From Patescibacteria group bacterium (lineage in GTDB: Bacteria; Patescibacteriota; Patescibacteriia; Patescibacteriales; UBA12465): a DNA stretch of 64,000 nt. Position numbers and translations under genes: made by a program. Of the stretch, positions 1-64,000 are shown piece after piece. The notes beneath the pieces were generated by a model. It saw only the letters and a program-made list of their open reading frames with translations. It did not search any database and was not told the origin of the DNA. Position 1 is the first letter of the stretch. Every line of letters starts with the position of its first letter. The DNA is taken from the NCBI GenBank assembly GCA_034002925.1, contig JAVEZP010000003.1, positions 11,712 through 75,711 of the forward strand, read 5' to 3'.

Positions 1-1
1 A

Positions 2-424
2 GCAAAAAATGTGCTTGATAAGATTGTGCTTCCTGTTGATGTGGTGGTTAAAGATAATCGTGGTTACTGTCGTAGTCGTGATGTTAAAGAAGTAAAAAAG
101 AGTGATACTATTTTAGATGTGGGGCCACAAACTATTAGTTTATTTAGTGCTTATATTAAAAAAGCTCAAACGATTGCTTGGAATGGTCCTTTAGGTAAGT
201 TTGAGGAGTCGGCTTATAAACATGGAACTTTAGCTATTGCGGCGATAATTGCAGCGCGGTCTACGGGTGCGGCTTTTGGAGTGGTTGGTGGCGGTGAAAC
301 CGTTGCAGCTTTAAAATTAACACAAATGCAAGGTCATGTTGATTGGGTATCAACAGGAGGTGGGGCGATGTTGTCTTATTTAGGTGGAGAAAAAATGCCG
401 GGTTTAAAAAACATTATTTCTTAA
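2..424 (+). CDS. pgk: Phosphoglycerate kinase, C-terminal part (5' end outside window)
   Basis: Frame is open from the window edge. C-terminal PGK blocks present: WNGPLGKFE, GGGETVAAL, STGGGAMLSYLGGEKMPG. Directly upstream of enolase. Confidence 0.88.
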   Translation, partial: AKNVLDKIVLPVDVVVKDNRGYCRSRDVKEVKKSDTILDVGPQTISLFSAYIKKAQTIAWNGPLGKFEESAYKHGTLAIAAIIAARSTGAAFGVVGGGETVAALKLTQMQGHVDWVSTGGGAMLSYLGGEKMPGLKNIIS

Positions 425-434
425 ATCAATATTT

Positions 435-1745
435 ATGGTTAAGAAAATTTCTAATCAAATTGAAGCTATTAATGCGCGAGAAATTTTAGATTCTCGTGGC
501 TATCCTACGCTAGAGGTTTGTCTACGTTTAGCTTCTGGGCAAAGGACTAAAGCAAGTGTGCCGGTTGGTTTACATCATAATGCTCGTGTTAAATATTTAC
601 ATGATGGCGATCGACGTCGTTTTGAGGGTCGCGGTGTATTGTTAGCTGCTAATCATATCAATGAATTAATCGCACCTAGATTATTAGGCATGTCTGTTTT
701 AGAGCAAGAACAAATTGACCGTTTATTAATTGATTTAGATTCTACAGATGATAGAAGTCAATTGGGAGCTAATACTATTTTAGCCGTGTCTTTGGTTGTT
801 GCCAGAGCGGCAGCCTTGAGTGAGGGTAGGGAATTATTCGCTTATTTAAGAGATAGTTTTAATTTGAACACAACTGATCGTTTGCCTACGCCATTATTTA
901 ATATGTTTAGCGGTGGCAGTCACGCCGATACTAATCTTGATTTTAAAGAATTTTTATTAATCCCTCGGCCCGAGTCAGCTAGTTTTCAGGCTAGTAGTCG
1001 CGAGGGTAGTATGGAAAAAATAGTAAGAGCGGGAGCGGAAGTTTATCATGCTTTAGCTAAAATTTTAATTAGTGCTGGTTATGATTCAGATACTGGCTTA
1101 GAAGGTGGTTATTCTCCCGACATGGATTCAAGTTTAAAAGCCTTAGATTTAATTTTAGCAGCAATTACAAGAGCTGGTTATCGGGTAGAGGAAGACTTTA
1201 ATCTTGGTTTAGATATTGGTTCGGCTCAGTTGTATAACAAAGAAGATAATCAATATATTTTTACTTTAGATAATTTATACTTTAGTGCTACCAATTTAGT
1301 TTCTCTGTATGAAGAATGGTTGAATAAATATCCAATTACTTATTTAGAGGATGGCTTAGCGGCTGATGATTGGCCGGCTTGGCGCCAAGCGACTGCCGCT
1401 TTAGGAGATAAATTAGTTCTAGCAGGTGATGATTTATTTACTAGTAGTATTGAACGTCTACGTCGGGGAATAGCTGAACAAGCTGCTAATGCTTTTGTTT
1501 TGAAACCTAATCAAATTGGAACCTTGACAGAAACAATAGAATGTGCGAAATTAGCTCAAAGGCAGAATTATCGCTTGATTGTTTCTCATCGTGGAGGCGA
1601 AACTAATGATGACTTTATTGTTGATTTGGCAGTCGCTCTGGGTGCTCAATTTATTAAAGCCGGTTCTTTGTCACGAGGAGAGAGAGTGGCTAAATATAAT
1701 CGCTTAACAGAGATTGCCATGATCATTAATCGTATGAAAAAATAG
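435..1745 (+). CDS. eno: Enolase (divergent catalytic loop)
   Basis: Enolase blocks INAREILDSRGYPTLEV, GGSHAD, LEDGL, AGDDLF, KPNQIGTLTE, SHRGGETND, IKAGSLSRGERVAKYNRL. The usual SGASTG loop reads VGLHHN. Confidence 0.9.
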   Translation: MVKKISNQIEAINAREILDSRGYPTLEVCLRLASGQRTKASVPVGLHHNARVKYLHDGDRRRFEGRGVLLAANHINELIAPRLLGMSVLEQEQIDRLLIDLDSTDDRSQLGANTILAVSLVVARAAALSEGRELFAYLRDSFNLNTTDRLPTPLFNMFSGGSHADTNLDFKEFLLIPRPESASFQASSREGSMEKIVRAGAEVYHALAKILISAGYDSDTGLEGGYSPDMDSSLKALDLILAAITRAGYRVEEDFNLGLDIGSAQLYNKEDNQYIFTLDNLYFSATNLVSLYEEWLNKYPITYLEDGLAADDWPAWRQATAALGDKLVLAGDDLFTSSIERLRRGIAEQAANAFVLKPNQIGTLTETIECAKLAQRQNYRLIVSHRGGETNDDFIVDLAVALGAQFIKAGSLSRGERVAKYNRLTEIAMIINRMKK

Positions 1746-1746
1746 T

Positions 1747-2640
1747 ATGGTAACCAGTGAAGCTCAAAATGCAGACGAAGATCTTAGTAAAAAACATCCT
1801 AAAATTTTATGTTTGTTTTTAGATGGCTTAGGAGTAGCAGCAGATAGTGAATTTAATGCTGTTACTAAAGCAAAGCTCATGCATTTAAAAAAATATGTGC
1901 GAGATTTTCCGGTGACTTTGCTGGCTGGTACCACTAAAGATGAAAATAGACGTTATTGGTCTTTAGGGACAGGACTAGAAGACAATAGTGATATTTTTCC
2001 TCAAGCTTTGAGTTCAGTGGTGGAAATTATTAGTCAACATAATTTAAAACAATTAAAGATCTGCGCTAGTGAGCAGGCACTGTCTCTTAATTTGTTTTTT
2101 AATAATTATAAAGGCTCACCCTATTTAGAAGAAAAACGTGTTTGTATTAATACCCCTTCTGAAGAAGACACTTTAAATGATTTGGCTAAAGATTTGAGTC
2201 GTTTAATCCGTGATAATTATCAATCTGGTAAATATGATGTTATTTATGCTAGTTTGCCTTTAGCTCATGAAGCGGCTTGGCGGGGTGATTTTAAAAAAGC
2301 GATTAAAGCATTAGAGGCCTTAGATAAGCTATTAGCTAAAATTATTAATCCGATTATTAATGCTGGTGATTTAGTGTTGTTGCTTTCTCCTTATGGCAAT
2401 ATTGAAAGAACGAGAGATATTTTAGGTGATTGGGACGATAAAGAAGCGACTCATAATCCGGTTCCTTTTTTACTCTTAGGGGCGGAATATGAAGGTAAAA
2501 CAATTGGTTTAGCTGATCCTTTAGATGGTGATTTAAGTATTTTAGCGCCAGGTGGTACTTTGGCTGATTTTGCACCTACATTATTATCTTTGTTAAACAT
2601 AGATAAACCAAAGTTTATGACTGGAGAAAGTTTAATTTAA
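1747..2640 (+). CDS. Miniaturised cofactor-independent phosphoglycerate mutase-like protein (alkaline-phosphatase superfamily core only)
   Basis: N-terminus LFLDGLGV..NAV resembles iPGM LIILDG..GNAV. C-terminus ATHNPVPFLLLG...LADFAPTLLSLLNIDKPKFMTGESLI resembles iPGM TAHT.NPVP...L.DLAPT.L.LLG...P.EMTGKSLI. Only 297 aa, against about 510 for iPGM as I recall it. Confidence 0.6.
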   Translation: MVTSEAQNADEDLSKKHPKILCLFLDGLGVAADSEFNAVTKAKLMHLKKYVRDFPVTLLAGTTKDENRRYWSLGTGLEDNSDIFPQALSSVVEIISQHNLKQLKICASEQALSLNLFFNNYKGSPYLEEKRVCINTPSEEDTLNDLAKDLSRLIRDNYQSGKYDVIYASLPLAHEAAWRGDFKKAIKALEALDKLLAKIINPIINAGDLVLLLSPYGNIERTRDILGDWDDKEATHNPVPFLLLGAEYEGKTIGLADPLDGDLSILAPGGTLADFAPTLLSLLNIDKPKFMTGESLI

Positions 2641-2688
2641 AAATTAGTTATTTATATAGTTTTTTACAAATAAAAAAGGAGGTATCTG

Positions 2689-2907
2689 ATGCAAGACATG
2701 AGCATGGATGAAAAAAAATCCTTGGAACAAATGTGGAATAATTTTTCTCATTTTATTCCCGGTTGTGTCGTGGTTCAACAAACAAGAACCAAGAGACATG
2801 AAAGTAATCGCCAGTTGCTTGATTATGAATCTGTTGGACCTGGTTATTCTTTAGGAGTCTTTGGCATTGCGCCAATGCCTAACAAAAACAAAAGACCGAG
2901 TCTTTAA
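2689..2907 (+). CDS. Small hypothetical protein (72 aa)
   Basis: Preceded by the strongest Shine-Dalgarno in the window (AAAGGAGGT, 7 nt before the ATG). Stop codon sits inside a terminator hairpin. No recognisable family. Confidence 0.45.
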   Translation: MQDMSMDEKKSLEQMWNNFSHFIPGCVVVQQTRTKRHESNRQLLDYESVGPGYSLGVFGIAPMPNKNKRPSL

Positions 2908-2921
2908 GACCGGTCTTTTTT
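2891..2921. terminator. Bidirectional rho-independent terminator
   Basis: AAAGACCG...CGGTCTTT stem followed by a T-run on + and by TTTTGTTTTT on the - strand. Lies between convergent genes. Confidence 0.6.
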
Positions 2922-2937
2922 AATTTGTTTTGTTTTG

Positions 2938-3375
2938 TTACAAGCCCAATAAGAAACCAATAATACTAATACCAATGCCAATTAAAGCGCCAATCAGCAC
3001 TTGAATGGGTGTGTGTCCGATTCTCTCTAATAGACGAGGGTAGTAATCATCTAGAAAGTCGTCCTCTTTTAAATCTTTGACTAAGATATTAAGAGTTTTA
3101 CCGTGTTGTCCAAGATAATTACGTAGACCAATAGCATCGGTGATAACCACCATCATAAAGACAAAGGCAATAGCAAAGCTGGCTGAGAATAATCCATCGC
3201 GTAACAAGACTATGGTGGCTAAAGAAGTGACGGTGGCCGTGTGTCCACTAGGCATGTCTGAATAAGCAAATAAATCGTGCCAATGAAAGCTTTTTTTACG
3301 CCAACTTTTAATCAAGACTTTAGTGCCTTGAGCTAAGGAGAAGGCAATGATGGGGTAGATTAAATAAGGTAACAT
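2938..3375 (-). CDS. DUF212-type (acid phosphatase/vanadium haloperoxidase-related) membrane protein
   Basis: Four hydrophobic helices. Motifs AQGTKVLIK and DMPSGHTATVTSLA are typical of PF02681-like proteins. Confidence 0.7.
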   Translation of the reverse strand: MLPYLIYPIIAFSLAQGTKVLIKSWRKKSFHWHDLFAYSDMPSGHTATVTSLATIVLLRDGLFSASFAIAFVFMMVVITDAIGLRNYLGQHGKTLNILVKDLKEDDFLDDYYPRLLERIGHTPIQVLIGALIGIGISIIGFLLGL

Positions 3376-3376
3376 A

Positions 3377-5500
<2,124 letters not shown>

Positions 5501-5608
5501 TTATTAATATTATTTTTTGTTGTTTTAGGGCTAAGATTAGTCTTGACATTAGTTCTTTTTTCTTTTAATATAGAATTTCCTAGTACATTTTAAACCAATT
5601 TTAAGAAG

Positions 5609-5851
5609 ATGAAAAAACTAAAAAAGCAGCTCAAAAAAGAAATTGCTTTGACTAAGATTGTTAGTCAAGTTATGTCTGTAGTGACAACTAAGTCGAAGTC
5701 TCCGAAATTTAACCCCAATGAGGGCGTTAGAATTTGTCCTATCTGTGGACACAGTTCCGCTAAAAATTTGAATTTTTGCCCAGTGTGCCAAAATTTCAAA
5801 AATGGCGCTAAGGAGACAATTCGTCCTCGTCGGGACCAATTTAAATATTGA
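5609..5851 (+). CDS. Small basic zinc-ribbon protein (80 aa)
   Basis: CPICGH-x10-CPVC pair. TTGACA-17-TAATAT promoter upstream (about 5544-5572) and a terminator downstream. The antisense ORF 5618..5839 lacks such signals. Confidence 0.5.
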   Translation: MKKLKKQLKKEIALTKIVSQVMSVVTTKSKSPKFNPNEGVRICPICGHSSAKNLNFCPVCQNFKNGAKETIRPRRDQFKY

Positions 5852-5872
5852 TTTTCTTTTTTCTTCTTTGCT

Positions 5873-5901
5873 AAGACCTGATAAATATCGGGTCTTTTTT
5901 T
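5873..5901 (+). terminator. Rho-independent terminator
   Basis: AAGACCTG-ataaatat-CGGGTCTT hairpin followed by T7. Confidence 0.6.
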
Positions 5902-5974
5902 GTTGTTTTAATATTAGATAAAAATAGGCAAAATATTTGGCTTTTTTTCATTTTTGCGCTATCTTATTGAGTAT

Positions 5975-7216
5975 ATGTTTAAAGATAAAAAAAGAATTAT
6001 ATTAATAACTATTATTATTCTTCTATTGTTAGCGGCAGTCTTTTATTACTATCAACAAGCTTTTGCTAGTCGAGCGATTGTAGAAGCTCCTGCTTCAGAA
6101 GATAATCAGATTAGTGAACAGATGGAGCTTTCACCTTATGTGATTGAGAAAATAGAAATTTTAGCTGGTGACACTTTTGGACAAGTCGCAGAGAGAGCTG
6201 CTTTAAGTGCAAAAGAAGCGGCAGCTATTTATGAGGCTGCTAAAGAAGTTTATGACTTAGCTAGAATTAAAGCTGGTGCTTATTTAGAATTAATTTACGA
6301 TCGTCAAACTAATGAATTACTAGAGGTAGTTTATAAGATTGATAGTGAAGAAGAATTAGTGATTATAGTTCAAGCTGATAAATCTTTTATAGCTCAATTA
6401 CGTCCAATTGCTTATGATGTTAAAGTAGTACATAAAGAGGCTAAAATTTCTGACTCACTTTATCTCTCAGCTTTAGAGGTAGGCATGGATGAAAAGGCGA
6501 TTATTGCTTTAGCGGAAGCTTTTCAGTGGAGTATTGATTTTGCCATGGATCCCCGTGTAGGTGATACTTTTAAAGTAATTTATGAAGAGCGTTATTTGCA
6601 AGGCGAATATGTTCGTCCTGGTAAAATTTTAGCCGCTCGCTATGTTAATGATGGCACTGCCTATGAATTATATTATTTCCATGAAACTGATGATAATGAA
6701 GGTTATTTTGATAAAGAAGGGAATTCAGTACAAAAAATGTTTTTAAAAGCACCTGTTGCTTTTAAATATATTTCTTCTGGCTTTACCACTGGTCTTCGTT
6801 ATGTAGAAGCTTTTAATGTTTCAACTGGTCATCGAGCTATTGATTACGCCGCTCCTTCAGGGACACCTATTCGTTCCGTAGGTGATGGCACTGTTACTTT
6901 TGCCGGCTGGAATGGGCCTTATGGTTATATGGTGAGTGTGCGTCATAATGGCACTTATTCTACTAACTACGCTCATATGTCTAAAATGACTGTAAAGAAA
7001 GGCGCGAAAGTCAAGCAAGGTGACGTGATTGGCTACGTTGGTTCTACGGGCTTTTCCACTGGTCCTCATTTACATTATGAGATGGTGAGAAATGGCATTA
7101 AAATTAATCCTTTGAATGAAGTGCTACCACCAGGACAAGCAATTAGTGCAGAGCATAAAGAGCGCTTCTTACAAAGTATTGCCGATTGGCAAGGTGAGTT
7201 AAGGCAAATGCAGTAG
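5975..7216 (+). CDS. M23 family metallopeptidase (peptidoglycan endopeptidase), N-terminal membrane anchor
   Basis: HRAIDYAAPSGTPIRSVGDGTV and YVGSTGFSTGPHLHYEM (HxxxD / HxH M23 signature). N-terminal TM helix. ATG at 5975 preferred over the TTG at 5954. Confidence 0.85.
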   Translation: MFKDKKRIILITIIILLLLAAVFYYYQQAFASRAIVEAPASEDNQISEQMELSPYVIEKIEILAGDTFGQVAERAALSAKEAAAIYEAAKEVYDLARIKAGAYLELIYDRQTNELLEVVYKIDSEEELVIIVQADKSFIAQLRPIAYDVKVVHKEAKISDSLYLSALEVGMDEKAIIALAEAFQWSIDFAMDPRVGDTFKVIYEERYLQGEYVRPGKILAARYVNDGTAYELYYFHETDDNEGYFDKEGNSVQKMFLKAPVAFKYISSGFTTGLRYVEAFNVSTGHRAIDYAAPSGTPIRSVGDGTVTFAGWNGPYGYMVSVRHNGTYSTNYAHMSKMTVKKGAKVKQGDVIGYVGSTGFSTGPHLHYEMVRNGIKINPLNEVLPPGQAISAEHKERFLQSIADWQGELRQMQ

Positions 7217-7272
7217 GCTGGGTTTTTTTCGGAAAATGATTTATTATTATAGTATAAGATTAATATTTTTAT

Positions 7273-8217
7273 ATGGCTAAGATTTTAGTAACTGGTGGCG
7301 CTGGTTTTATTGGTTCAATTTTAAGTGATCAACTGATTACTGACGGTCATCAAGTAACTATTTTAGATAATTTACTTTCCGGACAGCGTGATTATGTGAA
7401 TGATCAAGCAGATTTTTGGCAAATTGATCTTGGGAGTGAGGATTTAAAGGAGCGCTTTTTAGCTGCTCGTTTTGATTTAGTTTTTCATTTAGCCGCTCAA
7501 ATTGATGTCCGAAAATCAGTAGAGGATCCGGCTTTTGATAATCAGATTAATGTCTTAGCTGGTCTTAATTTATTAGAAGCTTGTCGACAGAGCGGAGTCA
7601 AAAAAATTATTTTTAGTTCTACCGGTGGTGCTATCTATGGCGAGAGTGATGAAATCCCTACCAGTGAATATGCCCCTGCCTATCCCTTGTCTCCCTATGG
7701 CATTAACAAATTAGCATTTGAGAAATATCTGAATTATTACTACCAAGTTTTTGGTCTCAATTATACCGTGTTACGTTTCGCTAATGTTTATGGCCCACGT
7801 CAGTATAAAGGCGGTGAAGCGGGAGTTATTGCCATTTTTACCGAAGCGGCGGCGAGTGATACAGCTTGTACTTTGTATGGGGATGGTTTGCAAACTAGAG
7901 ATTTTGTTTATGTTGATGACGTAGTAGACGCTTTAATTAAAGCCAGTCAAATTGATTGTCGTGGTGAGATTAATATTAGCACAGGAGTGGAGACTAGTAT
8001 TTTAGATATGATTCAAGCTATTGAGAAGGCGGCGGGTAAAAAGTTGTTGTTAAACAAAGAAGCGGCTCGAGCAGGAGAGCAAAGAAGAAGCGTCTTGTTA
8101 AATAGGCGCGCTTTAGAAACTTTAAATTGGCGCCCACAAGTGTCTTTAGAAGAAGGAGTTGCCAGAGCTTATCATTGGGTTAAGTCTTTAAAAGTAGCAA
8201 AAAATAATCTTAATTAA
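7273..8217 (+). CDS. NAD-dependent epimerase/dehydratase (UDP-glucose 4-epimerase-like)
   Basis: ILVTGGAGFIGS Rossmann motif. SPYGINKLAFE (YxxxK) catalytic motif of extended SDRs. Confidence 0.8.
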   Translation: MAKILVTGGAGFIGSILSDQLITDGHQVTILDNLLSGQRDYVNDQADFWQIDLGSEDLKERFLAARFDLVFHLAAQIDVRKSVEDPAFDNQINVLAGLNLLEACRQSGVKKIIFSSTGGAIYGESDEIPTSEYAPAYPLSPYGINKLAFEKYLNYYYQVFGLNYTVLRFANVYGPRQYKGGEAGVIAIFTEAAASDTACTLYGDGLQTRDFVYVDDVVDALIKASQIDCRGEINISTGVETSILDMIQAIEKAAGKKLLLNKEAARAGEQRRSVLLNRRALETLNWRPQVSLEEGVARAYHWVKSLKVAKNNLN

Positions 8218-8218
8218 T

Positions 8219-8950
8219 ATGAACAAATTAATTGTAGCTAATTGGAAAATGCAACTTTTGCCTACAGAAGCTCAAAGTTTAACAAATTCTTTTGTTAAAT
8301 CTTTGGAGTTTAAAAAAAATAAAGTGGTGCTTTGTCCAGATTTTTTGAGCCTTAATTTAGTAGCACCATTATTAATGAAAACGCCAATTATTTTAGGGGC
8401 TCAAGATGTGGCTGCTTTTACTAAAGGCGCTTATACTGGTGAGGTTTCAGCAGAAGCCTTAGCTGCGGTGGGCGTGACTTATGTTTTAGTTGGTCATAGT
8501 GAAAGACGTTCTTATCTTCAGGAGAGTGATAAGTTATTAGCGGCTAAATTAAAACAAGCGCTGCAATTTAAATTAACACCTATTCTTTGTGTGGGAGAAA
8601 ATGCCGCCGAACGAAAACAGGGGAGAGCTAATGTTGTGATTAGGCAACAATTAAAGAATGCTTTAAATACACTCACGCCTAAAGAAATAAAAAAAATTTA
8701 TATTGCCTATGAGCCAGTATGGGCCATTGGTTCAGGTTTGTCTTGCGATGTAGAACAAGCGATAGCGATGAAACAGATGATAGTTGATAGGTGTCATAAG
8801 ATGGGAGCACCTAAGATGAAAGTCTTGTATGGCGGCAGTGTAAAAGCTGATAATGCCCGATTTTTCTTAAAAAGTGGAGCTTTTGATGGTCTTTTAGTTG
8901 GTGGGGCTAGTTTAGAGATAAATGAATTTCAAAAAATAGTTTCCATATAA
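8219..8950 (+). CDS. tpiA: Triosephosphate isomerase
   Basis: IVANWKM, VGHSERR, IAYEPVWAIGSG, YGGSV. Confidence 0.93.
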   Translation: MNKLIVANWKMQLLPTEAQSLTNSFVKSLEFKKNKVVLCPDFLSLNLVAPLLMKTPIILGAQDVAAFTKGAYTGEVSAEALAAVGVTYVLVGHSERRSYLQESDKLLAAKLKQALQFKLTPILCVGENAAERKQGRANVVIRQQLKNALNTLTPKEIKKIYIAYEPVWAIGSGLSCDVEQAIAMKQMIVDRCHKMGAPKMKVLYGGSVKADNARFFLKSGAFDGLLVGGASLEINEFQKIVSI

Positions 8951-8957
8951 TTCAATT

Positions 8958-9791
8958 ATGCTGACAACACTTGCTTGGATTTTTTTAATCCTTTCTATTC
9001 TTATTATGCTTATTCTAGCTTTGCGACGTTTTCCAGCCTTAGCGATTTTGAATGTGGACAATATGCCTGGACAAAAAGAGGCTAAGTTTAAAGAGAAGAT
9101 TATGAAGCAACGCTTAGAAAGGGATTTAAGCGCTTGGTCGGGTCGTCTAAACCGCTTAAGACGGCAAGTGGGTGGATTCATTAGTTCTTTTTTAAAGAAA
9201 CGTCATCAGCGTTTAATGAAAGTCAAGAATGATTTAAGGAAATATCGCAAATTAACTTGGCGAGAAAAACAAGATCAAATTGATTTATTATTTCTCAAAG
9301 CAAATAAAGCTTTAGAGGCAGAAGATTATGAACAAGCAGAAGCACGGTTAATTGAAATTATTAGTTTAGACCCTAAAAGAGTGAAGGCTTTTTTAGAATT
9401 AGCAGAAAGTTATCGTTTACGTAAAAGCTTAAAAGAAGCGAAAGAGACTCTAGAACATGCTTTAAAATTAGCCTTAAAGTTACGTCGTGATCCAGAATTA
9501 TTGGGCAGCATCTCTATTTCTGAAATTCAATTTTCTTTAGCTTGGGTTTGTCAGGAGGCTGAATTATGGTCCGATGCTTTAGAGTATGGTCGTCAAGCCT
9601 TAGATGCGGAACCAAATAATCCTCGTTATCTTGATTTAATTTTAGATTTAAGTATAATAAAAAAAGATAAGAAATTAGCACTCGAAACTTGGGGTAAATT
9701 AGCTTTGGCTAATCCTGATAATAATAAATTAGGAGAGCTAAAAGAAAAGATTGATTTATTACCTGAAGAATTAGACAATAAGCCGTTTTAG
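8958..9791 (+). CDS. Membrane-anchored TPR-like repeat protein
   Basis: N-terminal TM helix, then helical repeats of TPR flavour (AEDYEQAEARLIEIISLDPK, WSDALEYGRQALDAEPNNP). Stop codon lies inside the tRNA-Thr gene. Confidence 0.5.
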   Translation: MLTTLAWIFLILSILIMLILALRRFPALAILNVDNMPGQKEAKFKEKIMKQRLERDLSAWSGRLNRLRRQVGGFISSFLKKRHQRLMKVKNDLRKYRKLTWREKQDQIDLLFLKANKALEAEDYEQAEARLIEIISLDPKRVKAFLELAESYRLRKSLKEAKETLEHALKLALKLRRDPELLGSISISEIQFSLAWVCQEAELWSDALEYGRQALDAEPNNPRYLDLILDLSIIKKDKKLALETWGKLALANPDNNKLGELKEKIDLLPEELDNKPF

Positions 9792-9854
9792 CTCAGTTGG
9801 TAGAGCATTTCCATGGTAAGGAAAAGGTCTCGGGTTCAAATCCCGAAAACGGCT
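9782..9854 (+). tRNA. tRNA-Thr(GGU): tRNA-Thr (anticodon GGU)
   Basis: Hand-folded cloverleaf: acceptor GCCGTTT/AAACGGC, D arm GCTC..GAGC, anticodon stem TTTCC/GGAAA with loop ATGGTAA, T arm TCGGG-TTCAAAT-CCCGA. No encoded CCA. Confidence 0.9.
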
Positions 9855-9861
9855 CAGATAA

Positions 9862-9899
9862 AAAAAAGAGACTGTCTTTAATAGACAGTCTTTTGTTTT
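9862..9899. terminator. Bidirectional rho-independent terminator
   Basis: GACTGTCT-ttaat-AGACAGTC perfect 8-bp stem flanked by A7 and TTTTGTTTT. Serves tRNA-Thr (+) and the 9898..10335 gene (-). Confidence 0.65.
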
Positions 9900-10335
9900 A
9901 TTGTTGTAAAAAATTTATCACCTCTTCATCTCCGTGTAAATCAGAGATGAAAGTTCCCAAGGTTTCAAATTGTTCTATTCTTTCTGGTGTTTCTCCAAAA
10001 AAGAATATTTTAATTTTTGGATTTGCCTGTTTTATTTTATGCAGAACGACAAACATACTTTCTTCAGCATGATGCCAATGCATATCAATATCGTTATAAT
10101 CCATATTTTGAGTTCTGGTAAATAGCACGTCGGCCTTTTTAACAGCTTTCCAGAAATCTTGGCGGTTATTGTGAATAAAGCCTCCAATAAATTTCCAACA
10201 AAGTTTGCGCTTGCTCGCTTTTTCTAGGCTAAGGTGAATAGGTCCTTGAGCACCGAAATAAAGATGTTTACGTGATGTTGGGGAAAAATCACCATGGTGA
10301 AACAATACCATTAAATGCTTTTTTTCTGCTTTCAT
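9898..10335 (-). CDS. Hypothetical protein, paralogue A (145 aa)
   Basis: Long ORF, ATGA-coupled to the upstream gene. Alternating beta/alpha pattern. Similar to the neighbour (ADVLFTRTQ vs ADILLFHRE; KIKQANPKIKIFF vs KIKAANYFIKIY). Confidence 0.5.
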   Translation of the reverse strand: MKAEKKHLMVLFHHGDFSPTSRKHLYFGAQGPIHLSLEKASKRKLCWKFIGGFIHNNRQDFWKAVKKADVLFTRTQNMDYNDIDMHWHHAEESMFVVLHKIKQANPKIKIFFFGETPERIEQFETLGTFISDLHGDEEVINFLQQ

Positions 10336-10790
10336 CTTTTAATTTTTTTAGTGATGTCTGCGAGGCTGTTAATTCGATTAACATGAATGTTTTTAGGCAT
10401 GAATTGAGCAGCTTCGGGCGTAGCATAAATTTTGATAAAATAATTTGCTGCCTTAATTTTAGGTAGTAGCGATGAAAGTCTCTCGGCTTCCTCTTTAATT
10501 ACTTGTGTGTCATCGCCATTATTTTCTCTGTGAAAAAGCAAAATATCGGCCGGTCCTTTACACACATTTTCAAATTGCCCCCCTCGGCCGTTTAAGGGTA
10601 AATTGAAAGATGCTAAGGCAATTGCCCCTACTTCTTTTTGCAGGAATCGATGAAAACCTGCAGTGCTATCAAACTCCGTTCTTCTTACATCCCTCTCTTC
10701 TAAAAGGCAGAGAACTAACATGGGGTGACGATCATTTTTTTCTTGTTGCTTACTTTTAAAGCGTCTCCGCTCTTCATACTTACTTGGCAT
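10332..10790 (-). CDS. Hypothetical protein, paralogue B (152 aa)
   Basis: Long ORF overlapping the downstream gene start by 4 nt. Basic N-terminal tail. Paralogous to 9898..10335. Confidence 0.5.
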   Translation of the reverse strand: MPSKYEERRRFKSKQQEKNDRHPMLVLCLLEERDVRRTEFDSTAGFHRFLQKEVGAIALASFNLPLNGRGGQFENVCKGPADILLFHRENNGDDTQVIKEEAERLSSLLPKIKAANYFIKIYATPEAAQFMPKNIHVNRINSLADITKKIKR

Positions 10791-10931
10791 TTTTTGATTT
10801 TTTAGTTGTTAATGAATTAGTGAACTGTATTTTATCTTAAAATGAATTAAATATTTTGTCAATGCTAATGATTATTTTATTTAATATTAGATATTTTTAT
10901 TATTAAGAACATTAAAGATTAGTCTTTATTA

Positions 10932-10960
10932 TTGACATTTAATTAAAAATGTGATATAAT
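10932..10960 (+). promoter_or_regulatory. Consensus sigma70-type promoter with extended -10
   Basis: TTGACA (10932-10937), 17-nt spacer, TGATATAAT (-10 hexamer 10955-10960). Lies 80 nt upstream of the 11040 start. Confidence 0.55.
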
Positions 10961-11039
10961 TGAGAGTCAAATAAGATAGGCATTCTAACTTATTTGAGGG
11001 ACATTAATAATAAAATATAAACCAAAAATAATATAAAAA

Positions 11040-12257
11040 ATGACACAACAAAGAAATCAGAATCAAGCTCCTCTTCCTTTGCGAAGGGCTATCAGCGTTG
11101 ACCTAACAGTGCAAGGAGAAAAATATTATTTTTCCGTTCGAACTTCTGAGAAATCTCAGTCGGCATCAATGGGCGTGACCATCACAAAAGATAGTCAACG
11201 TCTTCGTGATATTACTAGTGACCAAAATGGATTTTATTTTTTTGAAGTCACACATCCTCAAACAGATGTGGAGCAAAAAATAAAATACGTTTTTTCTCTG
11301 CACCAAGGTGTAGAAAAAGCGGAATTTTTATTGGAAATTCCAAAGAAGACATCGACTCCTAATCCCAAAAAAGATGATCCACAAAAAGTTATCTTAATAA
11401 GGCTTAAAAAACCTAACGGAGATTTTGCCGTATTTTGTCGAGTGCTAAAACCGCTTGGCTATGGCATGAAGGTTGATGTTGATTTGCTTGCTGAAGGCAA
11501 TCGGCACACATGCTCAACCGACGACAAAGGTGTTTTTATTTGGGACTTTCCCTATCAGGTTTTACCTGGGGAAGAGAAGAAGGTTGAAGTGGTTGTTGAT
11601 GGTGTTGAAGACCACGCTAAAATTAATCTGAAGAAACTAAGGACAAGAAGTGCAAGAAGAGCAGGTTGGAGAGGATTTTTTGACTTTAGGACTAATAATG
11701 GTCGTTCAAGAATTCTACTGGTATTAGTTGCCATCTTATGGCTGGTAGCTCTATTTGTTGGCACTGGGCCTGCAGTTATAAACCAAAGTCTTTTTAGAGC
11801 GCAGAATGAATTGTCAGCACAAGAACAGAGAGCTAATAACATTAACGCTCAGTATTTTCCATCAGAAGCAGAGATTTTTAAGGCAAAAGAAGTGTCGAAT
11901 GGGAATTTCAAACGTTTTATTTGGAGGGCCGCTTTAATACTTACTTTGTTGTTACTTATTTATGGACCTCTTTCTTTAAGAGAGGAGATTGCGGAGGAGT
12001 TTTCTTTAGCGGTTGAAAAATTGAAAGACAGAGAGTATGCCCAAGCTGGTGATCCGTGGTTTGAAAAGTTGGTAGCTTGGTCAGGGTCTTATGCTGTTGC
12101 TAGGAGTAGCAGTGCAAAAGCTAGTACAACTAATAGTAACGATCAGACAGTTGCGTCTAATAAACAGAAGGGCTTGTGGCAATATTTGCCAGTTCATTTG
12201 GTGAGTGACGCTATTGTGGAATTTATTCCACTGATAATGAAAGTAATGTTTAAATAA
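11040..12257 (+). CDS. Hypothetical membrane protein with two N-terminal beta-sandwich-like repeats
   Basis: Two repeats of about 90 aa (SDQNGFYFFEV / TDDKGVFIWDF). Then an Arg/Lys-rich stretch, two TM helices and an amphipathic C-terminus. No N-terminal signal peptide. Confidence 0.6.
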   Translation: MTQQRNQNQAPLPLRRAISVDLTVQGEKYYFSVRTSEKSQSASMGVTITKDSQRLRDITSDQNGFYFFEVTHPQTDVEQKIKYVFSLHQGVEKAEFLLEIPKKTSTPNPKKDDPQKVILIRLKKPNGDFAVFCRVLKPLGYGMKVDVDLLAEGNRHTCSTDDKGVFIWDFPYQVLPGEEKKVEVVVDGVEDHAKINLKKLRTRSARRAGWRGFFDFRTNNGRSRILLVLVAILWLVALFVGTGPAVINQSLFRAQNELSAQEQRANNINAQYFPSEAEIFKAKEVSNGNFKRFIWRAALILTLLLLIYGPLSLREEIAEEFSLAVEKLKDREYAQAGDPWFEKLVAWSGSYAVARSSSAKASTTNSNDQTVASNKQKGLWQYLPVHLVSDAIVEFIPLIMKVMFK

Positions 12258-12271
12258 AAAAAACAGAAGAA

Positions 12272-12982
12272 ATGGACAAACTTAGAAATAGACCGTTTTG
12301 GCAGGTCTTAGTAGCGGCTATTGTTGTCGCTGTCGTATGTAATGTATTTTTTGGCTGGAGTTTTTGGTTGGTGATTTCGGTTATTCTGTCTTTCTGGGTG
12401 GCCGAAAAAACTACTAAGTGGCTTTATGTCGTTACTGTGGTTCTGATTGGAGTTCAGGCGTTTAACGCTTTTTTACCTCAAACAGCCAAGAAAAGCTCCT
12501 GGGTTACAACCGCCACTGACCTATTTATAGGTTCTAAGGTAGATTCGGTACAGATAAAGGCTAATATAATTTTGGAGAAAGAAAAGAATCTCCAAAAAGA
12601 TAAGCTTCTTCCTAAATACCATGACCTTATTAAAAAAGGTAGGGTAGAAGAGGCGCAAGCACTTTTAGATAGTTTGGATAATATTTTTTCTCCTAAAAAG
12701 AAGAAAGATATTGTTCAACAGATCCCTGATCCCACCCCCACCATTGCACCAGTGGTTTTAGGGGGGGGAGCTCATAAAATTTATATGAAAGCTGGCGATA
12801 TATCTAATTTCAAGATACTAAGTCCACGTTTTTGTGTGAACACCGATCAGAGAGATATGGCAACGCTTGTTTATCCTGACGGTAATGTTGTGCACCTTTG
12901 GCAGACAGCAGTTTTGCCTAGTGGCACTGAATTCTCATTGAAATCTTTAGTTGACCAATTTGTCATTATAAAGGTTTCATAA
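12272..12982 (+). CDS. Hypothetical membrane protein (3 N-terminal TM helices, helical linker, beta-rich C-terminal domain)
   Basis: Long ORF 14 nt downstream of the previous gene. Hydrophobic N-terminus. Contains a G8 tract at 12761-12768. Confidence 0.55.
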   Translation: MDKLRNRPFWQVLVAAIVVAVVCNVFFGWSFWLVISVILSFWVAEKTTKWLYVVTVVLIGVQAFNAFLPQTAKKSSWVTTATDLFIGSKVDSVQIKANIILEKEKNLQKDKLLPKYHDLIKKGRVEEAQALLDSLDNIFSPKKKKDIVQQIPDPTPTIAPVVLGGGAHKIYMKAGDISNFKILSPRFCVNTDQRDMATLVYPDGNVVHLWQTAVLPSGTEFSLKSLVDQFVIIKVS

Positions 12983-12987
12983 CTTTT

Positions 12988-13025
12988 GAGGCGATTTTGC
13001 ATTTTGCATTATCGCCTCTTTTTCT
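12988..13025 (+). terminator. Rho-independent terminator
   Basis: GAGGCGAT...ATCGCCTC 8-bp stem followed by a T-run. Confidence 0.65.
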
Positions 13026-13073
13026 TTTCTGATTTATTTGATATAATTTAGTTATAAAATTAATTATTATTTT

Positions 13074-13451
13074 ATGAAGTTATTCAGCATATTGTTAATG
13101 TTTTTATTTTTCACTTTTGGTATTTTTACAAGCACTTACGCTGCTTGCACTCCAGAAGAATTGGCTGCAGGAACATGTACCACAGGCATAGTCACTCTTG
13201 ATAATCCTTTGGGTGACATTAAATCTCCTCAAGCTTTGGTGGGTCAAGTGATTAATAGTATTTTTGGTATTGTTGGTTCTTTAGCTTTAGTGATGTTTAT
13301 CTATGGAGGTTTTCTGTGGTTGACTTCAGCTGGTAGTGCAGAACAAGTGAAGAAGGGGAAGGATATTTTTATTTGGGCAGTGATTGGGCTGGTAGTTATT
13401 TTCTCTGCTTATAGTTTAGTGCGTTTTGTTATCCAAGGTGTAGGAGCTTAG
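13074..13451 (+). CDS. TrbC/VirB2-like type IV secretion pilin family protein
   Basis: Signal peptide ending TYA|A. LDNPLG..spacer..two TM helices around YGGFLWLTSAGSAEQVKKGK. This is the architecture of the small 'T4SS pilin' proteins common in CPR genomes. Confidence 0.65.
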   Translation: MKLFSILLMFLFFTFGIFTSTYAACTPEELAAGTCTTGIVTLDNPLGDIKSPQALVGQVINSIFGIVGSLALVMFIYGGFLWLTSAGSAEQVKKGKDIFIWAVIGLVVIFSAYSLVRFVIQGVGA

Positions 13452-13452
13452 T

Positions 13453-13480
13453 TTGACAATTATTGATAATCTTATATAAT
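13453..13480 (+). promoter_or_regulatory. Candidate promoter for tRNA-Tyr
   Basis: TTGACA (13453-13458), 16-nt spacer, TATAAT (13475-13480). Confidence 0.5.
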
Positions 13481-13515
13481 AGAACCTAGCCTGACAGCAG
13501 GTTCTTTATTTTTAC
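13481..13515 (+). terminator. Rho-independent terminator of the pilin-like gene
   Basis: AGAACCT-11 nt-AGGTTCT followed by TTATTTTT. Confidence 0.55.
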
Positions 13516-13520
13516 ATTAG

Positions 13521-13603
13521 GGGTCGGTACCGAAGCGGTCAAACGGGACAGACTGTAAATCTGTTGGCTTTCGCCTTCGAAGGTTCGAATCCTTCCCGGC
13601 CCA
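13521..13603 (+). tRNA. tRNA-Tyr(GUA): tRNA-Tyr (anticodon GUA), long variable arm
   Basis: Acceptor GGGTCGG/CCGGCCC (one G-U pair), anticodon stem ACAGA/TCTGT with loop CTGTAAA, long variable arm, T arm GAAGG-TTCGAAT-CCTTC. No encoded CCA. Confidence 0.9.
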
Positions 13604-13608
13604 CAGCG

Positions 13609-13637
13609 ATCTCTCCTTTTTAGGGGAGATTTTTTTA
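13609..13637 (+). terminator. Rho-independent terminator after tRNA-Tyr
   Basis: ATCTCTCC-ttttta-GGGGAGAT followed by T7. Confidence 0.65.
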
Positions 13638-13647
13638 GAAAAATTAA

Positions 13648-14418
13648 TTGAATCTTATGAAAAATATTTTATATTTTGGTGAAAAACATCCTGATTACTC
13701 GGTGCCTGTTTTAAATGAAAGGGAAGTGAGAGCAGCCGCTGGCATCCTATTTACTTTTGCCTTAGTGGCTTTTATGAATGTTGTGCTGGTTGGTAATTTC
13801 TTTTTAATTAAAGTTTTTATCATTCTCTTTTTTATCGATTTTTTTATTCGTTTGTTAGTTAATCCTAAGTATGCGCCTAGCATGATCTTAGGTCGTTTAG
13901 CAGTTAATGATCAAAAACCAGAGTATGTTGGAGCTCCACAAAAAAAGTTTGCCTGGTCGATAGGTTTGGCTTTGGCGACTTTTATGTTAATTACCACTGT
14001 CTTTGCTTTAGCCTCTGGCCTAACTACTTGTTGGGTTTGCATTATCTGTTTGCTATTTTTATTTTTTGAATCTGTTTTTGGTATTTGTGTTGGTTGCAAG
14101 CTGTATAATCTTTTTAACAAAGAGAAGGCTCAATTATGTCCAGGAGGGGTTTGCGAGATTGTAAAAAAGGAAGATATCCAGAAAATTAATTTAGTCCAAT
14201 TGCTTATTGCTTTTCTTTTTATTCTCTTCGCTTTATATTTATTTATTTTTCGTCCTGGTGTATTGCAAAGTCAAGTAATAACTTGTGGTACTTCAAATAA
14301 CAGTTATAGTCCTTGTGCTAGTTATAATAACAATGCAGGATCTTTGCCGTGCGGGGCTAATAATAATGCAATGCCTTTTAATCCTGCCAACGCTTCCGCT
14401 CCTTGTCTTTTCAGGTAA
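13648..14418 (+). CDS. DUF4395-like membrane protein with Cys/Asn-rich C-terminal tail
   Basis: VPVLNEREVRAAAGILF..FIDFFIR..PEYVGAPQKKFAWSIGLALA..ESVFGICVGCKLY resembles DUF4395. Possible ATG start at 13657. Confidence 0.6.
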   Translation: MNLMKNILYFGEKHPDYSVPVLNEREVRAAAGILFTFALVAFMNVVLVGNFFLIKVFIILFFIDFFIRLLVNPKYAPSMILGRLAVNDQKPEYVGAPQKKFAWSIGLALATFMLITTVFALASGLTTCWVCIICLLFLFFESVFGICVGCKLYNLFNKEKAQLCPGGVCEIVKKEDIQKINLVQLLIAFLFILFALYLFIFRPGVLQSQVITCGTSNNSYSPCASYNNNAGSLPCGANNNAMPFNPANASAPCLFR

Positions 14419-14462
14419 AATAGATTTTTGTTTGTTATCATTTTCTGCTATAATATACTTAT

Positions 14463-14567
14463 ATGATGTTAATTGATCCAGACAAAATAGGCTTTAGCCT
14501 TATGAAAATATTTGCCGTTGAGTTTTTTGTCTTAGCGATTTTATTGCTTGTGATTGTTTTTATTTAA
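14463..14567 (+). CDS. Possible 34-aa hydrophobic small protein (speculative)
   Basis: MMLIDPDKIGFSLMKIFAVEFFVLAILLLVIVFI. TGCTATAAT box ends 8 nt before the ATG. Stop lies 1 nt before the mutM ATG. Below the ORF-track cutoff. Confidence 0.2.
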   Translation: MMLIDPDKIGFSLMKIFAVEFFVLAILLLVIVFI

Positions 14568-14568
14568 T

Positions 14569-15456
14569 ATGCCTGAATTACCGGAAGTAGAAACGGTGAG
14601 ACGTGATTTGTTAAAACATCTTATAGGCGCCGTTTTTCAAGACATCAAAATAATTAACTTTAAAAATGTCGCTCCTAGAGCGGCTTTTTTAGCTAAATTT
14701 CTCCAAGCTAAAAAAATAAAAGATATTAGTCGTCGTGGTAAATTATTAATTGTGCAATTAGAAGCTGTTAAAGACTTTCCTTATTTACTATTTCATTTAA
14801 AGATGACCGGACAATTAATTTATCAAGATAATAAGTCTAGTTTATTTGGAGGACACAGCTTATCAAATCAGTCTTTTGAGGCGGCGGTGGGTGGCAGTTT
14901 GCCTAATAAATTTACTCGTGCCTATTTTAGCTTTAAACAAGGAGGTGTTTTGTTTTTTAATGATTTGCGTAAATTTGGTTATATTAAATTAGTGAGCGCC
15001 TCTCAGTTGCAAGAGATTTTAGCTAATAATTATGGACCAGAGCCTTTAGAGAAAGAATTTAATTTAGAATATCTAACTCAGATTCTTAAAAATAAAACTG
15101 CACCTATTAAGGCAGTAATTCTAAATCAGAAATTAATTGCTGGACTGGGTAATATTTATGCTGATGAGGCTTTATTTCGTAGTCAAATAAAGCCTTGGCG
15201 TCAGGCTAAATCTTTGAGTTTAAGTGAAAGAAAAAAATTATTAGAGGTGATTCGAGAGGTAATTAAAGCAGCTATTAAGGCGCGAGGCACTACTTTTCGT
15301 AATTTTGTTGATGCTCGTGGAGAAAAAGGAAATTTTATGCAACAGCTGCAAGTCTATCAGCGCCAAGGGCAGCTCTGTTTAGTTTGTGGTGATGTAATTT
15401 TAAAAAAGAAGATTGCGGGGCGGGGTACTCATTATTGTCCCACTTGTCAAAAATAG
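14569..15456 (+). CDS. mutM: Formamidopyrimidine-DNA glycosylase
   Basis: Starts MPELPEVETVRR (catalytic Pro2). C-terminal zinc finger CLVCG...THYCPTCQ. The track ORF start at 14554 is an upstream TTG. Confidence 0.9.
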   Translation: MPELPEVETVRRDLLKHLIGAVFQDIKIINFKNVAPRAAFLAKFLQAKKIKDISRRGKLLIVQLEAVKDFPYLLFHLKMTGQLIYQDNKSSLFGGHSLSNQSFEAAVGGSLPNKFTRAYFSFKQGGVLFFNDLRKFGYIKLVSASQLQEILANNYGPEPLEKEFNLEYLTQILKNKTAPIKAVILNQKLIAGLGNIYADEALFRSQIKPWRQAKSLSLSERKKLLEVIREVIKAAIKARGTTFRNFVDARGEKGNFMQQLQVYQRQGQLCLVCGDVILKKKIAGRGTHYCPTCQK

Positions 15457-15594
15457 TTAATTCTGGCTTAATATTTGACTTTTATCTTATTTTTCTTTAT
15501 TGTATTAGTGTAATTAATTTGTAATTCCTATTACGACCGGCTCGTGTATTCAATGCTGTGGAAAGAATCACGTTCTCGTCGTTTTTCTTATCTT

Positions 15595-15750
15595 ATGTCC
15601 CAGGACAACATGATTAAACTTGAGTGCACTGAGTGCAAAACCGTCAATTATTTTTCTCATAAGAACAAAAAAGTTTTAAAAGAAAGATTAGAAATGAATA
15701 AGTATTGTAAGCATTGCCGTAAGCACACTCTGCACAAAGAAACCAAATAA
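15595..15750 (+). CDS. rpmG: 50S ribosomal protein L33
   Basis: [20 protein letters not shown]...[16 protein letters not shown] (CxxC...CxxC L33 pattern). Internal ATG gives the expected length of about 51 aa. Confidence 0.85.
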
Positions 15751-15756
15751 TTTAGT

Positions 15757-15790
15757 AGCCAGCGCTGTTTAAGGCGCTTGGCTTTTATTA
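15757..15790 (+). terminator. Rho-independent terminator after rpmG
   Basis: AGCCAGCGC...GCGCTTGGCT imperfect stem followed by TTTTATT. Confidence 0.45.
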
Positions 15791-15838
15791 GCTTTAGTTA
15801 TTGATGATTTTTTATCAGAAAATCATCCCCCATGCTTT

Positions 15839-17023
15839 ATGACTAAAAGTCTAACCAAACCATTCCTACTAATTTTGCTAGGAATAGTGCTAGTAGCTTG
15901 CTACTTTGTTTTTCGTCCTTTTCTGACGGAAATATTTATTGCTGCTATTTTAGCTTCTATTTTTTACGGACCATATTTAAAGCTTTCAAGATTTATGAAA
16001 GGGCGTCATAATTTGGCTGCCCTTTTAATGTGTCTTTTGTTAGTAGTTTTAATTATTATCCCTACCGTACGTTTAATTATCTATGGTGGCCAGCAATCAG
16101 TTGAGGCCTATGCTCAAGCGGTGAATTTCTTTAATCGTCATAGCGTTGACGGTGTTTTGCAAACTAGCGCTTTGCCAGATAAAGCTTTTGGTGTTTTTGA
16201 TTTATCTAGTTTTTATGATAATGAATCTTTTAAGAATATCTTTTTAGATGTTTTAAAGCGTTCTAGTAATTGGTTATTATCAGGTGCGACTAGTGTGCTT
16301 AAAGGCACTACTTCATTTATTGTTTCCTTGTTCATGATTATTATTACCATGTTCTTTTTCTTTGTCGATGGGAAAAAGATGTTAGAACGTTTAATGTATC
16401 TGTCGCCCTTGCCTAATGTCTATGATCGGGAAATCTTTCAAAAGTTTAGAAATGTTAGCTATGTCACCATTCTGTCCACTTTTGTGACAGCAGCAGCTCA
16501 AGGCTTAGTGGGAGCAGCCGGTTTTGCGATTGTTGGTTTTCCTGCTTTTTTAGCTGGTGTTTTAGTGGCTTTACTCTCTTTGTTACCATATCTAGGTTCA
16601 ATGATTTTCTATGTGCCAGTCGGTTTGTATTATCTTTTAGTTGGTCAAATTTGGCAAGGTATTTTTATCCTTTTATGGGGCGCTATTATTATCGGTAATG
16701 TTGATAATCTCATTCGCGCCTACATGATTAAAGGCAAGGCGCAAGTCAATCCTATTTTTGTTATCTTTTCTATTTTAGGTGGTATTTCTTTGTTCGGTTT
16801 CTGGGGCGTTATTTTAGGTCCACTCATTATCGCTATTGCTGTTACTATTTTTCATATCTATGAATTAGAGTTCTGCGAATCTTTAGAGGGGAATCAGGGT
16901 TGTGCCGAGACTAAAGAAGACGCACATCAAGCTGAGAAAAAAGTAAAGGCGGAAAGAAGAGAAGAAAGAGCAGCCGAGAAAAAGAGACACAAAGAAACTT
17001 TAAAAAGAATGGGCAGATCTTAA
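15839..17023 (+). CDS. AI-2E family transporter (PerM/UPF0118) with Lys/Glu-rich C-terminal tail
   Basis: About 8 TM helices. FFFFVDGKKM, LLSLLPYLG and NLIRAYMIKGKAQVNP blocks are typical of UPF0118. Confidence 0.8.
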   Translation: MTKSLTKPFLLILLGIVLVACYFVFRPFLTEIFIAAILASIFYGPYLKLSRFMKGRHNLAALLMCLLLVVLIIIPTVRLIIYGGQQSVEAYAQAVNFFNRHSVDGVLQTSALPDKAFGVFDLSSFYDNESFKNIFLDVLKRSSNWLLSGATSVLKGTTSFIVSLFMIIITMFFFFVDGKKMLERLMYLSPLPNVYDREIFQKFRNVSYVTILSTFVTAAAQGLVGAAGFAIVGFPAFLAGVLVALLSLLPYLGSMIFYVPVGLYYLLVGQIWQGIFILLWGAIIIGNVDNLIRAYMIKGKAQVNPIFVIFSILGGISLFGFWGVILGPLIIAIAVTIFHIYELEFCESLEGNQGCAETKEDAHQAEKKVKAERREERAAEKKRHKETLKRMGRS

Positions 17024-17036
17024 TTATTTTATTTAT

Positions 17037-17177
17037 ATGAGTAATCGAGAAGGAAAAATATATTATTGCCGTGATTGCGGCAATGAAGTAGAGTTTGTGC
17101 GTGATGGTGGTGGACAATTAGTTTGTTGTGGTCATCCTATGGAGATCAAGAAGAAGGAATTTATGATGGAAGGCTAG
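17037..17177 (+). CDS. Desulforedoxin-type small iron protein (46 aa; not in ORF track)
   Basis: MSNREGKIYYCRDCGNEVEFVRDGGGQLVCCGHPMEIKKKEFMMEG. Matches the desulforedoxin pattern Y-C-x2-CG-x-V-x7-GGG-x-LVCCG-x2-M with all four Cys. Confidence 0.7.
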   Translation: MSNREGKIYYCRDCGNEVEFVRDGGGQLVCCGHPMEIKKKEFMMEG

Positions 17178-17252
17178 GACACTTGCCAAGGCATTTGAAA
17201 GATAGTAGAATGCTAAGGTAATTTTTGTTTACAAAACATCTAATTGAATATT

Positions 17253-17323
17253 GCGGGATTAGTTAAGTGGCATAATGGGCGGCTCCAAACCGCCAGTCGG
17301 GGGTTCGATTCCCTCATCCCGTG
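17253..17323 (+). tRNA. tRNA-Trp(CCA): tRNA-Trp (anticodon CCA)
   Basis: Acceptor GCGGGAT/ATCCCGT (G1-U72), anticodon stem GGCGG/CCGCC with loop CTCCAAA, T arm GGGGG-TTCGATT-CCCTC. No encoded CCA. Confidence 0.85.
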
Positions 17324-17403
17324 CCCTTGATAAAAATATAGCAATATGCTATATTTTTTTGTTGATCTTTAACAATATTGTTTCACCATAAAAATTAGTG
17401 ATA

Positions 17404-18567
17404 ATGAAAAATAAACTTGTTTCTTCGTTTTTGGGCGGATTCCTAGGAATACTGCTTAGTGGTTATGTTTATTATTTAAGTGATAAGCATTATTTTCTTC
17501 TGGTTCCCCTGGGAATTTTCTGTGGTAGTCTGGTAGGCTTCTTTTGGTTTAATTTCCGGGAAATAATGAGCAAAGCATTAGCTTTTTCTCAAAGTTTTTT
17601 GAAAAAAAAGCCAATAAAAATTTTAAAGCCATTTTTGCAACTTTTAGCTTGGATTTCTTCAATTAGAATTAGAGTTAAAGCGAAAGACTTCTTTAATTTT
17701 TTTATTATTATTTTTCAGGTATTAAGATCATTTATTCGGGCTATTCGGCTTCCGTTTAAAAAGGCGATTGATTGGATAAGATCGCATCCTATGAACTTTT
17801 ATCTTTTGCAAGAAATAATTGTTATATTGGTAGTGAGCTTAGGGTCACTAGTGTTTTTGATAAGACTTGATATTTTATCTGAAACAATGTCAGTACCGAG
17901 TTTAATTATTTGCCTTGCATTGTGCGGCGCAATAGCTGGACCTTCTATCTTAATTTTTGATAGGGGAGTAAGAACTTTCTATTCCGACTGGCAGTTTTAT
18001 AGTCGTTTTGGATTTTTGGGAGTAGTGCTAAAGTCTATAAGTAGATTCTTGTTTTTCGCTATTTCGACGTCAGTTATATTTACTGCTATTTTGGCTGGCA
18101 TAATGTTATTTGTGTTATATGGAATAGCATTACTACTCCTGACATTTTTATTTCTAGGTTTTACGAGTGTCTTTGTCTATGTTTTACGTTTAGCTAGTAA
18201 CCAGCGTGAATTAGCTTCTCTGATTATTACGATGATTGTAACTTTTATTAGTTATTATATATATCGTAATAGTTTTATAGAGGAGTTTATAATTTGGTTA
18301 GTAGCTTTTGGTACTGGCAGTGTTTCTTCGTTGGCTGTTTGGTTGGCGCTCAGTTTTGACAAGGGCTGGATAATTAATAGGCTTGAACAGGCTTACAGTT
18401 TTTTATCCAATGATGAGTCAGATATGGAAAAAATAGTTACTTACAGGCAGAGTTGGACGGGGGTTATGGTTTTTTCTCCAGGAAACTGGGTAATAAAAAA
18501 CATATATCAAAGAATGGTGAGCGTTGGTGAATATTTGGGTGACTTAGTGAATTTAAAAATGCGATAA
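17404..18567 (+). CDS. Hypothetical polytopic membrane protein
   Basis: At least 8 hydrophobic helices. No recognisable motif. ATG at 17404 (GTG at 17398 in the track). Confidence 0.55.
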   Translation: MKNKLVSSFLGGFLGILLSGYVYYLSDKHYFLLVPLGIFCGSLVGFFWFNFREIMSKALAFSQSFLKKKPIKILKPFLQLLAWISSIRIRVKAKDFFNFFIIIFQVLRSFIRAIRLPFKKAIDWIRSHPMNFYLLQEIIVILVVSLGSLVFLIRLDILSETMSVPSLIICLALCGAIAGPSILIFDRGVRTFYSDWQFYSRFGFLGVVLKSISRFLFFAISTSVIFTAILAGIMLFVLYGIALLLLTFLFLGFTSVFVYVLRLASNQRELASLIITMIVTFISYYIYRNSFIEEFIIWLVAFGTGSVSSLAVWLALSFDKGWIINRLEQAYSFLSNDESDMEKIVTYRQSWTGVMVFSPGNWVIKNIYQRMVSVGEYLGDLVNLKMR

Positions 18568-18591
18568 CGATTGCATTAACTTTTTTAAATA

Positions 18592-18621
18592 CCTCGAAGC
18601 TGAATGGTTTCGGGGTTTTTT
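18592..18621 (+). terminator. Rho-independent terminator
   Basis: CCTCGAA...TTCGGGG stem followed by T6. Confidence 0.55.
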
Positions 18622-18661
18622 ATTACCTCAGTTCTAGCACGGTCCACGACCCTAGACTTTT

Positions 18662-18690
18662 AAAAAACCAAGTTTGAAAACTTGGTTTTT
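18662..18690. terminator. Bidirectional terminator (serves dus on the - strand)
   Basis: AAAAAACCAAGTT-tgaa-AACTTGGTTTTT. Confidence 0.6.
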
Positions 18691-18707
18691 CTAATTTCAT
18701 CATTAAA

Positions 18708-19682
18708 TTATACTAACTCATCAGGAAAATCTTGTAAGGCTTTTTTAAAATCATCTAGAGTATTAATTTGTGACATTTTTTCTCTGTAGGCGGCAGCTCC
18801 GGGAAGACCTTTGATATACCATAGGAGTTGTTTTTTAAATTCAGGTAGACCTAATTCTCCTTTTTTATTGTATACCAGTTCAAGGTGTTCTAAAGCAATG
18901 GCTTTTTTTTCTGTCCAAGTTTTGGCTGTATATTTTCCAGTTTTAAGGTAATCTTTTATTTCTTGAAAAATCCAAGGTCGACCATAGACGCCATGACCGA
19001 TACCGATACCGTCTGCTTGGCTTATTTCTAAGGCTTCTTTGGCTTTTTCTGGCTCATAGATACCACCGTTAGCTAAAACAACACCTTTAAATTTTTCTTT
19101 TACTTTTCTTATATAATCATAGTCAACCTCTTCAATCCAAGGAGCTTCAAAAGAACGACCGTGAATCATCACAGCAGCAATAGGCAGATCTTTGACGTAT
19201 TCTAATAAATCAAGACTAGTTTGAATACTCCCATCTGGCATTTTAATACTAGTTCTGGTTTTAATTGAAACTGGCAAAGTCCCAGCTCCTTCAATGGTTT
19301 TTTCAATAATTTTTCTTGCTAAAGGTAGATTTCGTAATAGCGCTACACCGCTATCATTACCCGCTATTTTTTTAGCCGGACAGCCAAAGTTAATATCAAT
19401 GCCACTAGCCCCTAATTCTTTGGCAATTTGAGCTGATTCTTTAAAATATTCTGGCTCCTTACCCCCTAATTGAATAATGACTGGTTGTTCCTCTTTTTCA
19501 ACAGTCGCTAAACGCAAGGCGCTGGGATTCTTGCGGACTAAAGATTGGACCATGATCATTTCGGTGTATACCAAATCAGCCCCCAGTTTTTTACACATTA
19601 AACGAAAGGGCAGATCGGTCACGCCGCACATTGGCGCTAAAGCTAATATTGGTTTGTTTAATTCTTCCCAAAAGTTTTTCAT
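18708..19682 (-). CDS. dus: tRNA-dihydrouridine synthase
   Basis: LAPMCGVTDLPFR, IDINFGCP and GRPWIF blocks of the Dus family. Confidence 0.85.
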   Translation of the reverse strand: MKNFWEELNKPILALAPMCGVTDLPFRLMCKKLGADLVYTEMIMVQSLVRKNPSALRLATVEKEEQPVIIQLGGKEPEYFKESAQIAKELGASGIDINFGCPAKKIAGNDSGVALLRNLPLARKIIEKTIEGAGTLPVSIKTRTSIKMPDGSIQTSLDLLEYVKDLPIAAVMIHGRSFEAPWIEEVDYDYIRKVKEKFKGVVLANGGIYEPEKAKEALEISQADGIGIGHGVYGRPWIFQEIKDYLKTGKYTAKTWTEKKAIALEHLELVYNKKGELGLPEFKKQLLWYIKGLPGAAAYREKMSQINTLDDFKKALQDFPDELV

Positions 19683-19748
19683 AGCTAGTAATATTTATCT
19701 TCTCATAGGATATGGTTTTCTGTATTTTTTGTCAAAAATTATGCTTTC

Positions 19749-19774
19749 AAAAAACAAGCTTGAAGCTTGTTTTA
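19749..19774 (-). terminator. Rho-independent terminator of the IMPDH-family gene
   Basis: ACAAGCT-tga-AGCTTGT stem. A T-run follows on the - strand. Confidence 0.5.
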
Positions 19775-19796
19775 GGGATAATGTGTTGTTTAGAAA

Positions 19797-20840
19797 TTAT
19801 ATTTCTTTAAGTCCATGAGCCTGACTTTCGTGGTAACCAGCACTGCTAATTTCAATAAAATCGGCTTTGCCTTTTAATTTTTCAATAGTATCAGCCCCCA
19901 CATAAGTCATACCTGAGGCTAAGCCACCTAAGAGGCTATTGATAATGGGAGCAACTTGTCCTTTATACTTAACTTTTGTCATTTCACCTTCAACGTGCAC
20001 TACTTCTTCTACTTTAGAGCCATCAAGAGCCATTTTTTTAACAGTTGCGAGATAACTAGCCATCCCTCTATATTCTTTATATTTATTACCATCTATTTCA
20101 ATTAATTTACCAGGGCTTTCATCAGTTCCAGAAAAGAGGGAGCCAGACATAATGCAATCTGCTCCAGCGCCAATCGCTTTAACAATATCGCCAGAATTTT
20201 TCAAACCACCATCAGCACAGAGTGGCACTCTTCCTTGACTAGCTTCATAGACATCCATGATAGCAGTTAGTTGGGGCACACCAGCTCCAGCCATGATGCG
20301 AGTAGTACACATTGAACCGGGTCCAATACCAATTTTAATAGCGTCCGCTTGTTTGGAGATGAAGTATTCAGCTGCATCTTTGGTAGCTACATTGCCCACC
20401 ATGACATCAAACTGAGGGTATTTTTCTTTAATATAGTCTAAAGTTTTGCCCACTCTTTTAGAATGACCATGGGCGACATCAAGGACTAAAATTTCTACCC
20501 CGGTCTTAGCTAAAGCAGCTATTCTTTCTTCATAATCTTTAATGCCAATCGCTGCAGCAGTGAGTAGTTTTTGTTCTTTGACTTTAATTATTTCTTTTAC
20601 TTGATCTTCAATGTTTAAAAAACGATGGATAACACCTAGGCCTCCTAGGCGACCTAAAGCAATCGCCATTTCACTTTCACAGACTGTATCCATATTAGCG
20701 GCAATAATGGGAATATCTAAGCGATAGCGTTTGGTGACTTGTGTTTGAAAACTAACATTTCTGCGTGAAGAGATGCGATTGTATTTAGGCACTATGAGAA
20801 CATCATCGAAAGAATATCCTCGGCCAATTATTCTAGCCAT
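19797..20840 (-). CDS. IMP dehydrogenase family protein lacking the CBS (Bateman) subdomain
   Basis: IPIIAANMDTV, GGLGVIHRF, LDVAHGHS, GNVAT, GIGPGSMCTTR (catalytic Cys loop), ADGGL..SGDIVKA, YRGMAS. At 347 aa there is no room for a CBS pair. GMP reductase not excluded. Confidence 0.75.
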   Translation of the reverse strand: MARIIGRGYSFDDVLIVPKYNRISSRRNVSFQTQVTKRYRLDIPIIAANMDTVCESEMAIALGRLGGLGVIHRFLNIEDQVKEIIKVKEQKLLTAAAIGIKDYEERIAALAKTGVEILVLDVAHGHSKRVGKTLDYIKEKYPQFDVMVGNVATKDAAEYFISKQADAIKIGIGPGSMCTTRIMAGAGVPQLTAIMDVYEASQGRVPLCADGGLKNSGDIVKAIGAGADCIMSGSLFSGTDESPGKLIEIDGNKYKEYRGMASYLATVKKMALDGSKVEEVVHVEGEMTKVKYKGQVAPIINSLLGGLASGMTYVGADTIEKLKGKADFIEISSAGYHESQAHGLKEI

Positions 20841-20946
20841 ATATTTTTAATTAATTAAAACACCTTTTCTATTATGCTCTTTTCTTGAAGGGAAGTAAAG
20901 TCCAACTCTTTTCCTATCTTTAGCTTTTTATACTATAATAGAGCAT

Positions 20947-22257
20947 ATGACTCAAAAAGATGCACTAAAAATAATGAACGCCGGTTATAATGTTTTATTA
21001 ACTGGGGCAGCTGGTAGTGGTAAAACCTATCTTCTAAATCGTTTTATCGCTCAAGCTAAAGAACGAGGCTTAGGCGTTGCCATTACGGCTTCAACTGGGA
21101 TTGCGGCTACGCATTTAGGCGGACGGACTATTCATTCTTGGGCCGGAATTGGCATTAAAGAAAGTTTAACTAAAAAAGATTTACAGAAAATTAGCAAACG
21201 TTCTTATTTAAAAAAACAATTTGAAGGGACAGATATTTTAATTATTGATGAAATTTCCATGTTGTCAGCTGAACATTTAGATATGGTTAATTTGGTGTGT
21301 CAAAGTTTGAAAAAAAATACTTTAGCTTTTGGTGGTTTGCAAATTATTCTCTCTGGTGATTTTTTTCAACTTCAGCCTATTGCAGCAGCTGAAAGCAAGG
21401 CTCGTTTTGTTTACTATTCTCAGGTTTGGCCAGAAATGGATTTGCGCGTTTGTTATCTTGAAGAGCAACATCGTCAAAATGATGCTGATTTAGATTTTGT
21501 TTTAAATGCTTTAAGAGAAGCACAAGCTGATTGTAAAGTAAAAGAAATATTAGGGCAAAGATTAATTAAAGAGGAAAATTCTCAAGCAACTGCTCTGCGT
21601 TTATATACTCATAATCTTGATGTTGATCGAATAAATCATTTAGAATTAGCTAAAATTAAAGATGAGGAAGAGAAGTATTATATGATAGGTAGTGGCCAAG
21701 AAAAGCTAGTAGCCGCTCTTAAGAAGAATTGTTTAGCACCTGAAGTCTTAACTTTAAAAAGAGGAGCTAGAGTAATGTTTGTGAAGAACAAATTTAAAGA
21801 GAGCAAAACTATTTATGTTAATGGCCAAAGTGGAGTGGTAGTTAGTTTTGATGAAAATCGTTGGCCGGTAGTGCGTTGTAGTAATGGTGATTTAATTACC
21901 GTTACTCCAGAAGCGTGGACAATTGATGATGAAGAACAACACATTTTAGCCCAGATTAGTCAGATTCCTTTACGCTTGGCTTGGGCAATTACTGTTCATA
22001 AAAGTCAGGGCATGACTCTGGAATCTGCTACGATTGATTTGAGTCGAGCTTTTGCTTGTGGTATGGCTTACGTAGCCCTGTCTCGGTTGCGCAGTCTAGA
22101 GGGTTTATTTCTTTTAGGCATTAGTGAAAGTGCCTATCAAGTTGACCAAGAGGTATTGGCCTATGACAAAGAACTGAAAAAGTTATCAGCAATAGCCAAA
22201 AATATGAAAATAAAATTTTCTGGTCGTCGACAAGATGCTTTGTTTAAGATTTGTTAG
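20947..22257 (+). CDS. PIF1/RecD-like ATP-dependent DNA helicase
   Basis: LLTGAAGSGKTYL (Walker A), LIIDEISML, LSGDFFQLQPI, AITVHKSQGMT, YVALSR. Confidence 0.8.
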   Translation: MTQKDALKIMNAGYNVLLTGAAGSGKTYLLNRFIAQAKERGLGVAITASTGIAATHLGGRTIHSWAGIGIKESLTKKDLQKISKRSYLKKQFEGTDILIIDEISMLSAEHLDMVNLVCQSLKKNTLAFGGLQIILSGDFFQLQPIAAAESKARFVYYSQVWPEMDLRVCYLEEQHRQNDADLDFVLNALREAQADCKVKEILGQRLIKEENSQATALRLYTHNLDVDRINHLELAKIKDEEEKYYMIGSGQEKLVAALKKNCLAPEVLTLKRGARVMFVKNKFKESKTIYVNGQSGVVVSFDENRWPVVRCSNGDLITVTPEAWTIDDEEQHILAQISQIPLRLAWAITVHKSQGMTLESATIDLSRAFACGMAYVALSRLRSLEGLFLLGISESAYQVDQEVLAYDKELKKLSAIAKNMKIKFSGRRQDALFKIC

Positions 22258-22277
22258 TTTTTTGCTATAATATAATT

Positions 22278-23189
22278 ATGAAATTGATTGATAAATTACA
22301 AAAGATTTTTAATACCCCACTTTTCCCTAATAGTTTCAAGGCTTCTATTTGGCGTCCAATGGCTTGGCCTTGGTTGAAAATTGGACGTTTCTTTTTTGGA
22401 ATGATTGTGCTTTTAGCTGCCTTAATTGTGATCAACGATGAAATGATTTATCGCTTTGATACTGATTTATTGTCTGATGATATTTTAAGCGCTGACTATG
22501 AAGAATATGCTACCTGCAATGTCACTGGTTTAGAGTTGCGTGGAGATTTACATTCTTATTATGACGATGACGAGACACTAATCATTAGTTCTGAAGATTT
22601 AATCTATTCTTTACGTGAATTAGCAAGTGATGAGACGGTAAAGGCGGTATTGTTAGAAGTTGATTCTTATGGCGGTTATCCGGTGGCAGCTGAAGAAGCC
22701 TATCAAGCAATTTTAAATTTTGATAAACCAATAATAGCTTTAGTTCGTAATGCAGCCACCTCGGCTGCCTATTGGGCAATTAGTGGTGCTGATTATATTG
22801 TGGCCTCACCTTTATCAGATATTGGTGCGATTGGCGTCACTTTCTCTTATCTTGATCGCGCTAAACAAAATGAACAAGAAGGATTAACTTATAATTCTTT
22901 AAGTACGGGGCAGTATAAAGATTACGGTGATCCCGATAAAGAGTTAACTAGCGCTGAGAGAGATCTAATTATGCGTGATTTACAAATAGTTCATGACGCC
23001 TTTGTGCAGTCAGTGGCTGATAGTCGTCAATTAAATTTAGAGACAGTTAAAATATTAGCGGACGGATCGTCTTTACCAGGGGCTTTAGCTTTAGAGGCTG
23101 GCTTGGTGGATGCTTTAGGGGGAATTAATGAAGCAGAAGACTATCTTACAGAAATCTTAGGAGAAAAAGCAGAAGTGTGTTGGGAATAA
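22278..23189 (+). CDS. sppA: Signal peptide peptidase SppA (S49, 36K type)
   Basis: N-terminal TM, then VDSYGGYPVAAEE and ATSAAYWAISGADYIVASPLSDIGAIGV. ATG at 22278 lies 6 nt after TGCTATAAT. Confidence 0.8.
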   Translation: MKLIDKLQKIFNTPLFPNSFKASIWRPMAWPWLKIGRFFFGMIVLLAALIVINDEMIYRFDTDLLSDDILSADYEEYATCNVTGLELRGDLHSYYDDDETLIISSEDLIYSLRELASDETVKAVLLEVDSYGGYPVAAEEAYQAILNFDKPIIALVRNAATSAAYWAISGADYIVASPLSDIGAIGVTFSYLDRAKQNEQEGLTYNSLSTGQYKDYGDPDKELTSAERDLIMRDLQIVHDAFVQSVADSRQLNLETVKILADGSSLPGALALEAGLVDALGGINEAEDYLTEILGEKAEVCWE

Positions 23190-23200
23190 TTATATAATTT

Positions 23201-23941
23201 ATGAAAACTAATCAAAAAACAGTCTTAGTGACTGGCGCCGCTCGAGGCATTGGACAAGCTATTGCTTTGCAATTTGCTCAAGCAGGGCACAGGATATTAT
23301 TTTGTGATTTAAAAAAACAAGATTGTGTTGAAACTTTAGCTTTATTGCAAAAACAAGGGGTGGAAGCGAGAGCTTTTGCTTGTGATGTTTCTAATAAGAA
23401 GCAAGTTGATCGTTTGTTGCGACAAATCCAAAAAGAGTATAAACACATTGATATCTTAGTGAATAATGCTGGTATTTTTCCTTTTCAGTCTTTTCTAAAA
23501 ATGACTGAGAAAGAATGGGACAGGGTGATAGATGTTAATTTAAAATCGGCTTTTTTAGTGACTCAAGCATCTTTAAAATTAATGAAATCAGGTTCTAAAA
23601 TTGTTTTCATTTCCTCTATCGCTGCTTTCGTCTCATTTGTTGGTTTAAGCCATTATAGTGCTTCCAAAGGAGCTTTAGGGGCGCTAGTGCGTGCTTTAGC
23701 TTTGGAATTGGCACCTCTAAAAATTAATGTTAATGCAGTAGCACCAGGAGCAATTGATACTCCTGGGGCCACTGGTAAGCAGAGCGCTGCTCAAAAAAAG
23801 AAAAGCGCCAAAGCAATTGCTTGGGGTCGCTTTGGTAAAGCGGAAGAGATTGCTTCAGCAGTTTCTTTTCTAAGCTCAGAACAAGCTGAGTATATTACTG
23901 GTCAAACTCTAGTAGTTGATGGTGGTTATACTTTAGTATAA
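23201..23941 (+). CDS. Short-chain dehydrogenase/reductase (FabG-like)
   Basis: TGAARGIGQAIA, NNAG and YSASKGAL catalytic motif. Confidence 0.8.
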   Translation: MKTNQKTVLVTGAARGIGQAIALQFAQAGHRILFCDLKKQDCVETLALLQKQGVEARAFACDVSNKKQVDRLLRQIQKEYKHIDILVNNAGIFPFQSFLKMTEKEWDRVIDVNLKSAFLVTQASLKLMKSGSKIVFISSIAAFVSFVGLSHYSASKGALGALVRALALELAPLKINVNAVAPGAIDTPGATGKQSAAQKKKSAKAIAWGRFGKAEEIASAVSFLSSEQAEYITGQTLVVDGGYTLV

Positions 23942-23972
23942 GTTTATAAATATTAATACATTTATTCAAAAG

Positions 23973-24000
23973 AAAAGCGAGTGCAGAGCGCTCGCTTTTG
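23973..24000. terminator. Bidirectional terminator
   Basis: AAAAGCGAG-9 nt-CTCGCTTTT between convergent genes. Confidence 0.55.
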
Positions 24001-24004
24001 GTTT

Positions 24005-24193
24005 TTAAAAATAGAATTCTTTGGGACTTTCCATCTCTTCGCCGTTTAACATCCTAAAACCAACTATTAATTTATCCTCATCATATAAATCGATAAATTC
24101 ATCAGTGGCTAAAGGCAAATCTTTTTTATGCTTTAGCTTTTTTAGTGATTGAGGATCTGGTTTTAGGCTTAACTTCTTGTTTTTCATTGTCAA
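24005..24193 (-). CDS. Small hypothetical protein (62 aa)
   Basis: Only an ORF with a downstream terminator. No family recognised. Confidence 0.3.
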   Translation of the reverse strand: MTMKNKKLSLKPDPQSLKKLKHKKDLPLATDEFIDLYDEDKLIVGFRMLNGEEMESPKEFYF

Positions 24194-24333
24194 AGGATTC
24201 TTTTTTGTACCTCATGAAGAGGTATTAGCTAAATTATAATCTAGCTTTTATTAATTTATTATGTTATTAATTATTTGTCAATCTAATTAAAATTTTTAAT
24301 TATTTTTTTGTGATTGTTTTAAAATAATAATTT

Positions 24334-25614
24334 ATGAAACTTTTAAGATTAAAAAACAAAGAAGCTTTAGCGGTGGGAGCAATTATTGTAGCTGCTTTAT
24401 TGTGGAGCTTAGATGGTTTATTTTTAAGACCTAAGTTTTATGTACTCTCTGCACCTTTATTGGTTTTCTGGGAGCACTGCTTAGGCCTGATAGTTCTTAG
24501 TCCTTTTTTGTATATTTATCGTAAGCAGATTTTAACTTTACGAAAAAAAAGTTGGGCTGCTTTATTTTGGGTTAGCGTCTTTGGTGGCTTGATTGGAACA
24601 ATCATGATTACAAAAGCTTTCTTTGCTGCTTTTGCTGGAGAAGCGAGTTTTGCCACGGTCGTTATTTTACAGAAATTACAACCAATTTTTGCTTTATTAA
24701 TGGCAAGATTAATTTTAAAAGAAAAGTTGAGTAAAGAATTTTATTTTTGGGCTTTATTAGCTATTTTAGCTAGTTATGTCTTAGCCTTTGCGCAAAATGG
24801 TTTTAATTTTATAGATTTTAATTGGCAAGAAAATGCTGCTTTATTTGCTTTTTTAGCGGCTTTTGCTTTTGGTTCTTCAACGGTATTTGGAAAAAGGTTG
24901 GCTAATCATTTAGATTATAAAGCGGTAGCTGCTTTGCGTTTTGGTTTGACCTCTGTTTTAGCTTTTATTCTGGTATTATTTAATGGCGATATATTGTTAA
25001 GCCAAGAAATTAGTTCTCTGCAATGGCAGTTTCTATTACTAATTGTTGTCAGTAGTGGTGCTGGGGCTTTGTTTTTATACTATTTTGGTTTACGTCGAGT
25101 GAGCGCGTCAGCTGCAACCTTATTGGAACTTTTTTGGCCTTTTTCGGCTCTAATTTTAGATTATATTTTCAATGGCAATTATTTAAATTATGTTCAAATT
25201 ATTGCTTTGGGCTTTTTGTTGATAGCTTTCTTTCGCATTTCTTTCATTAGCAAGGCTAAACCTTTGTCTTTTGAGGCTCGGGTTATTACTGGTCAAGGGA
25301 AGGGCAAATCTCTGGGTTATCCGACGGCTAATTTAGATAAAGATGCGCTTGATATGCCTCATGGAGTCTATGCGGTGCAAGTTTTTATAGATAGGCAAAA
25401 GTATTACGGCTTATTGCATTTTGGTTTTAAAGATGTCTTTAAAGCAGATGTTTCGGCGGAGATTTTAATTAAAGATTTTGAAGCTGATATTTATAATCAG
25501 ACAATTAAAGTGCAGATTTTAGAGAAAGTGCGAGAAGTACGAGCTTTTAATAATATAGATGAGTTAAAATTAGCTATTGAGAATGATTTATTGTTTTTAA
25601 AAAAATATGTTTAA
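24334..25614 (+). CDS. Fusion protein: EamA/DMT-family 10-TM permease (N) + riboflavin kinase domain (C)
   Basis: About 300 aa of paired EamA-like helices. Then from about nt 25261: VITGQGKGKSLGYPTANL, HGVYAV, AEILIKDFEADIYNQTIKVQILEKVREVRAF..DELKLAIENDL, the RFK (RibF C-terminal domain) signature. Confidence 0.75.
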   Translation: MKLLRLKNKEALAVGAIIVAALLWSLDGLFLRPKFYVLSAPLLVFWEHCLGLIVLSPFLYIYRKQILTLRKKSWAALFWVSVFGGLIGTIMITKAFFAAFAGEASFATVVILQKLQPIFALLMARLILKEKLSKEFYFWALLAILASYVLAFAQNGFNFIDFNWQENAALFAFLAAFAFGSSTVFGKRLANHLDYKAVAALRFGLTSVLAFILVLFNGDILLSQEISSLQWQFLLLIVVSSGAGALFLYYFGLRRVSASAATLLELFWPFSALILDYIFNGNYLNYVQIIALGFLLIAFFRISFISKAKPLSFEARVITGQGKGKSLGYPTANLDKDALDMPHGVYAVQVFIDRQKYYGLLHFGFKDVFKADVSAEILIKDFEADIYNQTIKVQILEKVREVRAFNNIDELKLAIENDLLFLKKYV

Positions 25615-25721
25615 CTTATTGCTATTTTTCTAAAAATATGATAAATTATTATTAGTTGTTTTCATAATGATTGGTTTAGTTAATGAATGAATTGGTTGAT
25701 GTCTTGTGTCTCCCGACACTT

Positions 25722-25754
25722 GGGGCTGTTTTTTAAATAACGGCCCCTTTTTTT
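25722..25754 (+). terminator. Rho-independent terminator
   Basis: GGGGCTGTT-8 nt-AACGGCCCC followed by T7. Confidence 0.6.
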
Positions 25755-25760
25755 ATGGCC

Positions 25761-25789
25761 TTGATTTTTTTTAAATCTTTAACTATAAT
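25761..25789 (+). promoter_or_regulatory. Candidate promoter of the Rrf2-suf operon
   Basis: TTGATT, 17-nt spacer, TATAAT (25784-25789). Lies 26 nt upstream of the Rrf2 ATG. Confidence 0.5.
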
Positions 25790-25815
25790 CAATTTACTTA
25801 TAGTTTAATTAACTT

Positions 25816-26220
25816 ATGTTTCAAATTAGTGCAAAAACAGACTATGGTTTGCTAATTATGCTTACTTTAGCGCGTCAAGCTGGTCAGATTGTTCCGCTCT
25901 CTCCTTTGGCTAAGCATTTAGGGGTGTCTTCTTCATATTTAAGCCAAATTGCTAAAGAGCTAAGTAAAGCTCATTTAATTAAAAGCAAAGAAGGGGTAGG
26001 CGGAGGCTATTATTTAGCTCATTCAGCTAAACAAATTAGAATTTTAGATATTTTAGAAGCGCTATCGGGAAAAATGAAAGTTCGTTGCGCTCATGGTGAA
26101 GCTAAGGTTTGTCCTCATTTTAGGCAATGCGGCTTAAAAAGTGCTTGGCCTATTCTCTTAGATGATATTAAAAGCAGTTTAGCCAAACGTAATTTAGCTT
26201 CTTTATTAGATAATAAATAA
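25816..26220 (+). CDS. Rrf2 family transcriptional regulator (IscR/SufR-like, 3-Cys cluster site)
   Basis: N-terminal wHTH (DYGLLIMLTLAR..SSSYLSQIAKELSKAHLIKSKEGVGGGY). CAHGEAKVCPHFRQCG Cys triad. First gene of the suf operon. Confidence 0.8.
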   Translation: MFQISAKTDYGLLIMLTLARQAGQIVPLSPLAKHLGVSSSYLSQIAKELSKAHLIKSKEGVGGGYYLAHSAKQIRILDILEALSGKMKVRCAHGEAKVCPHFRQCGLKSAWPILLDDIKSSLAKRNLASLLDNK

Positions 26221-26221
26221 T

Positions 26222-26965
26222 ATGAAAATTTTAGAAATCAAAAACTTAAAAGTCGCAGCTGGTGAAAAAGTTATCTTACATAATATTAATTTTAATATTA
26301 ATGAAGGTGAAAGTGTGGTTATTATGGGTCCTAACGGTTCAGGTAAAAGTACTTTAGCTAATGTGTTAATGGGTCATCCTGATTATCAAGTTCTAGAAGG
26401 TGAGATTATTTTTAAAGGAAAAAATATTACTGATGCTAAACCGGAAGAAAGAGCACAGGCTGGTTTATTTCTTTCTTTTCAAGAACCACGTGAAATTGCT
26501 GGTTTAGAGTTGTTTCCTTTTTTATTTGATTCATATAAATCTCTACGTACTGCCAAAGGAGAGAAAGAAGAAAGTGTCTTCGCTTTTAAGGATAAATTAG
26601 ATGAGGAATTAAATAGATTAGGAATTAAGGATGATTGGTCTTCTCGTCAACTAAATCAAGATTTTTCTGGTGGCGAAAAAAAGAAATCAGAATTATTGCA
26701 ATTAGCTTTAGCTCAGCCCGATTTAGCGATTTTTGATGAAATTGATTCAGGTTTAGATGTTGATGCTTTAGAAGTAGCTGGTCAAGCGCTTAAACGCTTT
26801 AAAGAAGCAAAAAAGAGTTTATTAGCAGTGACTCATTATCAAAGAGTTTTAAAATATATCAAACCAGATTTAGTAATTGTGATGTCTCAGGGCAAGATTG
26901 TTGAACAGGGTGGAGCGGAATTAGCAGCTCGTTTAGAACAAGAAGGTTTTTCTCAGTTTAAATAA
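26222..26965 (+). CDS. sufC: Fe-S cluster assembly ATPase SufC
   Basis: GPNGSGKSTL, FSGGEKKK, AIFDEIDSGLD. HPDYQVLEGEIIFKG is typical of SufC. Confidence 0.92.
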   Translation: MKILEIKNLKVAAGEKVILHNINFNINEGESVVIMGPNGSGKSTLANVLMGHPDYQVLEGEIIFKGKNITDAKPEERAQAGLFLSFQEPREIAGLELFPFLFDSYKSLRTAKGEKEESVFAFKDKLDEELNRLGIKDDWSSRQLNQDFSGGEKKKSELLQLALAQPDLAIFDEIDSGLDVDALEVAGQALKRFKEAKKSLLAVTHYQRVLKYIKPDLVIVMSQGKIVEQGGAELAARLEQEGFSQFK

Positions 26966-26968
26966 TCT

Positions 26969-28363
26969 ATGAATGAAGAGATAAATTCCCATGATTCTCT
27001 GTGGGATGAATATAATCAATCTGAATATATGAAAGACTCTCGTCCAGGCTTGGATGAAGAGTTGATTCGTTTTATCTCTGCTGAAAAGAAGGAGCCGGCT
27101 TGGATGTTAGAAAAACGCTTAGCTTCTTTTGGGGTTTTTCAAGAGATGTCTCTACCAACTTGGGGGCCCAGTTTAGAAAGCCTAGATTTAGATAAAATTA
27201 CTTATTATGCTCGGGCTAGTGACAGGCAGGCAGAGAGTTGGGATGATGTGCCTGAAGATATTAAGCGTACTTTTGATAAACTGGGTATTCCTAAGGCTGA
27301 GCAAGAGGTATTAGCGGGAGTGGGGGCGCAGTATGAGTCAACAGTTATTTATCATAGTTTAAAGGCAGAATATAAAAGAAAAGGTGTAATTTTTGAAGAT
27401 TTAGATGTGGCCGTGCAAAAATATCCAGAATTAGTGGAGCCTTATTTTATGAAACTGATGCCGGCATCATTACATAAATTCGCGGCTTTGCATGGTGCAG
27501 TTTGGAGCGGTGGCACTTTTTTATACATTCCTAAGGGGGTGAAGCTTAAGGAGCCCTTACAAGCCTATTTCCGGATGAATGCTAAAGGTATGGGTCAATT
27601 TGAGCACACTTTAATTATTGTTGAGGAAGGTGCTCAAGCTCATTATATTGAAGGTTGTAGCGCGCCTCGCTATGGGGTTGATTCCTTACATGCGGGTGGC
27701 GTGGAAATATATGTTAAAGAAGGAGCTCGTTTTCGTTATAGCAGTGTGGAAAGCTGGAGTAAAGATGCCTATAATTTAAATACTAAACGGGCTTTAGTAG
27801 AGAAAAAAGCCCATATGGAATGGGTGGGAGGTAATTTTGGTAGCAATGTTACTATGCTTTATCCTTGTTCTATTTTAGTAGGTGAGGGAGCGACGGCTGA
27901 TCATTTAGGAGTGGCTTTTGCTAATGAAGGTCAAATTCAAGATACGGGCGCTAAAGTGATTCATGTCGCTAAAAATACTGGCTCGAACATCATTATGAAA
28001 AGTATTAGTAAAAATGGAGGTAAAGCTTTATATCGCGGTTTAGTCGAGGTGAAGCCAGGAGCGACTAATGCTGCTATTTCCGTTAAGTGCGACGCTTTAC
28101 TTTTAGATGCTATTTCTTCTTCTGATACTGTACCAGTGATGAAAATTCATGATGCTAGTGCCGCCATTGCTCATGAAGCGAGTGCGGGTAAAATTAATGC
28201 GGAGGATTTATTCTATCTCCGTAGTCGTGGTTTAAAAGAAGAAGAAGCGGCTGCCATGATTGTTAACGGCTTTATTGAGCCTATTACTAAAGAATTACCT
28301 TTAGAGTATTCTGTAGAGATGAATAGAATGGTGGAATTAGAAATGGAAGGTAGCGTTGGTTAA
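26969..28363 (+). CDS. sufB: Fe-S cluster assembly protein SufB
   Basis: FEHTLIIVEEGAQAHYIEGCSAP and HEASAGKINAEDLFYLRSRGL. Length and operon position fit. Confidence 0.92.
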   Translation: MNEEINSHDSLWDEYNQSEYMKDSRPGLDEELIRFISAEKKEPAWMLEKRLASFGVFQEMSLPTWGPSLESLDLDKITYYARASDRQAESWDDVPEDIKRTFDKLGIPKAEQEVLAGVGAQYESTVIYHSLKAEYKRKGVIFEDLDVAVQKYPELVEPYFMKLMPASLHKFAALHGAVWSGGTFLYIPKGVKLKEPLQAYFRMNAKGMGQFEHTLIIVEEGAQAHYIEGCSAPRYGVDSLHAGGVEIYVKEGARFRYSSVESWSKDAYNLNTKRALVEKKAHMEWVGGNFGSNVTMLYPCSILVGEGATADHLGVAFANEGQIQDTGAKVIHVAKNTGSNIIMKSISKNGGKALYRGLVEVKPGATNAAISVKCDALLLDAISSSDTVPVMKIHDASAAIAHEASAGKINAEDLFYLRSRGLKEEEAAAMIVNGFIEPITKELPLEYSVEMNRMVELEMEGSVG

Positions 28364-28368
28364 TCTTT

Positions 28369-29112
28369 ATGCATAATAATAAATTAAACAACAAGATAGA
28401 AAAAAGAGTTTTAAAAGATGGTGATTTTATTATTGAAAGAACTAGTCAAAAAGACTTTGCTCAAGCTCTGTCTTTTCAAATTGAAGAGGGAGCAAAAGTT
28501 AGCTATCTATTAATAGTGGATGAAGCTTTTGATTTAGCGGTTACAAGACAATGGGATTTGCAAAATAATTCTTCTTTAGATTCTCGTCGTCTCTTTTTGC
28601 AAGATAAGGCTCATCAGACTTGGAGTTTTCAACATGAAATTGGCAGTAAAGCTGTATTAAACAGTCGGTCGCTTTTAATTGGTATGACCGATGAGCAGTT
28701 TAATTTAAATTCTGTCTATAATTTTTCTGGTCAGGCAAGTTTTGGTCGAGTCAATATTGATTCTTTGTTAACATCTAAAGCGCAATTAAATTGTGTAGCT
28801 GATGTTAATGTTTTGCCCACTGCTCAACAAAGTGATACACGGGTTGATATGACTTTACGTTTAGAAAGTGATGAAGCCAAAGGGGAGATGACCCCAGGTT
28901 TAAATATTGCGGCTAATGATGTCAAGGCTGGGCATAGCGCTGGTACCTTTCGTTTAAAAGAAGAGGATTTATTTTATCTCCGCAGTCGTGGTTTGTCTGC
29001 CCAGCAAATTAGAAATTTATTTATTCTTTCTTTAGCTCAATCTTTTGCAGCTGATTTAAAAGATGTGAAGCTCAAAGAAGAGCTTTTGGCTTTAATCAAT
29101 AATTATTTATAG
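28369..29112 (+). CDS. sufD: Fe-S cluster assembly protein SufD (short form)
   Basis: C-terminal beta-helix block DVKAGHSAGTFRLKEEDLFYLRSRGL is paralogous to SufB. Only 247 aa. Confidence 0.75.
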   Translation: MHNNKLNNKIEKRVLKDGDFIIERTSQKDFAQALSFQIEEGAKVSYLLIVDEAFDLAVTRQWDLQNNSSLDSRRLFLQDKAHQTWSFQHEIGSKAVLNSRSLLIGMTDEQFNLNSVYNFSGQASFGRVNIDSLLTSKAQLNCVADVNVLPTAQQSDTRVDMTLRLESDEAKGEMTPGLNIAANDVKAGHSAGTFRLKEEDLFYLRSRGLSAQQIRNLFILSLAQSFAADLKDVKLKEELLALINNYL

Positions 29113-29113
29113 T

Positions 29114-30322
29114 ATGCTAGATTATCGTTCTCATTTTCCTTTGCTATCTCGTCAGCATAATAACAAAGCCTTAGTTTATTTTGATAATGCCGCTACTACG
29201 CCTAAGCCAGAATTAGTGATTGAAGCGGTTAATAAATATTATCGAGAGCATAATGCTAATATTCATCGGGGACCTAATTTTTTAGCAGAAGAAGCCACTG
29301 ATTTATTTGAAGATAGTCGAAAGACAGTCGCTCAATTTATTGGTGCAGATCATAAAGAAATTATTTTTACTAGTGGCGCCACCGCTGCTTTTAATCTTTT
29401 GGCCCGAGTTTTAGGAGAGGCTAATTTAAAAACAGGTGATGTAGTTGCTATTAGTCAGGCGGAGCATCATGCTAACATCGTGCCTTGGTTGCAGCTTAAA
29501 GAAAAAATAGGAATTGAGCTAAAATATATTAAAGTGAATGAATTAGGTGATTTTGAAACATCTAGCTTGGATAATATTTTAAATGATACAAAACTGCGTA
29601 TTCTTTCTTTAACTCAAGCTTCCAATGTCTTAGGGCATTTATATGATCTTAAAGATATTTTAGCTAGAGCAAAAGAGCGGGGAGTAATAACTATAGTTGA
29701 TGAGGCACAAAGTATTGCTCATCATGAACTAAATGTAAAAGATTTAGGTGCTGATTTTGTAGTTTTTTCTGGTCATAAATTATTTGCTCCCAGTGGGATA
29801 GGTGTTTTGTATGGTCGCTTTGAACTGTTAGACAAAATGCCAACTTTTTTTGGTGGTGGCAGCATGATAAGCGAAGTAAAGGAGCAATCCTTTCAATCAA
29901 TTGAGGCGCCTTATAAATTTGAAGCCGGTACTCCTAATATTGAAGGGGTAATTGGACTAGGAGCTGCTTGTCGCTATTTACAAAGTATTGGTTGGGAGCT
30001 AATTAATCAACAAGAAGAAGAATTGGCACAATATTTTTTAAAGAGTTTAGAACAATATCCTTTCTTAAAGCTCTTAGGTGGAAAAAATAATCGTTTGCCG
30101 CTATTTTCTTTAGTATTAGAGGGCGCACATCCCCATGATATGTCTGATTTGTTGGGAGAAGAAGGAATTATTACTCGCGCTGGTCATCATTGTGCCCAGC
30201 CTTTACATGAATCATTAGGAATTAACTCAAGTTTAAGAGTTAGTCTTGCTTTTTATAATACCACCTTAGAAATTGATTATTTTTTTGAAAAATTAATCGC
30301 TATTAAGGCAAAGCTGAGTTAA
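29114..30322 (+). CDS. sufS: Cysteine desulfurase SufS
   Basis: YFDNAATT, HHANIVPW, FSGHKLFAPSGIGVLYG (PLP Lys), RAGHHCAQP (catalytic Cys). Confidence 0.9.
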   Translation: MLDYRSHFPLLSRQHNNKALVYFDNAATTPKPELVIEAVNKYYREHNANIHRGPNFLAEEATDLFEDSRKTVAQFIGADHKEIIFTSGATAAFNLLARVLGEANLKTGDVVAISQAEHHANIVPWLQLKEKIGIELKYIKVNELGDFETSSLDNILNDTKLRILSLTQASNVLGHLYDLKDILARAKERGVITIVDEAQSIAHHELNVKDLGADFVVFSGHKLFAPSGIGVLYGRFELLDKMPTFFGGGSMISEVKEQSFQSIEAPYKFEAGTPNIEGVIGLGAACRYLQSIGWELINQQEEELAQYFLKSLEQYPFLKLLGGKNNRLPLFSLVLEGAHPHDMSDLLGEEGIITRAGHHCAQPLHESLGINSSLRVSLAFYNTTLEIDYFFEKLIAIKAKLS

Positions 30323-30327
30323 ATTTT

Positions 30328-30705
30328 ATGGATATCTACGCGCACAATATTTTAGATCACTATAAAAATCCAAGGAATAAGGGTGTTTTAAATGAGGCTG
30401 ATGCCTCTTGTCGTTCTCTTAACAGTAGTTGCGGAGATGAAGTGACTGTTTTTGTTAAGATGAAAGGAGAGAAAATGGATAAAATTAGTTTTGAAGGTCA
30501 TGGTTGCGCGGTAGCGATGGCAGGCATGTCTATTTTAAGTGAAGCTTTAATTGGCAAAACGGTAGCAGAGATTATGACGATGGACTTAAGTGATGTTCAA
30601 AAATATTTAGGTATAAATATTAGCCCTCGCCGTCATAAATGTGCCTTAATTGGCTTACAGTCTTTACAGGGAGCCTTAAAAGCTAGAACAGAGAATAAAA
30701 GATAA
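30328..30705 (+). CDS. sufU: SufU/IscU-like sulfur-transfer scaffold
   Basis: ILDHYKNPRN, SCGDEVTVF, GHGCAVAMA, RRHKCALIG. Confidence 0.85.
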   Translation: MDIYAHNILDHYKNPRNKGVLNEADASCRSLNSSCGDEVTVFVKMKGEKMDKISFEGHGCAVAMAGMSILSEALIGKTVAEIMTMDLSDVQKYLGINISPRRHKCALIGLQSLQGALKARTENKR

Positions 30706-30711
30706 TTAATT

Positions 30712-31257
30712 ATGGTTTTAGATGCAAAAACTTTACGCTCTCTTGGTGCAGAGGAGGCGGAAAAAATTAGAAAAAAAAGACGGCGTCATCCTGTCTATAT
30801 TATTTTAGAAGATGTGCTTGATACCTATAATATCGGGGGCTTTTTTCGTTTAGCTGATGCTATTGCGGCTGAAAAAGTATATCTTTGTGGTGATTGCGCT
30901 ATTCCGCCGGATCACAAGATTGTGAAAGCGTCAGTTGGCACCTATCAATTAGTTGACTGGGAATATTGTAAAGATGCGCTCACAGCTATCAAAAAGTTGA
31001 AGCGTAAAAAAGTTAAAATTATTGCTGTTGAACAAAGTAAGGAGGCGCGAGATTTTCGGGAAATAGAACAAAGTTTGCCCGTAGCTTTTGTCTTTGGTAA
31101 TGAGAGTTATGGTGTGAAAGAAAAAACCTTAAAAAAAGCCGATGCAACAGCAGAAGTGCCAATGCACGGCTTTAATAAATCTTTAAATGTGATGGTGGCG
31201 GCTGGTATTGTCTTATATCATTTTATCGATTCGCTTCCGCCTCGCTCTGTAAAGTGA
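30712..31257 (+). CDS. SpoU/TrmH family RNA 2'-O-methyltransferase
   Basis: ILEDVLDTYNIGGFFRLADA, FVFGNESYGV, IPMHGFNKSLNVMVAAGIVLY. Confidence 0.8.
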   Translation: MVLDAKTLRSLGAEEAEKIRKKRRRHPVYIILEDVLDTYNIGGFFRLADAIAAEKVYLCGDCAIPPDHKIVKASVGTYQLVDWEYCKDALTAIKKLKRKKVKIIAVEQSKEARDFREIEQSLPVAFVFGNESYGVKEKTLKKADATAEVPMHGFNKSLNVMVAAGIVLYHFIDSLPPRSVK

Positions 31258-33001
31258 GCCAATATTCTTCTTTGTCAGCTATTCTTCTATTAATCTCTTC
31301 TAACTCTTGATTTTTCTGCGGGTTATATTCCTTGTAGTGTTCTAAAAAATAGTTCAGTAATTCTTGTTTATAAATTTGCATTTTTTCCAATTCTTTCTCT
31401 AGGGATTGGATTTTTTTCTGTCTTTGTTTATTTTCTAGATAACGTTCTTTAGATATTTTTTTCTCAATACTAGGAGTAATTTTGTTTTCCAGTTGTTCTT
31501 TTTGCTGAATTTTAAGATGACGTTCTAAGTGTTTGATATAATCAGCGTAATCTTCATGTTTAGGTTTAGCTTTGCCATTATCTATTTCTAAAATAGTAGT
31601 TGCAATCTTCTGAGAAAAAGAACGATCATGACTAGCAAAAAGAACACTCCCTTCATAGCTTTTTAAAGCTTTTGCTAGAGCTTCACTAGTTTCAAAATCA
31701 AGATGACAAGTTACTTCATCAAGTAATAAAACATCTGGTTTAGAAAGTAGAATGGCGGCTAGAAGTAGTCTTGACTTTTCTCCTCCTGAGAGAACGCTAA
31801 TGACTTTTTTAAGTTCTTCATCTTTAAAGAGAAAATCACCCGCCATTTTTAAAACTGCTTCGGTTTTAATTTCGGGTGAAGCAAGGCGACGAAGATAGTC
31901 TCCAGCTTGTTCTAGGGGGTTTAATTTTTCCATTTCTTCTTGACTGTGAAGGGCAATACGACTGTCACTTGACCAATGATATGAGCCAGAGAGGGGAGGG
32001 AGATTAGCACTTAAAGTTTTAAGCAAGGTGCTTTTGCCTTGGCCATTTAAACCTAAAATAGCTAGTTTTTCTCCGGCTTTAAGATCTAGATTAATATCCT
32101 CTACCACGCTTTTATCTTGATAGCCAATACTAAGATTAGTGCTTTTTAAAACAAAATTATTTTTTTTCACTACTTTTGGAATGTTAATCCTTTGTAGTCC
32201 GGCTTCATTTTCAATCTTTATCCGTTTTTCTTCTAGTTTGCTGATTTTTCTCATCATAGCCTGAGCTTGTTTAGCCTTGGAAGCTTTAGAACGAAAACGG
32301 TTGATAAAATCTTGCCAATGTTCTTGTTGTCTTTCTAAGCTTTCATTGGCTTTAATCATAGTGGCTAGTTTTTGAGCCTTGAAGCTCAAATAAGCTTCAA
32401 TAGGCCCAGGATAGTGATAGCAGCCGGTTTTAGATATTTCGATAGTTTCTTTGCAGCTTTTTTTTAGAAATTCTCGGTCATGAGAGATAATTAAGAAACT
32501 ACCGTTATATGAGCGTAAATAGTTTTCTAAAAGTAAGACGGTGTTTAAATCAAGATAGTTACTGGGCTCGTCTAGTAGAAAGAGATTGGGTTCTTGAAGG
32601 AGCATACCGCTTAGTTTAAGACGCATGCGCCAACCACCAGACAGGCTATCGGCTTTTTGTTCTAATTTATCTGCTCTTAATTCAAATTTACTCGCCACTT
32701 GTCGTGCTCTCCATTCTGCTTGACCACTTAATCTTTCTAAATATTGTAAAGCGCTTTCTTCTTTATTCCAGTCATCATGTTGTTTTAAATAGCCAATTTT
32801 AGCATTGTCGTGAATGATAATCTGACCCTCATCAGCTTGTTCTGTTTGAGTGATGATGCGAAATAGAGTTGATTTACCAGCGCCATTGCGACCAATAATA
32901 CCAATTTTCTGTTTATCGCTAACAGCAAAAGAAAGATTACTAAAGATTTTTTCTCCGCCATATTCTTTTCCTAGCTTTTGTACTTGCAAGAGAATGGGCA
33001 T
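31223..33001 (-). CDS. ABC-F family ATPase (two ABC cassettes, no TM domain)
   Basis: Two Walker A sites (GRNGAGKST, GLNGQGKST), two LSGG signatures and a C-terminal coiled coil. 35-nt convergent overlap with the SpoU gene. Confidence 0.85.
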   Translation of the reverse strand: MPILLQVQKLGKEYGGEKIFSNLSFAVSDKQKIGIIGRNGAGKSTLFRIITQTEQADEGQIIIHDNAKIGYLKQHDDWNKEESALQYLERLSGQAEWRARQVASKFELRADKLEQKADSLSGGWRMRLKLSGMLLQEPNLFLLDEPSNYLDLNTVLLLENYLRSYNGSFLIISHDREFLKKSCKETIEISKTGCYHYPGPIEAYLSFKAQKLATMIKANESLERQQEHWQDFINRFRSKASKAKQAQAMMRKISKLEEKRIKIENEAGLQRINIPKVVKKNNFVLKSTNLSIGYQDKSVVEDINLDLKAGEKLAILGLNGQGKSTLLKTLSANLPPLSGSYHWSSDSRIALHSQEEMEKLNPLEQAGDYLRRLASPEIKTEAVLKMAGDFLFKDEELKKVISVLSGGEKSRLLLAAILLSKPDVLLLDEVTCHLDFETSEALAKALKSYEGSVLFASHDRSFSQKIATTILEIDNGKAKPKHEDYADYIKHLERHLKIQQKEQLENKITPSIEKKISKERYLENKQRQKKIQSLEKELEKMQIYKQELLNYFLEHYKEYNPQKNQELEEINRRIADKEEYWLTLQSEAEANR

Positions 33002-33002
33002 A

Positions 33003-33491
33003 TTAATTACTGATTGCTAATATCTGATAGTTTTTGCCGTTAATTGAGACTATCTCGCCTACGCTTTTACCTAATAGGGCAGAGCCAAGGGGGGAGAGAT
33101 GAGAAATTATACCTTGACTAGGATTACTTTCGCTCCCACCTAAGATTGTATAATTTTTGTGACCACTAGCACTTTTCAGACTGACAGTATGGCCAATTTG
33201 AACGACTGAGATGTCTTCGTCACCAATAATTATTTCCGCTTTACGGAGACGATCAGTGATTTCAAGAATGCGTTGATTTAAGCCACGCAAACGTCCTTTG
33301 GCCAATTGATAGCCGGCATTTTCTGAGAAATCTCCCATTTCTGCCAATCTTTTGACTTCTTTAGCTAAGCTTGGTCTTTTAGCGGTGAGACGAACAATTT
33401 CAGCTTCAAGCTCCCGATATTTACTCGGGCTGAGATAGTAGTCTTTAGGGGCGAAGACACGGCTGTCGCCTTTTCTAATGGGTACACGCAT
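33003..33491 (-). CDS. greA: Transcription elongation factor GreA
   Basis: GDFSENAGYQLAKGRLRGLNQRILEI coiled-coil tip plus C-terminal globular domain (ISHLSPLGSALLGK). Confidence 0.9.
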   Translation of the reverse strand: MRVPIRKGDSRVFAPKDYYLSPSKYRELEAEIVRLTAKRPSLAKEVKRLAEMGDFSENAGYQLAKGRLRGLNQRILEITDRLRKAEIIIGDEDISVVQIGHTVSLKSASGHKNYTILGGSESNPSQGIISHLSPLGSALLGKSVGEIVSINGKNYQILAISN

Positions 33492-33641
33492 ATGTGAATG
33501 ATTATGTGTTTATCATAGAGGAATAGGGGTTTAAAGGCAAGGATTTGGCGGATAATATTGGTTTACAAAGTCGTTTAAAAAGAGTAAAATTAAGCCATAG
33601 AATAAAAATTTATCTTTTCGTTATACTCAATTTGCTATAAT

Positions 33642-34508
33642 ATGACTAAGCCAAAAAAAACCACAAAAACTAAGAAAAAAAGCAAAAAAATGTTAAATCC
33701 ATTTTTTACAGACAAAGACTTTAAATTATATCAAGCTAATAGTTTGGAATTTTTGGCTACTTTAGAAGAGAATTCGGTTGATATGATTTTTGCTGATCCG
33801 CCCTATATGTTGTCTAATGGTGGTTTTTCAGTGCATGCTGGGAAAATGGTTAGTGTTAATAAGGGAGAATGGGATGTTAGCAATGGCCTTAAAAAAGACT
33901 TTGAATTTCAATTAGCGTGGATTCAGGCTTGTCACAGAGTGTTAAAACCTGGTGGCACAATTTGGATTTCTGGAACCTATCATTCTATTTATCAATGTGG
34001 CTTTGCTCTTCAGGTAAGCAAGTTTCATATTTTAAACGATATTGCATGGTTTAAACCCAATGCTTCTCCTAATCTAAGTTGTCGCTTTTTTACAGCTAGT
34101 CACGAAACTCTCATTTGGGCAAGAAAAGAATTAGTGCATCCTAAAACAGGTAAAAAGATTAATACTAAACATAAGTTTAATTATGATTTAATGAAAAATG
34201 GTCATTGGCCAGAGGACTTTTTGAAAAAACCTAATTTACAGATGCGTAGTGTGTGGTCAATGGGTACACCTAAGCCAGCAGAGAAAAAACACGGTAAACA
34301 CCCGACTCAAAAACCAATAGATTTATTAGTTCGTATTGTAATAGCTAGTACTAATAAGGGTGATTTAGTTATTGATCCATTCACTGGATCCTCCACAACT
34401 GGCTTAGCTTGTGTTTTAAATGATAGAAAATTCATTGGCATCGATTTGGAGAAGAAATATTTGGAGTTGTCTGTTAAGAGATATAAGGATTTATTAGGCA
34501 ATAAATAA
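33642..34508 (+). CDS. Beta-class N6-adenine DNA methyltransferase, DpnA (M2.DpnII)-like
   Basis: DMIFADPPYMLSNGG (motif IV) precedes DPFTGSSTTG (motif I). NLSCRFFT, ETLIWARK and GKHPTQKP blocks align with my recollection of DpnA. A TATAAT hexamer abuts the 33642 ATG, so ATG 33690 (MLNPFF) may be the real start. Confidence 0.85.
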   Translation: MTKPKKTTKTKKKSKKMLNPFFTDKDFKLYQANSLEFLATLEENSVDMIFADPPYMLSNGGFSVHAGKMVSVNKGEWDVSNGLKKDFEFQLAWIQACHRVLKPGGTIWISGTYHSIYQCGFALQVSKFHILNDIAWFKPNASPNLSCRFFTASHETLIWARKELVHPKTGKKINTKHKFNYDLMKNGHWPEDFLKKPNLQMRSVWSMGTPKPAEKKHGKHPTQKPIDLLVRIVIASTNKGDLVIDPFTGSSTTGLACVLNDRKFIGIDLEKKYLELSVKRYKDLLGNK

Positions 34509-34516
34509 ATATAATC

Positions 34517-36187
34517 TTGAATTTTATGAATAATGACATATATGCTGGTTCATATCTATATTCTTCAATTATAGATAAAGTTTCAGCAAAACATTTAATA
34601 CCAACGTTACAGCGGCCTTATGTCTGGACGGATAAAAAACAGGTGAAAAAATTTATTGAAGACATTTTAACTAGCAATGATTATTATTTTATTGGTAGTT
34701 TGGTTTTTGTTTTGTCGTCGAACGGGACCGTTGGAAGGGATGAGATTATAGATGGGCAACAGCGGATGATAACCATATCTTTAATTTTGATAGCAATAAG
34801 AGATCTAATTATAAAGCATAAAAAGGAGAAAAAATTAAACGATGCCTTGCGTGAAATTAGTGGTTTTTTAGAATTTGTAGATTCATATGATTTAAAAAAG
34901 AGCCCAAGAATAGAATTTTATGACAAAAGAACAAATAGTTTTTATATAAAATTATTAAAAGGAGAAGCCGGATCTCCTGAAACAGAAACACAAAAAAGAA
35001 TTTTAGATAATTATAATTATATTTATAAAGAGTTAGCTAAAAAGTGTGGCAAAAATATTGATGTAGAGATCACGAGTTTTTTGAACAAGATAAAAACGCT
35101 TAAGGTTATTGCTATAAGTTGTACAAATAATTCAATAGCATATGAATTGTTTGAGAGTATAAACGCTACCGGAATGTCATTGGCTAGCGTTGATTTAATT
35201 AAAAATTTTCTTTTTAAAAATGCATCAAAAGATAAGTCTTTACTATCTAAAGTTGAAACAAATTGGCAAAAATTAGAGGATATATTTTCAGACAATAGAG
35301 CACTTTTCAAAACATTTTTAAGACATCACTGGATAAGCAATGGCTATTATATTAGTCATTCTGGTTTATATTCTGATGTTGAAGTAAAACATAAAGAAAA
35401 AAAAATCACTTCGGTAAGCTATTCTGAGGAATTAGCACATGATGCAGTTACTTATGTGTCGTTGAGGACTGCCAATGCCGAGTCTTTAAGCAAGATACAA
35501 AAATGGAAAAGATTTGATGCAAAATCCGTTAAAGAGGTTCTTGAATTTCTTTCCTTTTTGAGCGTAGATCAGGTTTATGCCCCAATTTTATTTTTTTATA
35601 AAAATGAAAGCAAAGATAAGTTTAAAAAAATGCTTAATAGATTAGCAGCTTTTCAATTTTTGTATAAGTATATTGCAGGAAGCCCAAGTTCTGCGGAGAA
35701 AATATTTGCTGGCTTTGCTAAAAATAACAAGGATGTTAATACACTATTTCAAGAATTGCACAATTTAGTAAAGAACGGTCACGACGAGTTCGTAGAAAAT
35801 TTTTCAAAAAAAAGCATTTACAAAGTATCTAAAAGTGGAGATGTGCAGTTTGTTCTAGAGAGATATGTTTTTTCTAAGGGCGGGGCTCGATCATTCAAAG
35901 AGCCCACTATAGAGCATATAATAAGTCAATGTGATAAAGATGATGATTATGTCCATGAAATTGGTAATCTTACTATTTTTGAACTTAGTGAGAATTCTAA
36001 ATTGCCGACAAAATTTAAAGATAAAATTAGTATTTATAAAAAAAGTCCATATAAAGAGCATCAATTAATTTTAAAATATGATTTTGATAAAAATTATAAA
36101 AAATCTATCAAAAGAAGAACTGAAGATATAGCATCAGATGTTTATGATATTTTTGTTAATATTTTAAAGACCGGTAAAATTATATGA
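34517..36187 (+). CDS. DUF262/DUF1524 (GmrSD-like) putative modification-dependent nuclease
   Basis: N-terminal DUF262 (IPTLQRPYVWTDKKQVKKFIEDI, IIDGQQR). C-terminal DUF1524 His-Me finger-like (TIEHIISQ...IGNLTIFELSENSK). Possible ATG start at 26 nt further in, 34526. Confidence 0.8.
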   Translation: MNFMNNDIYAGSYLYSSIIDKVSAKHLIPTLQRPYVWTDKKQVKKFIEDILTSNDYYFIGSLVFVLSSNGTVGRDEIIDGQQRMITISLILIAIRDLIIKHKKEKKLNDALREISGFLEFVDSYDLKKSPRIEFYDKRTNSFYIKLLKGEAGSPETETQKRILDNYNYIYKELAKKCGKNIDVEITSFLNKIKTLKVIAISCTNNSIAYELFESINATGMSLASVDLIKNFLFKNASKDKSLLSKVETNWQKLEDIFSDNRALFKTFLRHHWISNGYYISHSGLYSDVEVKHKEKKITSVSYSEELAHDAVTYVSLRTANAESLSKIQKWKRFDAKSVKEVLEFLSFLSVDQVYAPILFFYKNESKDKFKKMLNRLAAFQFLYKYIAGSPSSAEKIFAGFAKNNKDVNTLFQELHNLVKNGHDEFVENFSKKSIYKVSKSGDVQFVLERYVFSKGGARSFKEPTIEHIISQCDKDDDYVHEIGNLTIFELSENSKLPTKFKDKISIYKKSPYKEHQLILKYDFDKNYKKSIKRRTEDIASDVYDIFVNILKTGKII

Positions 36188-37101
36188 AATTTCTAAATTT
36201 TTACAAAAAAAAACTAAGTTGTCAAAATGAAGACGAAGTTTTTAATTATTTAATTAATAACTTAAAGCCAAGTATTATTCTTTGGTCTTATTTTGTTAAT
36301 TGGGATAAGGTTTTTAATAATACCAAAAAGATAGAAATAGCTTTAAATAATCTTAATTATTTAATTGGAAAAGAAGATTTTGATAGTGAATTCAGATTTT
36401 TAATTAAGGAAAATCCAGAAATTGCTAAAGTTATTCCTGCGTTGGTTGTGCGTGATGGAAGTAATACTAATAAATTTAATATTTTAGTTGATTATAAAGG
36501 TAAGAAACTAGTTTATGAAGAATACGATTTTTCTAAAAAAGAGATGACAGATGAGGACGTGGAAAAGTATCTTATGTTTGTAAAAGAGTCAGGATTAAAA
36601 GATTTAATTATCTCACAAAAAATCAAAAACCTTGTTGATTATATGATTGGCGTAGAGGCTGGGCTTGATAGTAATGGTAGAAAAAATAGAGGTGGCCATT
36701 CTATGGAGAGTATAATAGAATTTTTTATTAAAGATGTTTGTGAGAGTAAAAAATATAGCTATATTAAAGAAGCAACCTCAGAGAAAATAAATAAAGAATG
36801 GGGCTATGACGTTCCAGTGGACAAGTCTTCTCGCAGATATGATTTTGTTGTTAACACTGGCAAAGAACTTGTTATTTTTGAAACTAATTTTTATGGTGGT
36901 AGTGGCTCTAAGTTAAAGTCAACTGCTGGAGAATATAGAGACCTTTTTAATGTCTTAAAAGGTCAATATAAGTTTATTTGGATTACAGATGGTAATGGCT
37001 GGAAGTCTACAGCCCGGCCCCTTAGGGAAACCTTTAATCACAATGACTATGTGATTAGTTTAGAGATGGTTGAAAAGGGTATTTTAAATGAAATCTTTTA
37101 A
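36184..37101 (+). CDS. DpnII-family type II restriction endonuclease (predicted GATC)
   Basis: NLVDYMIGVEAGLDSNGRKNRGGHSMESI, RYDFVV, ETNFYGGSGSKLKSTAGEY, WITDGNGW and LRETF match the DpnII/MboI family blocks as I recall them. Start overlaps the previous stop (ATGA). Confidence 0.8.
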   Translation: MKFLNFYKKKLSCQNEDEVFNYLINNLKPSIILWSYFVNWDKVFNNTKKIEIALNNLNYLIGKEDFDSEFRFLIKENPEIAKVIPALVVRDGSNTNKFNILVDYKGKKLVYEEYDFSKKEMTDEDVEKYLMFVKESGLKDLIISQKIKNLVDYMIGVEAGLDSNGRKNRGGHSMESIIEFFIKDVCESKKYSYIKEATSEKINKEWGYDVPVDKSSRRYDFVVNTGKELVIFETNFYGGSGSKLKSTAGEYRDLFNVLKGQYKFIWITDGNGWKSTARPLRETFNHNDYVISLEMVEKGILNEIF

Positions 37102-37165
37102 TTAAAGATATAAAAATCATTAAGCTTGTTGAGATGAATTTAAAAACCGTTGATGTGCCACAAGG

Positions 37166-37963
37166 ATGTATAAAGTGTTTTATTATATGAACATTTTTAA
37201 AAAAGAAAAATCATATTCTAAACAAAAGATTAAAATTAATCTTATAAAACAGTGGATTTTTTATATTTTTGCCTTCTTGCTTATTGTTGTTTACCTCTCT
37301 TATTCTATTAATAAATATAGACATTTAGATCGAGATACGCTTAGGGTTTTTGCTTTACTAACATTAGGCTTTCTTTCTGGTATATTGTCTTTGTGGTTTT
37401 TAAAGTTAATTAATAATTTCTTTTCAAAAACTGATACTGAGATAAATAAGGCTAGGAAGGGAAACGAAGGAGAAAAATTAACCTATCTTAATTTAGTTAA
37501 ATTTCTGGGTAATAATTATAAAATTTATAAAAATTTTAAAATACCTAATCGTAAATTTGATATAGATTTTTTAATAGTTGGCCCTAAGGGATTAATAGTG
37601 ATAGAAGTAAAAAATAGTTCAAATTCCTATATTTTTACAGAAAAAGAAGCTAGGAGAATAAAGGGAGAAGGATATTCTAGGAAAACTACTCTTTTGTTTG
37701 GTAATTGCGATCCTCGTGTAAAGCTAATAAATCATTGCAAATCTTTAAATCATTATTTATATTCCTTGGGTTTAGTTGGTTTTAGGATTAAAAAGGCTTT
37801 GTTGTTTATTAATGGGAATATAAGCATTAATGATAAATCCGGTGTATATATTATTAATGGAATAAGCAAATTGCGTGAGTATATAGAAGGACTAAATTAT
37901 GACGATAGATTCACTGCAGAATTTTGTGAGACTGTTAATAGGAGCTTAATTGATAAAATATAA
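37166..37963 (+). CDS. NERD (nuclease-related domain) protein with two N-terminal TM helices
   Basis: GNEGEKLTYLNLVKFLG...KFDIDFLIVGPKGLIVIEVKN fits the NERD core (GxxGE...D-x-hhh...G-hhhhE-x-K). Preceded by two hydrophobic helices. Confidence 0.65.
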   Translation: MYKVFYYMNIFKKEKSYSKQKIKINLIKQWIFYIFAFLLIVVYLSYSINKYRHLDRDTLRVFALLTLGFLSGILSLWFLKLINNFFSKTDTEINKARKGNEGEKLTYLNLVKFLGNNYKIYKNFKIPNRKFDIDFLIVGPKGLIVIEVKNSSNSYIFTEKEARRIKGEGYSRKTTLLFGNCDPRVKLINHCKSLNHYLYSLGLVGFRIKKALLFINGNISINDKSGVYIINGISKLREYIEGLNYDDRFTAEFCETVNRSLIDKI

Positions 37964-38083
37964 ATCATGCCAAATTTGACCTCTTTTATATTTTATGTTA
38001 TATTAATTACAGATAAGAAATCTATTCTTCTCCATTATTAATAACGTTAAAAGTGACTGGCTTTTTTCCAGTTGCTTATTTTT

Positions 38084-39865
38084 ATGTCAAAGAACGAAAA
38101 AAATGTTCCTGCTGAGAAAATTGTCAGTTTCACAGAATTAGGAATTAAAGAAACTATTTTAAAAATTATCTCCGGTTTAGGTTTAAGCACTCCCACCCCT
38201 ATTCAACTACAAGCTATTCCAGCGGCTTTAAGTGGCCAAGATATTGTAGGCATCGCTCAAACTGGTACTGGCAAAACCTTTGCTTTTGGTATTCCCATGC
38301 TGCAGCAATTAGCTCTCAATAAGGGTAGGGGTTTAGTGGTTTTACCCACTAGAGAATTGGCTTCTCAAGTAGAAAAGAGTTTGCACAGTCTAGGTGGTCC
38401 TTTGGGATTACGTACCGCTCTTTTAATTGGCGGTGAGCCAGTATATCGACAATTACCAGCCCTAAGACGCCATCCTCATATCGTAGTTGGCACCCCAGGC
38501 CGTTTAATTGATCTCTTAAAGAGTGGTAATTTAAAACTAGATACCGTCTCAGTGTTAGTATTTGATGAGGCTGACATGATGTTTGATATGGGTTTTGCTC
38601 CTCAAATTGAAGAAATTATGAAGAGCGTCCCTAAAGAAAGACAAACTCTGCTTTTTTCCGCCACCATGCCTTTAGCCGTGATGAAATTAGCAGAAAAAAA
38701 TTTAAAAACTCCAGTCAGGGTGGAAGTAGCTCCAGCTGGAACAACCGCTGCTTTAGTGGATCAAGAATTATATATCATGAGCCGAGAAGAGCGTTGGCAT
38801 CAGTTGTTAGAATTACTTAAAGAATATCAGAACTCTGTCTTAGTGTTTGTTAGAACTAAACATGGTGCTTCTAAGTTGAGTAAAAAATTAAAAGAAAATA
38901 AATATCAAGCCGCTGAAATTCACTCGAATCTTTCTTTTCCCCAAAGACAGGCCTCTTTAAGCGGTTTTAAAAGCGGTAAGCATCGTATTTTAGTAGCCAC
39001 GGATGTGGCGGCCAGAGGTTTAGATATTAATGATATTGAATTAGTTTTAAATTATGACTTACCTGATAATTCTGAAGATTATGTTCATCGCATTGGTCGA
39101 ACAGCTAGAGCCGGTAAAAAGGGTAAGGCTATTTCTTTTGCCACCCCTCAACAAGGAAGAGAAGTAAAGAGAATTGAACAGCTAATTCGAAAAAATTTAC
39201 CTAGTAAAAGAATTAACAGCTCTCATCCTGAAGCAGTTAGTTTTGTGTCTAATAATTTTGATCGCAGTGGCAGACCACAAATAATTCCGCGTCAAAGAGC
39301 TGATAGGGCAGTCATGCCGAGAAAAAAAGAGGGAACAAGGGCTAGGATTGAAAAAAGAGAGGAGTTTCAAGAAAACCTTAAACATACTAGTTTAGGTTTT
39401 AAAAAAAGAGCTAGTCAAATTGATCCTACCGCTACGCCTGATTATCTGCAGCCGCGTTCATCTCGGGGGGTTTCAGCTCAATATCAGTCAAGAAATAAAC
39501 ATACAGATAATCGTCAAAGAACTAAAACAACTAAATTTAATCATCAATCAGAGGAGGAAGAATTTGTGCCTTTAATGCATAATCCTAGTTTTGATGGTGG
39601 TAACCGTTTTGCCTTTCGTCGTAATTTATATCAATTAAAAGAAGCAGCTAAAGGTAGATCAAGACGTCCTTTTAAGAAAAGAGAGACTCAAGACAGGCCG
39701 ACTGATAAAGATGTAAAGAGAGACAGACCAGCTGCTCGAGCTGACTTTAAAACTGGTGTCAGAAGTTCTGGTTCAAAGGTTTTTAAACCTAAAGAAAAGG
39801 GCGGTGATGATAGTCGTAGCTTTAGGGCTAAATCTTTTACCCCTCGCTATAAAAGAAAAAAATAA
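38084..39865 (+). CDS. DEAD-box ATP-dependent RNA helicase with a basic C-terminal extension of about 200 aa
   Basis: Q motif, AQTGTGKT, PTRELA, DEAD, SAT, VATDVAARGLDI, HRIGRTARAG. Arg/Lys-rich tail. Confidence 0.9.
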   Translation: MSKNEKNVPAEKIVSFTELGIKETILKIISGLGLSTPTPIQLQAIPAALSGQDIVGIAQTGTGKTFAFGIPMLQQLALNKGRGLVVLPTRELASQVEKSLHSLGGPLGLRTALLIGGEPVYRQLPALRRHPHIVVGTPGRLIDLLKSGNLKLDTVSVLVFDEADMMFDMGFAPQIEEIMKSVPKERQTLLFSATMPLAVMKLAEKNLKTPVRVEVAPAGTTAALVDQELYIMSREERWHQLLELLKEYQNSVLVFVRTKHGASKLSKKLKENKYQAAEIHSNLSFPQRQASLSGFKSGKHRILVATDVAARGLDINDIELVLNYDLPDNSEDYVHRIGRTARAGKKGKAISFATPQQGREVKRIEQLIRKNLPSKRINSSHPEAVSFVSNNFDRSGRPQIIPRQRADRAVMPRKKEGTRARIEKREEFQENLKHTSLGFKKRASQIDPTATPDYLQPRSSRGVSAQYQSRNKHTDNRQRTKTTKFNHQSEEEEFVPLMHNPSFDGGNRFAFRRNLYQLKEAAKGRSRRPFKKRETQDRPTDKDVKRDRPAARADFKTGVRSSGSKVFKPKEKGGDDSRSFRAKSFTPRYKRKK

Positions 39866-39875
39866 TGTTAACGTT

Positions 39876-39902
39876 AACCGCTCCCTTTAGGGGGCGGTTT
39901 TG
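39876..39902 (+). terminator. Rho-independent terminator
   Basis: AACCGCTCCC-ttta-GGGGGCGGTT (10 bp, one G-U) followed by a short T-run. Confidence 0.6.
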
Positions 39903-39945
39903 CTATATTTTTTTAATTAATAAGGTTATAATAAGAGGGTAGTAA

Positions 39946-41460
39946 TTGAAATATATGAATAATTTTAAATTTTTAAGTAAATTAAGCCAAGGATTAAACT
40001 CGACTGTGCTTTTATCTTTGATACCAGCTATATTCTGGGTGATATTTTTATGGAATTTTTGGGATAAAGGTGTTTATGCCTTAGGCTTTAATGCTACTAT
40101 TTTTGCTTATCTTTTATTAGCTCTATTTGTTTGGGTTTTATATCGAAAAAAACATTATCGTCGTTGTGATTTAAACTGGCTTATTCCTTTGAGCTTATTA
40201 ATTTTGAGTTATTCATTGTATGATAATCCTTTTGTAAAAATTAGTAGTTTATTGCTGATACCAATTATTTGGGCGTTTTTTTATAATCAAGCTTTTTTGT
40301 TAGATAAAGATAAGATATTTTGGAATTTTCGTTTTCTAAATCAAATTGTTATTAGATTATTCGCTTTATTTAATGAGATTCCTGCTTCACTACGTTCTTT
40401 CTTGACGCTGCTCAGTCCTAAAAAAGCCAATAAGAATGTTGCTTGGCGGATTGTGGTGGGATTATTGTTATTTGTGATTATTGCCTTTACTATTTTTATT
40501 CCTCTTTTGTCTGCCGCTGACGCTGTTTTTGCAGAGAAATTACAAGTGATATATGAAGCGGTGATGAATGTTTTTTCTTCGGTGTTGATTTATAAATTAT
40601 TGATGATAATATTTTTAGCGCTTTTGTTTTTAGCTGCCTTGCGTGCTTGGAGTAGTAGTTTTGATTATAAAGAGACAAGGGAATTGCCTAAAAAGGTTGA
40701 TCCGATTATATCAGGGATTGTTTTGGCTGGTATTTTAGGGCTCTATCTTTTATTTTTAGCTATTCAAATGAGTCGTTTATGGATTGGTTCATTGCCTTTT
40801 GATTTCCAAACTACGGAGACTTTAGTTAAAAGTGGTTTTTGGCAGTTGTTGCTGTTATCAATTATTAATATTTTAATTTATTTAACTACCTATCGAAAGA
40901 CTAGTTCTTGGGTGCAGAAGATTTTAATAGCCTTCACTTTTGCGTCTTTGTTATTATTAGCCTCAGCTGCTTATCGCATGGCTCTATATGTTACCTATTA
41001 CGGTTTTAGTTATGAGAAATTTTTTGCTTCTTATACGGTGATTTATGCGGTTATTTTATTTATTTGGTTGATAATAAAATTATTTGCTACTCAAAGAGCT
41101 AATGTTTTAAAGTTTGTAATTATGCTCTTTTTATGGATGTATGCCTTAATTAGTATATTACCGGTAGAGCAATTTATTTTACGCACTAATTTGGCTTTAA
41201 GTCGTATGCCTGATTCTAGAATTAGGCTTTTTGAATTAAGTATGCTGTCTCCTGATGTTTTAATGCTGGTACAAAAATACCAAAAACAAGGTTTATTAAC
41301 AGAATCAGTAGCTTATCTAGATAGAGAGGGAGAGAGAAAGAATGGCGAAGTTTTTGAATGGCAGCCTTGGATTACTAAGCAAGAACAAATAGTCTTAGAG
41401 AAAAAATGGTATGAAAAAAATATCACTAATCTTCTTTATCTAATTAATCATAATTATTAA
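39946..41460 (+). CDS. Hypothetical polytopic membrane protein (about 12 TM)
   Basis: Long hydrophobic ORF. GAGGG 9 nt upstream of the TTG at 39946 (alternative ATG at 39955). Family uncertain, possibly DUF4153/DUF4173-like. Confidence 0.55.
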   Translation: MKYMNNFKFLSKLSQGLNSTVLLSLIPAIFWVIFLWNFWDKGVYALGFNATIFAYLLLALFVWVLYRKKHYRRCDLNWLIPLSLLILSYSLYDNPFVKISSLLLIPIIWAFFYNQAFLLDKDKIFWNFRFLNQIVIRLFALFNEIPASLRSFLTLLSPKKANKNVAWRIVVGLLLFVIIAFTIFIPLLSAADAVFAEKLQVIYEAVMNVFSSVLIYKLLMIIFLALLFLAALRAWSSSFDYKETRELPKKVDPIISGIVLAGILGLYLLFLAIQMSRLWIGSLPFDFQTTETLVKSGFWQLLLLSIINILIYLTTYRKTSSWVQKILIAFTFASLLLLASAAYRMALYVTYYGFSYEKFFASYTVIYAVILFIWLIIKLFATQRANVLKFVIMLFLWMYALISILPVEQFILRTNLALSRMPDSRIRLFELSMLSPDVLMLVQKYQKQGLLTESVAYLDREGERKNGEVFEWQPWITKQEQIVLEKKWYEKNITNLLYLINHNY

Positions 41461-41462
41461 TT

Positions 41463-42332
41463 ATGTCTCAAGTCTTAGTTTCTTTTCTAACTCCTCATAA
41501 AATTCCATTAAATGGAGTATGGCTGGGAACACAAAAAGCGGAAACAGTTTTTGTATTTTTGCATGGTTTAGGTGGTAGTTTATTTTCTCGTTCTGCTTTG
41601 TTAGAAAATTTAGCCGCTCAGAAAGATACGGCCGTTTTAACTTTTAACAATCGCGGTTTCGGTTTAATTAATTCTTTTAAAAAGCAAAAAGCTTCGGGCG
41701 AAAAAGAATATTATTTGGCCGGTATGGCTCACGAACGTTTTAGCGAATGCTTAGATGATATTGATGGCGCTTTGGCTTATGCACGCTTACGAGGAGCTAA
41801 AAACATATTTCTAATTGGCCACTCTACTGGTTGTCAAAAAATCATCTATTATTTAGCTAAGAAAAAAAGAGTAAAAGTGCAAGGGGCGATTCTTTTAGCG
41901 CCAGTGAGTGATTATGCTACTATAGATCAGAAAGATGCTTCTTATCAAAGAGCTCTGCGTGCGGCTAAAAGATTAGTGAGCCAAAGAGATGCTCAAGCTT
42001 TGTTGCCTTCTAAACTTTGGCGCCACCCTATTTCCGCTCAACGTTTTCTTAGTCTTTATACACCTGAGAGTGAAGAAGAGATATTTAGTTATGCTAGTAA
42101 AAAAAGAACTTCGTTGTTAAGTAAAGTAAAGATTCCTGTTTTAGCTTTATTTGCGACTGAGGATGAATATAATTATTACCCGCTAGATGTAATCAGAAAT
42201 TGGTTTGAGCGTACAGCAACGACGAAAAAATTTCTTTTTCACTTAATTCCTCACGCTGACCATTCTTTTAAGGATCAAATTAAGCCAGTTGCATCAATTA
42301 TTAAAGCGTGGCGTCAAAAATACCGATTATGA
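41463..42332 (+). CDS. Alpha/beta hydrolase (DUF1749-like)
   Basis: Nucleophile elbow GHSTGCQ. HGLGGS oxyanion region. C-terminal His (HADHSF). Confidence 0.7.
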   Translation: MSQVLVSFLTPHKIPLNGVWLGTQKAETVFVFLHGLGGSLFSRSALLENLAAQKDTAVLTFNNRGFGLINSFKKQKASGEKEYYLAGMAHERFSECLDDIDGALAYARLRGAKNIFLIGHSTGCQKIIYYLAKKKRVKVQGAILLAPVSDYATIDQKDASYQRALRAAKRLVSQRDAQALLPSKLWRHPISAQRFLSLYTPESEEEIFSYASKKRTSLLSKVKIPVLALFATEDEYNYYPLDVIRNWFERTATTKKFLFHLIPHADHSFKDQIKPVASIIKAWRQKYRL

Positions 42333-42859
42333 TGATTGATAAGGTTGAATTTCGACGTTTGCGTCGTTCTAAAAATATACGTTTAAGTGTTAGGGTTGAT
42401 GGCCGTATCTTGTTAACTTATCCGTGGTGGATTAGCCAGAAAAAAGCTAGTCATTTTTTAGCTACTCAAGAGGATTGGCTGCAACAACAATTAATTAAGT
42501 TTAAATCATCAAAGAAATCTTTATTAAATGCTGGTAGTCGGGCGGATTATTTATTAAGAAAAGAAGAGACGCGAATTTTAATTTTAGAGCGATTAGCCCA
42601 TTTTAACCTTTTTTATCAATTTAGCTATCAAAGAGTGAGTGTTCGTAATCAAAGCAGTCGCTGGGGTAGCTGTTCACAACGAAAAAATTTAAATTTTAAT
42701 TATCGTTTAATCTATTTGCCAGATTCATTACGTGATTATGTGATTGTGCATGAACTTTGTCATTTACAAGAGATGAATCACTCAGCTTCTTTTTGGCATT
42801 TAGTAGCGAAAACAATGCCGGATTATAGAGAGTTAAGAAAAAAATTGCGCTCTTTGTAA
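42329..42859 (+). CDS. YgjP/DUF45 (SprT/M48-like) zinc metallopeptidase
   Basis: RWGSCS...NFNYRL...VIVHELCHLQEMNHSASFW (HExxH). ATG overlaps the previous stop (ATGA). Confidence 0.75.
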   Translation: MMIDKVEFRRLRRSKNIRLSVRVDGRILLTYPWWISQKKASHFLATQEDWLQQQLIKFKSSKKSLLNAGSRADYLLRKEETRILILERLAHFNLFYQFSYQRVSVRNQSSRWGSCSQRKNLNFNYRLIYLPDSLRDYVIVHELCHLQEMNHSASFWHLVAKTMPDYRELRKKLRSL

Positions 42860-42941
42860 TCTTTTTATTTTTAATCGTTTGTTTGCTATAATATAATGTA
42901 ATGTAAAATAAAATGTAATAATAATCTCTTCTTTGATTTAT

Positions 42942-44855
42942 ATGAAAAAAATTAAAAAATTGTGGTGGCTCTTTTTAATAATCGTGATTGCACTTGCTTT
43001 GTGGTGGTGGTTTGCTAATCGTGATCAAGAAGTCTCCTATTCTACTGTGAATGTGATTCGTGGTCCTTTAGTACAGACTGTATCTGAAAGCGGTACCTTA
43101 AAGCCAGTGCGAGAATTATCTTTAAATTTTCTTAGTTCTGGTCGGGTGCAGTCACTGTCAGTATCGGTTGGTGATAAAGTAACTGCAGGTATGGAATTAG
43201 CTGCTTTAGATAATAGTGCTTTACAGTCTCGTAAATTAGAAGCTGAGGCAGGCTTAAAAATAGCGGAAGCCTCTTTAGATAAATTATTAGCTGGTGCTAG
43301 TGGTGAAAATTTAGCAGTTAGTCGTGCAGCTATTAATCAGGCTCAAGCTAATGTTGATGCTACCATTATAGAACTCGAGAAAATAAAAGCTACTACTGCT
43401 GAAAATTTGAGACAAGCAAAAAAAACTTTAGCAGATTTAGAGTCAGATAGCACTGAGACTGTCACTCCAAGCGAACAAGCCGTTGCCTCTGCTCTCACTA
43501 CTTTAAATAATGCCGAGCAAACTGGAACGGCTAATATTAATAATGCTCGCAGTTCGGCGATAATTAGCATTAATGACAAGATTTTATCGGCTAAAGTTGC
43601 TCTAGATAATATTAATACGATTTTAGAAGACAAAGATGCGGAGGCAGTGTTAAGCGTGAAGAACAGCTCTTTATTATCTAAAACAGAAGATGCTCGTAGC
43701 GCTGCTTTATTGTTAGTGGGGCAAGCTGATGCTTTGGCTAATCAAATGCAAGCAGATGAAAGTAAAATTGTGCCAGCTGCTCAAGCCTTACAATCTTTAT
43801 TACGTCAAGTTAGCACTACTTTAGATTATGCTTATGCCATGTTAGAGGCAACTATTACTAGCGTCAATTTTTCTCAAGCTAATTTAGATGCTTATAAAAA
43901 TTTAGTTAGTAGTCAGTCAAGTCAAATTAACGCTGCTAGTTTAACAATTGAAAGTGCTTCTCAAGCTTATCAAAATGCCGTTTTAAATAAAGAAGTAGCG
44001 GTGGCTAACGCTTATGAAGCTTGGCGTCAAACCGAGGTGGCTTTAGATAATGCAATTTTGGCAGCACGTAATAATGTTAGTAATTTAGAACTTAGTCGTG
44101 ATCAGCAGATAGCAGCGGTAGAGGCACGTTTAGCTTCGGCTGAAAAAGCTTTGTTATCCGCAAAGGCTCAATTTAGTAGCACTGCTGCCCCTGCTAGGGC
44201 TCAAGATATTGCTTTAACTCGGGCTCAGATTAGTCAAGCTCAAGCTGCTTTGGCTGGGGTAGAACAGCAATTAAGTGAAACTGTTTTAACAGCACCGCTT
44301 GATGGTGTAATTACAGAGGTTAACTATGAAATTGGTGAACAATTTGGCCCAGGCACAAAAGCGATGATTGTAATGCTGGTTGATAATAGTTTTAATATTG
44401 AAGTGGATATTGCTGAATCTAATATTAGTAAGATAAAAATTGGTGATGAGGTTGATATTACTTTTGATGCTCTTTCCGATGATTTTGTGATTAAAGGAGT
44501 GGTTAGCTTTATTGAACCAGCACGTACTTTAATTCAAGATGTGGTTTATTATAAAGTTAAAGTTGAATTTGAGAATTTACAAACAGCTTTAGCTCAAATT
44601 GAAGCTGAGAATTTTAAATTAAAAGCAGGTTTAACTAGTAATGTTGTTATCACCACTGATAGCCGTGACAAGGTATTACAAGTACCGGCTCGTACTATTA
44701 TTGAACAAGATGGAGCTAAAATAGCGCGTGTAGTTGAAAATGGAGAAATTGTTGAGAAGATGGTGGTGACTGGTTTGCGAGGTGATGATGGTTTAATTGA
44801 GGTTTTAAGCGGTTTAGAAGAGGGGGATCAAGTGGTAACTTTTATTAGAGATTAA
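42942..44855 (+). CDS. HlyD/MacA-type membrane fusion protein with a greatly extended coiled-coil hairpin
   Basis: N-terminal TM. Split lipoyl halves (GDKVTAGMELAALD / LTAPLDGVITEVNYEIGEQF). Beta-barrel and MP domains at the C-terminus. About 355 Ala/Gln/Ser/Leu-rich helical residues between the lipoyl halves. Confidence 0.8.
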   Translation: MKKIKKLWWLFLIIVIALALWWWFANRDQEVSYSTVNVIRGPLVQTVSESGTLKPVRELSLNFLSSGRVQSLSVSVGDKVTAGMELAALDNSALQSRKLEAEAGLKIAEASLDKLLAGASGENLAVSRAAINQAQANVDATIIELEKIKATTAENLRQAKKTLADLESDSTETVTPSEQAVASALTTLNNAEQTGTANINNARSSAIISINDKILSAKVALDNINTILEDKDAEAVLSVKNSSLLSKTEDARSAALLLVGQADALANQMQADESKIVPAAQALQSLLRQVSTTLDYAYAMLEATITSVNFSQANLDAYKNLVSSQSSQINAASLTIESASQAYQNAVLNKEVAVANAYEAWRQTEVALDNAILAARNNVSNLELSRDQQIAAVEARLASAEKALLSAKAQFSSTAAPARAQDIALTRAQISQAQAALAGVEQQLSETVLTAPLDGVITEVNYEIGEQFGPGTKAMIVMLVDNSFNIEVDIAESNISKIKIGDEVDITFDALSDDFVIKGVVSFIEPARTLIQDVVYYKVKVEFENLQTALAQIEAENFKLKAGLTSNVVITTDSRDKVLQVPARTIIEQDGAKIARVVENGEIVEKMVVTGLRGDDGLIEVLSGLEEGDQVVTFIRD

Positions 44856-44860
44856 AATAT

Positions 44861-45583
44861 ATGAAGAAAGCTTTATTGGATTTACAATCTCTAGAAAAAA
44901 CCTATGTGAGTGGGGAATTGGAAACTCAGGTTTTAAAGCAAGTTTCTTTCCAAATTGAAAAGGGTGAATTTGTGGCAATTATGGGACCATCTGGTTCTGG
45001 TAAGTCAACTTTAATGCATATTTTAGGCCTTTTAGAACGAGCTAGTGCTGGTCATTATTATTTTGCTGGTCGTGATGTTTCACTTTTAAATGATGAAGAA
45101 TTAGCTCATTTACGTAATCAAGAAATAGGTTTTGTGTTTCAAGCTTTTAATTTATTAGCTCGAACTAGCGTCTTAGATAATGTAAAATTACCTTTGATTT
45201 ATTCACAAAATAAGAAAAAAATGGATGAAAGAGCTACTAAAGTATTAAAAAGCGTTGGCTTGGGACATCGCTTAGATTATTATACTAATCAAATTTCTGG
45301 TGGTGAAAAACAAAGAGTAGCCATTGCTCGAGCTTTAGTTAATAATCCGGCGGTTATTTTTGCAGATGAGCCAACTGGTAATTTGGATTCTAAATCAGGT
45401 ACGCAAGTGATGAAAATTCTGCAAGATTTAAATGCTGATGGCAAAACAATTATTTTAGTTACTCATGAAACTTTTACAGCCGAACACGCTCAGCGTATTA
45501 TTCGTGTTCACGATGGACAAATTGTAAGTGATGATAAGGTCAAGAAAAGACGGATAGCCGAAGAAGGTGAATTATTGAAGTAA
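44861..45583 (+). CDS. MacB/LolD-type ABC transporter ATP-binding protein
   Basis: [40 protein letters not shown]. Confidence 0.9.
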
Positions 45584-45586
45584 TTT

Positions 45587-46834
45587 ATGTTAGATAATTT
45601 TCGACAATTAATGACTTTAGTCTTCCGGGCTCTTTTTAGTAACAAGACCCGGAGTTTTTTAACAATGTTGGGAATTATTATTGGTGTGGGGGCAGTAATT
45701 TTAATTATGTCTTTAGGGGCGGGAGCACAATCTTTAATTTTAGGTCAATTGGATAGTTTTGGTAGTGATTTAATTGGTATTTTACCAGGGCAATCTGATG
45801 AAAAAGGGCCACCAGCATCTGTATTTGGGGTTAAGGTTACTACTTTAAAATTAAGTGATGCCAATGCTTTGCGTGAAGAAAAAAATATGCCCCATGCCGT
45901 TTCAGTTGCTGCCTATTATGACACCAGTGTTATTTTATCTTGGCAGGACATTAATTATAGTGCTGATTTAAATGGTATTGCTGGTGATTATTTAGCGGTT
46001 GATGGCGGCGAAATAAAAGCGGGACGTTTTTTTACTCAAGATGAATTAGATTCTAGTTTACGTTTAGTGGTTCTTGGTAGTCGTGTAGCTCAAGAGCTTT
46101 TTGGTGATAATAATCCCATAGGACAAAGAATTAAAGTAAAAAATAAGAGTGTTACTGTGATTGGCGTGATGGCGGAAAGGGGCCAAGTAGGTTTTTCTAA
46201 TTATGATGATTTAGTATTATCACCTTTAGCTTTTGTACAAAAAGAAATTGCTGGAGTTGATTATCTTAGTGCTATTAGAATTAAGATTGATGATCCGCGG
46301 AATATTGATGAAAGTATGTTGATGGCCGAGCAGGTTTTAAGGGAGCGCCATGATATTGATAAGATTGGTGATGAAGATTTCTCAGTGCGTAGTTTTCGTG
46401 ATGCGCTCAATTTAGTTACTACTATCACCGATGCTTTGCGTTATTTCTTGGCCGCTATGGCGGCTCTGTCTCTTTTGGTAGGAGGAATTGGAATTATGAA
46501 TATTATGTTAGTGAGTGTGACAGAGAGAACAAGAGAAATTGGTTTACGCAAATCTCTGGGAGCTACTAATAATCAAGTGCTTAATCAATTTTTATTTGAA
46601 GCAATCGCTTTAACCTTAATAGGAGGTGTGATTGGTTTATTATTTGGTGTCTTGTTTGCTTATTTAATTGCTTTAGTAGTGCAGTCTTTGGGTTATAATT
46701 GGGACTTTTCGGTTTCATTATCTTCAGTTTTAATTGCGATTGGCTTATCTATCATGATTGGTGTGATTTTTGGTTATTATCCTGCTAAAAGAGCCAGTCG
46801 TTTAAGTCCGATTGAGGCTTTACGTTATGAATAG
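45587..46834 (+). CDS. MacB/FtsX-type ABC permease, subunit 1
   Basis: TM1, large extracytoplasmic domain, 3 TMs. GGIGIMNIMLVSVTERTREIGLRKSLGA and YYPAKRASRLSPIEALRYE. Confidence 0.85.
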   Translation: MLDNFRQLMTLVFRALFSNKTRSFLTMLGIIIGVGAVILIMSLGAGAQSLILGQLDSFGSDLIGILPGQSDEKGPPASVFGVKVTTLKLSDANALREEKNMPHAVSVAAYYDTSVILSWQDINYSADLNGIAGDYLAVDGGEIKAGRFFTQDELDSSLRLVVLGSRVAQELFGDNNPIGQRIKVKNKSVTVIGVMAERGQVGFSNYDDLVLSPLAFVQKEIAGVDYLSAIRIKIDDPRNIDESMLMAEQVLRERHDIDKIGDEDFSVRSFRDALNLVTTITDALRYFLAAMAALSLLVGGIGIMNIMLVSVTERTREIGLRKSLGATNNQVLNQFLFEAIALTLIGGVIGLLFGVLFAYLIALVVQSLGYNWDFSVSLSSVLIAIGLSIMIGVIFGYYPAKRASRLSPIEALRYE

Positions 46835-48056
46835 TATTATTGTCGCTTTTCAATTAGCTTGGCGCTCTTTACGCCTTAACATCTTACGTACTAGTTTGAC
46901 GGTTTTGGGCGTGGTGATTGGTGTAGCAGCTATTGTAGTGGTGTTCGCCGCTGGTGATGGTATTACTCGTTTAGTTTATGGTGAAATTGAATCATACGGC
47001 ACTAATGTAGTGCAGACTGAAGTGAAAGTTCCAGGAAAAGAGGTAGCGGCGACTGCGGAAATTACGAGTTTAAAATTAGATGACATGGCGGAAATAGATA
47101 AATTGGATAATGTGAGCATGAGTTACGCTGTATCTTTAGGGCAGCAAAAAATTACTTATGGTGGCGAGGGTAAAAAAGTATTACTGTTTGGTGTAAGTGC
47201 GCCTTATGTAGATATTGATAGCAAGACCAAAGTAATTGAAGGTTCTTTTTTTAGCGCCGAAGAAGATGATAGTCAAGCAGCCGTTATTGTTTTAGGTTCG
47301 GCTTTACGTGAATATTTATTTGGAGATAGTGAGGCAGTGGGTAAATTTGTTAGAGTGGGTAGTCAGCGTTTTCGGGTGATTGGCTCTTTAGCGGAGCAGG
47401 GGGGTGGCTTTAGTTTTTTAGATTTTAATGATTCTGCTTATATTCCTATTCAAACTTTGCATAATAAAATTTTAGGCATTGATTATGCTTTATATTTTAT
47501 GCATCAGCTGCGTGATATTGATCGAGCTGAAGAAACGGCCGAAGAGATTAGATTAATTTTAAGAGACCGACATGAGATTAGTGATCCTGAAAAAGATGAT
47601 TTTCGCGTTTCCACTATGACAGAAATGTTAGATACTTTAGGCACGGTAACTAGTGCTGTTACTTTTTTATTATTAGCGATTGTTCTTATCTCTTTATTAG
47701 TTGGTGGGGTAGGTATTATGAATATAATGTATGTCACAGTCACAGAAAGAACGCCAGAAATAGGTTTAAGAAAAGCGATGGGGGCCACCGCTAAAGATGT
47801 GGTGCGGCAGTTTTTAATTGAGTCTTTGCTCATTACTTTCTGGGGCTGGCTCTTAGGGGTGGTGTTAGGATTATTATTTTCCTATCTTTTAACTTTGGTG
47901 GCACAATATTTTCAGATTGATTGGTTTTTTAGTTTGCCGCTTGATGGCATTGTAGTTTCTTTATTATTTTCTTTAGCTTGTGGTTTATTATTCGGCTATC
48001 GCCCTGCTAAACAAGCAGCGCGACTAGATCCGGTCACAGCCTTGCGTACAGAATAG
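46827..48056 (+). CDS. MacB/FtsX-type ABC permease, subunit 2
   Basis: Same architecture: GGVGIMNIMYVTVTERTPEIGLRKAMGA and YRPAKQAARLDPVTALRTE. ATG at 46827 overlaps the previous gene by 8 nt. Confidence 0.85.
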   Translation: MNSIIVAFQLAWRSLRLNILRTSLTVLGVVIGVAAIVVVFAAGDGITRLVYGEIESYGTNVVQTEVKVPGKEVAATAEITSLKLDDMAEIDKLDNVSMSYAVSLGQQKITYGGEGKKVLLFGVSAPYVDIDSKTKVIEGSFFSAEEDDSQAAVIVLGSALREYLFGDSEAVGKFVRVGSQRFRVIGSLAEQGGGFSFLDFNDSAYIPIQTLHNKILGIDYALYFMHQLRDIDRAEETAEEIRLILRDRHEISDPEKDDFRVSTMTEMLDTLGTVTSAVTFLLLAIVLISLLVGGVGIMNIMYVTVTERTPEIGLRKAMGATAKDVVRQFLIESLLITFWGWLLGVVLGLLFSYLLTLVAQYFQIDWFFSLPLDGIVVSLLFSLACGLLFGYRPAKQAARLDPVTALRTE

Positions 48057-48081
48057 TTTTTTAAATTACTTTGATATATTC

Positions 48082-48105
48082 AGCCGGCAAGTAGCCGGTT
48101 TTTTA
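48082..48105 (+). terminator. Rho-independent terminator of the ABC efflux operon
   Basis: AGCCGGC-aagt-AGCCGGT-type GC stem followed by T6. Confidence 0.55.
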
Positions 48106-48227
48106 GTGGAAGAAATATTAAACTCTTGCGTATTATAACATAGAAGAGCTCTTAAAAACTTCTTATAAACTAATTAATATCAAACTTAATTATACTAGCT
48201 TTAGTAAATTAATTTGAATATATCAAT

Positions 48228-48665
48228 ATGAAGAAAAAAAATTTAGCTATTTTAGGATTAATGAGCTTAGCGGTTTTGGTAATAGTTTTTACCTCAGCTA
48301 ATCAAGCCTCTGCTGATACCACTAATAAGCAACGTGGATATAATTTAAGCATTGAAGATCGAGAAGCTATGCGGTCAGAAAGACAGGCTGAAGCCGAAGC
48401 TAGACGTGCTACCATGGAACAAGTAATGGCTCAAGGTGACTATAATACTTGGGTAGAAACAGTTAAAGCAGAGATGGGCGAAGATGCTCCCATTTTATCC
48501 AAGGTTACGGCTGATAATTTTCAGGAATTTGTTTTAGCTCATCAAGAGATGAGTCAAGCAAGAGAAAAAATGTCTCAATTTATGCCCGGTGAGCGCGGTT
48601 TTGGCAAACATGCTGGTAACAGAGCTAATCGTGGTATGCGCGGTAATTGCCCTTTAGCAGAATAA
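48228..48665 (+). CDS. Secreted hypothetical protein
   Basis: Signal peptide ending ASA|D. Helical, Glu/Arg/Met-rich mature part. No family recognised. Confidence 0.5.
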   Translation: MKKKNLAILGLMSLAVLVIVFTSANQASADTTNKQRGYNLSIEDREAMRSERQAEAEARRATMEQVMAQGDYNTWVETVKAEMGEDAPILSKVTADNFQEFVLAHQEMSQAREKMSQFMPGERGFGKHAGNRANRGMRGNCPLAE

Positions 48666-48684
48666 TAGATATTTATTGAATGAT

Positions 48685-48711
48685 AAAAAACCTCCTAATG
48701 GAGGTTTTTTT
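48685..48711. terminator. Bidirectional terminator
   Basis: AAAAAACCTCC-taat-GGAGGTTTTTTT between convergent genes. Confidence 0.65.
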
Positions 48712-48735
48712 GGTATGCTTATTATCTCTGTTCTG

Positions 48736-49803
48736 TTATACAACTTGCCAAATATTCCAACTGAGATAAATTAAATACAAGATAATAAGACTCACGCCTG
48801 CAAAACGGCCAATGTGCCATTTTTTGGCAATCAAAAAGGCTAAAATGGCAATGACGGTGGCAAAAAGTAGAATAATAGAATTAGTTAAATTTTCTGTCAC
48901 TACCGGGACAACTTGTCCGCCGACAGTAATAATTAACCAAGGCAAACCAAGACCGATTAGAATATCAAAAATATTAGAACCGATAGCATTAGAGATAGCC
49001 ATGCCGCCTCTTTTTTGTCGGGCTACTATAATAGAAGACATTAAATCAGGAATGCTAGTTCCAGCTGCTAGCACGGTTAAGCCAATAATAACAGATGGGA
49101 TATTGAGGCTTTGAGCAATTTGGACGGCGCTTTCAACTAATTCCCAACTTAAAGCTGCAATCATGATAATAGAGAAAAAGAAATCGCGCCAATATTTTTC
49201 GGGATTAGGAAAAATAAAATCTAAGATGCTGATAATAATCTGATTAATTTTTTGCCATGGACTGATTATTGTTTGTTTATTGTCCGTTTCATTACTAATG
49301 ACCGTTTCAGTTTCTATTGATTTTACCTCTTCTTGATAGGGTAGTATTTTTTTCCACTTTAAAACAGCTAATATATATATTGCATAAAGCAGAATGAATA
49401 AAATAGCTTCAATTAAGACAATCCTTCCGTCCCAAAAAGACACGATAAGAAGAATAATGCTTAAAGAATAAAATAAGACATCACGAATAATTGGTTGCCA
49501 GGCTACAAAAGCTTTGCGCACAATCGCCGTCGCGCCGATGATTACTAAAATATTAAAAATAGCTGAACCAACAATTGTGCCGGCGCCTAAAGCTTCTTCA
49601 CCTGGTTTAAAAACAGCGATCAGTGACACAAATAATTCTGGAGCACTAGTGCCTACTGCCATAAGTGTGGCTCCGGCCATATCAGAATTCATTTTCAATT
49701 TTGTTGCAATTCGATCTAATGAACTGACAAAATAGCGATCACAGACGATAGCCAATAAATAAAAGACTAGTAGTAGGATGAGAGCGTGAAGAATAAGAGT
49801 CAT
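48736..49803 (-). CDS. Ca2+/cation antiporter (CaCA, YrbG-like)
   Basis: Two alpha-repeats, GTSAPELFVS and GTSIPDLMSS. About 10 TM helices. Confidence 0.8.
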   Translation of the reverse strand: MTLILHALILLLVFYLLAIVCDRYFVSSLDRIATKLKMNSDMAGATLMAVGTSAPELFVSLIAVFKPGEEALGAGTIVGSAIFNILVIIGATAIVRKAFVAWQPIIRDVLFYSLSIILLIVSFWDGRIVLIEAILFILLYAIYILAVLKWKKILPYQEEVKSIETETVISNETDNKQTIISPWQKINQIIISILDFIFPNPEKYWRDFFFSIIMIAALSWELVESAVQIAQSLNIPSVIIGLTVLAAGTSIPDLMSSIIVARQKRGGMAISNAIGSNIFDILIGLGLPWLIITVGGQVVPVVTENLTNSIILLFATVIAILAFLIAKKWHIGRFAGVSLIILYLIYLSWNIWQVV

Positions 49804-49932
49804 ATAATAATATATTAATATTTCTGGTATAGCATATTTTTAAAACCTTGTCATGCTAGAGGTTTTTTCTATTTATAGCCTTAGGCTTTTTGTGTTATAA
49901 TAAAAATATTATGATTAATTTTTTGATTTTAT

Positions 49933-51612
49933 ATGGAGACTAATCTTTTTATTCAATTAAGCTCTTTGCTCGCGATTACAGTCAGCATTGCTTTTATTGT
50001 TCGTTTATTAAAACAACCTTTAATTATTGCCTATATCATTGCTGGTATTATTGGTGGTCCTTTATTTTTAAATATTATGCATGCTGGCGAAAGCATGTAT
50101 GACGCTTTTGCTAGTTTTGGTGTGGTTTTGTTATTGTTTATTGTTGGCTTAGATCTTAATTTTTCTTATTTAAAAAAAATTGGTAAAGAAGCGACTATTA
50201 TTGGCTTGTTGCAGTTTGTGTTAAATTTTAGCATGTTTCTTCCCTTGGCCCTCTATTTTGGTTTAACTTGGGCGAGTGCGATTTTTTTAGCTTTAGCGGC
50301 GTGTTTTTCCAGCACCATTATTGTCTTAAAGATTTTAGGAGATAAGCAGGATACGGAAGCAGTTTATGGTCGTTATACAATTGGTTTAATGTTGGTGCAA
50401 GATATGCTCTCAATTGCAGTTTTATTGTGGTTAAGTTTTAAAATGCCTGACTCAAGCATTGATAATAATTTTTCTCTTTGGCCCTTGTTAAAAATAATAG
50501 GAGTATTTGGGGTGATTATCTTAGCAGCTAAATATTTATTGCCTACTTTTTTAAAAAAAATTGCTTCTTCAGGAGAATTTTTATTTATTTTTACCGTCGC
50601 TTGGTGTTTTGGGGTGGCTAGTTTATTGCATTGGAGCGGCCTCTCTTTAGAGTTAGGAGCAATTGTTGCAGGTATTAGTTTAGGTTCTTCGCGTTTTCAT
50701 ACAGAAATTGCTAGTCGCATCAAGCCTTTGCGAGATTTTTTCTTAGTTTTATTTTTTATCCTTTTGGGCAGCCAAGCGGATTTTAGTAACTTGAAAGAGA
50801 TTCTGCCATCCGCTTTGCTTTTGTCAGTTTTTGTTTTAGTAGCACAACCGATTATTTTATATTTTTTATTCCGTCTTCGTCACTTTACTCGACGTAATAG
50901 TTTTTTAGGAGCTTTAACTTCTGGCCAATTAAGCGAATTTGGTTTTATTATCCTTTTTGCTGGAGCAGTCACGGGTTATATCGCTGATCGAGAAATGGCC
51001 ATTTTTACCTTAGCGGCTATTATCACTATTTTCTTTTCTTCTTACATGATGACTTATAGTTATCAAATTTATAATTGGTTATTGCCTTTATTTACGAAAA
51101 TAGGTCCAGATAAATATTTACAAGCAGAAGACAAAAAAGAAAAATTTACCGCTTTTATCTTTGGCTATCATCGTACTGCTTGGAAAATTGGCGCTGCTTT
51201 ACAGGAAAAGGGTATAGATTATGCGGCGGTAGATTTTAATCCTAGCGCGGTAGAGCATTTTAATAAAAAAGGGATTAAAACTTTTTTTGGTGATGCTTCA
51301 GATATTGAATTTTTAAAGTCCTTACCTTTACAGGAGGCTAAGTATATTATTTCTACTATTCCGTCTCCTGAGGATCAACTGCTCTTGATTAATTTTATTC
51401 GAAAAATTAATCCTAAGGCTATTATGATTGCTAGTTTATATCACAAAAAGTATTTACCGGCCTTATATCAAGCGGGAGCAGATTATGTCATCTTACCTCA
51501 TTTATTAGGAGGCTCTTGGGCGGCAGAAATTGTTCGCAATGGAGAGTTGGGAAGAAAAACTGCTTGGCAAAAATATCGTCGACAGCAGACACGTGATTTA
51601 AATGGTAGTTAA
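49933..51612 (+). CDS. CPA2 cation:proton antiporter with C-terminal RCK/TrkA-N domain
   Basis: Na+/H+ exchanger-type TM domain. C-terminal Rossmann-like FIFGYHRTAWKIGAAL..GIDYAAVDFNP. Confidence 0.8.
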   Translation: METNLFIQLSSLLAITVSIAFIVRLLKQPLIIAYIIAGIIGGPLFLNIMHAGESMYDAFASFGVVLLLFIVGLDLNFSYLKKIGKEATIIGLLQFVLNFSMFLPLALYFGLTWASAIFLALAACFSSTIIVLKILGDKQDTEAVYGRYTIGLMLVQDMLSIAVLLWLSFKMPDSSIDNNFSLWPLLKIIGVFGVIILAAKYLLPTFLKKIASSGEFLFIFTVAWCFGVASLLHWSGLSLELGAIVAGISLGSSRFHTEIASRIKPLRDFFLVLFFILLGSQADFSNLKEILPSALLLSVFVLVAQPIILYFLFRLRHFTRRNSFLGALTSGQLSEFGFIILFAGAVTGYIADREMAIFTLAAIITIFFSSYMMTYSYQIYNWLLPLFTKIGPDKYLQAEDKKEKFTAFIFGYHRTAWKIGAALQEKGIDYAAVDFNPSAVEHFNKKGIKTFFGDASDIEFLKSLPLQEAKYIISTIPSPEDQLLLINFIRKINPKAIMIASLYHKKYLPALYQAGADYVILPHLLGGSWAAEIVRNGELGRKTAWQKYRRQQTRDLNGS

Positions 51613-51616
51613 AAAT

Positions 51617-53128
51617 ATGAAAAAAAACTCTTTATTAACCCTAGCTTTTACTAGACGTTGGCGTTTAATGCAATACGATCATGCTCATCCTTTAGCTGCT
51701 CAAGAAAAAATTTTTAATTATTTGATAAAAGAAGGAGCTAAAACAGCTTGGGGAAAAATTTATAACTATCGTAATATTAAAAATTATGAAGATTATAGGC
51801 AGCGGGTGCCAATTAGCGACTACGAAAGTTTGCGTCCTTATATTGATCAGTTATTGCAGGGGCGGGATTATGTTTTGTGGTCAGAGAAAATAAAGTATTT
51901 TTCTAAGTCATCTGGTACTACGGGTTCTAAGAGTAAATATATTCCTGTGAGTAATGCGGCCTTGAAAGATAATCACTATGCTGGCGGTCGGAGTTTGTTC
52001 GCGTCTTATTTTCATCACTATCCTCAATCTAAAATATTTTTAGGCAGAAATTTTGCTTTAGGTGGAAATCGTCAATACGATCCTATTGGTAGTAGTAAAT
52101 ATATTGCTGATGTTTCAGTGATTTTAATGAAGAATTTGCCTTGGTGGGCTCGTTTGAGACGTAGTCCTCGTTTTAGCGTAGCAGCTATGCCCGAATGGGA
52201 AACTAAATTAAATCGTATTGCGGAAATTATTACTTATCAAAATATTGTTAGCTTATCCGGGGTGCCTTCTTGGAATTTGATTTTAGCAAAAAAGATTTTA
52301 GAAATTAGTGAGAAAAAAAATTTACATCAGGTGTGGCCTAATTTGGAATTATTTATTCACGGAGGCACTAGCTTTGCTCCATATCGTGAGCAGTTTCAAA
52401 AATTAATGCCCAGCTCAATGAATTATTTGGAAGTTTACAATGCCTCTGAAGGATTTTTTGCTTTTCAGGATGATCTATCGCGTTCTGATTTATTGCTTTT
52501 TTTAAACGGTGGTGTTTTTTATGAATTTTTGCCTTTAGAGGAATTAGCTAAAGCTAAACCACGTGCTCTGTCTTTAGAGGAAGTAGAGTTGGATAAAAAT
52601 TATGCTCTTGTTATTTCTACTAATGCTGGTCTGTGGCGTTATTTGATTGGGGATACCGTTCGTTTCACTTCTTTAGCTCCTTTTCGAATTGTTTTAAGTG
52701 GGCGTACTAAATCTTTTATTAATGCCTGTGGCGAAGAGTTGGTAGTGGAAAATGCGGATAAGGCTGTGGCTCAAGCAGCGCAACTAACCGGTGCTTTAGT
52801 GAAAGAATACACAGCCGCTCCTTATTATCATAATAAAACTGCCGCAGCTACTCATCAATGGCTTTTTGAATTTGAAAAAGCGCCTAGTGATAGTCTTCAA
52901 TTTATGCGCTTACTTGATAACGAGCTCAAAAAAAGCAATTCGGATTATGAGGCTAAACGTTATAAAGATTTGAATTTAGCTCCACCATTATTAGTGATAG
53001 CTAAAAAAGATTTATTCTATCATTGGTTAAAAGAGAAAAATCGTTTAGGTGGTCAGGCAAAGATACCAAGATTAAGCAATGATCGTATTTTGATTGATCA
53101 TTTATTGACGATGAATGAGGCCTTATAG
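51617..53128 (+). CDS. GH3 family acyl-adenylate-forming enzyme
   Basis: FSKSSGTTGSKSKYIPV, LEVYNASEG, YLIGDTVRF and EAKRY blocks of GH3 (PF03321). An alternative ATG at 51602 would overlap the antiporter gene. Confidence 0.75.
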   Translation: MKKNSLLTLAFTRRWRLMQYDHAHPLAAQEKIFNYLIKEGAKTAWGKIYNYRNIKNYEDYRQRVPISDYESLRPYIDQLLQGRDYVLWSEKIKYFSKSSGTTGSKSKYIPVSNAALKDNHYAGGRSLFASYFHHYPQSKIFLGRNFALGGNRQYDPIGSSKYIADVSVILMKNLPWWARLRRSPRFSVAAMPEWETKLNRIAEIITYQNIVSLSGVPSWNLILAKKILEISEKKNLHQVWPNLELFIHGGTSFAPYREQFQKLMPSSMNYLEVYNASEGFFAFQDDLSRSDLLLFLNGGVFYEFLPLEELAKAKPRALSLEEVELDKNYALVISTNAGLWRYLIGDTVRFTSLAPFRIVLSGRTKSFINACGEELVVENADKAVAQAAQLTGALVKEYTAAPYYHNKTAAATHQWLFEFEKAPSDSLQFMRLLDNELKKSNSDYEAKRYKDLNLAPPLLVIAKKDLFYHWLKEKNRLGGQAKIPRLSNDRILIDHLLTMNEAL

Positions 53129-53175
53129 GGAAGAAAATATTCTTTTTTGCGTACTAATAGTTGTAATATAATTTC

Positions 53176-53754
53176 ATGTCTCAACAAAATTATCATGAAG
53201 AAATAGATGATGCTGAGTTAGTGCGCTTAAGTTTGCTAGATTCTGCTAACTTTGTCCATATCATTAATCGTTATCAGACGAAGATGTTGCAATATGTGCG
53301 TCGCTTGGGCGCACGTCGTTTAGAGGATGCCGAGGATATTGTGCAAGATATTTTTTTAAAGGTTTATTTAAATTTGAATGATTTTAATTTGGATTTACAG
53401 TTTTCTTCTTGGTTATATCGCATTGCCCATAATCAAACAATTAGTCAATTTAGAAAAAATCAAGTTAGACCTGAATTATATTCTTCTCCTCTTGATGAGC
53501 ATGGTTTTGAGGCTTTGTCTAGTGACTTGTCTTTAGAAAAAGAGCTTGATCTAAAATTATTACAAGAGCATTTAAAAGAAGCGTTATTATCTTTAAATGC
53601 TCAGCAACGAGAAATTATTGTTTTGAAATTTTTTGAAGAAAGAAGTTATCAAGAAATATCAGATATTTTAAAAAAACCAACAGGGAGTGTCGCCTCTTTA
53701 CTGAATCGAGCGAAAAAAGCTTTATTAAAAAAGTTACAAGGAAATATTAAATAG
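53176..53754 (+). CDS. ECF-type RNA polymerase sigma factor
   Basis: Region 2 (DIVQDIFLKVY..FSSWLYRIAHNQTISQFRK) and region 4 (QREIIVLKFFEERSYQEISDILKKPTGSVASLLNRAKKAL). Confidence 0.85.
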   Translation: MSQQNYHEEIDDAELVRLSLLDSANFVHIINRYQTKMLQYVRRLGARRLEDAEDIVQDIFLKVYLNLNDFNLDLQFSSWLYRIAHNQTISQFRKNQVRPELYSSPLDEHGFEALSSDLSLEKELDLKLLQEHLKEALLSLNAQQREIIVLKFFEERSYQEISDILKKPTGSVASLLNRAKKALLKKLQGNIK

Positions 53755-53763
53755 AATAAATAT

Positions 53764-54657
53764 ATGTCAGATAATCTGGGTCAAAAAATACTTGATAAAA
53801 TTAAAAATACTCATTTAGAGCCAAAGCCTCGTTGGCATTTTTTGTTAAAAAACAGATTAGTTTGGACGGCGGGCATAGTGACTCTTTTAATTGGCGCAGT
53901 CGCCATGTCAGTTATTTTTTATTTAGTTAATAATCAAGATTTAGCTTTATATAAGCAGGTTGATAGTAGTTTTATCTCTTGGTTTTTATTATCGTTGCCG
54001 TATTTTTGGATATTTTTCCTAGCCCTGTTTATTTATCTTTTATATTATAATATTAAACACACCAAAAAGGGTTATCGCTATCACCCTTTGTTACTGATTT
54101 CTAGTGCTATTTTGCTTAGTATTTTATTGGGTGCACTTTTTTCTACTTTAGGCATGGGTAAATATATTGATAGCGTTTTAAGCCAAAGAGCTCCTTTATA
54201 TAATCGTGTTTTTAATCCCCACATTAACATGTGGTCACAACCAGAAAGAGGGCGCTTAGCGGGTTTAATAGTTTTAAAACAAGATAATCAACATTTTATC
54301 TTATTAGATCGTGATCAAGGTCAATGGCAAGTAATTCATGGTGGTCAAGCTGATCATTTGGTAAAAGTGGGTCAGGTAATTAAATTAATTGGTAGAATTG
54401 AAGCTCAAAATGAATTTCAGGCACAAGAATTAATGATTATGCAGCCCGGTAGAGAGTTTTTTATGCGTATGCGTACACCATTTGAATCCGGTAATATTGA
54501 GCGAAGCCCAGGTTTTAAGTTAAATAATGCATCTAGTCCAGAAAGAGAGGCATTAATTATTATTTTACGTGAAATACAACAACAAGAGCCAGATTTATTA
54601 GTTGATCTATTAGAAGATTATCCCGAATTAACGCCTATCCTAATGCATTTAAATTAA
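53764..54657 (+). CDS. Membrane protein downstream of the ECF sigma (candidate anti-sigma; no zinc-anti-sigma motif)
   Basis: Position 9 nt after the sigma gene. Short cytoplasmic N-terminus, 3-4 TMs, soluble C-terminal domain of about 150 aa. No HxxxCxxC. Confidence 0.5.
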   Translation: MSDNLGQKILDKIKNTHLEPKPRWHFLLKNRLVWTAGIVTLLIGAVAMSVIFYLVNNQDLALYKQVDSSFISWFLLSLPYFWIFFLALFIYLLYYNIKHTKKGYRYHPLLLISSAILLSILLGALFSTLGMGKYIDSVLSQRAPLYNRVFNPHINMWSQPERGRLAGLIVLKQDNQHFILLDRDQGQWQVIHGGQADHLVKVGQVIKLIGRIEAQNEFQAQELMIMQPGREFFMRMRTPFESGNIERSPGFKLNNASSPEREALIIILREIQQQEPDLLVDLLEDYPELTPILMHLN

Positions 54658-54684
54658 TTACTTTGCTATTTATTAGATTATTTC

Positions 54685-54717
54685 AAAAATGAGCCTAAGA
54701 TAAGGGCTCATTTTTTC
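54685..54717 (+). terminator. Rho-independent terminator
   Basis: ATGAGCC-9 nt-GGCTCAT followed by T6. Confidence 0.6.
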
Positions 54718-54757
54718 TTTTTGTGCTATAATAATTAGGTAGATTAATTTTAATTTT

Positions 54758-55234
54758 ATGAAACAGAAAAATTTTTTTCTTTTAATTGTGAGCTTAGCTG
54801 TTAGTTTATCAGCTGGTTTCTTTGGTTCTTTTTTTACCATTACAGGACCGGGAACTTGGCATGATTTACTAACTAAACCTAGTTTTAATCCGCCTAATTG
54901 GATTTTTGCTCCTGTTTGGACATTGTTGTTTATTTTTATGGGTATTGCCTTGTTTTTGGTGTGGCGCAGAGCAGAGACAAAAGTACAAATTTTACATATT
55001 TGGAAATATTTTTCTTTACAACTGATTTTTAATATTTTGTGGTCTTTTTGTTTCTTTTATTTACAGAATCCGCGCTTAGCTTTTTTAGAAATAATTGCTC
55101 TCATTATTTTTATTATTGCTATGATGATTCATTTTTACAAAATTGATAAACGCAGTCTTTATCTCTTATTGCCATATTTAATGTGGGTATCTTTTGCCAC
55201 TTTATTAACTTATAGTATTTGGCAGTTAAATTAG
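54758..55234 (+). CDS. tspO: TspO/MBR tryptophan-rich sensory protein
   Basis: Five TM helices. KPSFNPPNWIFAPVWTLLFIFMGIA and WNILWSFCFF motifs. Confidence 0.85.
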   Translation: MKQKNFFLLIVSLAVSLSAGFFGSFFTITGPGTWHDLLTKPSFNPPNWIFAPVWTLLFIFMGIALFLVWRRAETKVQILHIWKYFSLQLIFNILWSFCFFYLQNPRLAFLEIIALIIFIIAMMIHFYKIDKRSLYLLLPYLMWVSFATLLTYSIWQLN

Positions 55235-55238
55235 TTTT

Positions 55239-56099
55239 ATGGATGATATTATTATTAGTCATCATGATAATTTCGCAGAGTTGAGACAAAAAATCAGACA
55301 GGGAGGGGCAGAACAATTACATATTATTAGTGACTTTGATCGCACTTTGACGACTAATTTTATTAAAGGAAGAAAATCTCCTTCTTTAATTGCTTCTTTA
55401 CGTGATGGTAAATATCTGAGCTCAGAATATCCGGCAGCGGCTCAGGCTTTATATGATTATTACGCTCCTTTAGAAATGGATCTTAGTTTAGATAAGCAGA
55501 CTAAAAATAGTTTGATGGCAGAATGGTATCGACGTCATTTTGAATTATTAATAAAATCTGGCTTGGATCAGGAAAGTCTTACTTCAGCTATTGATAACTC
55601 TTTGGCCAATTTACGTCCCCTCGTGCCTGAATTCTTAGCTTTATTAAAAGAATATAATATTCCTTTGTTTATTTTTTCTGCTTCTGGTTTGGGAGTTTCT
55701 GGCTTGAAGTATTTTTTTCACAAACGTGGTTTGTTAAGTGAAAATATTCATTTTATTGCCAATGATTTTATTTGGTCAGAGGCCGGGGAAGCGATAGGCG
55801 TCAAAGAACCTATCATTCATTCGTGCAATAAAGATGAAAGCATGATAGCGGATTTTAATTTACATGAATTAATTAAAAAACGTCCTAATGTTATTTTACT
55901 AGGAGATAGCTTAGATGATGCGAGCATGGCAGAGTCTTCTTCATTGAGAAAAATTTTAAAGATTGCTTTTTTAAATGATCGTATTAGAGAATTATTACCA
56001 GTTTATAAAAATCGTTATGATGCTATCATTTTAAATGATGGTAATTTTCAATTAGTGTTAGACATTTTACAAGACATTATTAATCAAAAAAATAATTAA
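55239..56099 (+). CDS. Cytosolic 5'-nucleotidase III / UMPH-1 family HAD phosphatase
   Basis: HIISDFDRTLT (DxDxT), MAEWYRRHFELLI, IPLFIFSAS, IHSCNK, NVILLGDSLDD, ILKIAFLNDRIRELLPVYKNRYDAIILND. These align block-for-block with my recollection of human NT5C3A. Confidence 0.8.
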   Translation: MDDIIISHHDNFAELRQKIRQGGAEQLHIISDFDRTLTTNFIKGRKSPSLIASLRDGKYLSSEYPAAAQALYDYYAPLEMDLSLDKQTKNSLMAEWYRRHFELLIKSGLDQESLTSAIDNSLANLRPLVPEFLALLKEYNIPLFIFSASGLGVSGLKYFFHKRGLLSENIHFIANDFIWSEAGEAIGVKEPIIHSCNKDESMIADFNLHELIKKRPNVILLGDSLDDASMAESSSLRKILKIAFLNDRIRELLPVYKNRYDAIILNDGNFQLVLDILQDIINQKNN

Positions 56100-56114
56100 T
56101 ATTGAATTAATTTT

Positions 56115-56885
56115 ATGAATTTACTTTGGTTCTTGCCGGTTTTTTCTTTTCTGTATATGAGTGCTTGGTTTTTAGTTTCCTTGAAAGTAAAACGTTATGA
56201 TGTGATTGATGTTGCTTGGGGACCAGCTTTCGTTATTATTGCTTTAATGGCCATATATTTTCGGGAATCTAGTTTAGATGCACGTTCTCTGTGGCTCTTA
56301 TTGTTAATTTTTCTATGGGCTGCACGGTTGTTATGGCATACTTTTAAACGTAATTTAAGACAAGAGGATGATTGGCGCTATCACCGTTGGCATGAAAAAG
56401 ATGGAGCTTGTCGATATTCCATTTGTACCTTTGTTCAGGTTTTTCTTTTGCAGGCAGCACTGCTCATGATTATATCACTGCCATTAGTCTATAGTTTGCG
56501 TCTTATCACTTTAACTTTATTTGATATTAATTATTTTGCTTTAGGCTTGGCTTTTTTAGGCCTGGCTTTAGAGACGATAGCTGATTGGCAACGTACGGCA
56601 TTTTTAAATAAAGTAGAAAATAAAGATAGGTTAATGACTCGGGGTTTGTGGCGTTTTAGTCGTCATCCTAATTATTTAGGGGAAATCATTTTCTGGTGGG
56701 GGATTTATTTTCTAGTGTGGGGAGCTCCTAAATCATGGATGCTGATTATTTCTCCTTTAACCATCACTTATGTTTTACTCTTTGTTTCTGGTTTGCCAAC
56801 TGAGAAAAAATATCAAGGCCGAGCCGATTTCTTAGAATACAAAAGAAAAACCAGTCCATTGTTACTTTGGCCGCCTAAAAAATAA
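56115..56885 (+). CDS. DUF1295 (steroid 5-alpha-reductase/ICMT-like) membrane protein
   Basis: GLWRFSRHPNYLGEIIFWWG motif. About 6 TM helices. Confidence 0.7.
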   Translation: MNLLWFLPVFSFLYMSAWFLVSLKVKRYDVIDVAWGPAFVIIALMAIYFRESSLDARSLWLLLLIFLWAARLLWHTFKRNLRQEDDWRYHRWHEKDGACRYSICTFVQVFLLQAALLMIISLPLVYSLRLITLTLFDINYFALGLAFLGLALETIADWQRTAFLNKVENKDRLMTRGLWRFSRHPNYLGEIIFWWGIYFLVWGAPKSWMLIISPLTITYVLLFVSGLPTEKKYQGRADFLEYKRKTSPLLLWPPKK

Positions 56886-56905
56886 CTATATTTATTAAAA
56901 ATAAC

Positions 56906-56935
56906 AACCGCTTAAAAGCGGTTTTTATTTTTTTA
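56906..56935. terminator. Bidirectional terminator
   Basis: AACCGC-ttaaaa-GCGGTT followed by a T-run on + and an A/T-run on -. Lies between convergent DUF1295 and copA. Confidence 0.55.
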
Positions 56936-59171
56936 GATTAAGACGAAGTGAATTTAGAACTACAGAAACACTGCTCATGGCCATAGCAGCACCAGCGAAA
57001 GCTGGATTTAAGCTAATGCCAAAGAGGGGATAGAAGAGTCCGGCAGCTAAGGGAATGCCAATTAAATTATAGATTGAGGCCCAGAAGAGGTTTTCTTTAA
57101 CTGTATTAAAAGTTATTCTTGATAAATGGAAAGCCTCACTTAATTTGTCTAAACGGCTACCAATAATGGTGATATCGGCTGTGACTAGAGCAACATCGGT
57201 GCCACTAGCCATGGCAATACCGCTGTCAGCCTGAGCCAGGGCAGGAGCATCATTAATACCATCACCAATCATAGCTATTTTATGACCTTTAGCTTGTAAT
57301 TCTTTAATAATTCTTGCCTTATCTTCTGGTAGAACATTAGCTTGAAAATCTGTAATTTCAAGACTGTTGGCTATTTTTTGAGCCGCTTCAAAGCGATCGC
57401 CAGTGAGCATAATAATTTTTTTTGATTGTGACTTCAATTGCTTTAATGCGCTTTTTGCTTCTTTTTTAATAACATCATTACAAGCGATCATACCAATAAC
57501 TTGATTGTCCCATAAGATGTCAATTATAGTATCACCTGCCTGAATGTGTGCTTGTGCTTGAGCATGAAAATTGTTTTTACTTTTTTGAGCTACAATTTTT
57601 TTACCATCTATTATAGCGCTAACTCCTTGGCCGCTATGAGCTTGGAAATCTTCCATTTTCAGTGAGTTATAGTCTAACTGTTCCTTATTAGCTTCTTTCA
57701 CAATAGCAGTGGCTAAAGGATGTTCCGAGCGACTCTCTAGCGCTGCAGCTAGGGTTAGCACTTGTTGTGCGTTCATTTTATCATTTAAACTATAATAAGC
57801 GCTCACGCTCACATTACCGGTAGTTAAAGTTCCAGTTTTATCAAAAACAATGGTATCAATATTTTTTAATTTTTCTAAAGCTTCAGCATTTTTAATTAAA
57901 ATTCCATTTTTAGCTCCACGGCCGATCGCGACCATTAAGGCAGTTGGTGTAGCTAAGCCAAGAGCGCAAGGACAGGCAATTACTAATACGCCAACTAAAG
58001 CAGAAATAGCTAAGCTAAGACTAAGGCTTGAGCTATAAAAGAATGGTCCAATAATGATCCAAGTCAGAAAAGACAGAGAAGCAATCGCAAGAACAATGGG
58101 CACAAAAATACTAGCAATGCGATCACTTAATTTTTGAATAGGGGCACGACTATTTTGGGCTTCTTTCACTAATTGAATAATTTTAGCTAAAACGGTGTCG
58201 GCTCCAATTTTTTCAGCTTTCATGAGAATAAAGCCCTGGGTGTTGAGGGTACCGCCAATTAATTTACTACCAATTTGTTTATCAACCGGCATCGCTTCAC
58301 CACTAATCATAGATTCATTAACACTAGAACTACCTTCAATGACAATCCCGTCAGTTGCTATCTTCATACCTGGTTTGACCACTAAAATGTCGCCAACTAA
58401 AATATCACTAGCCTTAATTTCTTCTTCTTTTACTCCATTTTTTCTAATAGCTTTATCTGCTTGTAAAGACATCAAAGCTTTAATAGCAGCGCCACTTTTT
58501 TGTTTAGCATTATTTTCTAAATATTTTCCTAAAATAACAAAGCCAATTACCACAATTGTGGCATCAAAATAATAAAAGTTTGGCAAAGATAAAATTGCTT
58601 TTAAATCTGGATAAGAAAAAATTACTAAACTATAAACATAAGCGCTCACAGTGCCTAAGCCAATTAAAGTATCCATGTTAGCTGCACCATAACGAATAAA
58701 GCGCAATAAAGCGCTGAGAAACCTTTGACCCGGTCCAAATAGCACAACAGTAGCTATAATCATTAATGTGCCGTTCATTATTCCCATAGGTATTATAATT
58801 TCTGGCAGGAAATGAATGGAGCGAGCCATAATTTCGTATAACATCCAAAGAAAAACTAAAATAGATGCGGGTACGGCTAGATAGAAATTTGCTTTTTCAT
58901 TATTATAATCATGTTTTTCTTCTTTGTTTGCTTTATTTAATGCAGTGTCTGAGTGGTCTTGAGTGTTTTGAAGATGATAGCCTAATTTTAATAATTCATT
59001 ATTTATTTTTTTTATTGGCTCACTTTTTGAATTAAATTCCAAGATAGCTTCTTCGCTGACGTAATTAATGTTAACCGTTTTTATCTCTGGTATTTTTTCT
59101 AACTTTGTTTTAATGATTTGGGCACAACTAGCACAGTGCATGCCCACAATCGGATATGTTTTTTTTGACAT
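56925..59171 (-). CDS. copA: Copper-translocating P1B-type ATPase
   Basis: N-terminal HMA (GMHCASCA), TGE-type actuator region, ACPCALGLATP (CPC), DKTGTLT, GDGINDAP. Confidence 0.93.
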   Translation of the reverse strand: MSKKTYPIVGMHCASCAQIIKTKLEKIPEIKTVNINYVSEEAILEFNSKSEPIKKINNELLKLGYHLQNTQDHSDTALNKANKEEKHDYNNEKANFYLAVPASILVFLWMLYEIMARSIHFLPEIIIPMGIMNGTLMIIATVVLFGPGQRFLSALLRFIRYGAANMDTLIGLGTVSAYVYSLVIFSYPDLKAILSLPNFYYFDATIVVIGFVILGKYLENNAKQKSGAAIKALMSLQADKAIRKNGVKEEEIKASDILVGDILVVKPGMKIATDGIVIEGSSSVNESMISGEAMPVDKQIGSKLIGGTLNTQGFILMKAEKIGADTVLAKIIQLVKEAQNSRAPIQKLSDRIASIFVPIVLAIASLSFLTWIIIGPFFYSSSLSLSLAISALVGVLVIACPCALGLATPTALMVAIGRGAKNGILIKNAEALEKLKNIDTIVFDKTGTLTTGNVSVSAYYSLNDKMNAQQVLTLAAALESRSEHPLATAIVKEANKEQLDYNSLKMEDFQAHSGQGVSAIIDGKKIVAQKSKNNFHAQAQAHIQAGDTIIDILWDNQVIGMIACNDVIKKEAKSALKQLKSQSKKIIMLTGDRFEAAQKIANSLEITDFQANVLPEDKARIIKELQAKGHKIAMIGDGINDAPALAQADSGIAMASGTDVALVTADITIIGSRLDKLSEAFHLSRITFNTVKENLFWASIYNLIGIPLAAGLFYPLFGISLNPAFAGAAMAMSSVSVVLNSLRLNLKK

Positions 59172-59175
59172 ATTT

Positions 59176-60603
59176 TTAAAAACAACCCTTTAAGCTGCAA
59201 GTTGATTCAACTACTGGGCTTTCTGTTTGATTAGTATTATTTAGATTGTTATTGATCGAGCTATTAGGAGTTAAGACTTCAATTACTCCGCTATACATAC
59301 CCATTGAACAACTGAAACGAATCTCGCCTATTTTTAAGGGGGTAAATTCAATAATGTTTTCTCCTTCTTTTAACTGTTGATTTATCTTTAAACTAGGAAC
59401 CACTAAACTACTGGCACATGAATAGGGATTGGTGCTGGTAATAATCCAACGCACGGGCTTGTTCACTTCTACTTGCAGACGATTAGGTATATAACCTCGA
59501 CTAGCTTGTTCCATGCGAATTATTTGCATGTCTTTAGTCTGATTAATCTCTTGGGTGCTAATACTATTATCACTGGCAGCTTGAAGTCGTAATATTTTAT
59601 AGGCATTATTAAAATTAAATAAACCAAAGAGAATAATAATTAAACCAGCGCTTTTAAAGAATGTGCCATTATTTCTTCCTTTAAAGACAGAGACTAAAGC
59701 TCCTAAGCTTAGGAATCCAGGAGCGGTTCCTAAAGCGAAAATAGCCATGATAATAGCGCCACTAAAAAAACTGCCACTAGCTAAAGCGTAGATTTGCATG
59801 GATTGAGTGAAGCCACAGGGCAAGAAAAAAGATAAAGCACCAGCGCTAAAAGCAGCTAGGGGGCGATATTTTCTATTCTTAGTATGAGTAGGAACAAAAC
59901 GACTGAGACTTTTGGGTAAGGTGATGCTAAAGCGCTGTATCTTTGGAAAAATATCTAGAATTTGCAAACCTAAGAAAATAATAATAAAAGCAATAATAAT
60001 TGTTAACCAGGCATTGAAAGTGATAGATATTTTAAAGATGGAGCCTAGACTACCTAGTAAACCACCTAAGATAAAAAAGCCTATCACGCGACCAAGATTG
60101 AAAAATATATGTGGTAAAAATTTTTGTACACGATTGGCTTGTGGGTGTCTGCGGGCATAATCAGTGGCTAAAGCCATAACGATACCACCTACTAGGGCCA
60201 TACAGGTGGAAACACCAGCAATCAAACCAATTAATAGCACTGCGCCCCAACTCATTGTTTCGGGATTTAATTGATCAGCTAAATTAAGCCAACCACTAAA
60301 CCAGAGGATAATAGCAATAGTGAGAGTAATTAAAAGGGCATAGACTAGTTCTTTGATTTTTTTATTTTTGTCTTCAGTCTTTGTGTTTTCCTCTAAATCA
60401 TAACCCAATAGTTGTAATTCTTTTTGGATGCTTTGTTTATCAGGTATTTCGCCTTGATATTCTATTTCAGCTTGGCCGCGACTATGGCTCACTCTGACTT
60501 TTTTCACACCAGGCAAAGCAGATAATTTTTCTTCACTTAATAACTCACAGGCTTTACAATGTAGACCTGAAACTTTAACTTTTAATATTTTATTTTCAGA
60601 CAT
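59176..60603 (-). CDS. Three-part copper-handling fusion: HMA domain + DsbD_2/UreH-like membrane domain + C-terminal cupredoxin-like domain
   Basis: GLHCKACE (HMA). 6-7 TMs with FFLPCGFTQSM. C-terminal beta domain with YSCASS...FSCSMGMYSG (Cys/Met ligand pattern of Cupredoxin_1-type domains). Confidence 0.65.
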   Translation of the reverse strand: MSENKILKVKVSGLHCKACELLSEEKLSALPGVKKVRVSHSRGQAEIEYQGEIPDKQSIQKELQLLGYDLEENTKTEDKNKKIKELVYALLITLTIAIILWFSGWLNLADQLNPETMSWGAVLLIGLIAGVSTCMALVGGIVMALATDYARRHPQANRVQKFLPHIFFNLGRVIGFFILGGLLGSLGSIFKISITFNAWLTIIIAFIIIFLGLQILDIFPKIQRFSITLPKSLSRFVPTHTKNRKYRPLAAFSAGALSFFLPCGFTQSMQIYALASGSFFSGAIIMAIFALGTAPGFLSLGALVSVFKGRNNGTFFKSAGLIIILFGLFNFNNAYKILRLQAASDNSISTQEINQTKDMQIIRMEQASRGYIPNRLQVEVNKPVRWIITSTNPYSCASSLVVPSLKINQQLKEGENIIEFTPLKIGEIRFSCSMGMYSGVIEVLTPNSSINNNLNNTNQTESPVVESTCSLKGCF

Positions 60604-60607
60604 AAAA

Positions 60608-60886
60608 TTATTTATTAGCTAATTTACTCACTTTTAATATTTCTTCAATCATCTTATTTTGTATTTTCGGACTACCGGCGGCCATAGCATTTTTAAAGCA
60701 AGTGTTTAGATGTTTTTCAAAGAGCATTTGATGAGCAGAGCGAAGTAGTCCAATGACGGCTAAATTTTGTTGCATAATATCAATGCAGTATTCTCCGTCT
60801 TCTAGCATATGAATTAAGCGGCCACTAAGAGAGTGGGCTTTTTTTAAGCTAATAAGAATTTTTTGTTTTTCTTTTTGATGGTTCAT
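60608..60886 (-). CDS. csoR: CsoR family copper-sensing repressor
   Basis: LKKAHSLSGRLIHMLEDGEYCIDIMQQNLAVIGLLRSAHQMLFEKHLNTC carries the C-H-C ligand pattern of DUF156/CsoR. Confidence 0.8.
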   Translation of the reverse strand: MNHQKEKQKILISLKKAHSLSGRLIHMLEDGEYCIDIMQQNLAVIGLLRSAHQMLFEKHLNTCFKNAMAAGSPKIQNKMIEEILKVSKLANK

Positions 60887-60899
60887 ATTATTTATTTTA

Positions 60900-60918
60900 A
60901 TACCTAGGGGGTAGGTAT
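60900..60918. promoter_or_regulatory. Candidate CsoR operator
   Basis: Perfect inverted repeat ATACCTA-GGGGG-TAGGTAT, 14 nt upstream of the csoR ATG and overlapping the predicted transcription start. Confidence 0.6.
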
Positions 60919-60922
60919 AGCT

Positions 60923-60951
60923 ATATTAACAAAATCTGATATTACTGACAA
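60923..60951 (-). promoter_or_regulatory. Candidate cop operon promoter
   Basis: On the - strand: TTGTCA (60951-60946), 17-nt spacer, TAATAT (60928-60923). Confidence 0.45.
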
Positions 60952-61018
60952 GTCTATTTTTTTATTATGAGTTTTTTTCTTGATTATTAGTAAATAAATG
61001 AGGTGTTGACTATCATTT

Positions 61019-61034
61019 AGTTTATTGATAAACT
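61019..61034. promoter_or_regulatory. Candidate MarR operator palindrome
   Basis: AGTTTAT-TG-ATAAACT (7-bp arms) overlapping the TTGATA (61025-61030) of a TTGATA-17-TAATAT promoter. The -10 ends 5 nt before the marR ATG. Confidence 0.4.
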
Positions 61035-61058
61035 ATTTAGTCTGAATTAATATCTAGT

Positions 61059-61529
61059 ATGAAAAAAATTATTTATAACAAATTAGAGGAACATCGCTTA
61101 GCCGGCTGGTTAGTTTTTAGCGCGATGCGACTGGAGACTTTAGCTGATGAATTTATGTTTAAGCCTCTAGGATTAACATCTGCGACTTTTCGTATTTTAA
61201 TGGCTCTTGATGGTTTGGGTCCTCAGTCTCCGTCTGATCTAATAGCGGCTTTAGGTAGTAGCAAATCTAATTTAACTCAACGCTTACATTGGTTGGAAAA
61301 AAAACAGTTAATTAAAGTGAAGCGTCAAGTTAATAATGACAAAAGAAGAGTGCTGGCTCAGATTACTAAATTAGGCAAACAGCAGGTTGTGGCTACTCGT
61401 CAACTAGTAAAAGATAACAATTTATTAATAGAAAATTATTTTAGCAAAGCAGAGGTTAAAGAATTGATTCGTCTATTTCGTAAACTTAATCATGGGCTAG
61501 ATCAATGCCAGCCAAAGCTTAAAAATTAA
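61059..61529 (+). CDS. MarR family transcriptional regulator
   Basis: wHTH core LGLTSATFRILMAL...PSDLIAALGSSKSNLTQRLHWLEKKQLIKV..NDKRR. Confidence 0.8.
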   Translation: MKKIIYNKLEEHRLAGWLVFSAMRLETLADEFMFKPLGLTSATFRILMALDGLGPQSPSDLIAALGSSKSNLTQRLHWLEKKQLIKVKRQVNNDKRRVLAQITKLGKQQVVATRQLVKDNNLLIENYFSKAEVKELIRLFRKLNHGLDQCQPKLKN

Positions 61530-61534
61530 AAAAT

Positions 61535-63445
61535 ATGAAACGAAAAACTTTTTTACTTGCTTTTTTGTTGCTGCCAACTTTATTGTTAACTGCTTGTGGC
61601 AGCGAGGAAGAAGTGCAAGAAAGCATAGTAGAGCCAGTGTCAGTGAGTGTACAGAAAGTGGCAGATAGTCGTGAATTGTCCCAACAAGTTTCTTATCCTG
61701 CTATTGTGTCAGCTGATATGGAAGCGAGATTAACTGCTCAATTACCGGGCATTATTGCTGAGGCTAATTTTGCTGTTGGGCAAACCGTGACAGCTGGTCA
61801 AGTTCTAGCTCAGGTGAACGAAATTGGCGCTAATACGACTACTAGTGCTCAGGCGAGTAGTAATCAGATAAAGCAGGCTTTAATTGCTGTGCAACAAGCT
61901 CAGGAATCATTTGAATTAGCTCGTTCTAATTATGAAAATACCACTATTTCTGCGGCTCGAGATCTAGAACAAGCGCGTATTGCTCGTGACCAAGCAGCGA
62001 AGGGTTTAGATAATTTAGGTAGCACTGCCGATGAAAGCATTAAAAGCGCTGAGTTAGCTTATGAAGCTGCGCAATTAGCTAGTGAACAAGCGAAATTAAA
62101 TTTAGAAAATCGTCAAAAACAATTAATTCAAAATGAAAATAATTTAAAAGATAACGCTGATTTAAATATTTCTTCATCTTTAAATGCCATCAGTTCTATT
62201 TTAAGTGGTGTTAATAACTTAACAGGTTTTGATAAAAACAATGTAATTAACATTTCTTATCGTAGTAATTTAGGTGCTTTAGACTCTAGTTCTTATAGTC
62301 GGGCCGAAGATGCTTATCAATTAGCTCAAAATAGTTACAAAGAATATTTAAGTCGTGAGTCACAAAATACAGAGCAAGATTTACGAGATTTGTTAGCTGT
62401 AGTTACTAAGGCACAAGAATTAAGTGATGCTTTGAAATATTTGTTTGACAAAAGTATTCCATCTTCAAATTTACCTCAAAATGGAGGCACTGGTGTATCT
62501 TTAGCTTCTTTGCAGAGTTCAGCAGCTGCTTTTCAAACTCAAGCTAATGGTGTTTTTAGTCAAGTTCAAAACAGTTTACAAGCTTGGCAAAATTTTTCCT
62601 TAGAACGTAGCAGTGCTCTAGACTCTCTTAATCAAGCTTATAATTTAGCCCAAAAGCAAGAAGCGAGTGCGGCTCAAAATTTAAAAAGCTTACAAGCTGG
62701 TAATACTAGTCAGCAAGATCAAGCTTCTTTTTCTTTGGCTTTAGCGGATAATCAATATGAAAATTTAAAAGTTAAATTAGATTCTCAAATTGCAGCTACT
62801 AAAACTCAAATGGATAGTGCTCAACTTCAATACCAGAATGCTTTAGTGAATTTACAAAGTCTCTATGACAGTCGTTCTATTGTTGCTCCTATTGATGCTA
62901 CAGTGTTTCAAAAACTTGTCAGCAATGGAGATACTGTCAGTGCAGGGCAATTAGTGGCTGTAATTGGTAAATCAGATGGTCTTAAATTAAAATTTTTCAT
63001 TGAAGCAGAAAATGTGCCACTATTATCTGTTGGTCAAATTATTCGTGCAGTAGATAGTGACGAAAGAGAATATCAAGGAAAGATTTCTTCGATTGCCGCT
63101 CAAGCAGATTCTATTTCTAAGAGATTTCAGGTAGAGGCCACTTTAGATAATATGGAAAATCCTCCTTTATTAGGCACAGTTGTTAATGTGAAATTATCTT
63201 TAAATAAAGATGCTTTGTTAAGTAATGGTTCAATTTTTTTACCTTTGTCAATATTAGAGATTGGACAAAATGGTAGTTATGTTTTTTTACTGCGTGATGG
63301 CAAAGCTTATAAACAAGAAGTGATGATTGAAAGCGTGATTGGTGAGACAGCAAAATTGAAGTTAGAAGCGAATGATAATGATTTAATTATTACTTCTGGT
63401 AATAAATTTTTAAGTGATGGTCAAGTAGTTAATATCAAGCCTTAA
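61535..63445 (+). CDS. HlyD-type efflux adaptor lipoprotein with a greatly extended coiled-coil hairpin
   Basis: Lipobox LLLTAC. Split lipoyl halves (GQTVTAGQVLAQV / IVAPIDATVFQKLVSNGDTVSAGQ). C-terminal beta-barrel/MP domains. About 345 helical residues in between. Confidence 0.8.
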   Translation: MKRKTFLLAFLLLPTLLLTACGSEEEVQESIVEPVSVSVQKVADSRELSQQVSYPAIVSADMEARLTAQLPGIIAEANFAVGQTVTAGQVLAQVNEIGANTTTSAQASSNQIKQALIAVQQAQESFELARSNYENTTISAARDLEQARIARDQAAKGLDNLGSTADESIKSAELAYEAAQLASEQAKLNLENRQKQLIQNENNLKDNADLNISSSLNAISSILSGVNNLTGFDKNNVINISYRSNLGALDSSSYSRAEDAYQLAQNSYKEYLSRESQNTEQDLRDLLAVVTKAQELSDALKYLFDKSIPSSNLPQNGGTGVSLASLQSSAAAFQTQANGVFSQVQNSLQAWQNFSLERSSALDSLNQAYNLAQKQEASAAQNLKSLQAGNTSQQDQASFSLALADNQYENLKVKLDSQIAATKTQMDSAQLQYQNALVNLQSLYDSRSIVAPIDATVFQKLVSNGDTVSAGQLVAVIGKSDGLKLKFFIEAENVPLLSVGQIIRAVDSDEREYQGKISSIAAQADSISKRFQVEATLDNMENPPLLGTVVNVKLSLNKDALLSNGSIFLPLSILEIGQNGSYVFLLRDGKAYKQEVMIESVIGETAKLKLEANDNDLIITSGNKFLSDGQVVNIKP

Positions 63446-63449
63446 TCAT

Positions 63450-64000
63450 ATGTTAAAAATAAATTTACATAAACCAAAAGAGGCAAGTTTGGAGAATGAG
63501 AAGGCTGCTAATATGAGCTCTGATCAGTTATATTTAGAAACTTTAGAATTTAAGCCAGAGTTAAGAAAAAGTTGGTTAAATTTTTTTATTGTTAATTTTC
63601 GAGTAGTTATTTTGTTAATTATTGCTTTAACTGCTTGGGGTTTATATTCTTTTTCTTTGTTGCCACGCGAGTCTAGCCCAGAGGTAAAAATTCCGATAGC
63701 CGTTGTTTTTACGACTTATCCAGGGGCTTCACCAGCCGATGTTGAAGAATTATTAACTAAAAAATTAGAGACTTCTATTTCTGGTATTAAAGACGTGAGC
63801 AAAATTACATCAAATTCTTCTAATTCTTTATCGGCGATCACTGTTGAATTTGATGCTCGAGCTGATTTAGATAGCTCTTTGCGCAAGTTAAGAGATGAAG
63901 TTAGTAATGTAAAATCATCTTTACCCGAAGATGCTAACGATCCAGTTGTAAAAGAAATTTCCTTTGATGATAGTCCAATTATGAATGTGTCATTAGCAGC
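63450..64000 (+). CDS. RND (AcrB/HAE-type) efflux pump, N-terminal part (3' end outside window)
   Basis: Not in the ORF track because no stop falls in the window. My translation gives TM1 (VVILLIIALTAWGLYSF) then LLPRESSPEVKIPIAVVFTTYPGASPADVEELLTKKLE..GIKDVSKITSNS, the RND porter-domain signature. Confidence 0.8.
   Translation, partial: MLKINLHKPKEASLENEKAANMSSDQLYLETLEFKPELRKSWLNFFIVNFRVVILLIIALTAWGLYSFSLLPRESSPEVKIPIAVVFTTYPGASPADVEELLTKKLETSISGIKDVSKITSNSSNSLSAITVEFDARADLDSSLRKLRDEVSNVKSSLPEDANDPVVKEISFDDSPIMNVSLA

What the first reader, a model, noticed from the sequence alone, without database searches (positions are those of the whole stretch)
34517..37101. GmrSD-like gene sits where dpnM is expected and is ATGA-coupled to the endonuclease
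As I recall it, the classical pneumococcal DpnII cassette runs dpnM-dpnA-dpnB. Here only a DpnA-type (beta-class, DPPY...FxGxG order) methyltransferase is present. A 556-aa DUF262/DUF1524 protein is wedged between M and R. Its stop overlaps the REase start (ATGA at 36184-36187), which implies translational coupling. So a putative modified-DNA nuclease and an unmodified-GATC nuclease would be made in fixed stoichiometry. This could be a two-pronged trap for phages that evade DpnII by base modification. Alternatively the DUF262/DUF1524 protein may act as a specificity or control partner.
Basis: partly seen in the sequence, partly recalled or inferred. Interest (0 to 1): 0.62.

Follow-up and report, generated by a model that had tools for sequence, protein, structure and literature searches.

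The report
GmrSD-like nuclease built into GATC restriction cassettes
A three-gene mobile defence cassette (GATC methylase, a GmrSD-like NTPase/HNH nuclease, a DpnII-type restriction enzyme) is really there, and relatives of the middle gene sit inside GATC restriction-modification cassettes in every context I could examine, which suggests a tie to GATC methylation and not chance clustering.

Summary
Window 33642-37101 encodes, on one strand, a DpnA-type beta-class methyltransferase, a DUF262/DUF1524 (GmrSD_N + GmrSD_C) protein and a DpnII-family endonuclease. The ATGA stop/start overlap is at 36184-36187.

The trio is a mobile unit. One colinear 3.5-kb block (81% nt identity) recurs in another Patescibacteria contig with unrelated flanks, and dN/dS is 0.02-0.07 for all three genes.

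All 12 relatives whose contigs I looked up (27-88% identity) also sit in the same operon as a methylase. An endonuclease is there too wherever the contig allows (11 of 12). The partner families keep swapping: Dam-type or DpnA-type methylase; DpnII, MutH/Sau3AI-like or a third PD-(D/E)xK endonuclease. Among 158 more distant GmrSD loci, only one has such a neighbourhood. I found no paper describing this.

The middle protein is closest to HEC-06 (autonomous, blocks T4 infection) and DndI (a mark-sensing second restriction module). It is not close to BrxU.

Best reading (0.45): an autonomous Type IV-like second nuclease co-expressed with the Type II system.
Main rival (0.3): a DndI-like effector that reads G6mATC as the self mark.

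"Fixed stoichiometry" and "sits where dpnM is expected" are over-statements. Verdict: a new variant of a known kind; moderate to high interest.

The parts
33576..37089 (+). Mobile three-gene cassette, defined as the block shared with locus L001
   Evidence: A single colinear blastn block, 81.4% nt identity over 3520 nt with L001 7045-10564. The flanks are unrelated: greA / NERD + DEAD helicase here, RT / 150-aa ORF + Mrr there. GC falls to 0.24-0.31 over about 34300-38000, against 0.35-0.39 in the flanks.
33562..33590 (+). Promoter-like site upstream of the methylase (weak candidate)
   Evidence: TTTACA-17-TAAAAT, 10 of 12 matches. The scan as a whole is not enriched over shuffles in this AT-rich DNA (32 found against 26 expected). 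It lies at the start of the conserved block.
33642..34508 (+). DpnA-type (beta-class) N6-adenine methyltransferase, presumed GATC-specific
   Evidence: PF01555, 182 bits. PADLOC MTase_II 2e-90. 47% identity over the full length to M.LlaDCHIB of pSRQ700. DPPY at aa 52 precedes PFTGS at aa 246. dN/dS 0.024 against L001.
34526..36187 (+). GmrSD-like DUF262 (ParB-like NTPase) + DUF1524 (His-Me/HNH nuclease) protein, 553 aa. The alternative TTG start at 34517 gives 556 aa.
   Evidence: PF03235 2e-34 and PF07510 1e-11. PADLOC HEC-06 8e-63 and Orf5 (=DndI) 3e-48, both full length. DGQQR at 34751-34765 and EH at 35912-35917 are invariant in 31 homologues. AF2 model pLDDT 87.9; best PDB fold match is DndI 9jfl, TM 0.61-0.65. 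dN/dS 0.051.
36184..36187 (+). ATGA stop/start overlap between the GmrSD-like gene and the endonuclease gene
   Evidence: Read directly from the sequence. Conserved in L001. Other clade members have junctions of -1, +1, +2, +4, 14, 28, 48 and 133 nt.
36184..37101 (+). DpnII-family Type II restriction endonuclease
   Evidence: PF04556 1.5e-90, covering 2-278 of 278 profile positions. PADLOC REase_II 1e-87. 37-41% identity to plasmid DpnII/LlaDCHI-type enzymes. dN/dS 0.074.
37166..37963 (+). Membrane-anchored NERD-domain protein: a neighbour in the same low-GC island, not part of the conserved cassette
   Evidence: PF08378 2e-14. Homology with L001 stops at 37089. The only terminator-like hairpin in 33300-38200 is at 38051-38077, after this gene.

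Best explanation
The window carries a horizontally mobile, single-operon defence cassette of three genes: a DpnA-type methylase (presumed to make G6mATC), a GmrSD-like NTPase/HNH nuclease, and a DpnII-type endonuclease.

**Proposed mechanism.**
- The methylase, first in the operon, marks host GATC sites.
- The DpnII enzyme cuts unmethylated GATC in incoming DNA.
- The GmrSD-like protein belongs to the HEC-06/DndI branch of the DUF262-DUF1524 superfamily. I propose that it acts as an autonomous, NTP-dependent Type IV-like nuclease that tolerates G6mATC and attacks DNA the Type II enzyme cannot cut, such as hypermodified phage DNA.
- It is co-transcribed with its partners, and in this lineage translationally linked to the endonuclease.

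**Why the clade stays in GATC cassettes.** Relatives of the nuclease were found inside GATC cassettes in every context examined. Under this reading that is because half-cassette replacements by recombination are viable only between systems of the same specificity, and the conserved middle gene provides the homology.

**Shown here:** gene identities, motifs, operon packing, mobility, purifying selection, and the clade-wide association with GATC-type methylase and endonuclease genes.
**Inferred:** GATC specificity, nuclease activity, substrate preference and autonomy.
For: - **Domains and motifs** are intact.
- **Best model match** is PADLOC HEC-06 (8e-63, residues 23-545). HEC-06 alone protects E. 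coli and needs its DGQQR and EH residues (bioRxiv 10.1101/2024.01.29.577857). HEC-06 is reported to block T4, and a HEC-06 homologue defends against modified T-even phages but not the unmodified T4-GT7 (bioRxiv 10.1101/2025.02.28.640651).
- **Precedents** for GmrSD-like genes embedded in modification-based systems: Type I RloF (PMC4619093), BREX-BrxU, and Hma.
- **Mobile unit under selection**.
- **Conserved embedding.** Same strand, with the methylase upstream of the nuclease genes, in all 12 looked-up homologues at 27-88% identity. Only L044, from the genome scan, has G upstream of the methylases. Among 158 more distant GmrSD loci 1 has such a neighbourhood. A Fisher test on an earlier count, 13 of 13 clade contexts against 2 of 80 loci of the genome scan, gave p 4e-14.
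- **No co-clustering** of the GmrSD tree with M or R family, as expected if it acts on DNA independently of its protein partners.
- **Recombination scar** in L092: a 79-aa remnant of a window-type DpnII N-terminus sits directly after the GmrSD gene, followed by another DpnII allele.
- **GATC** is the most under-represented 4-mer palindrome in the window (119 observed, 178.5 expected).
Against: - An autonomous Type IV enzyme would be expected to turn up in other contexts too, as BrxU and HEC-06 do (Hma, Type I, BREX, stand-alone). None of 14 non-redundant clade contexts lacks a GATC-type methylase.
- The closest solved structures are DndI and SspE, both sensors of a host modification and not attackers of modified DNA. 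BrxU is not detected by either the fold search or the profile search.
- PADLOC's Type IV model matches only the N-terminal about 70 residues (3e-10).
- There is no biochemical evidence for any member of this clade.
- GATC specificity is inferred from family membership and context only.
Confidence: 0.45

Rival explanations
1. **Methyl-mark-sensing second restriction effector (DndI/SspE-like).** The GmrSD-like protein scans DNA and reads G6mATC, made by the cassette's methylase, as the self tag. The mark stimulates its NTPase and releases or restrains it. DNA without the mark is nicked or cut, including phage DNA that has purged its GATC sites and so escapes the Type II enzyme. One methylase would then serve two restriction modules, exactly as DndBCDE serves both DndFGH and DndI.
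For: - Closest solved relatives: DndI (profile E 6e-27; Foldseek E 1e-14, TM 0.61-0.65 over the full length), then SspE.
- Eighteen PADLOC 'Orf5' models match, down to 3e-48. Orf5 is DndI (PMC4198939).
- DndI is co-transcribed with the other restriction module, uses the same modification, and is toxic without it (PMC11662687).
- This reading directly explains why the clade is tied to GATC methylation whatever the methylase fold (D12 or N6_N4) or endonuclease fold (DpnII, MutH-like, R3).
- It also explains why the methylase gene lies upstream of both nuclease genes in every clade cassette (only L044, outside the clade, has G first).
Against: - The best HMM match is HEC-06, which works without its native methylase and belongs to a family with in vivo evidence of modification dependence.
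- DndI's PT-sensing Tyr25 aligns with an invariant Leu in this clade, so any sensing would need a different chemistry.
- No DUF262 protein is known to read N6-methyladenine.
- No M + GmrSD pair without an endonuclease was seen. Only L089, cut by its contig end, is undetermined.
Confidence: 0.3
2. **Subunit, specificity factor or controller of the Type II enzyme.** The GmrSD-like protein forms a complex with the DpnII-type endonuclease or the methylase. It is made in fixed ratio through translational coupling and modulates their activity or timing. A variant is a DndB-like regulator.
For: - The ATGA overlap here and in L001. Six of ten G-to-R junctions lie within 4 nt even with different R families.
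- A 1.7-kb gene placed between M and R could delay or lower endonuclease expression on entry into a new host (inference only).
- DndB, a DUF262 relative, is a regulator (PMC3632139).
Against: - Partner families are non-homologous and interleave on the GmrSD tree.
- Gene order also varies: M-R-G in L004, L093 and L007; G-M-M-R in L044.
- Junctions of 14-133 nt occur.
- Both catalytic motifs are invariant, which a pure regulator would not need.
- Classical DpnII cassettes work without any such gene.
Confidence: 0.1
3. **Selfish hitch-hiker.** The nuclease gene is lodged inside an addictive R-M module and is kept because it cannot easily be lost without breaking the cassette. It has no functional relation to GATC restriction and perhaps little defence role.
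For: - R-M cassettes are mobile and addictive (general knowledge; PMC2993543, listed but not read).
- The cassette moves as a unit.
- Embedding in defence loci is common.
Against: - dN/dS is 0.051 with synonymous sites near saturation.
- Catalytic motifs are invariant across 27-100% identity.
- The gene is retained through many partner swaps and order changes. This shows selection on the protein itself.
Confidence: 0.08

Closest known systems
HEC-06 (Hma-embedded candidate 06; GmrSD-like defence protein, Payne et al. bioRxiv 2024)
   Same: - Best model match: E 8e-63 across residues 23-545.
- Same DUF262 - helical linker - DUF1524 architecture.
- Same DGQQR and EH catalytic motifs, which were shown to be essential in HEC-06.
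- Also a single gene embedded in a DNA-modification-based defence locus.
   Different: - HEC-06 was defined inside Hma and Type I loci and is common outside them. Every clade context examined here is a Type II GATC cassette.
- Only an HMM match was available, so identity to the tested HEC-06 protein is unknown.
DndI (Orf5) of the IscS-DndBCDE-DndI / DndFGH phosphorothioate system
   Same: - Closest solved structure and sequence.
- Same logic of one modification module plus two co-transcribed restriction modules, one being a DUF262-DUF1524 NTPase/nickase.
   Different: - No dnd or ssp genes lie nearby. The modification partner here is a methyltransferase.
- The PT-sensing Tyr25 is an invariant Leu in this clade.
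- Only 20-21% identity.
BREX-embedded BrxU and classical GmrSD Type IV enzymes
   Same: - The concept of a modification-dependent nuclease embedded in a system that targets unmodified DNA, giving complementary cover (PMC8565348).
- The same two Pfam domains.
   Different: - BrxU is absent from the PADLOC, PDB-sequence and PDB-fold hits.
- The PADLOC Type IV model matches only the N-terminal stretch.
DpnII / LlaDCHI / MboI-type GATC restriction-modification cassettes
   Same: - DpnII-family endonuclease.
- DpnA-type methylase, 47% identical to M.LlaDCHIB.
- Tight single-strand operon.
- GATC is depleted in the host DNA.
   Different: - Six plasmid cassettes inspected have Dam-[DpnA]-R with no DUF262 gene.
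- Here the Dam-type gene is missing and a 1.7-kb nuclease gene separates M from R.
RloF (DUF262 gene between hsdS and hsdR of Type I loci)
   Same: A GmrSD-like gene wedged between the modification and restriction genes of an R-M locus (PMC4619093). One clade member is even annotated 'RloF' (P0056).
   Different: The host system is Type I, not Type II, and no fixed recognition sequence is shared among the host systems.

Membership tests
GmrSD superfamily (DUF262 + DUF1524) | N-terminal DUF262/GmrSD_N and C-terminal DUF1524/GmrSD_C domains above Pfam thresholds | tested here: met
   PF03235 scores 119.7 bits (cut-off 33.2) and PF07510 scores 44.9 bits (cut-off 23).
GmrSD superfamily (DUF262 + DUF1524) | DGQQR NTPase motif and EH...N His-Me nuclease motif | tested here: met
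   DGQQR at aa 76-80, EH at 463-464 and GN at 480-481, in 553-aa numbering. All are invariant in 31 homologues.
GmrSD superfamily (DUF262 + DUF1524) | NTP-stimulated cleavage of modified (hmC / glc-hmC) DNA | not testable with these tools
   Needs purified protein or phage assays.
HEC-06 | Full-length match to the PADLOC HEC-06 models | tested here: met
   Three models match at 8e-63, 5e-59 and 2e-58, each covering about residues 20-545.
HEC-06 | Embedded in Hma or Type I loci, and also found free-standing | tested here: not met
   All 14 non-redundant clade contexts are Type II GATC-type cassettes.
DndI / SspE (phosphorothioate-sensing effectors) | Overall fold and domain order | tested here: met
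   Foldseek gives 9jfl E 1e-14 with TM 0.61-0.65, and 7drr E 1e-10.
DndI / SspE (phosphorothioate-sensing effectors) | Linked to dndBCDE or sspABCD modification genes | tested here: not met
   No such Pfam families appear in any neighbourhood table. In the window the flanks are suf, trmH-like, ABC-F, greA and a DEAD helicase by my reading of the translations, not an HMM search.
DndI / SspE (phosphorothioate-sensing effectors) | PT-sensing aromatic residue (DndI Tyr25) | tested here: not met
   It aligns with an invariant Leu of the PxLQRP motif.
BrxU | Detectable sequence or fold similarity beyond the shared Pfam domains | tested here: not met
   No BrxU model is among the 25 PADLOC hits. 7P9K is absent from the PDB profile hits (E<=0.01) and from the 50 best of 57 Foldseek matches at E<=10.
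DpnII-type GATC R-M system | DpnII-family endonuclease | tested here: met
   PF04556 1.5e-90, full profile coverage.
DpnII-type GATC R-M system | DpnA-type beta-class methylase | tested here: met
   47% identity to M.LlaDCHIB. Motif order IV then I.
DpnII-type GATC R-M system | Dam/DpnM-type alpha-class methylase as the first gene | tested here: not met
   No D12-class ORF in the whole window. It is present in other clade cassettes: L003, L092, L095, L096, L104 and L106.
DpnII-type GATC R-M system | Recognition of GATC, with protection by N6-methyladenine | tested here: inconclusive
   Indirect evidence only. All partner families are GATC-associated families. GATC is the most depleted 4-mer palindrome (O/E 0.67, z -4.5). 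There are no methylome or cleavage data.

The most novel reading that the evidence does not exclude
This clade of DUF262-DUF1524 proteins is a methylation-sensing restriction effector. It is the N6-methyladenine counterpart of the phosphorothioate sensors DndI and SspE, and it uses G6mATC laid down by any GATC methylase as the self mark. It would restrict unmarked DNA even when that DNA has no GATC sites for the Type II enzyme to cut. That would make the cassette a 'one methylase, two restriction modules' system. It would also be the first case of a scanning, mark-released nuclease attached to an ordinary Type II R-M system.
Probability: 0.3. Interest if true: 0.8.

Novelty: new variant of a known kind. 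Interest (0 to 1): 0.57.

Why it matters
GmrSD-like genes are known to be embedded in Type I, BREX, Hma, Dnd and Ssp loci. I found no report of them as a regular component of Type II cassettes. The published 'guilt-by-embedding' survey covered only Hma, BREX, DISARM and Type I.

Here a whole clade, from 27% to 100% identity and mostly from candidate-phyla-radiation (CPR) bacteria, keeps its place inside GATC cassettes while the methylase and endonuclease folds are exchanged around it. That pattern either reveals how iso-specific R-M cassettes reshuffle around a conserved anchor gene, or points to a nuclease that reads adenine methylation as a self mark.

Both readings are directly testable. 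E. coli is naturally Dam+, so expressing the gene in dam+ and dam- hosts would separate them. CPR bacteria have tiny genomes and few known defences, so a compact three-gene, two-nuclease cassette also matters for understanding their phage resistance.

Tried and rejected
1. **Genome-contig scan with the clade alignment.** Only loci at 28% identity or less came back. I reused these as a background set, not as clade members.
2. **Metagenome-contig scan with the single protein.** It found only the same organism (L087) and L001 again.
3. **Viral-contig scans.** These returned only distant GmrSD genes. The best group (about 220 bits) turned out to be cargo in a P2-like prophage hotspot (Dam - gpA ... 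GmrSD - portal/terminase), not R-M cassettes. The weak D12 hits there are phage Dam genes several kb away, and I rejected them as evidence of association.
4. **Promoter and terminator scan.** Uninformative in this AT-rich DNA (32 promoter-like sites against 26 expected).
5. **Repeat search for insertion scars.** Only low-complexity AT-rich matches. A 15-nt direct repeat at 33000 and 38000 brackets greA as well as the island, and I treat it as chance.
6. **PDB sequence searches for the DpnII enzyme and the third endonuclease family.** No solved relatives.
7. **AlphaFold-Multimer of the GmrSD-like protein with the endonuclease.**
8. **Census of DpnII neighbourhoods.** Limited to six plasmid records.
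Full report
**1. What is there**

Four genes lie head to tail on the + strand:
- 33642-34508: a 288-aa N6_N4 methyltransferase.
- 34517/34526-36187: a 556/553-aa protein with GmrSD_N (PF03235, 2e-34) and GmrSD_C (PF07510, 1e-11).
- 36184-37101: a 305-aa DpnII-family endonuclease (PF04556, 1.5e-90).
- 37166-37963: a membrane-anchored NERD protein.

The gap between M and the middle gene ('G') is 8-17 nt. G and R overlap by ATGA at 36184-36187. The only terminator-like hairpin is at 38051-38077. GC drops to 0.24-0.31 over about 34300-38000, against 0.35-0.39 in the flanks. By the names of the closest homologues the organism is a Patescibacteria (CPR) bacterium.

The methylase has DPPY before the PFTGS motif. 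It is 47% identical over its whole length to M.LlaDCHIB, the DpnA-type enzyme of the GATC system of pSRQ700. No Dam-type (D12) methylase is encoded anywhere in the 64-kb window.

- The probable start of G is ATG 34526.
- G lies between the DpnA-type methylase and the endonuclease, not in the dpnM position.
- An ATGA overlap is an ordinary operon feature.

**2. It is a mobile unit under selection**

A second Patescibacteria contig (L001, 206 kb) carries the same three genes in the same order with the same overlap. DNA similarity is one colinear block, window 33576-37089, at 81% identity. It starts 66 nt upstream of the methylase and ends at the end of the endonuclease gene.

The flanks are unrelated. 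Here they are greA upstream and the NERD gene plus a DEAD-box helicase downstream. In L001 they are a reverse transcriptase upstream and a 150-aa ORF, Mrr and a 749-aa ORF downstream.

dN/dS is 0.024 (M), 0.051 (G) and 0.074 (R), with synonymous sites near saturation. All three proteins are being maintained.

**3. The arrangement is a property of the whole clade**

I looked up the contigs of 12 homologues of G, chosen by identity band and contig length, not by context. Every one sits in the same-strand operon as a methylase, and as an endonuclease wherever the contig allows (with my own HMMs).

| Identity to window G | Gene order |
|---|---|
| 88% | N6_N4 - G - DpnII |
| 65% | N6_N4 - G - contig end |
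| 54% | D12 - G - MutH-family - HTH - x - N6_N4 |
| 54% | N6_N4 - R3 - G |
| 52% | N6_N4 - G - MutH-family |
| 49% | HTH - D12 - G - DpnII remnant - DpnII |
| 42% | D12 - G - R3 - N6_N4 |
| 42% | D12 - G - DpnII - N6_N4 - Mrr |
| 41% | N6_N4 - MutH-family - G |
| 38% | D12 - G - DpnII - N6_N4 |
| 32% | D12 - G - R3 - HTH - x - N6_N4 |
| 27% | N6_N4 - three small ORFs - G - DpnII |

'R3' is a third endonuclease family. It has no Pfam model, matches PADLOC REase_II PDLC03457 at 2e-30, and has a YDPD...EVK motif.

Dam-type and DpnA-type methylases, DpnII and MutH/Sau3AI-type nucleases are all families associated with GATC. This rests on established knowledge of those families. R3 is assigned by its context between Dam-type and DpnA-type methylases in L106.

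Every locus I hold whose G scores at least 230 bits on the clade profile (14 non-redundant contexts, including L007 from the genome scan) has such a cassette. Below that score only L044 of 158 loci does. L044 is a Bacillota MAG with G - D12 - N6_N4 - DpnII. A Fisher test on an earlier count, 13 of 13 clade contexts against 2 of 80 loci of the genome scan, gave p = 4e-14.

Conversely, six plasmid-borne DpnII cassettes from cultured bacteria have no DUF262 gene.

On a rough NJ tree of G, partner families and gene orders are interleaved. Partners have therefore been exchanged many times, and G does not co-evolve with a particular M or R protein. L092 preserves a scar of such an exchange. A 79-aa remnant of a window-type DpnII N-terminus sits immediately after G, followed by a different DpnII allele.

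G-to-R junctions are -4, -4, -1, +1, +2 and +4 nt in six cassettes and 14-133 nt in four. Tight coupling is frequent but not universal.

**4. What kind of GmrSD-like protein it is**

- DGQQR and the EH...GN...N His-Me motif are invariant across 31 homologues.
- The best PADLOC models are HEC-06 (8e-63), then 18 'Orf5' models (down to 3e-48). SspE and the Type IV model match only weakly or partially, and BrxU not at all.
- 'Orf5' is the old name of DndI (PMC4198939).
- An AlphaFold2 model (pLDDT 87.9) matches DndI best (9jfl, E 1e-14, TM 0.61-0.65 over the full length), then SspE. A profile search of PDB sequences gives the same order.

From the papers:
- HEC-06 alone protects E. coli and needs its DGQQR and EH residues.
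- HEC-06 is reported to block T4. A HEC-06 homologue defends against modified T-even phages but not the unmodified T4-GT7.
- DndI is a second restriction module, co-transcribed with DndFGH. It uses the phosphorothioate mark as self: the mark stimulates its ATPase and releases it from DNA. It is toxic without the mark.
- DndI's sensing residue Tyr25 aligns with an invariant Leu in this clade.

**5. Mechanism**

Shown here:
- A co-inherited operon of M, G and R in which the methylase lies upstream of both nuclease genes.
- Intact catalytic motifs.
- Purifying selection.
- A clade-wide tie to GATC-type systems.

Inferred, best reading (0.45): G is an autonomous, NTP-dependent, Type IV-like nuclease. 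It tolerates G6mATC and covers phages whose modified DNA resists the Type II enzyme. The restriction to GATC cassettes would arise because recombination within the conserved G gene can swap only half-cassettes of identical specificity without killing the host.

Main rival (0.3): G is a DndI-like effector that reads G6mATC as the self mark. This explains most simply why the association follows the methylation specificity across unrelated methylase and endonuclease folds. It would also give a defence against GATC-free phages. It lacks any precedent for methyl sensing by DUF262, and it runs against the autonomy shown for HEC-06.

Other rivals:
- A subunit or controller role (0.1) is disfavoured by the partner swapping, the variable gene order and the invariant catalytic motifs.
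- A pure hitch-hiker (0.08) is disfavoured by the strong purifying selection.

**6. Supporting and limiting points**

Supporting: GATC is the most under-represented 4-mer palindrome in the window (119 observed against 178.5 expected, z -4.5). This fits GATC restriction pressure but is modest.

The core clade is small. About nine 50%-identity clusters score above 560 bits, out of 27,067 family representatives, with a continuum below.

Limits:
- Only 12 context look-ups were possible.
- The NJ tree is rough.
- GATC specificity is inferred.
- No complex prediction could be run.

**7. Novelty**

Known:
- GmrSD-like genes embedded in Type I (RloF), BREX (BrxU) and Hma/Type I (HEC-05/06) loci.
- GmrSD-like genes coupled to Dnd and Ssp modification.

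Full-text searches for DUF262 or GmrSD together with DpnII, GATC or Dam found nothing about Type II GATC cassettes. The embedding survey covered only Hma, BREX, DISARM and Type I.

I therefore rate this a new variant of a known kind.

Noticed in passing
window 37166-37963 (+): A 265-aa protein with N-terminal hydrophobic segments and a NERD nuclease-related domain (PF08378, 2e-14). It follows the cassette inside the same low-GC island but lies outside the block shared with L001. NERD proteins occur in other defence candidates such as HEC-02. This may be a separate defence gene.
   Followed up: partly
L092 7698-7937 and 7948-8388: A 79-aa ORF sits directly after the GmrSD gene. It is a remnant of a window-type DpnII N-terminus and is followed by a second, different DpnII allele that is cut by the contig end. 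It looks like a recombination scar from an endonuclease replacement.
   Followed up: yes
L004 7371-7979; L095 7679-8296; L106 4562-5146: A third endonuclease family ('R3', 194-205 aa, 68-73% identical to each other). It has no Pfam model and no solved relative, but matches PADLOC REase_II PDLC03457 (2e-30) and has a YDPD...EVK PD-(D/E)xK motif. It occupies the endonuclease slot of GATC-type cassettes.
   Followed up: partly
L003 5583-6338; L095 8298-9056; L096 8558-9310; L104 7677-8429: In Dam-type cassettes the gene after the endonuclease is a 250-aa N6_N4 methylase of a different subfamily. Its GGGTT (motif I) comes before HPPY (motif IV), the reverse of the DpnA order. It shares only about 40% identity over 58 residues with M.LlaDCHIB. 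Its target base and site are unknown.
   Followed up: partly
L003 5043-5252 and L106 5181-5393: Conserved 69-70-aa helix-turn-helix proteins (weak HTH_26 match) follow the endonuclease in two cassettes, and a 48-aa HTH_3 protein precedes the methylase in L092 (4874-5020). They are possibly C-protein-like controllers. The window cassette has none.
   Followed up: no
L110-L128 (IMG/VR contigs), e.g. L128 427-9566: More distant GmrSD-like genes (about 220 bits on the clade profile) sit between the gpA replication gene and the portal/terminase genes of P2-like prophages. A phage Dam methylase lies upstream of gpA. This looks like cargo in a prophage defence hotspot, not an R-M cassette.
   Followed up: partly
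L001 5592-6989 and 10581-14193: In the sister locus the cassette is flanked by a 465-aa reverse transcriptase (RVT_1) upstream, and by a 150-aa ORF, an Mrr-type Type IV enzyme and a 749-aa protein with no family match downstream. This looks like a denser defence island. L096 also has Mrr right after its cassette.
   Followed up: no
L109 4445-4998: Three small ORFs (81, 64 and 53 aa) separate the methylase from the GmrSD gene. The middle one carries a ParB-like 'DRQHR' motif, so it may be the debris of another DUF262-type gene.
   Followed up: no
window 33634-33692: The methylase ORF begins with a lysine-rich 16-residue extension (MTKPKKTTKTKKKSKK) ahead of the Met that aligns with the start of M.LlaDCHIB. 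The extension is conserved in L001. A perfect TATAAT lies 2 nt upstream of the first ATG, so the true start and the transcript 5' end are uncertain.
   Followed up: no
window 33000-33014 and 38000-38014: A 15-nt direct repeat (ATATTAATTAC[T/A]GAT, 14 of 15 identical) lies exactly 5000 nt apart and brackets greA, the cassette and the NERD gene. It is probably chance in AT-rich DNA.
   Followed up: no
L044 4247-8789: A Bacillota MAG has a distant GmrSD-like gene (25% identity) immediately upstream of a complete Dam-type - DpnA-type - DpnII cassette. This is the only such case among 158 distant loci. It may be an independent origin of the same association.
   Followed up: partly

Follow-up and report, generated by a model that had tools for sequence, protein, structure and literature searches.

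Adaptors, or membrane fusion proteins, are usually explained as links between an inner-membrane pump and TolC. Lol systems pass lipoproteins to LolA in outer-membrane bacteria and are not known to include a membrane fusion protein. In the E. coli MacAB-TolC system (PDB 5NIK, 9QGY, 3FPP), MacB is a homodimer with fused nucleotide-binding domain (NBD) and permease, and MacA is the adaptor that docks TolC. The helical hairpin of MacA measures 67 Å, compared with 58 Å in AcrA and 47 Å in MexA, and the longest hairpin in the compared set of solved adaptor structures is that of EmrA, whose helices of 84 and 80 residues span 127 Å and were termed "exceptionally long" (PMC4158417). From the EmrA structure it was also argued that a long path can be sealed by adaptor proteins on their own (PMC4158417).

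MacAB-like pumps consisting of an adaptor together with separate ATPase and permease genes occur as Spr0693-0694-0695 in Streptococcus pneumoniae and as YknWXYZ in Bacillus, whose cells have no outer membrane. The Spr0693-type adaptor forms a hexameric "nanotube", which was proposed to carry substrate off the membrane into the wall, with a helical barrel 56 Å high and an apex approximately 154 Å above the membrane (PMC5768738). Why cells that lack an outer membrane retain hairpin-bearing adaptors has been posed as an open question (PMC4446572).

A 64,000-nucleotide stretch of the genome of a Patescibacteria group bacterium (hereafter the window) contains an operon that belongs with these systems. 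Profile and sequence comparisons showed it to encode a four-gene MacAB-like export pump (type VII ABC, "mechanotransmission") of this Patescibacteria (CPR) bacterium, in the order adaptor, ABC ATPase, then two MacB-type permeases (Table 1). The adaptor resembles MacA in being anchored by a transmembrane (TM) helix, in having the same four domains and in working with a MacB-type ABC partner. No prior description was found, and a literature search returned nothing specific on long adaptors or envelope dimensions in Patescibacteria.

Table 1. Coordinates of the pump-related features in the window
Feature	Position	Strand	Evidence
Adaptor (membrane fusion protein), 637 aa	42942..44855	+	Pfam HlyD_D23, HlyD_3; TIGR01730
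N-terminal transmembrane anchor, approximately residues 7-24, LWWLFLIIVIALALWWWF	42960..43013	+	Translation
Helical module, residues 92-445	43215..44276	+	AlphaFold2 helices, coevolution, mirror-paired deletions
Distal cap, residues 229-311	43626..43874	+	Fragment model, Foldseek, couplings
ABC ATPase (MacB-NBD/LolD-like), 240 aa	44861..45583	+	ABC_tran E 1.8e-34
Permease 1, 415 aa, MacB_PCD + FtsX	45587..46834	+	Pfam 4.9e-41, 1.3e-25
Permease 2, 409 aa, MacB_PCD + FtsX	46827..48056	+	Pfam 1e-34, 2e-20
Terminator-like hairpin then T-run, 26 nt past permease 2 stop	48082..48108	+	Consensus scan
MarR-family regulator ahead of second pump operon	61059..61529	+	Pfam MarR 4e-9
Second long adaptor, 636 aa, RND-type, lipoprotein-anchored	61535..63445	+	TIGR01730 139 bits; HlyD_3
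RND (AcrB-like) transporter N-terminus, truncated by window end	63513..64000	+	ACR_tran E 1.1e-28; RND_permease_2 7e-27

The adaptor reading frame, which may be opened at 42933 or 42942, translates into a protein beginning MKKIKK and comprises the N-terminal anchor, a membrane-proximal domain, a beta-barrel and a lipoyl domain interrupted by a helical module of 354 residues. The NCBIfam profile TIGR01730 was matched at 122 bits, above its cutoff of 94.9, and the Pfam families HlyD_D23 and HlyD_3 scored 52 bits (cutoff 30) and 42 bits (cutoff 22), respectively. MacA was the best PDB match by sequence as well as by fold (Foldseek E 1.7e-17), and the Foldseek matches to MacA, EmrA, AcrA and MexA ranged from 1e-17 to 1e-9. 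The AlphaFold2 model reached a mean pLDDT of 85, with low confidence in the anchor region, as expected for a lone TM helix. Inspection by eye showed that residues 7-24 are hydrophobic and carry no lipobox cysteine, as is also the case in the homologues. Judged by its sequence, the adaptor is a membrane fusion protein of the MacA type that is TM-anchored and not lipid-anchored. The hexameric ring of MacA is reported to be held together by the beta-barrel residues E231, Y276 and T293 (PMC8277102); these align with E492, Y537 and T565 of the adaptor, all three of which are invariant in the family alignments.

The N-terminal lipoyl half, with the motif ...GMELAALDN, finishes at approximately residue 91, and the C-terminal half, TVLTAPLDGVITEV, begins at approximately residue 446. 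A preliminary description of this DNA had placed an insert at 43215-44280 between the two half-motifs. This stretch corresponds to residues 92-446, and the insert is real relative to known adaptors, for the Pfam and NCBIfam matches are confined to its flanks and the alignment of E. coli MacA to the adaptor falls into two segments (query 2-108 and 392-632). Residue counts over positions 95-447 (n = 353) gave A 73, L 41, S 37, Q 27, E 25 and N 25, with only 3 Pro and 6 Gly, so that the same description was correct in calling the insert Ala/Gln/Ser/Leu-rich; across the module the bias amounts to 21% A, 12% L and 10% S. The additional term "heptad-like" was only loosely right. A single-sequence heptad Fourier scan was uninformative, and the family-averaged hydrophobicity profile used in its place gave the long helices a weakly significant hydrophobic period of 3.55-3.65, not a strict 3.5.

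AlphaFold2 predicted the helices H92-117, H121-167 and H176-228 to pair in antiparallel orientation with H312-415 and H420-445, with pLDDT values of 88-97 across the module and one unbroken helix of 104 residues. Coevolution is consistent with this arrangement, as 18 of the 50 top pairs fall in the band i+j = 532-550, where 2.6 would be expected (the windows for some of the coupling tests were picked after the AlphaFold2 secondary structure had been seen). The couplings follow i+j ~540 from the pair 88/450 through the pair 269/279, which amounts to a single antiparallel register along the full module. The module alignment is nearly gapless and its indels are position-specific and paired, with shorter relatives showing equal-sized deletions at mirror positions of the two arms (19+19, 25+25, 18+18, 7+7, 43+36 and 43+43). 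A rod folded in half, or a tip touching the base, was rejected because couplings of the base with the middle or the tip show no enrichment. The 554-aa relatives were considered as forms without the 83-residue tip module, and this was also rejected, since the alignment shows that they keep the tip and are missing paired mid-rod segments.

The AlphaFold2 model, the coevolution and the mirror-paired indels agree in showing the module as an antiparallel two-helix rod with a four-helix cap. Because residues 229-311 fold back as the cap, the rod has approximately 135 residues per arm and a predicted length of about 20 nm (~200 Å); the single plain hairpin of approximately 175 residues per arm and 25 nm put forward in the preliminary description is thus not upheld. 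Since the helix breaks at 118-120, 168-175 and 416-419 could be hinges, 20 nm is the most that a straight rod would measure. With 354 residues and ~200 Å, the module falls outside the range of characterised hairpins (27-127 Å, up to 168 residues; PMC4158417), so the earlier claim of a MacAB-like operon whose very long helical adaptor insert projects far beyond characterised adaptors stands. Relative to the 67 Å hairpin of E. coli MacA, the modelled stalk of this MacA-like adaptor would be roughly three times as long.

The cap is composed of a loop (residues 229-242), a fold-back hairpin (H243-271/H273-302) and a second loop (303-311), packing against the rod end to give a four-helix bundle. 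Its fragment model had a pLDDT of 94.7 and a pTM of 0.84. The best Foldseek match was the ligand-binding domain of McpS (TM 0.52, rmsd 6.3 Å over 205 columns), followed by other helical bundles, namely maquettes and a pectin methylesterase inhibitor, and parallel H1-H3 couplings made up 9 of the 12 top pairs in the cap block (p = 3e-6). The fold-back geometry is based on these Foldseek neighbours, the pTM and the coevolution, with approximately 172 effective sequences. Conservation of the distal loops is at or above the module average, whereas conservation is lowest in the fold-back hairpin, with the minimum of the module in its turn (residues 268-280; 0.33 versus a mean of 0.49). Counting against a duct, a closed 12-helix barrel might not readily accommodate one four-helix cap per protomer, or might be plugged by the caps. 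MacA, unlike the Patescibacteria adaptor, has no distal four-helix cap.

Two further adaptors resemble parts of this architecture. EmrA of Aquifex aeolicus likewise consists of two antiparallel helices in a long coiled coil, whose heptads are broken near the middle (PMC4158417), but its module has 168 residues and 127 Å against 354 residues and ~200 Å here. EmrA also differs from the adaptor described here in having an MFS pump partner, no membrane-proximal domain, TolC docking and no fold-back cap. In E. coli CusB the helical domain of the adaptor folds back into a helical bundle (PMC4446572, PMC4158417); there, however, the entire domain is collapsed to a bundle of 27 Å, whereas in the present adaptor the fold-back is limited to the distal 83 residues, atop a rod of about 20 nm.

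The transport components of the operon are separate proteins, in contrast to the fused MacB homodimer of E. coli. In the NCBIfam search the ATPase gave matches to the NBD portion of MacB (4e-80) and to LolD (2e-73); its identity among related loci is 65-84%, and permease 1 matched the permease part of MacB at 4e-78. The two permeases are paralogues with 37% identity, each carrying MacB_PCD and FtsX domains, and their genes overlap by 8 nt, given the ATG at 46827 as start; two separate MacB/FtsX permeases had been reported in the preliminary description and are confirmed here. An orthologue of permease 1 is found in nearly all related loci, and permease 2 stays a distinct orthologue beside it down to 35% adaptor identity. 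The heterodimeric pump proposed earlier fits the retention of two different permeases as an orthologous pair in nearly all of these loci. The terminator-like hairpin and T-run behind permease 2, a pattern match from the consensus scan, likely mark the end of the operon.

A single ATPase gene with two paralogous MacB/FtsX-type permeases is also the composition of LolCDE, whose stoichiometry is heterodimeric. Unlike LolC and LolE, the permeases described here stay far below the thresholds of the corresponding models (at most 39 bits, cutoffs 439-540) and match MacB much better; their scores of 220-270 bits against the MacB equivalog model are far under its cutoff of 966. Against TIGR02212 they scored 52 and 65 bits (cutoff 362). 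Spr0693-0694-0695 and YknWXYZ possess one permease gene compared with two here, and the YknW-type fourth subunit is absent from this operon; a fifth conserved gene for such a YknW-like four-TM accessory subunit was not found in or beside the operon among 80 related loci.

Among the matches listed, more than 120 adaptor homologues (49-100% identity, 623-651 aa) align nearly without gaps, and the adaptor is therefore a real conserved gene and not a chance ORF. The lipoyl halves of the ABC-type adaptors are separated by 361 or 363 aa, as counted from alignments of 121 sequences. ABC-type adaptors of other lineages are short (508-563 aa) or long (about 640-677 aa). The operon order is retained in nearly all of the 80 loci, and relatives occur in at least 261 species-level genomes, of which all informatively named ones are Patescibacteria. 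The adaptor family also has weak precomputed matches to YknX-type Pfam entries. A conserved substrate or partner gene beside the operon was sought in the 80 related loci and none was found; the upstream genes for a DEAD helicase, a hydrolase and YgjP and the downstream gene for a 145-aa protein are present only in the closest relatives.

The window contains a second pump operon, of the RND type, with its own long adaptor. The signal peptide of this protein ends LLTAC, its helical module covers approximately residues 95-449, and the HlyD_3 match starts from residue 449. The helical modules of the two adaptors are nearly equal in length (355 residues in the RND type versus 361 in the ABC type) at approximately 20% identity between the proteins. 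Profile-profile comparison (probability 99.8%, E 8e-28) matched the two adaptor families from end to end, distal loops included, and the span between the lipoyl halves is 351-357 aa in 119 RND-type homologues. No RND-type adaptor or MarR gene was found near the ABC-type operon within the 7-kb flanks of the 80 related loci. The near-equal length of the module on the adaptor of a functionally unrelated RND pump is the main reason to suggest that stalk length is set by the cell envelope and tuned to its width; it would also lend indirect support to the wide envelope suggested in the preliminary description. The equal lengths could also stem partly from shared ancestry of the module rather than from envelope constraint.

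In cryo-TEM, likely CPR cells have a surface layer but lack an outer membrane (PMC7906910). Going by this literature on CPR cells in general, the present bacterium would probably have no outer membrane either, which may place its pump, whose gene content fits, beside Spr0693-0694-0695 and YknWXYZ. Among the scanned window ORFs of at least 150 aa, no match to the outer-membrane-factor family was detected at E <= 1e-5, four ORFs at 48.7-53.1 kb being judged from precomputed hits. Whereas MacA docks TolC, the hairpin turn here is variable and no TolC-like gene is present in the scanned window ORFs; the combination of a conserved TolC-docking hairpin tip with an encoded outer-membrane factor was accordingly not seen.

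Based on these observations, we lean modestly towards a reading of the locus as a four-gene MacAB-like pump with heterodimeric permeases and a hexameric TolC-free duct of envelope-tuned length. As in LolCDE, the two permeases would dimerise with each other and bind two ATPase copies, and the adaptor would assemble on their ectodomains as a hexameric ring like that of MacA or Spr0693. From homology and the three conserved residues we infer the hexamer and the duct; the six adaptor rods would form a long duct or stalk extending approximately 30 nm from the membrane. Substrates would enter from the membrane's outer face, be driven up the duct by ATP-powered movements of the permease ectodomains, and pass through the wall zone as far as the outer surface layer or beyond it with no TolC-like partner, the stalk length being matched to the envelope width. 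By analogy, the candidate substrates include antimicrobial peptides, toxins, envelope lipids and glycolipids. A broader proposal, which we regard as possible but rather doubtful, is that the lineage uses TolC-free, adaptor-only trans-envelope ducts in which a shared rod and cap module serves both ABC and RND pumps, its length acting as a membrane-to-surface-layer ruler that changes between lineages in paired steps of ~7, 18 or 25 residues, and its conserved distal loops docking the surface layer or possibly a host envelope.

The stalk might instead be a strut, ruler or signal transmitter and not a conduit, working as a rigid spacer to hold or sense the surface layer or wall at a constant distance, or relaying ATP-driven permease movements to a distal partner in the manner of FtsEX acting through the coiled coils of EnvC/PcsB. 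MacB/FtsX-type transporters are described as mechanotransmitting, and some of them as regulating extracytoplasmic partners via coiled coils (PMC6355983, PMC5768738). The near-constant length of both adaptor families, held within a few residues and changed in discrete paired steps, and the distal loops that are conserved at least to the module average above a fold-back hairpin of lowest conservation also speak for such a role. However, the adaptor keeps the full MacA domain set and the ring-forming residues, and the same module is found on the adaptor of an RND pump, a class of transporters and not of regulators. Moreover, Pfam searches and the related loci revealed no hydrolase or other effector domain on the adaptor and no such gene conserved nearby. 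We consider this explanation unlikely.

It is more improbable still that the stalk projects past the envelope of its own cell and contacts a host or partner, with molecules delivered or taken up by the pump in episymbiosis. Many CPR bacteria are episymbionts attached to hosts (PMC7906910), and an inferred reach of approximately 30 nm would be large for a cell that lacks an outer membrane. Contrarily, the known MacB- and RND-type pumps export only. Variability is highest at the distal hairpin turn, an adhesin-like or membrane-inserting element is absent, and no pilus or attachment genes are linked to the pumps in the window or in the 80 related loci. Finally, low-complexity disorder or a compact multi-helix bundle of ordinary height, to which the biased composition, several conserved helix breaks, the short bundle formed by the CusB hairpin (PMC4446572) and the folding back of the distal 83 residues here might point, is largely refuted and very improbable given the high module pLDDT and the 104-residue helix, the one antiparallel register over the full length with no excess of base versus middle/tip coupling, and the near-gapless alignment with its position-specific paired indels.

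The Patescibacteria adaptor represents an extreme and well-conserved case, with a long helical module that occurs on two pump classes in one genome. If its length tracks envelope width, a trans-envelope duct would be possible without an outer-membrane factor, and adaptor length may offer a sequence-based estimate of envelope size for uncultivated Patescibacteria.

The efflux operon of the first adaptor consists of four co-directional genes whose gaps are tiny or negative in the ORF listing of the window (G+C about 35%). The adaptor belongs to the HlyD_D23/HlyD_3 (Pfam) and TIGR01730 (NCBIfam) families, scoring 122 bits against a cutoff of 94.9 with the latter, and an ENA metagenome contig carries an identical protein. 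The two separate, overlapping MacB/FtsX permeases announced in a preliminary description are indeed present; they share 37% identity over their full length, and with the NCBIfam models the MacB permease part scores far better than LolC/E. Across the 80 retrieved loci, almost every one with sufficient flanking sequence keeps the gene order adaptor-ATPase-permease 1-permease 2. The two permeases stay distinct orthologues in related loci, down to 35% adaptor identity, which argues that both are needed. By analogy, the pair fits a LolCDE-like arrangement and may act as a heterodimer.

Features of the window, with domain assignments
Feature	Position	Strand	Remarks
EamA-riboflavin kinase protein	24334-25614		426 aa; EamA transporter domain (168-302) and riboflavin kinase domain (309-425), an unusual fusion
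Low-GC island	33642-37963		GC 0.27-0.31 vs ~0.35; N6/N4 DNA methylase, GmrSD-type endonuclease, DpnII endonuclease, NERD-domain protein
First adaptor	42942-44855	+	637 aa from MKKIKK; ORF lister start TTG at 42933
ABC ATPase	44861-45583	+	MacB-NBD/LolD-like (Pfam, NCBIfam)
Permease 1	45587-46834	+	MacB_PCD and FtsX domains (Pfam)
Permease 2	46827-48056	+	MacB_PCD and FtsX domains (Pfam)
Terminator-like hairpin and T-run	48082-48108		3' of permease 2
145-aa protein	48228-48665		signal peptide, charged helical-looking body, no Pfam match
GH3-family protein	51602-53128		acyl-acid amido synthetase-like; Na+/H+ and Na+/Ca2+ exchanger genes adjoin
Copper/heavy-metal P-type ATPase and neighbour	56925-60603	-	ATPase with HMA domain adjoins HMA + DsbD_2 transmembrane + cupredoxin-like protein
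MarR regulator	61059-61529	+	
Second adaptor	61535-63445	+	636 aa; lipoprotein signal peptide ending LLTAC; TIGR01730, 139 bits
RND (AcrB-like) pump, N-terminus	from 63513	+	cut by window end at 64000

The low-GC island is probably a horizontally acquired restriction-modification and defence island. The gene of the 145-aa protein, just 3' of the pump operon, is conserved in the closest relatives only (e.g. L004-L012 and L016); the protein may serve as substrate or chaperone, or have nothing to do with the pump. Its weak relative in the related locus L056 (703-1083) lies upstream of a second pump operon. Region 2377-6099 of the same locus, immediately 5' of the four-gene operon, encodes a further divergent long adaptor (26% identity, aligned to query residues 17-632) and, after it, an ATPase and only one MacB-type permease, so long-stalk adaptors also accompany one-permease pumps. 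In some distant relatives, a homologous, acidic ORF of about 90 aa without signal peptide is located between adaptor and ATPase (L057 9109-9390, L048 3633-3905); it is absent from the window.

Escherichia coli MacA matches the first adaptor in two pieces (query 2-108 and 392-632). The stretch singled out earlier at 43215-44280 corresponds to residues 92-446, the interval separating the two lipoyl half-motifs, and the residue count agrees with its description as Ala/Gln/Ser/Leu-rich (A 21%, L 12%, S 10%, Q 8%, with very little Pro or Gly). Of 291 homologues found, the 120 listed share 49-100% identity and measure 623-651 aa, and the insert is almost gapless in a 37-sequence alignment; the adaptor gene is therefore not a chance ORF.

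AlphaFold2 run on this 37-sequence family alignment returned a mean pLDDT of 85, rising to 88-97 within the insert, and placed helices at 92-117, 121-167, 176-228, 243-271, 273-302, 312-415 and 420-445. The 104-residue helix 312-415 lies opposite 121-167 and 176-228, and helix 92-117 opposite 420-445. This rod geometry was tested in three independent ways. First, mean-field direct-coupling analysis (DCA) of 287 family members (about 172 effective sequences) put 18 of the 50 top pairs on i+j = 532-550, with 2.6 expected; the coupled pairs range from 88/450, close to the lipoyl domain, up to 269/279 in the turn, with the same register in every rod block. Second, shorter relatives lack equal-sized segments at mirror positions of both arms, as in P0133 (19+19 residues), P0131 (25+25), P0140 (7+8 and 18+18), the 554-aa class (43+36), P0149 (7+7 and 50+43) and P0254 (43+43), while in a 674-aa relative it is insertions that come in pairs. 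Paired indels of this kind are an established way in which adaptor hairpins grow or shrink (PMC4446572). Third, DCA gave no coupling excess between the rod base and its middle or tip, arguing against folding in half. In the family alignment A3 (residues 96-443 of the first adaptor), arm deletions measure 7, 18/19, 25, 36 and 43 residues, lengths that can be composed by adding 7s and 11s. Alongside the module's hydrophobic period of 3.55-3.65, this hints at helices built on an 18-residue (five-turn) repeat instead of canonical heptads.

At its tip the module departs from a plain extension of the rod. A fragment model of residues 170-370 (pLDDT 94.7, pTM 0.84) has helical bundles, not long two-helix hairpins, as best structural neighbours: the McpS helical bimodular domain (TM 0.52, rmsd 6.3 Å over 205 columns), four-helix maquettes, pectin methylesterase inhibitor and talin R4. 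Between helices 176-228 and 273-302, 9 of the 12 top DCA pairs fall on a parallel register (j-i = 69-76, p = 3e-6), and between 176-228 and 243-271, 6 of 10 fall on an antiparallel fold-back register (p = 0.005). These couplings are impossible in a fully extended hairpin, so residues 229-311 make up a distal cap, in which loop 229-242, hairpin 243-302 and loop 303-311 pack on the rod end in a four-helix bundle. The cap is kept in all length classes, one doubtful sequence excepted. Conservation within the module is lowest in the fold-back hairpin of the cap (0.33-0.42); the two distal loops, with 0.51 and 0.56, match or exceed the module average of 0.49.

In solved adaptor structures, hairpins span 67 Å in MacA, 58 Å in AcrA, 47 Å in MexA, 52 Å in ZneB and 27 Å in CusB, and the helices of EmrA (84 and 80 residues, 127 Å) were termed exceptionally long (PMC4158417). 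By the EmrA-type ratio, the 134-137 residues per arm give a rod of about 200 Å, provided that it stays straight across the short breaks at 118-120, 168-175 and 416-419. The very long insert of the preliminary description stands; its 25 nm, for which 175 residues per arm had been assumed, is about a quarter too long. In the Spr0693-0694-0695 model, the apex is 154 Å above the membrane and the helical barrel 56 Å high (PMC5768738); exchanging that barrel for a 200 Å rod would, by analogy, bring the cap to a height of roughly 30 nm above the membrane.

The MarR regulator, the second adaptor and the truncated RND pump make up a second pump operon. The second adaptor, 100% identical to an NCBI protein labelled 'Patescibacteria group bacterium', carries a helical module of 355 residues versus 361 in the first at equivalent boundaries. 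Its 120 listed homologues are 508-665 aa long, 118 of them 627-665 aa. The lipoyl halves are 351-357 residues apart in 119 aligned full-length RND-type sequences and 361 or 363 in 121 ABC-type ones, and profile-profile comparison found the families homologous over their full length, distal loops included (probability 99.8%, E 8e-28, 20% identity). Contigs of equal length appear in the two homologue lists, which suggests that several of them carry both adaptor types. Two pump classes with different energy sources and membrane anchors hence bear one common stalk module with lengths within 2%, which is interpreted as evidence of a geometric constraint from outside, in the simplest case envelope width; common descent of the module could account for part of the agreement in length. 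An RND pump and adaptor in a lineage reported without outer membrane is unusual in itself.

With the C-terminal 190 residues as sole query (E < 1e-30), 184 cluster representatives were obtained. In the best 150, sequences that look full-length measure 508-677 aa; in most, the C-terminal lipoyl half lies near residue 450, and one 523-aa class belongs to Buchananbacteria. A species-representative genome scan found 261 genomes with a relative, of which all informatively named ones are Patescibacteria, Falkowbacteria, Parcubacteria or Paceibacterota. Among the operon-bearing MAG records (loci L002-L081), many have 'uncultured Gammaproteobacteria bacterium' in the title and one has 'Spirochaetaceae', and a single protein bears the label 'Bacillota'. 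Such names seem to be placeholders of bulk MAG submissions or wrong assignments and do not speak for an occurrence of the family outside Patescibacteria.

Fold comparison showed that the first adaptor retains the MacA domain set. Three beta-barrel residues that reportedly hold the hexamer ring of MacA closed, E231, Y276 and T293 (PMC8277102), have invariant equivalents in the alignments (E492, Y537 and T565). Cryo-TEM of likely CPR cells revealed a surface layer and no outer membrane (PMC7906910), and no window ORF scanned matched an outer-membrane-factor family. In the most likely picture, an adaptor hexamer ring would sit on a heterodimeric MacB-type transporter, its rods forming an approximately 20 nm long duct or stalk that would carry substrate from the membrane's outer face through the wall zone, taking the role played by TolC in bacteria with an outer membrane. 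The 'nanotube' proposal for Spr0693 is essentially the same idea, of which the present stalk would be a version scaled up about threefold (PMC5768738). That the stalk instead serves as a strut, ruler or mechanotransmitter without transport appears rather unlikely, and that it reaches a host cell quite improbable. A compact or disordered insert, which the preliminary description had named as the outcome contrary to its reading, is scarcely credible and largely excluded by the pLDDT values, coevolution, paired indels and lack of base-tip coupling.

Both adaptor families are named 'efflux RND transporter periplasmic adaptor subunit' in databases, and their family membership is already known from routine annotation. 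The literature searched contained no description of the extreme, conserved stalk length, the fold-back cap, the module on both ABC and RND pumps of Patescibacteria or the paired-indel length classes. The long-stalk adaptors are of interest for efflux-pump work and CPR cell biology, and are directly testable.
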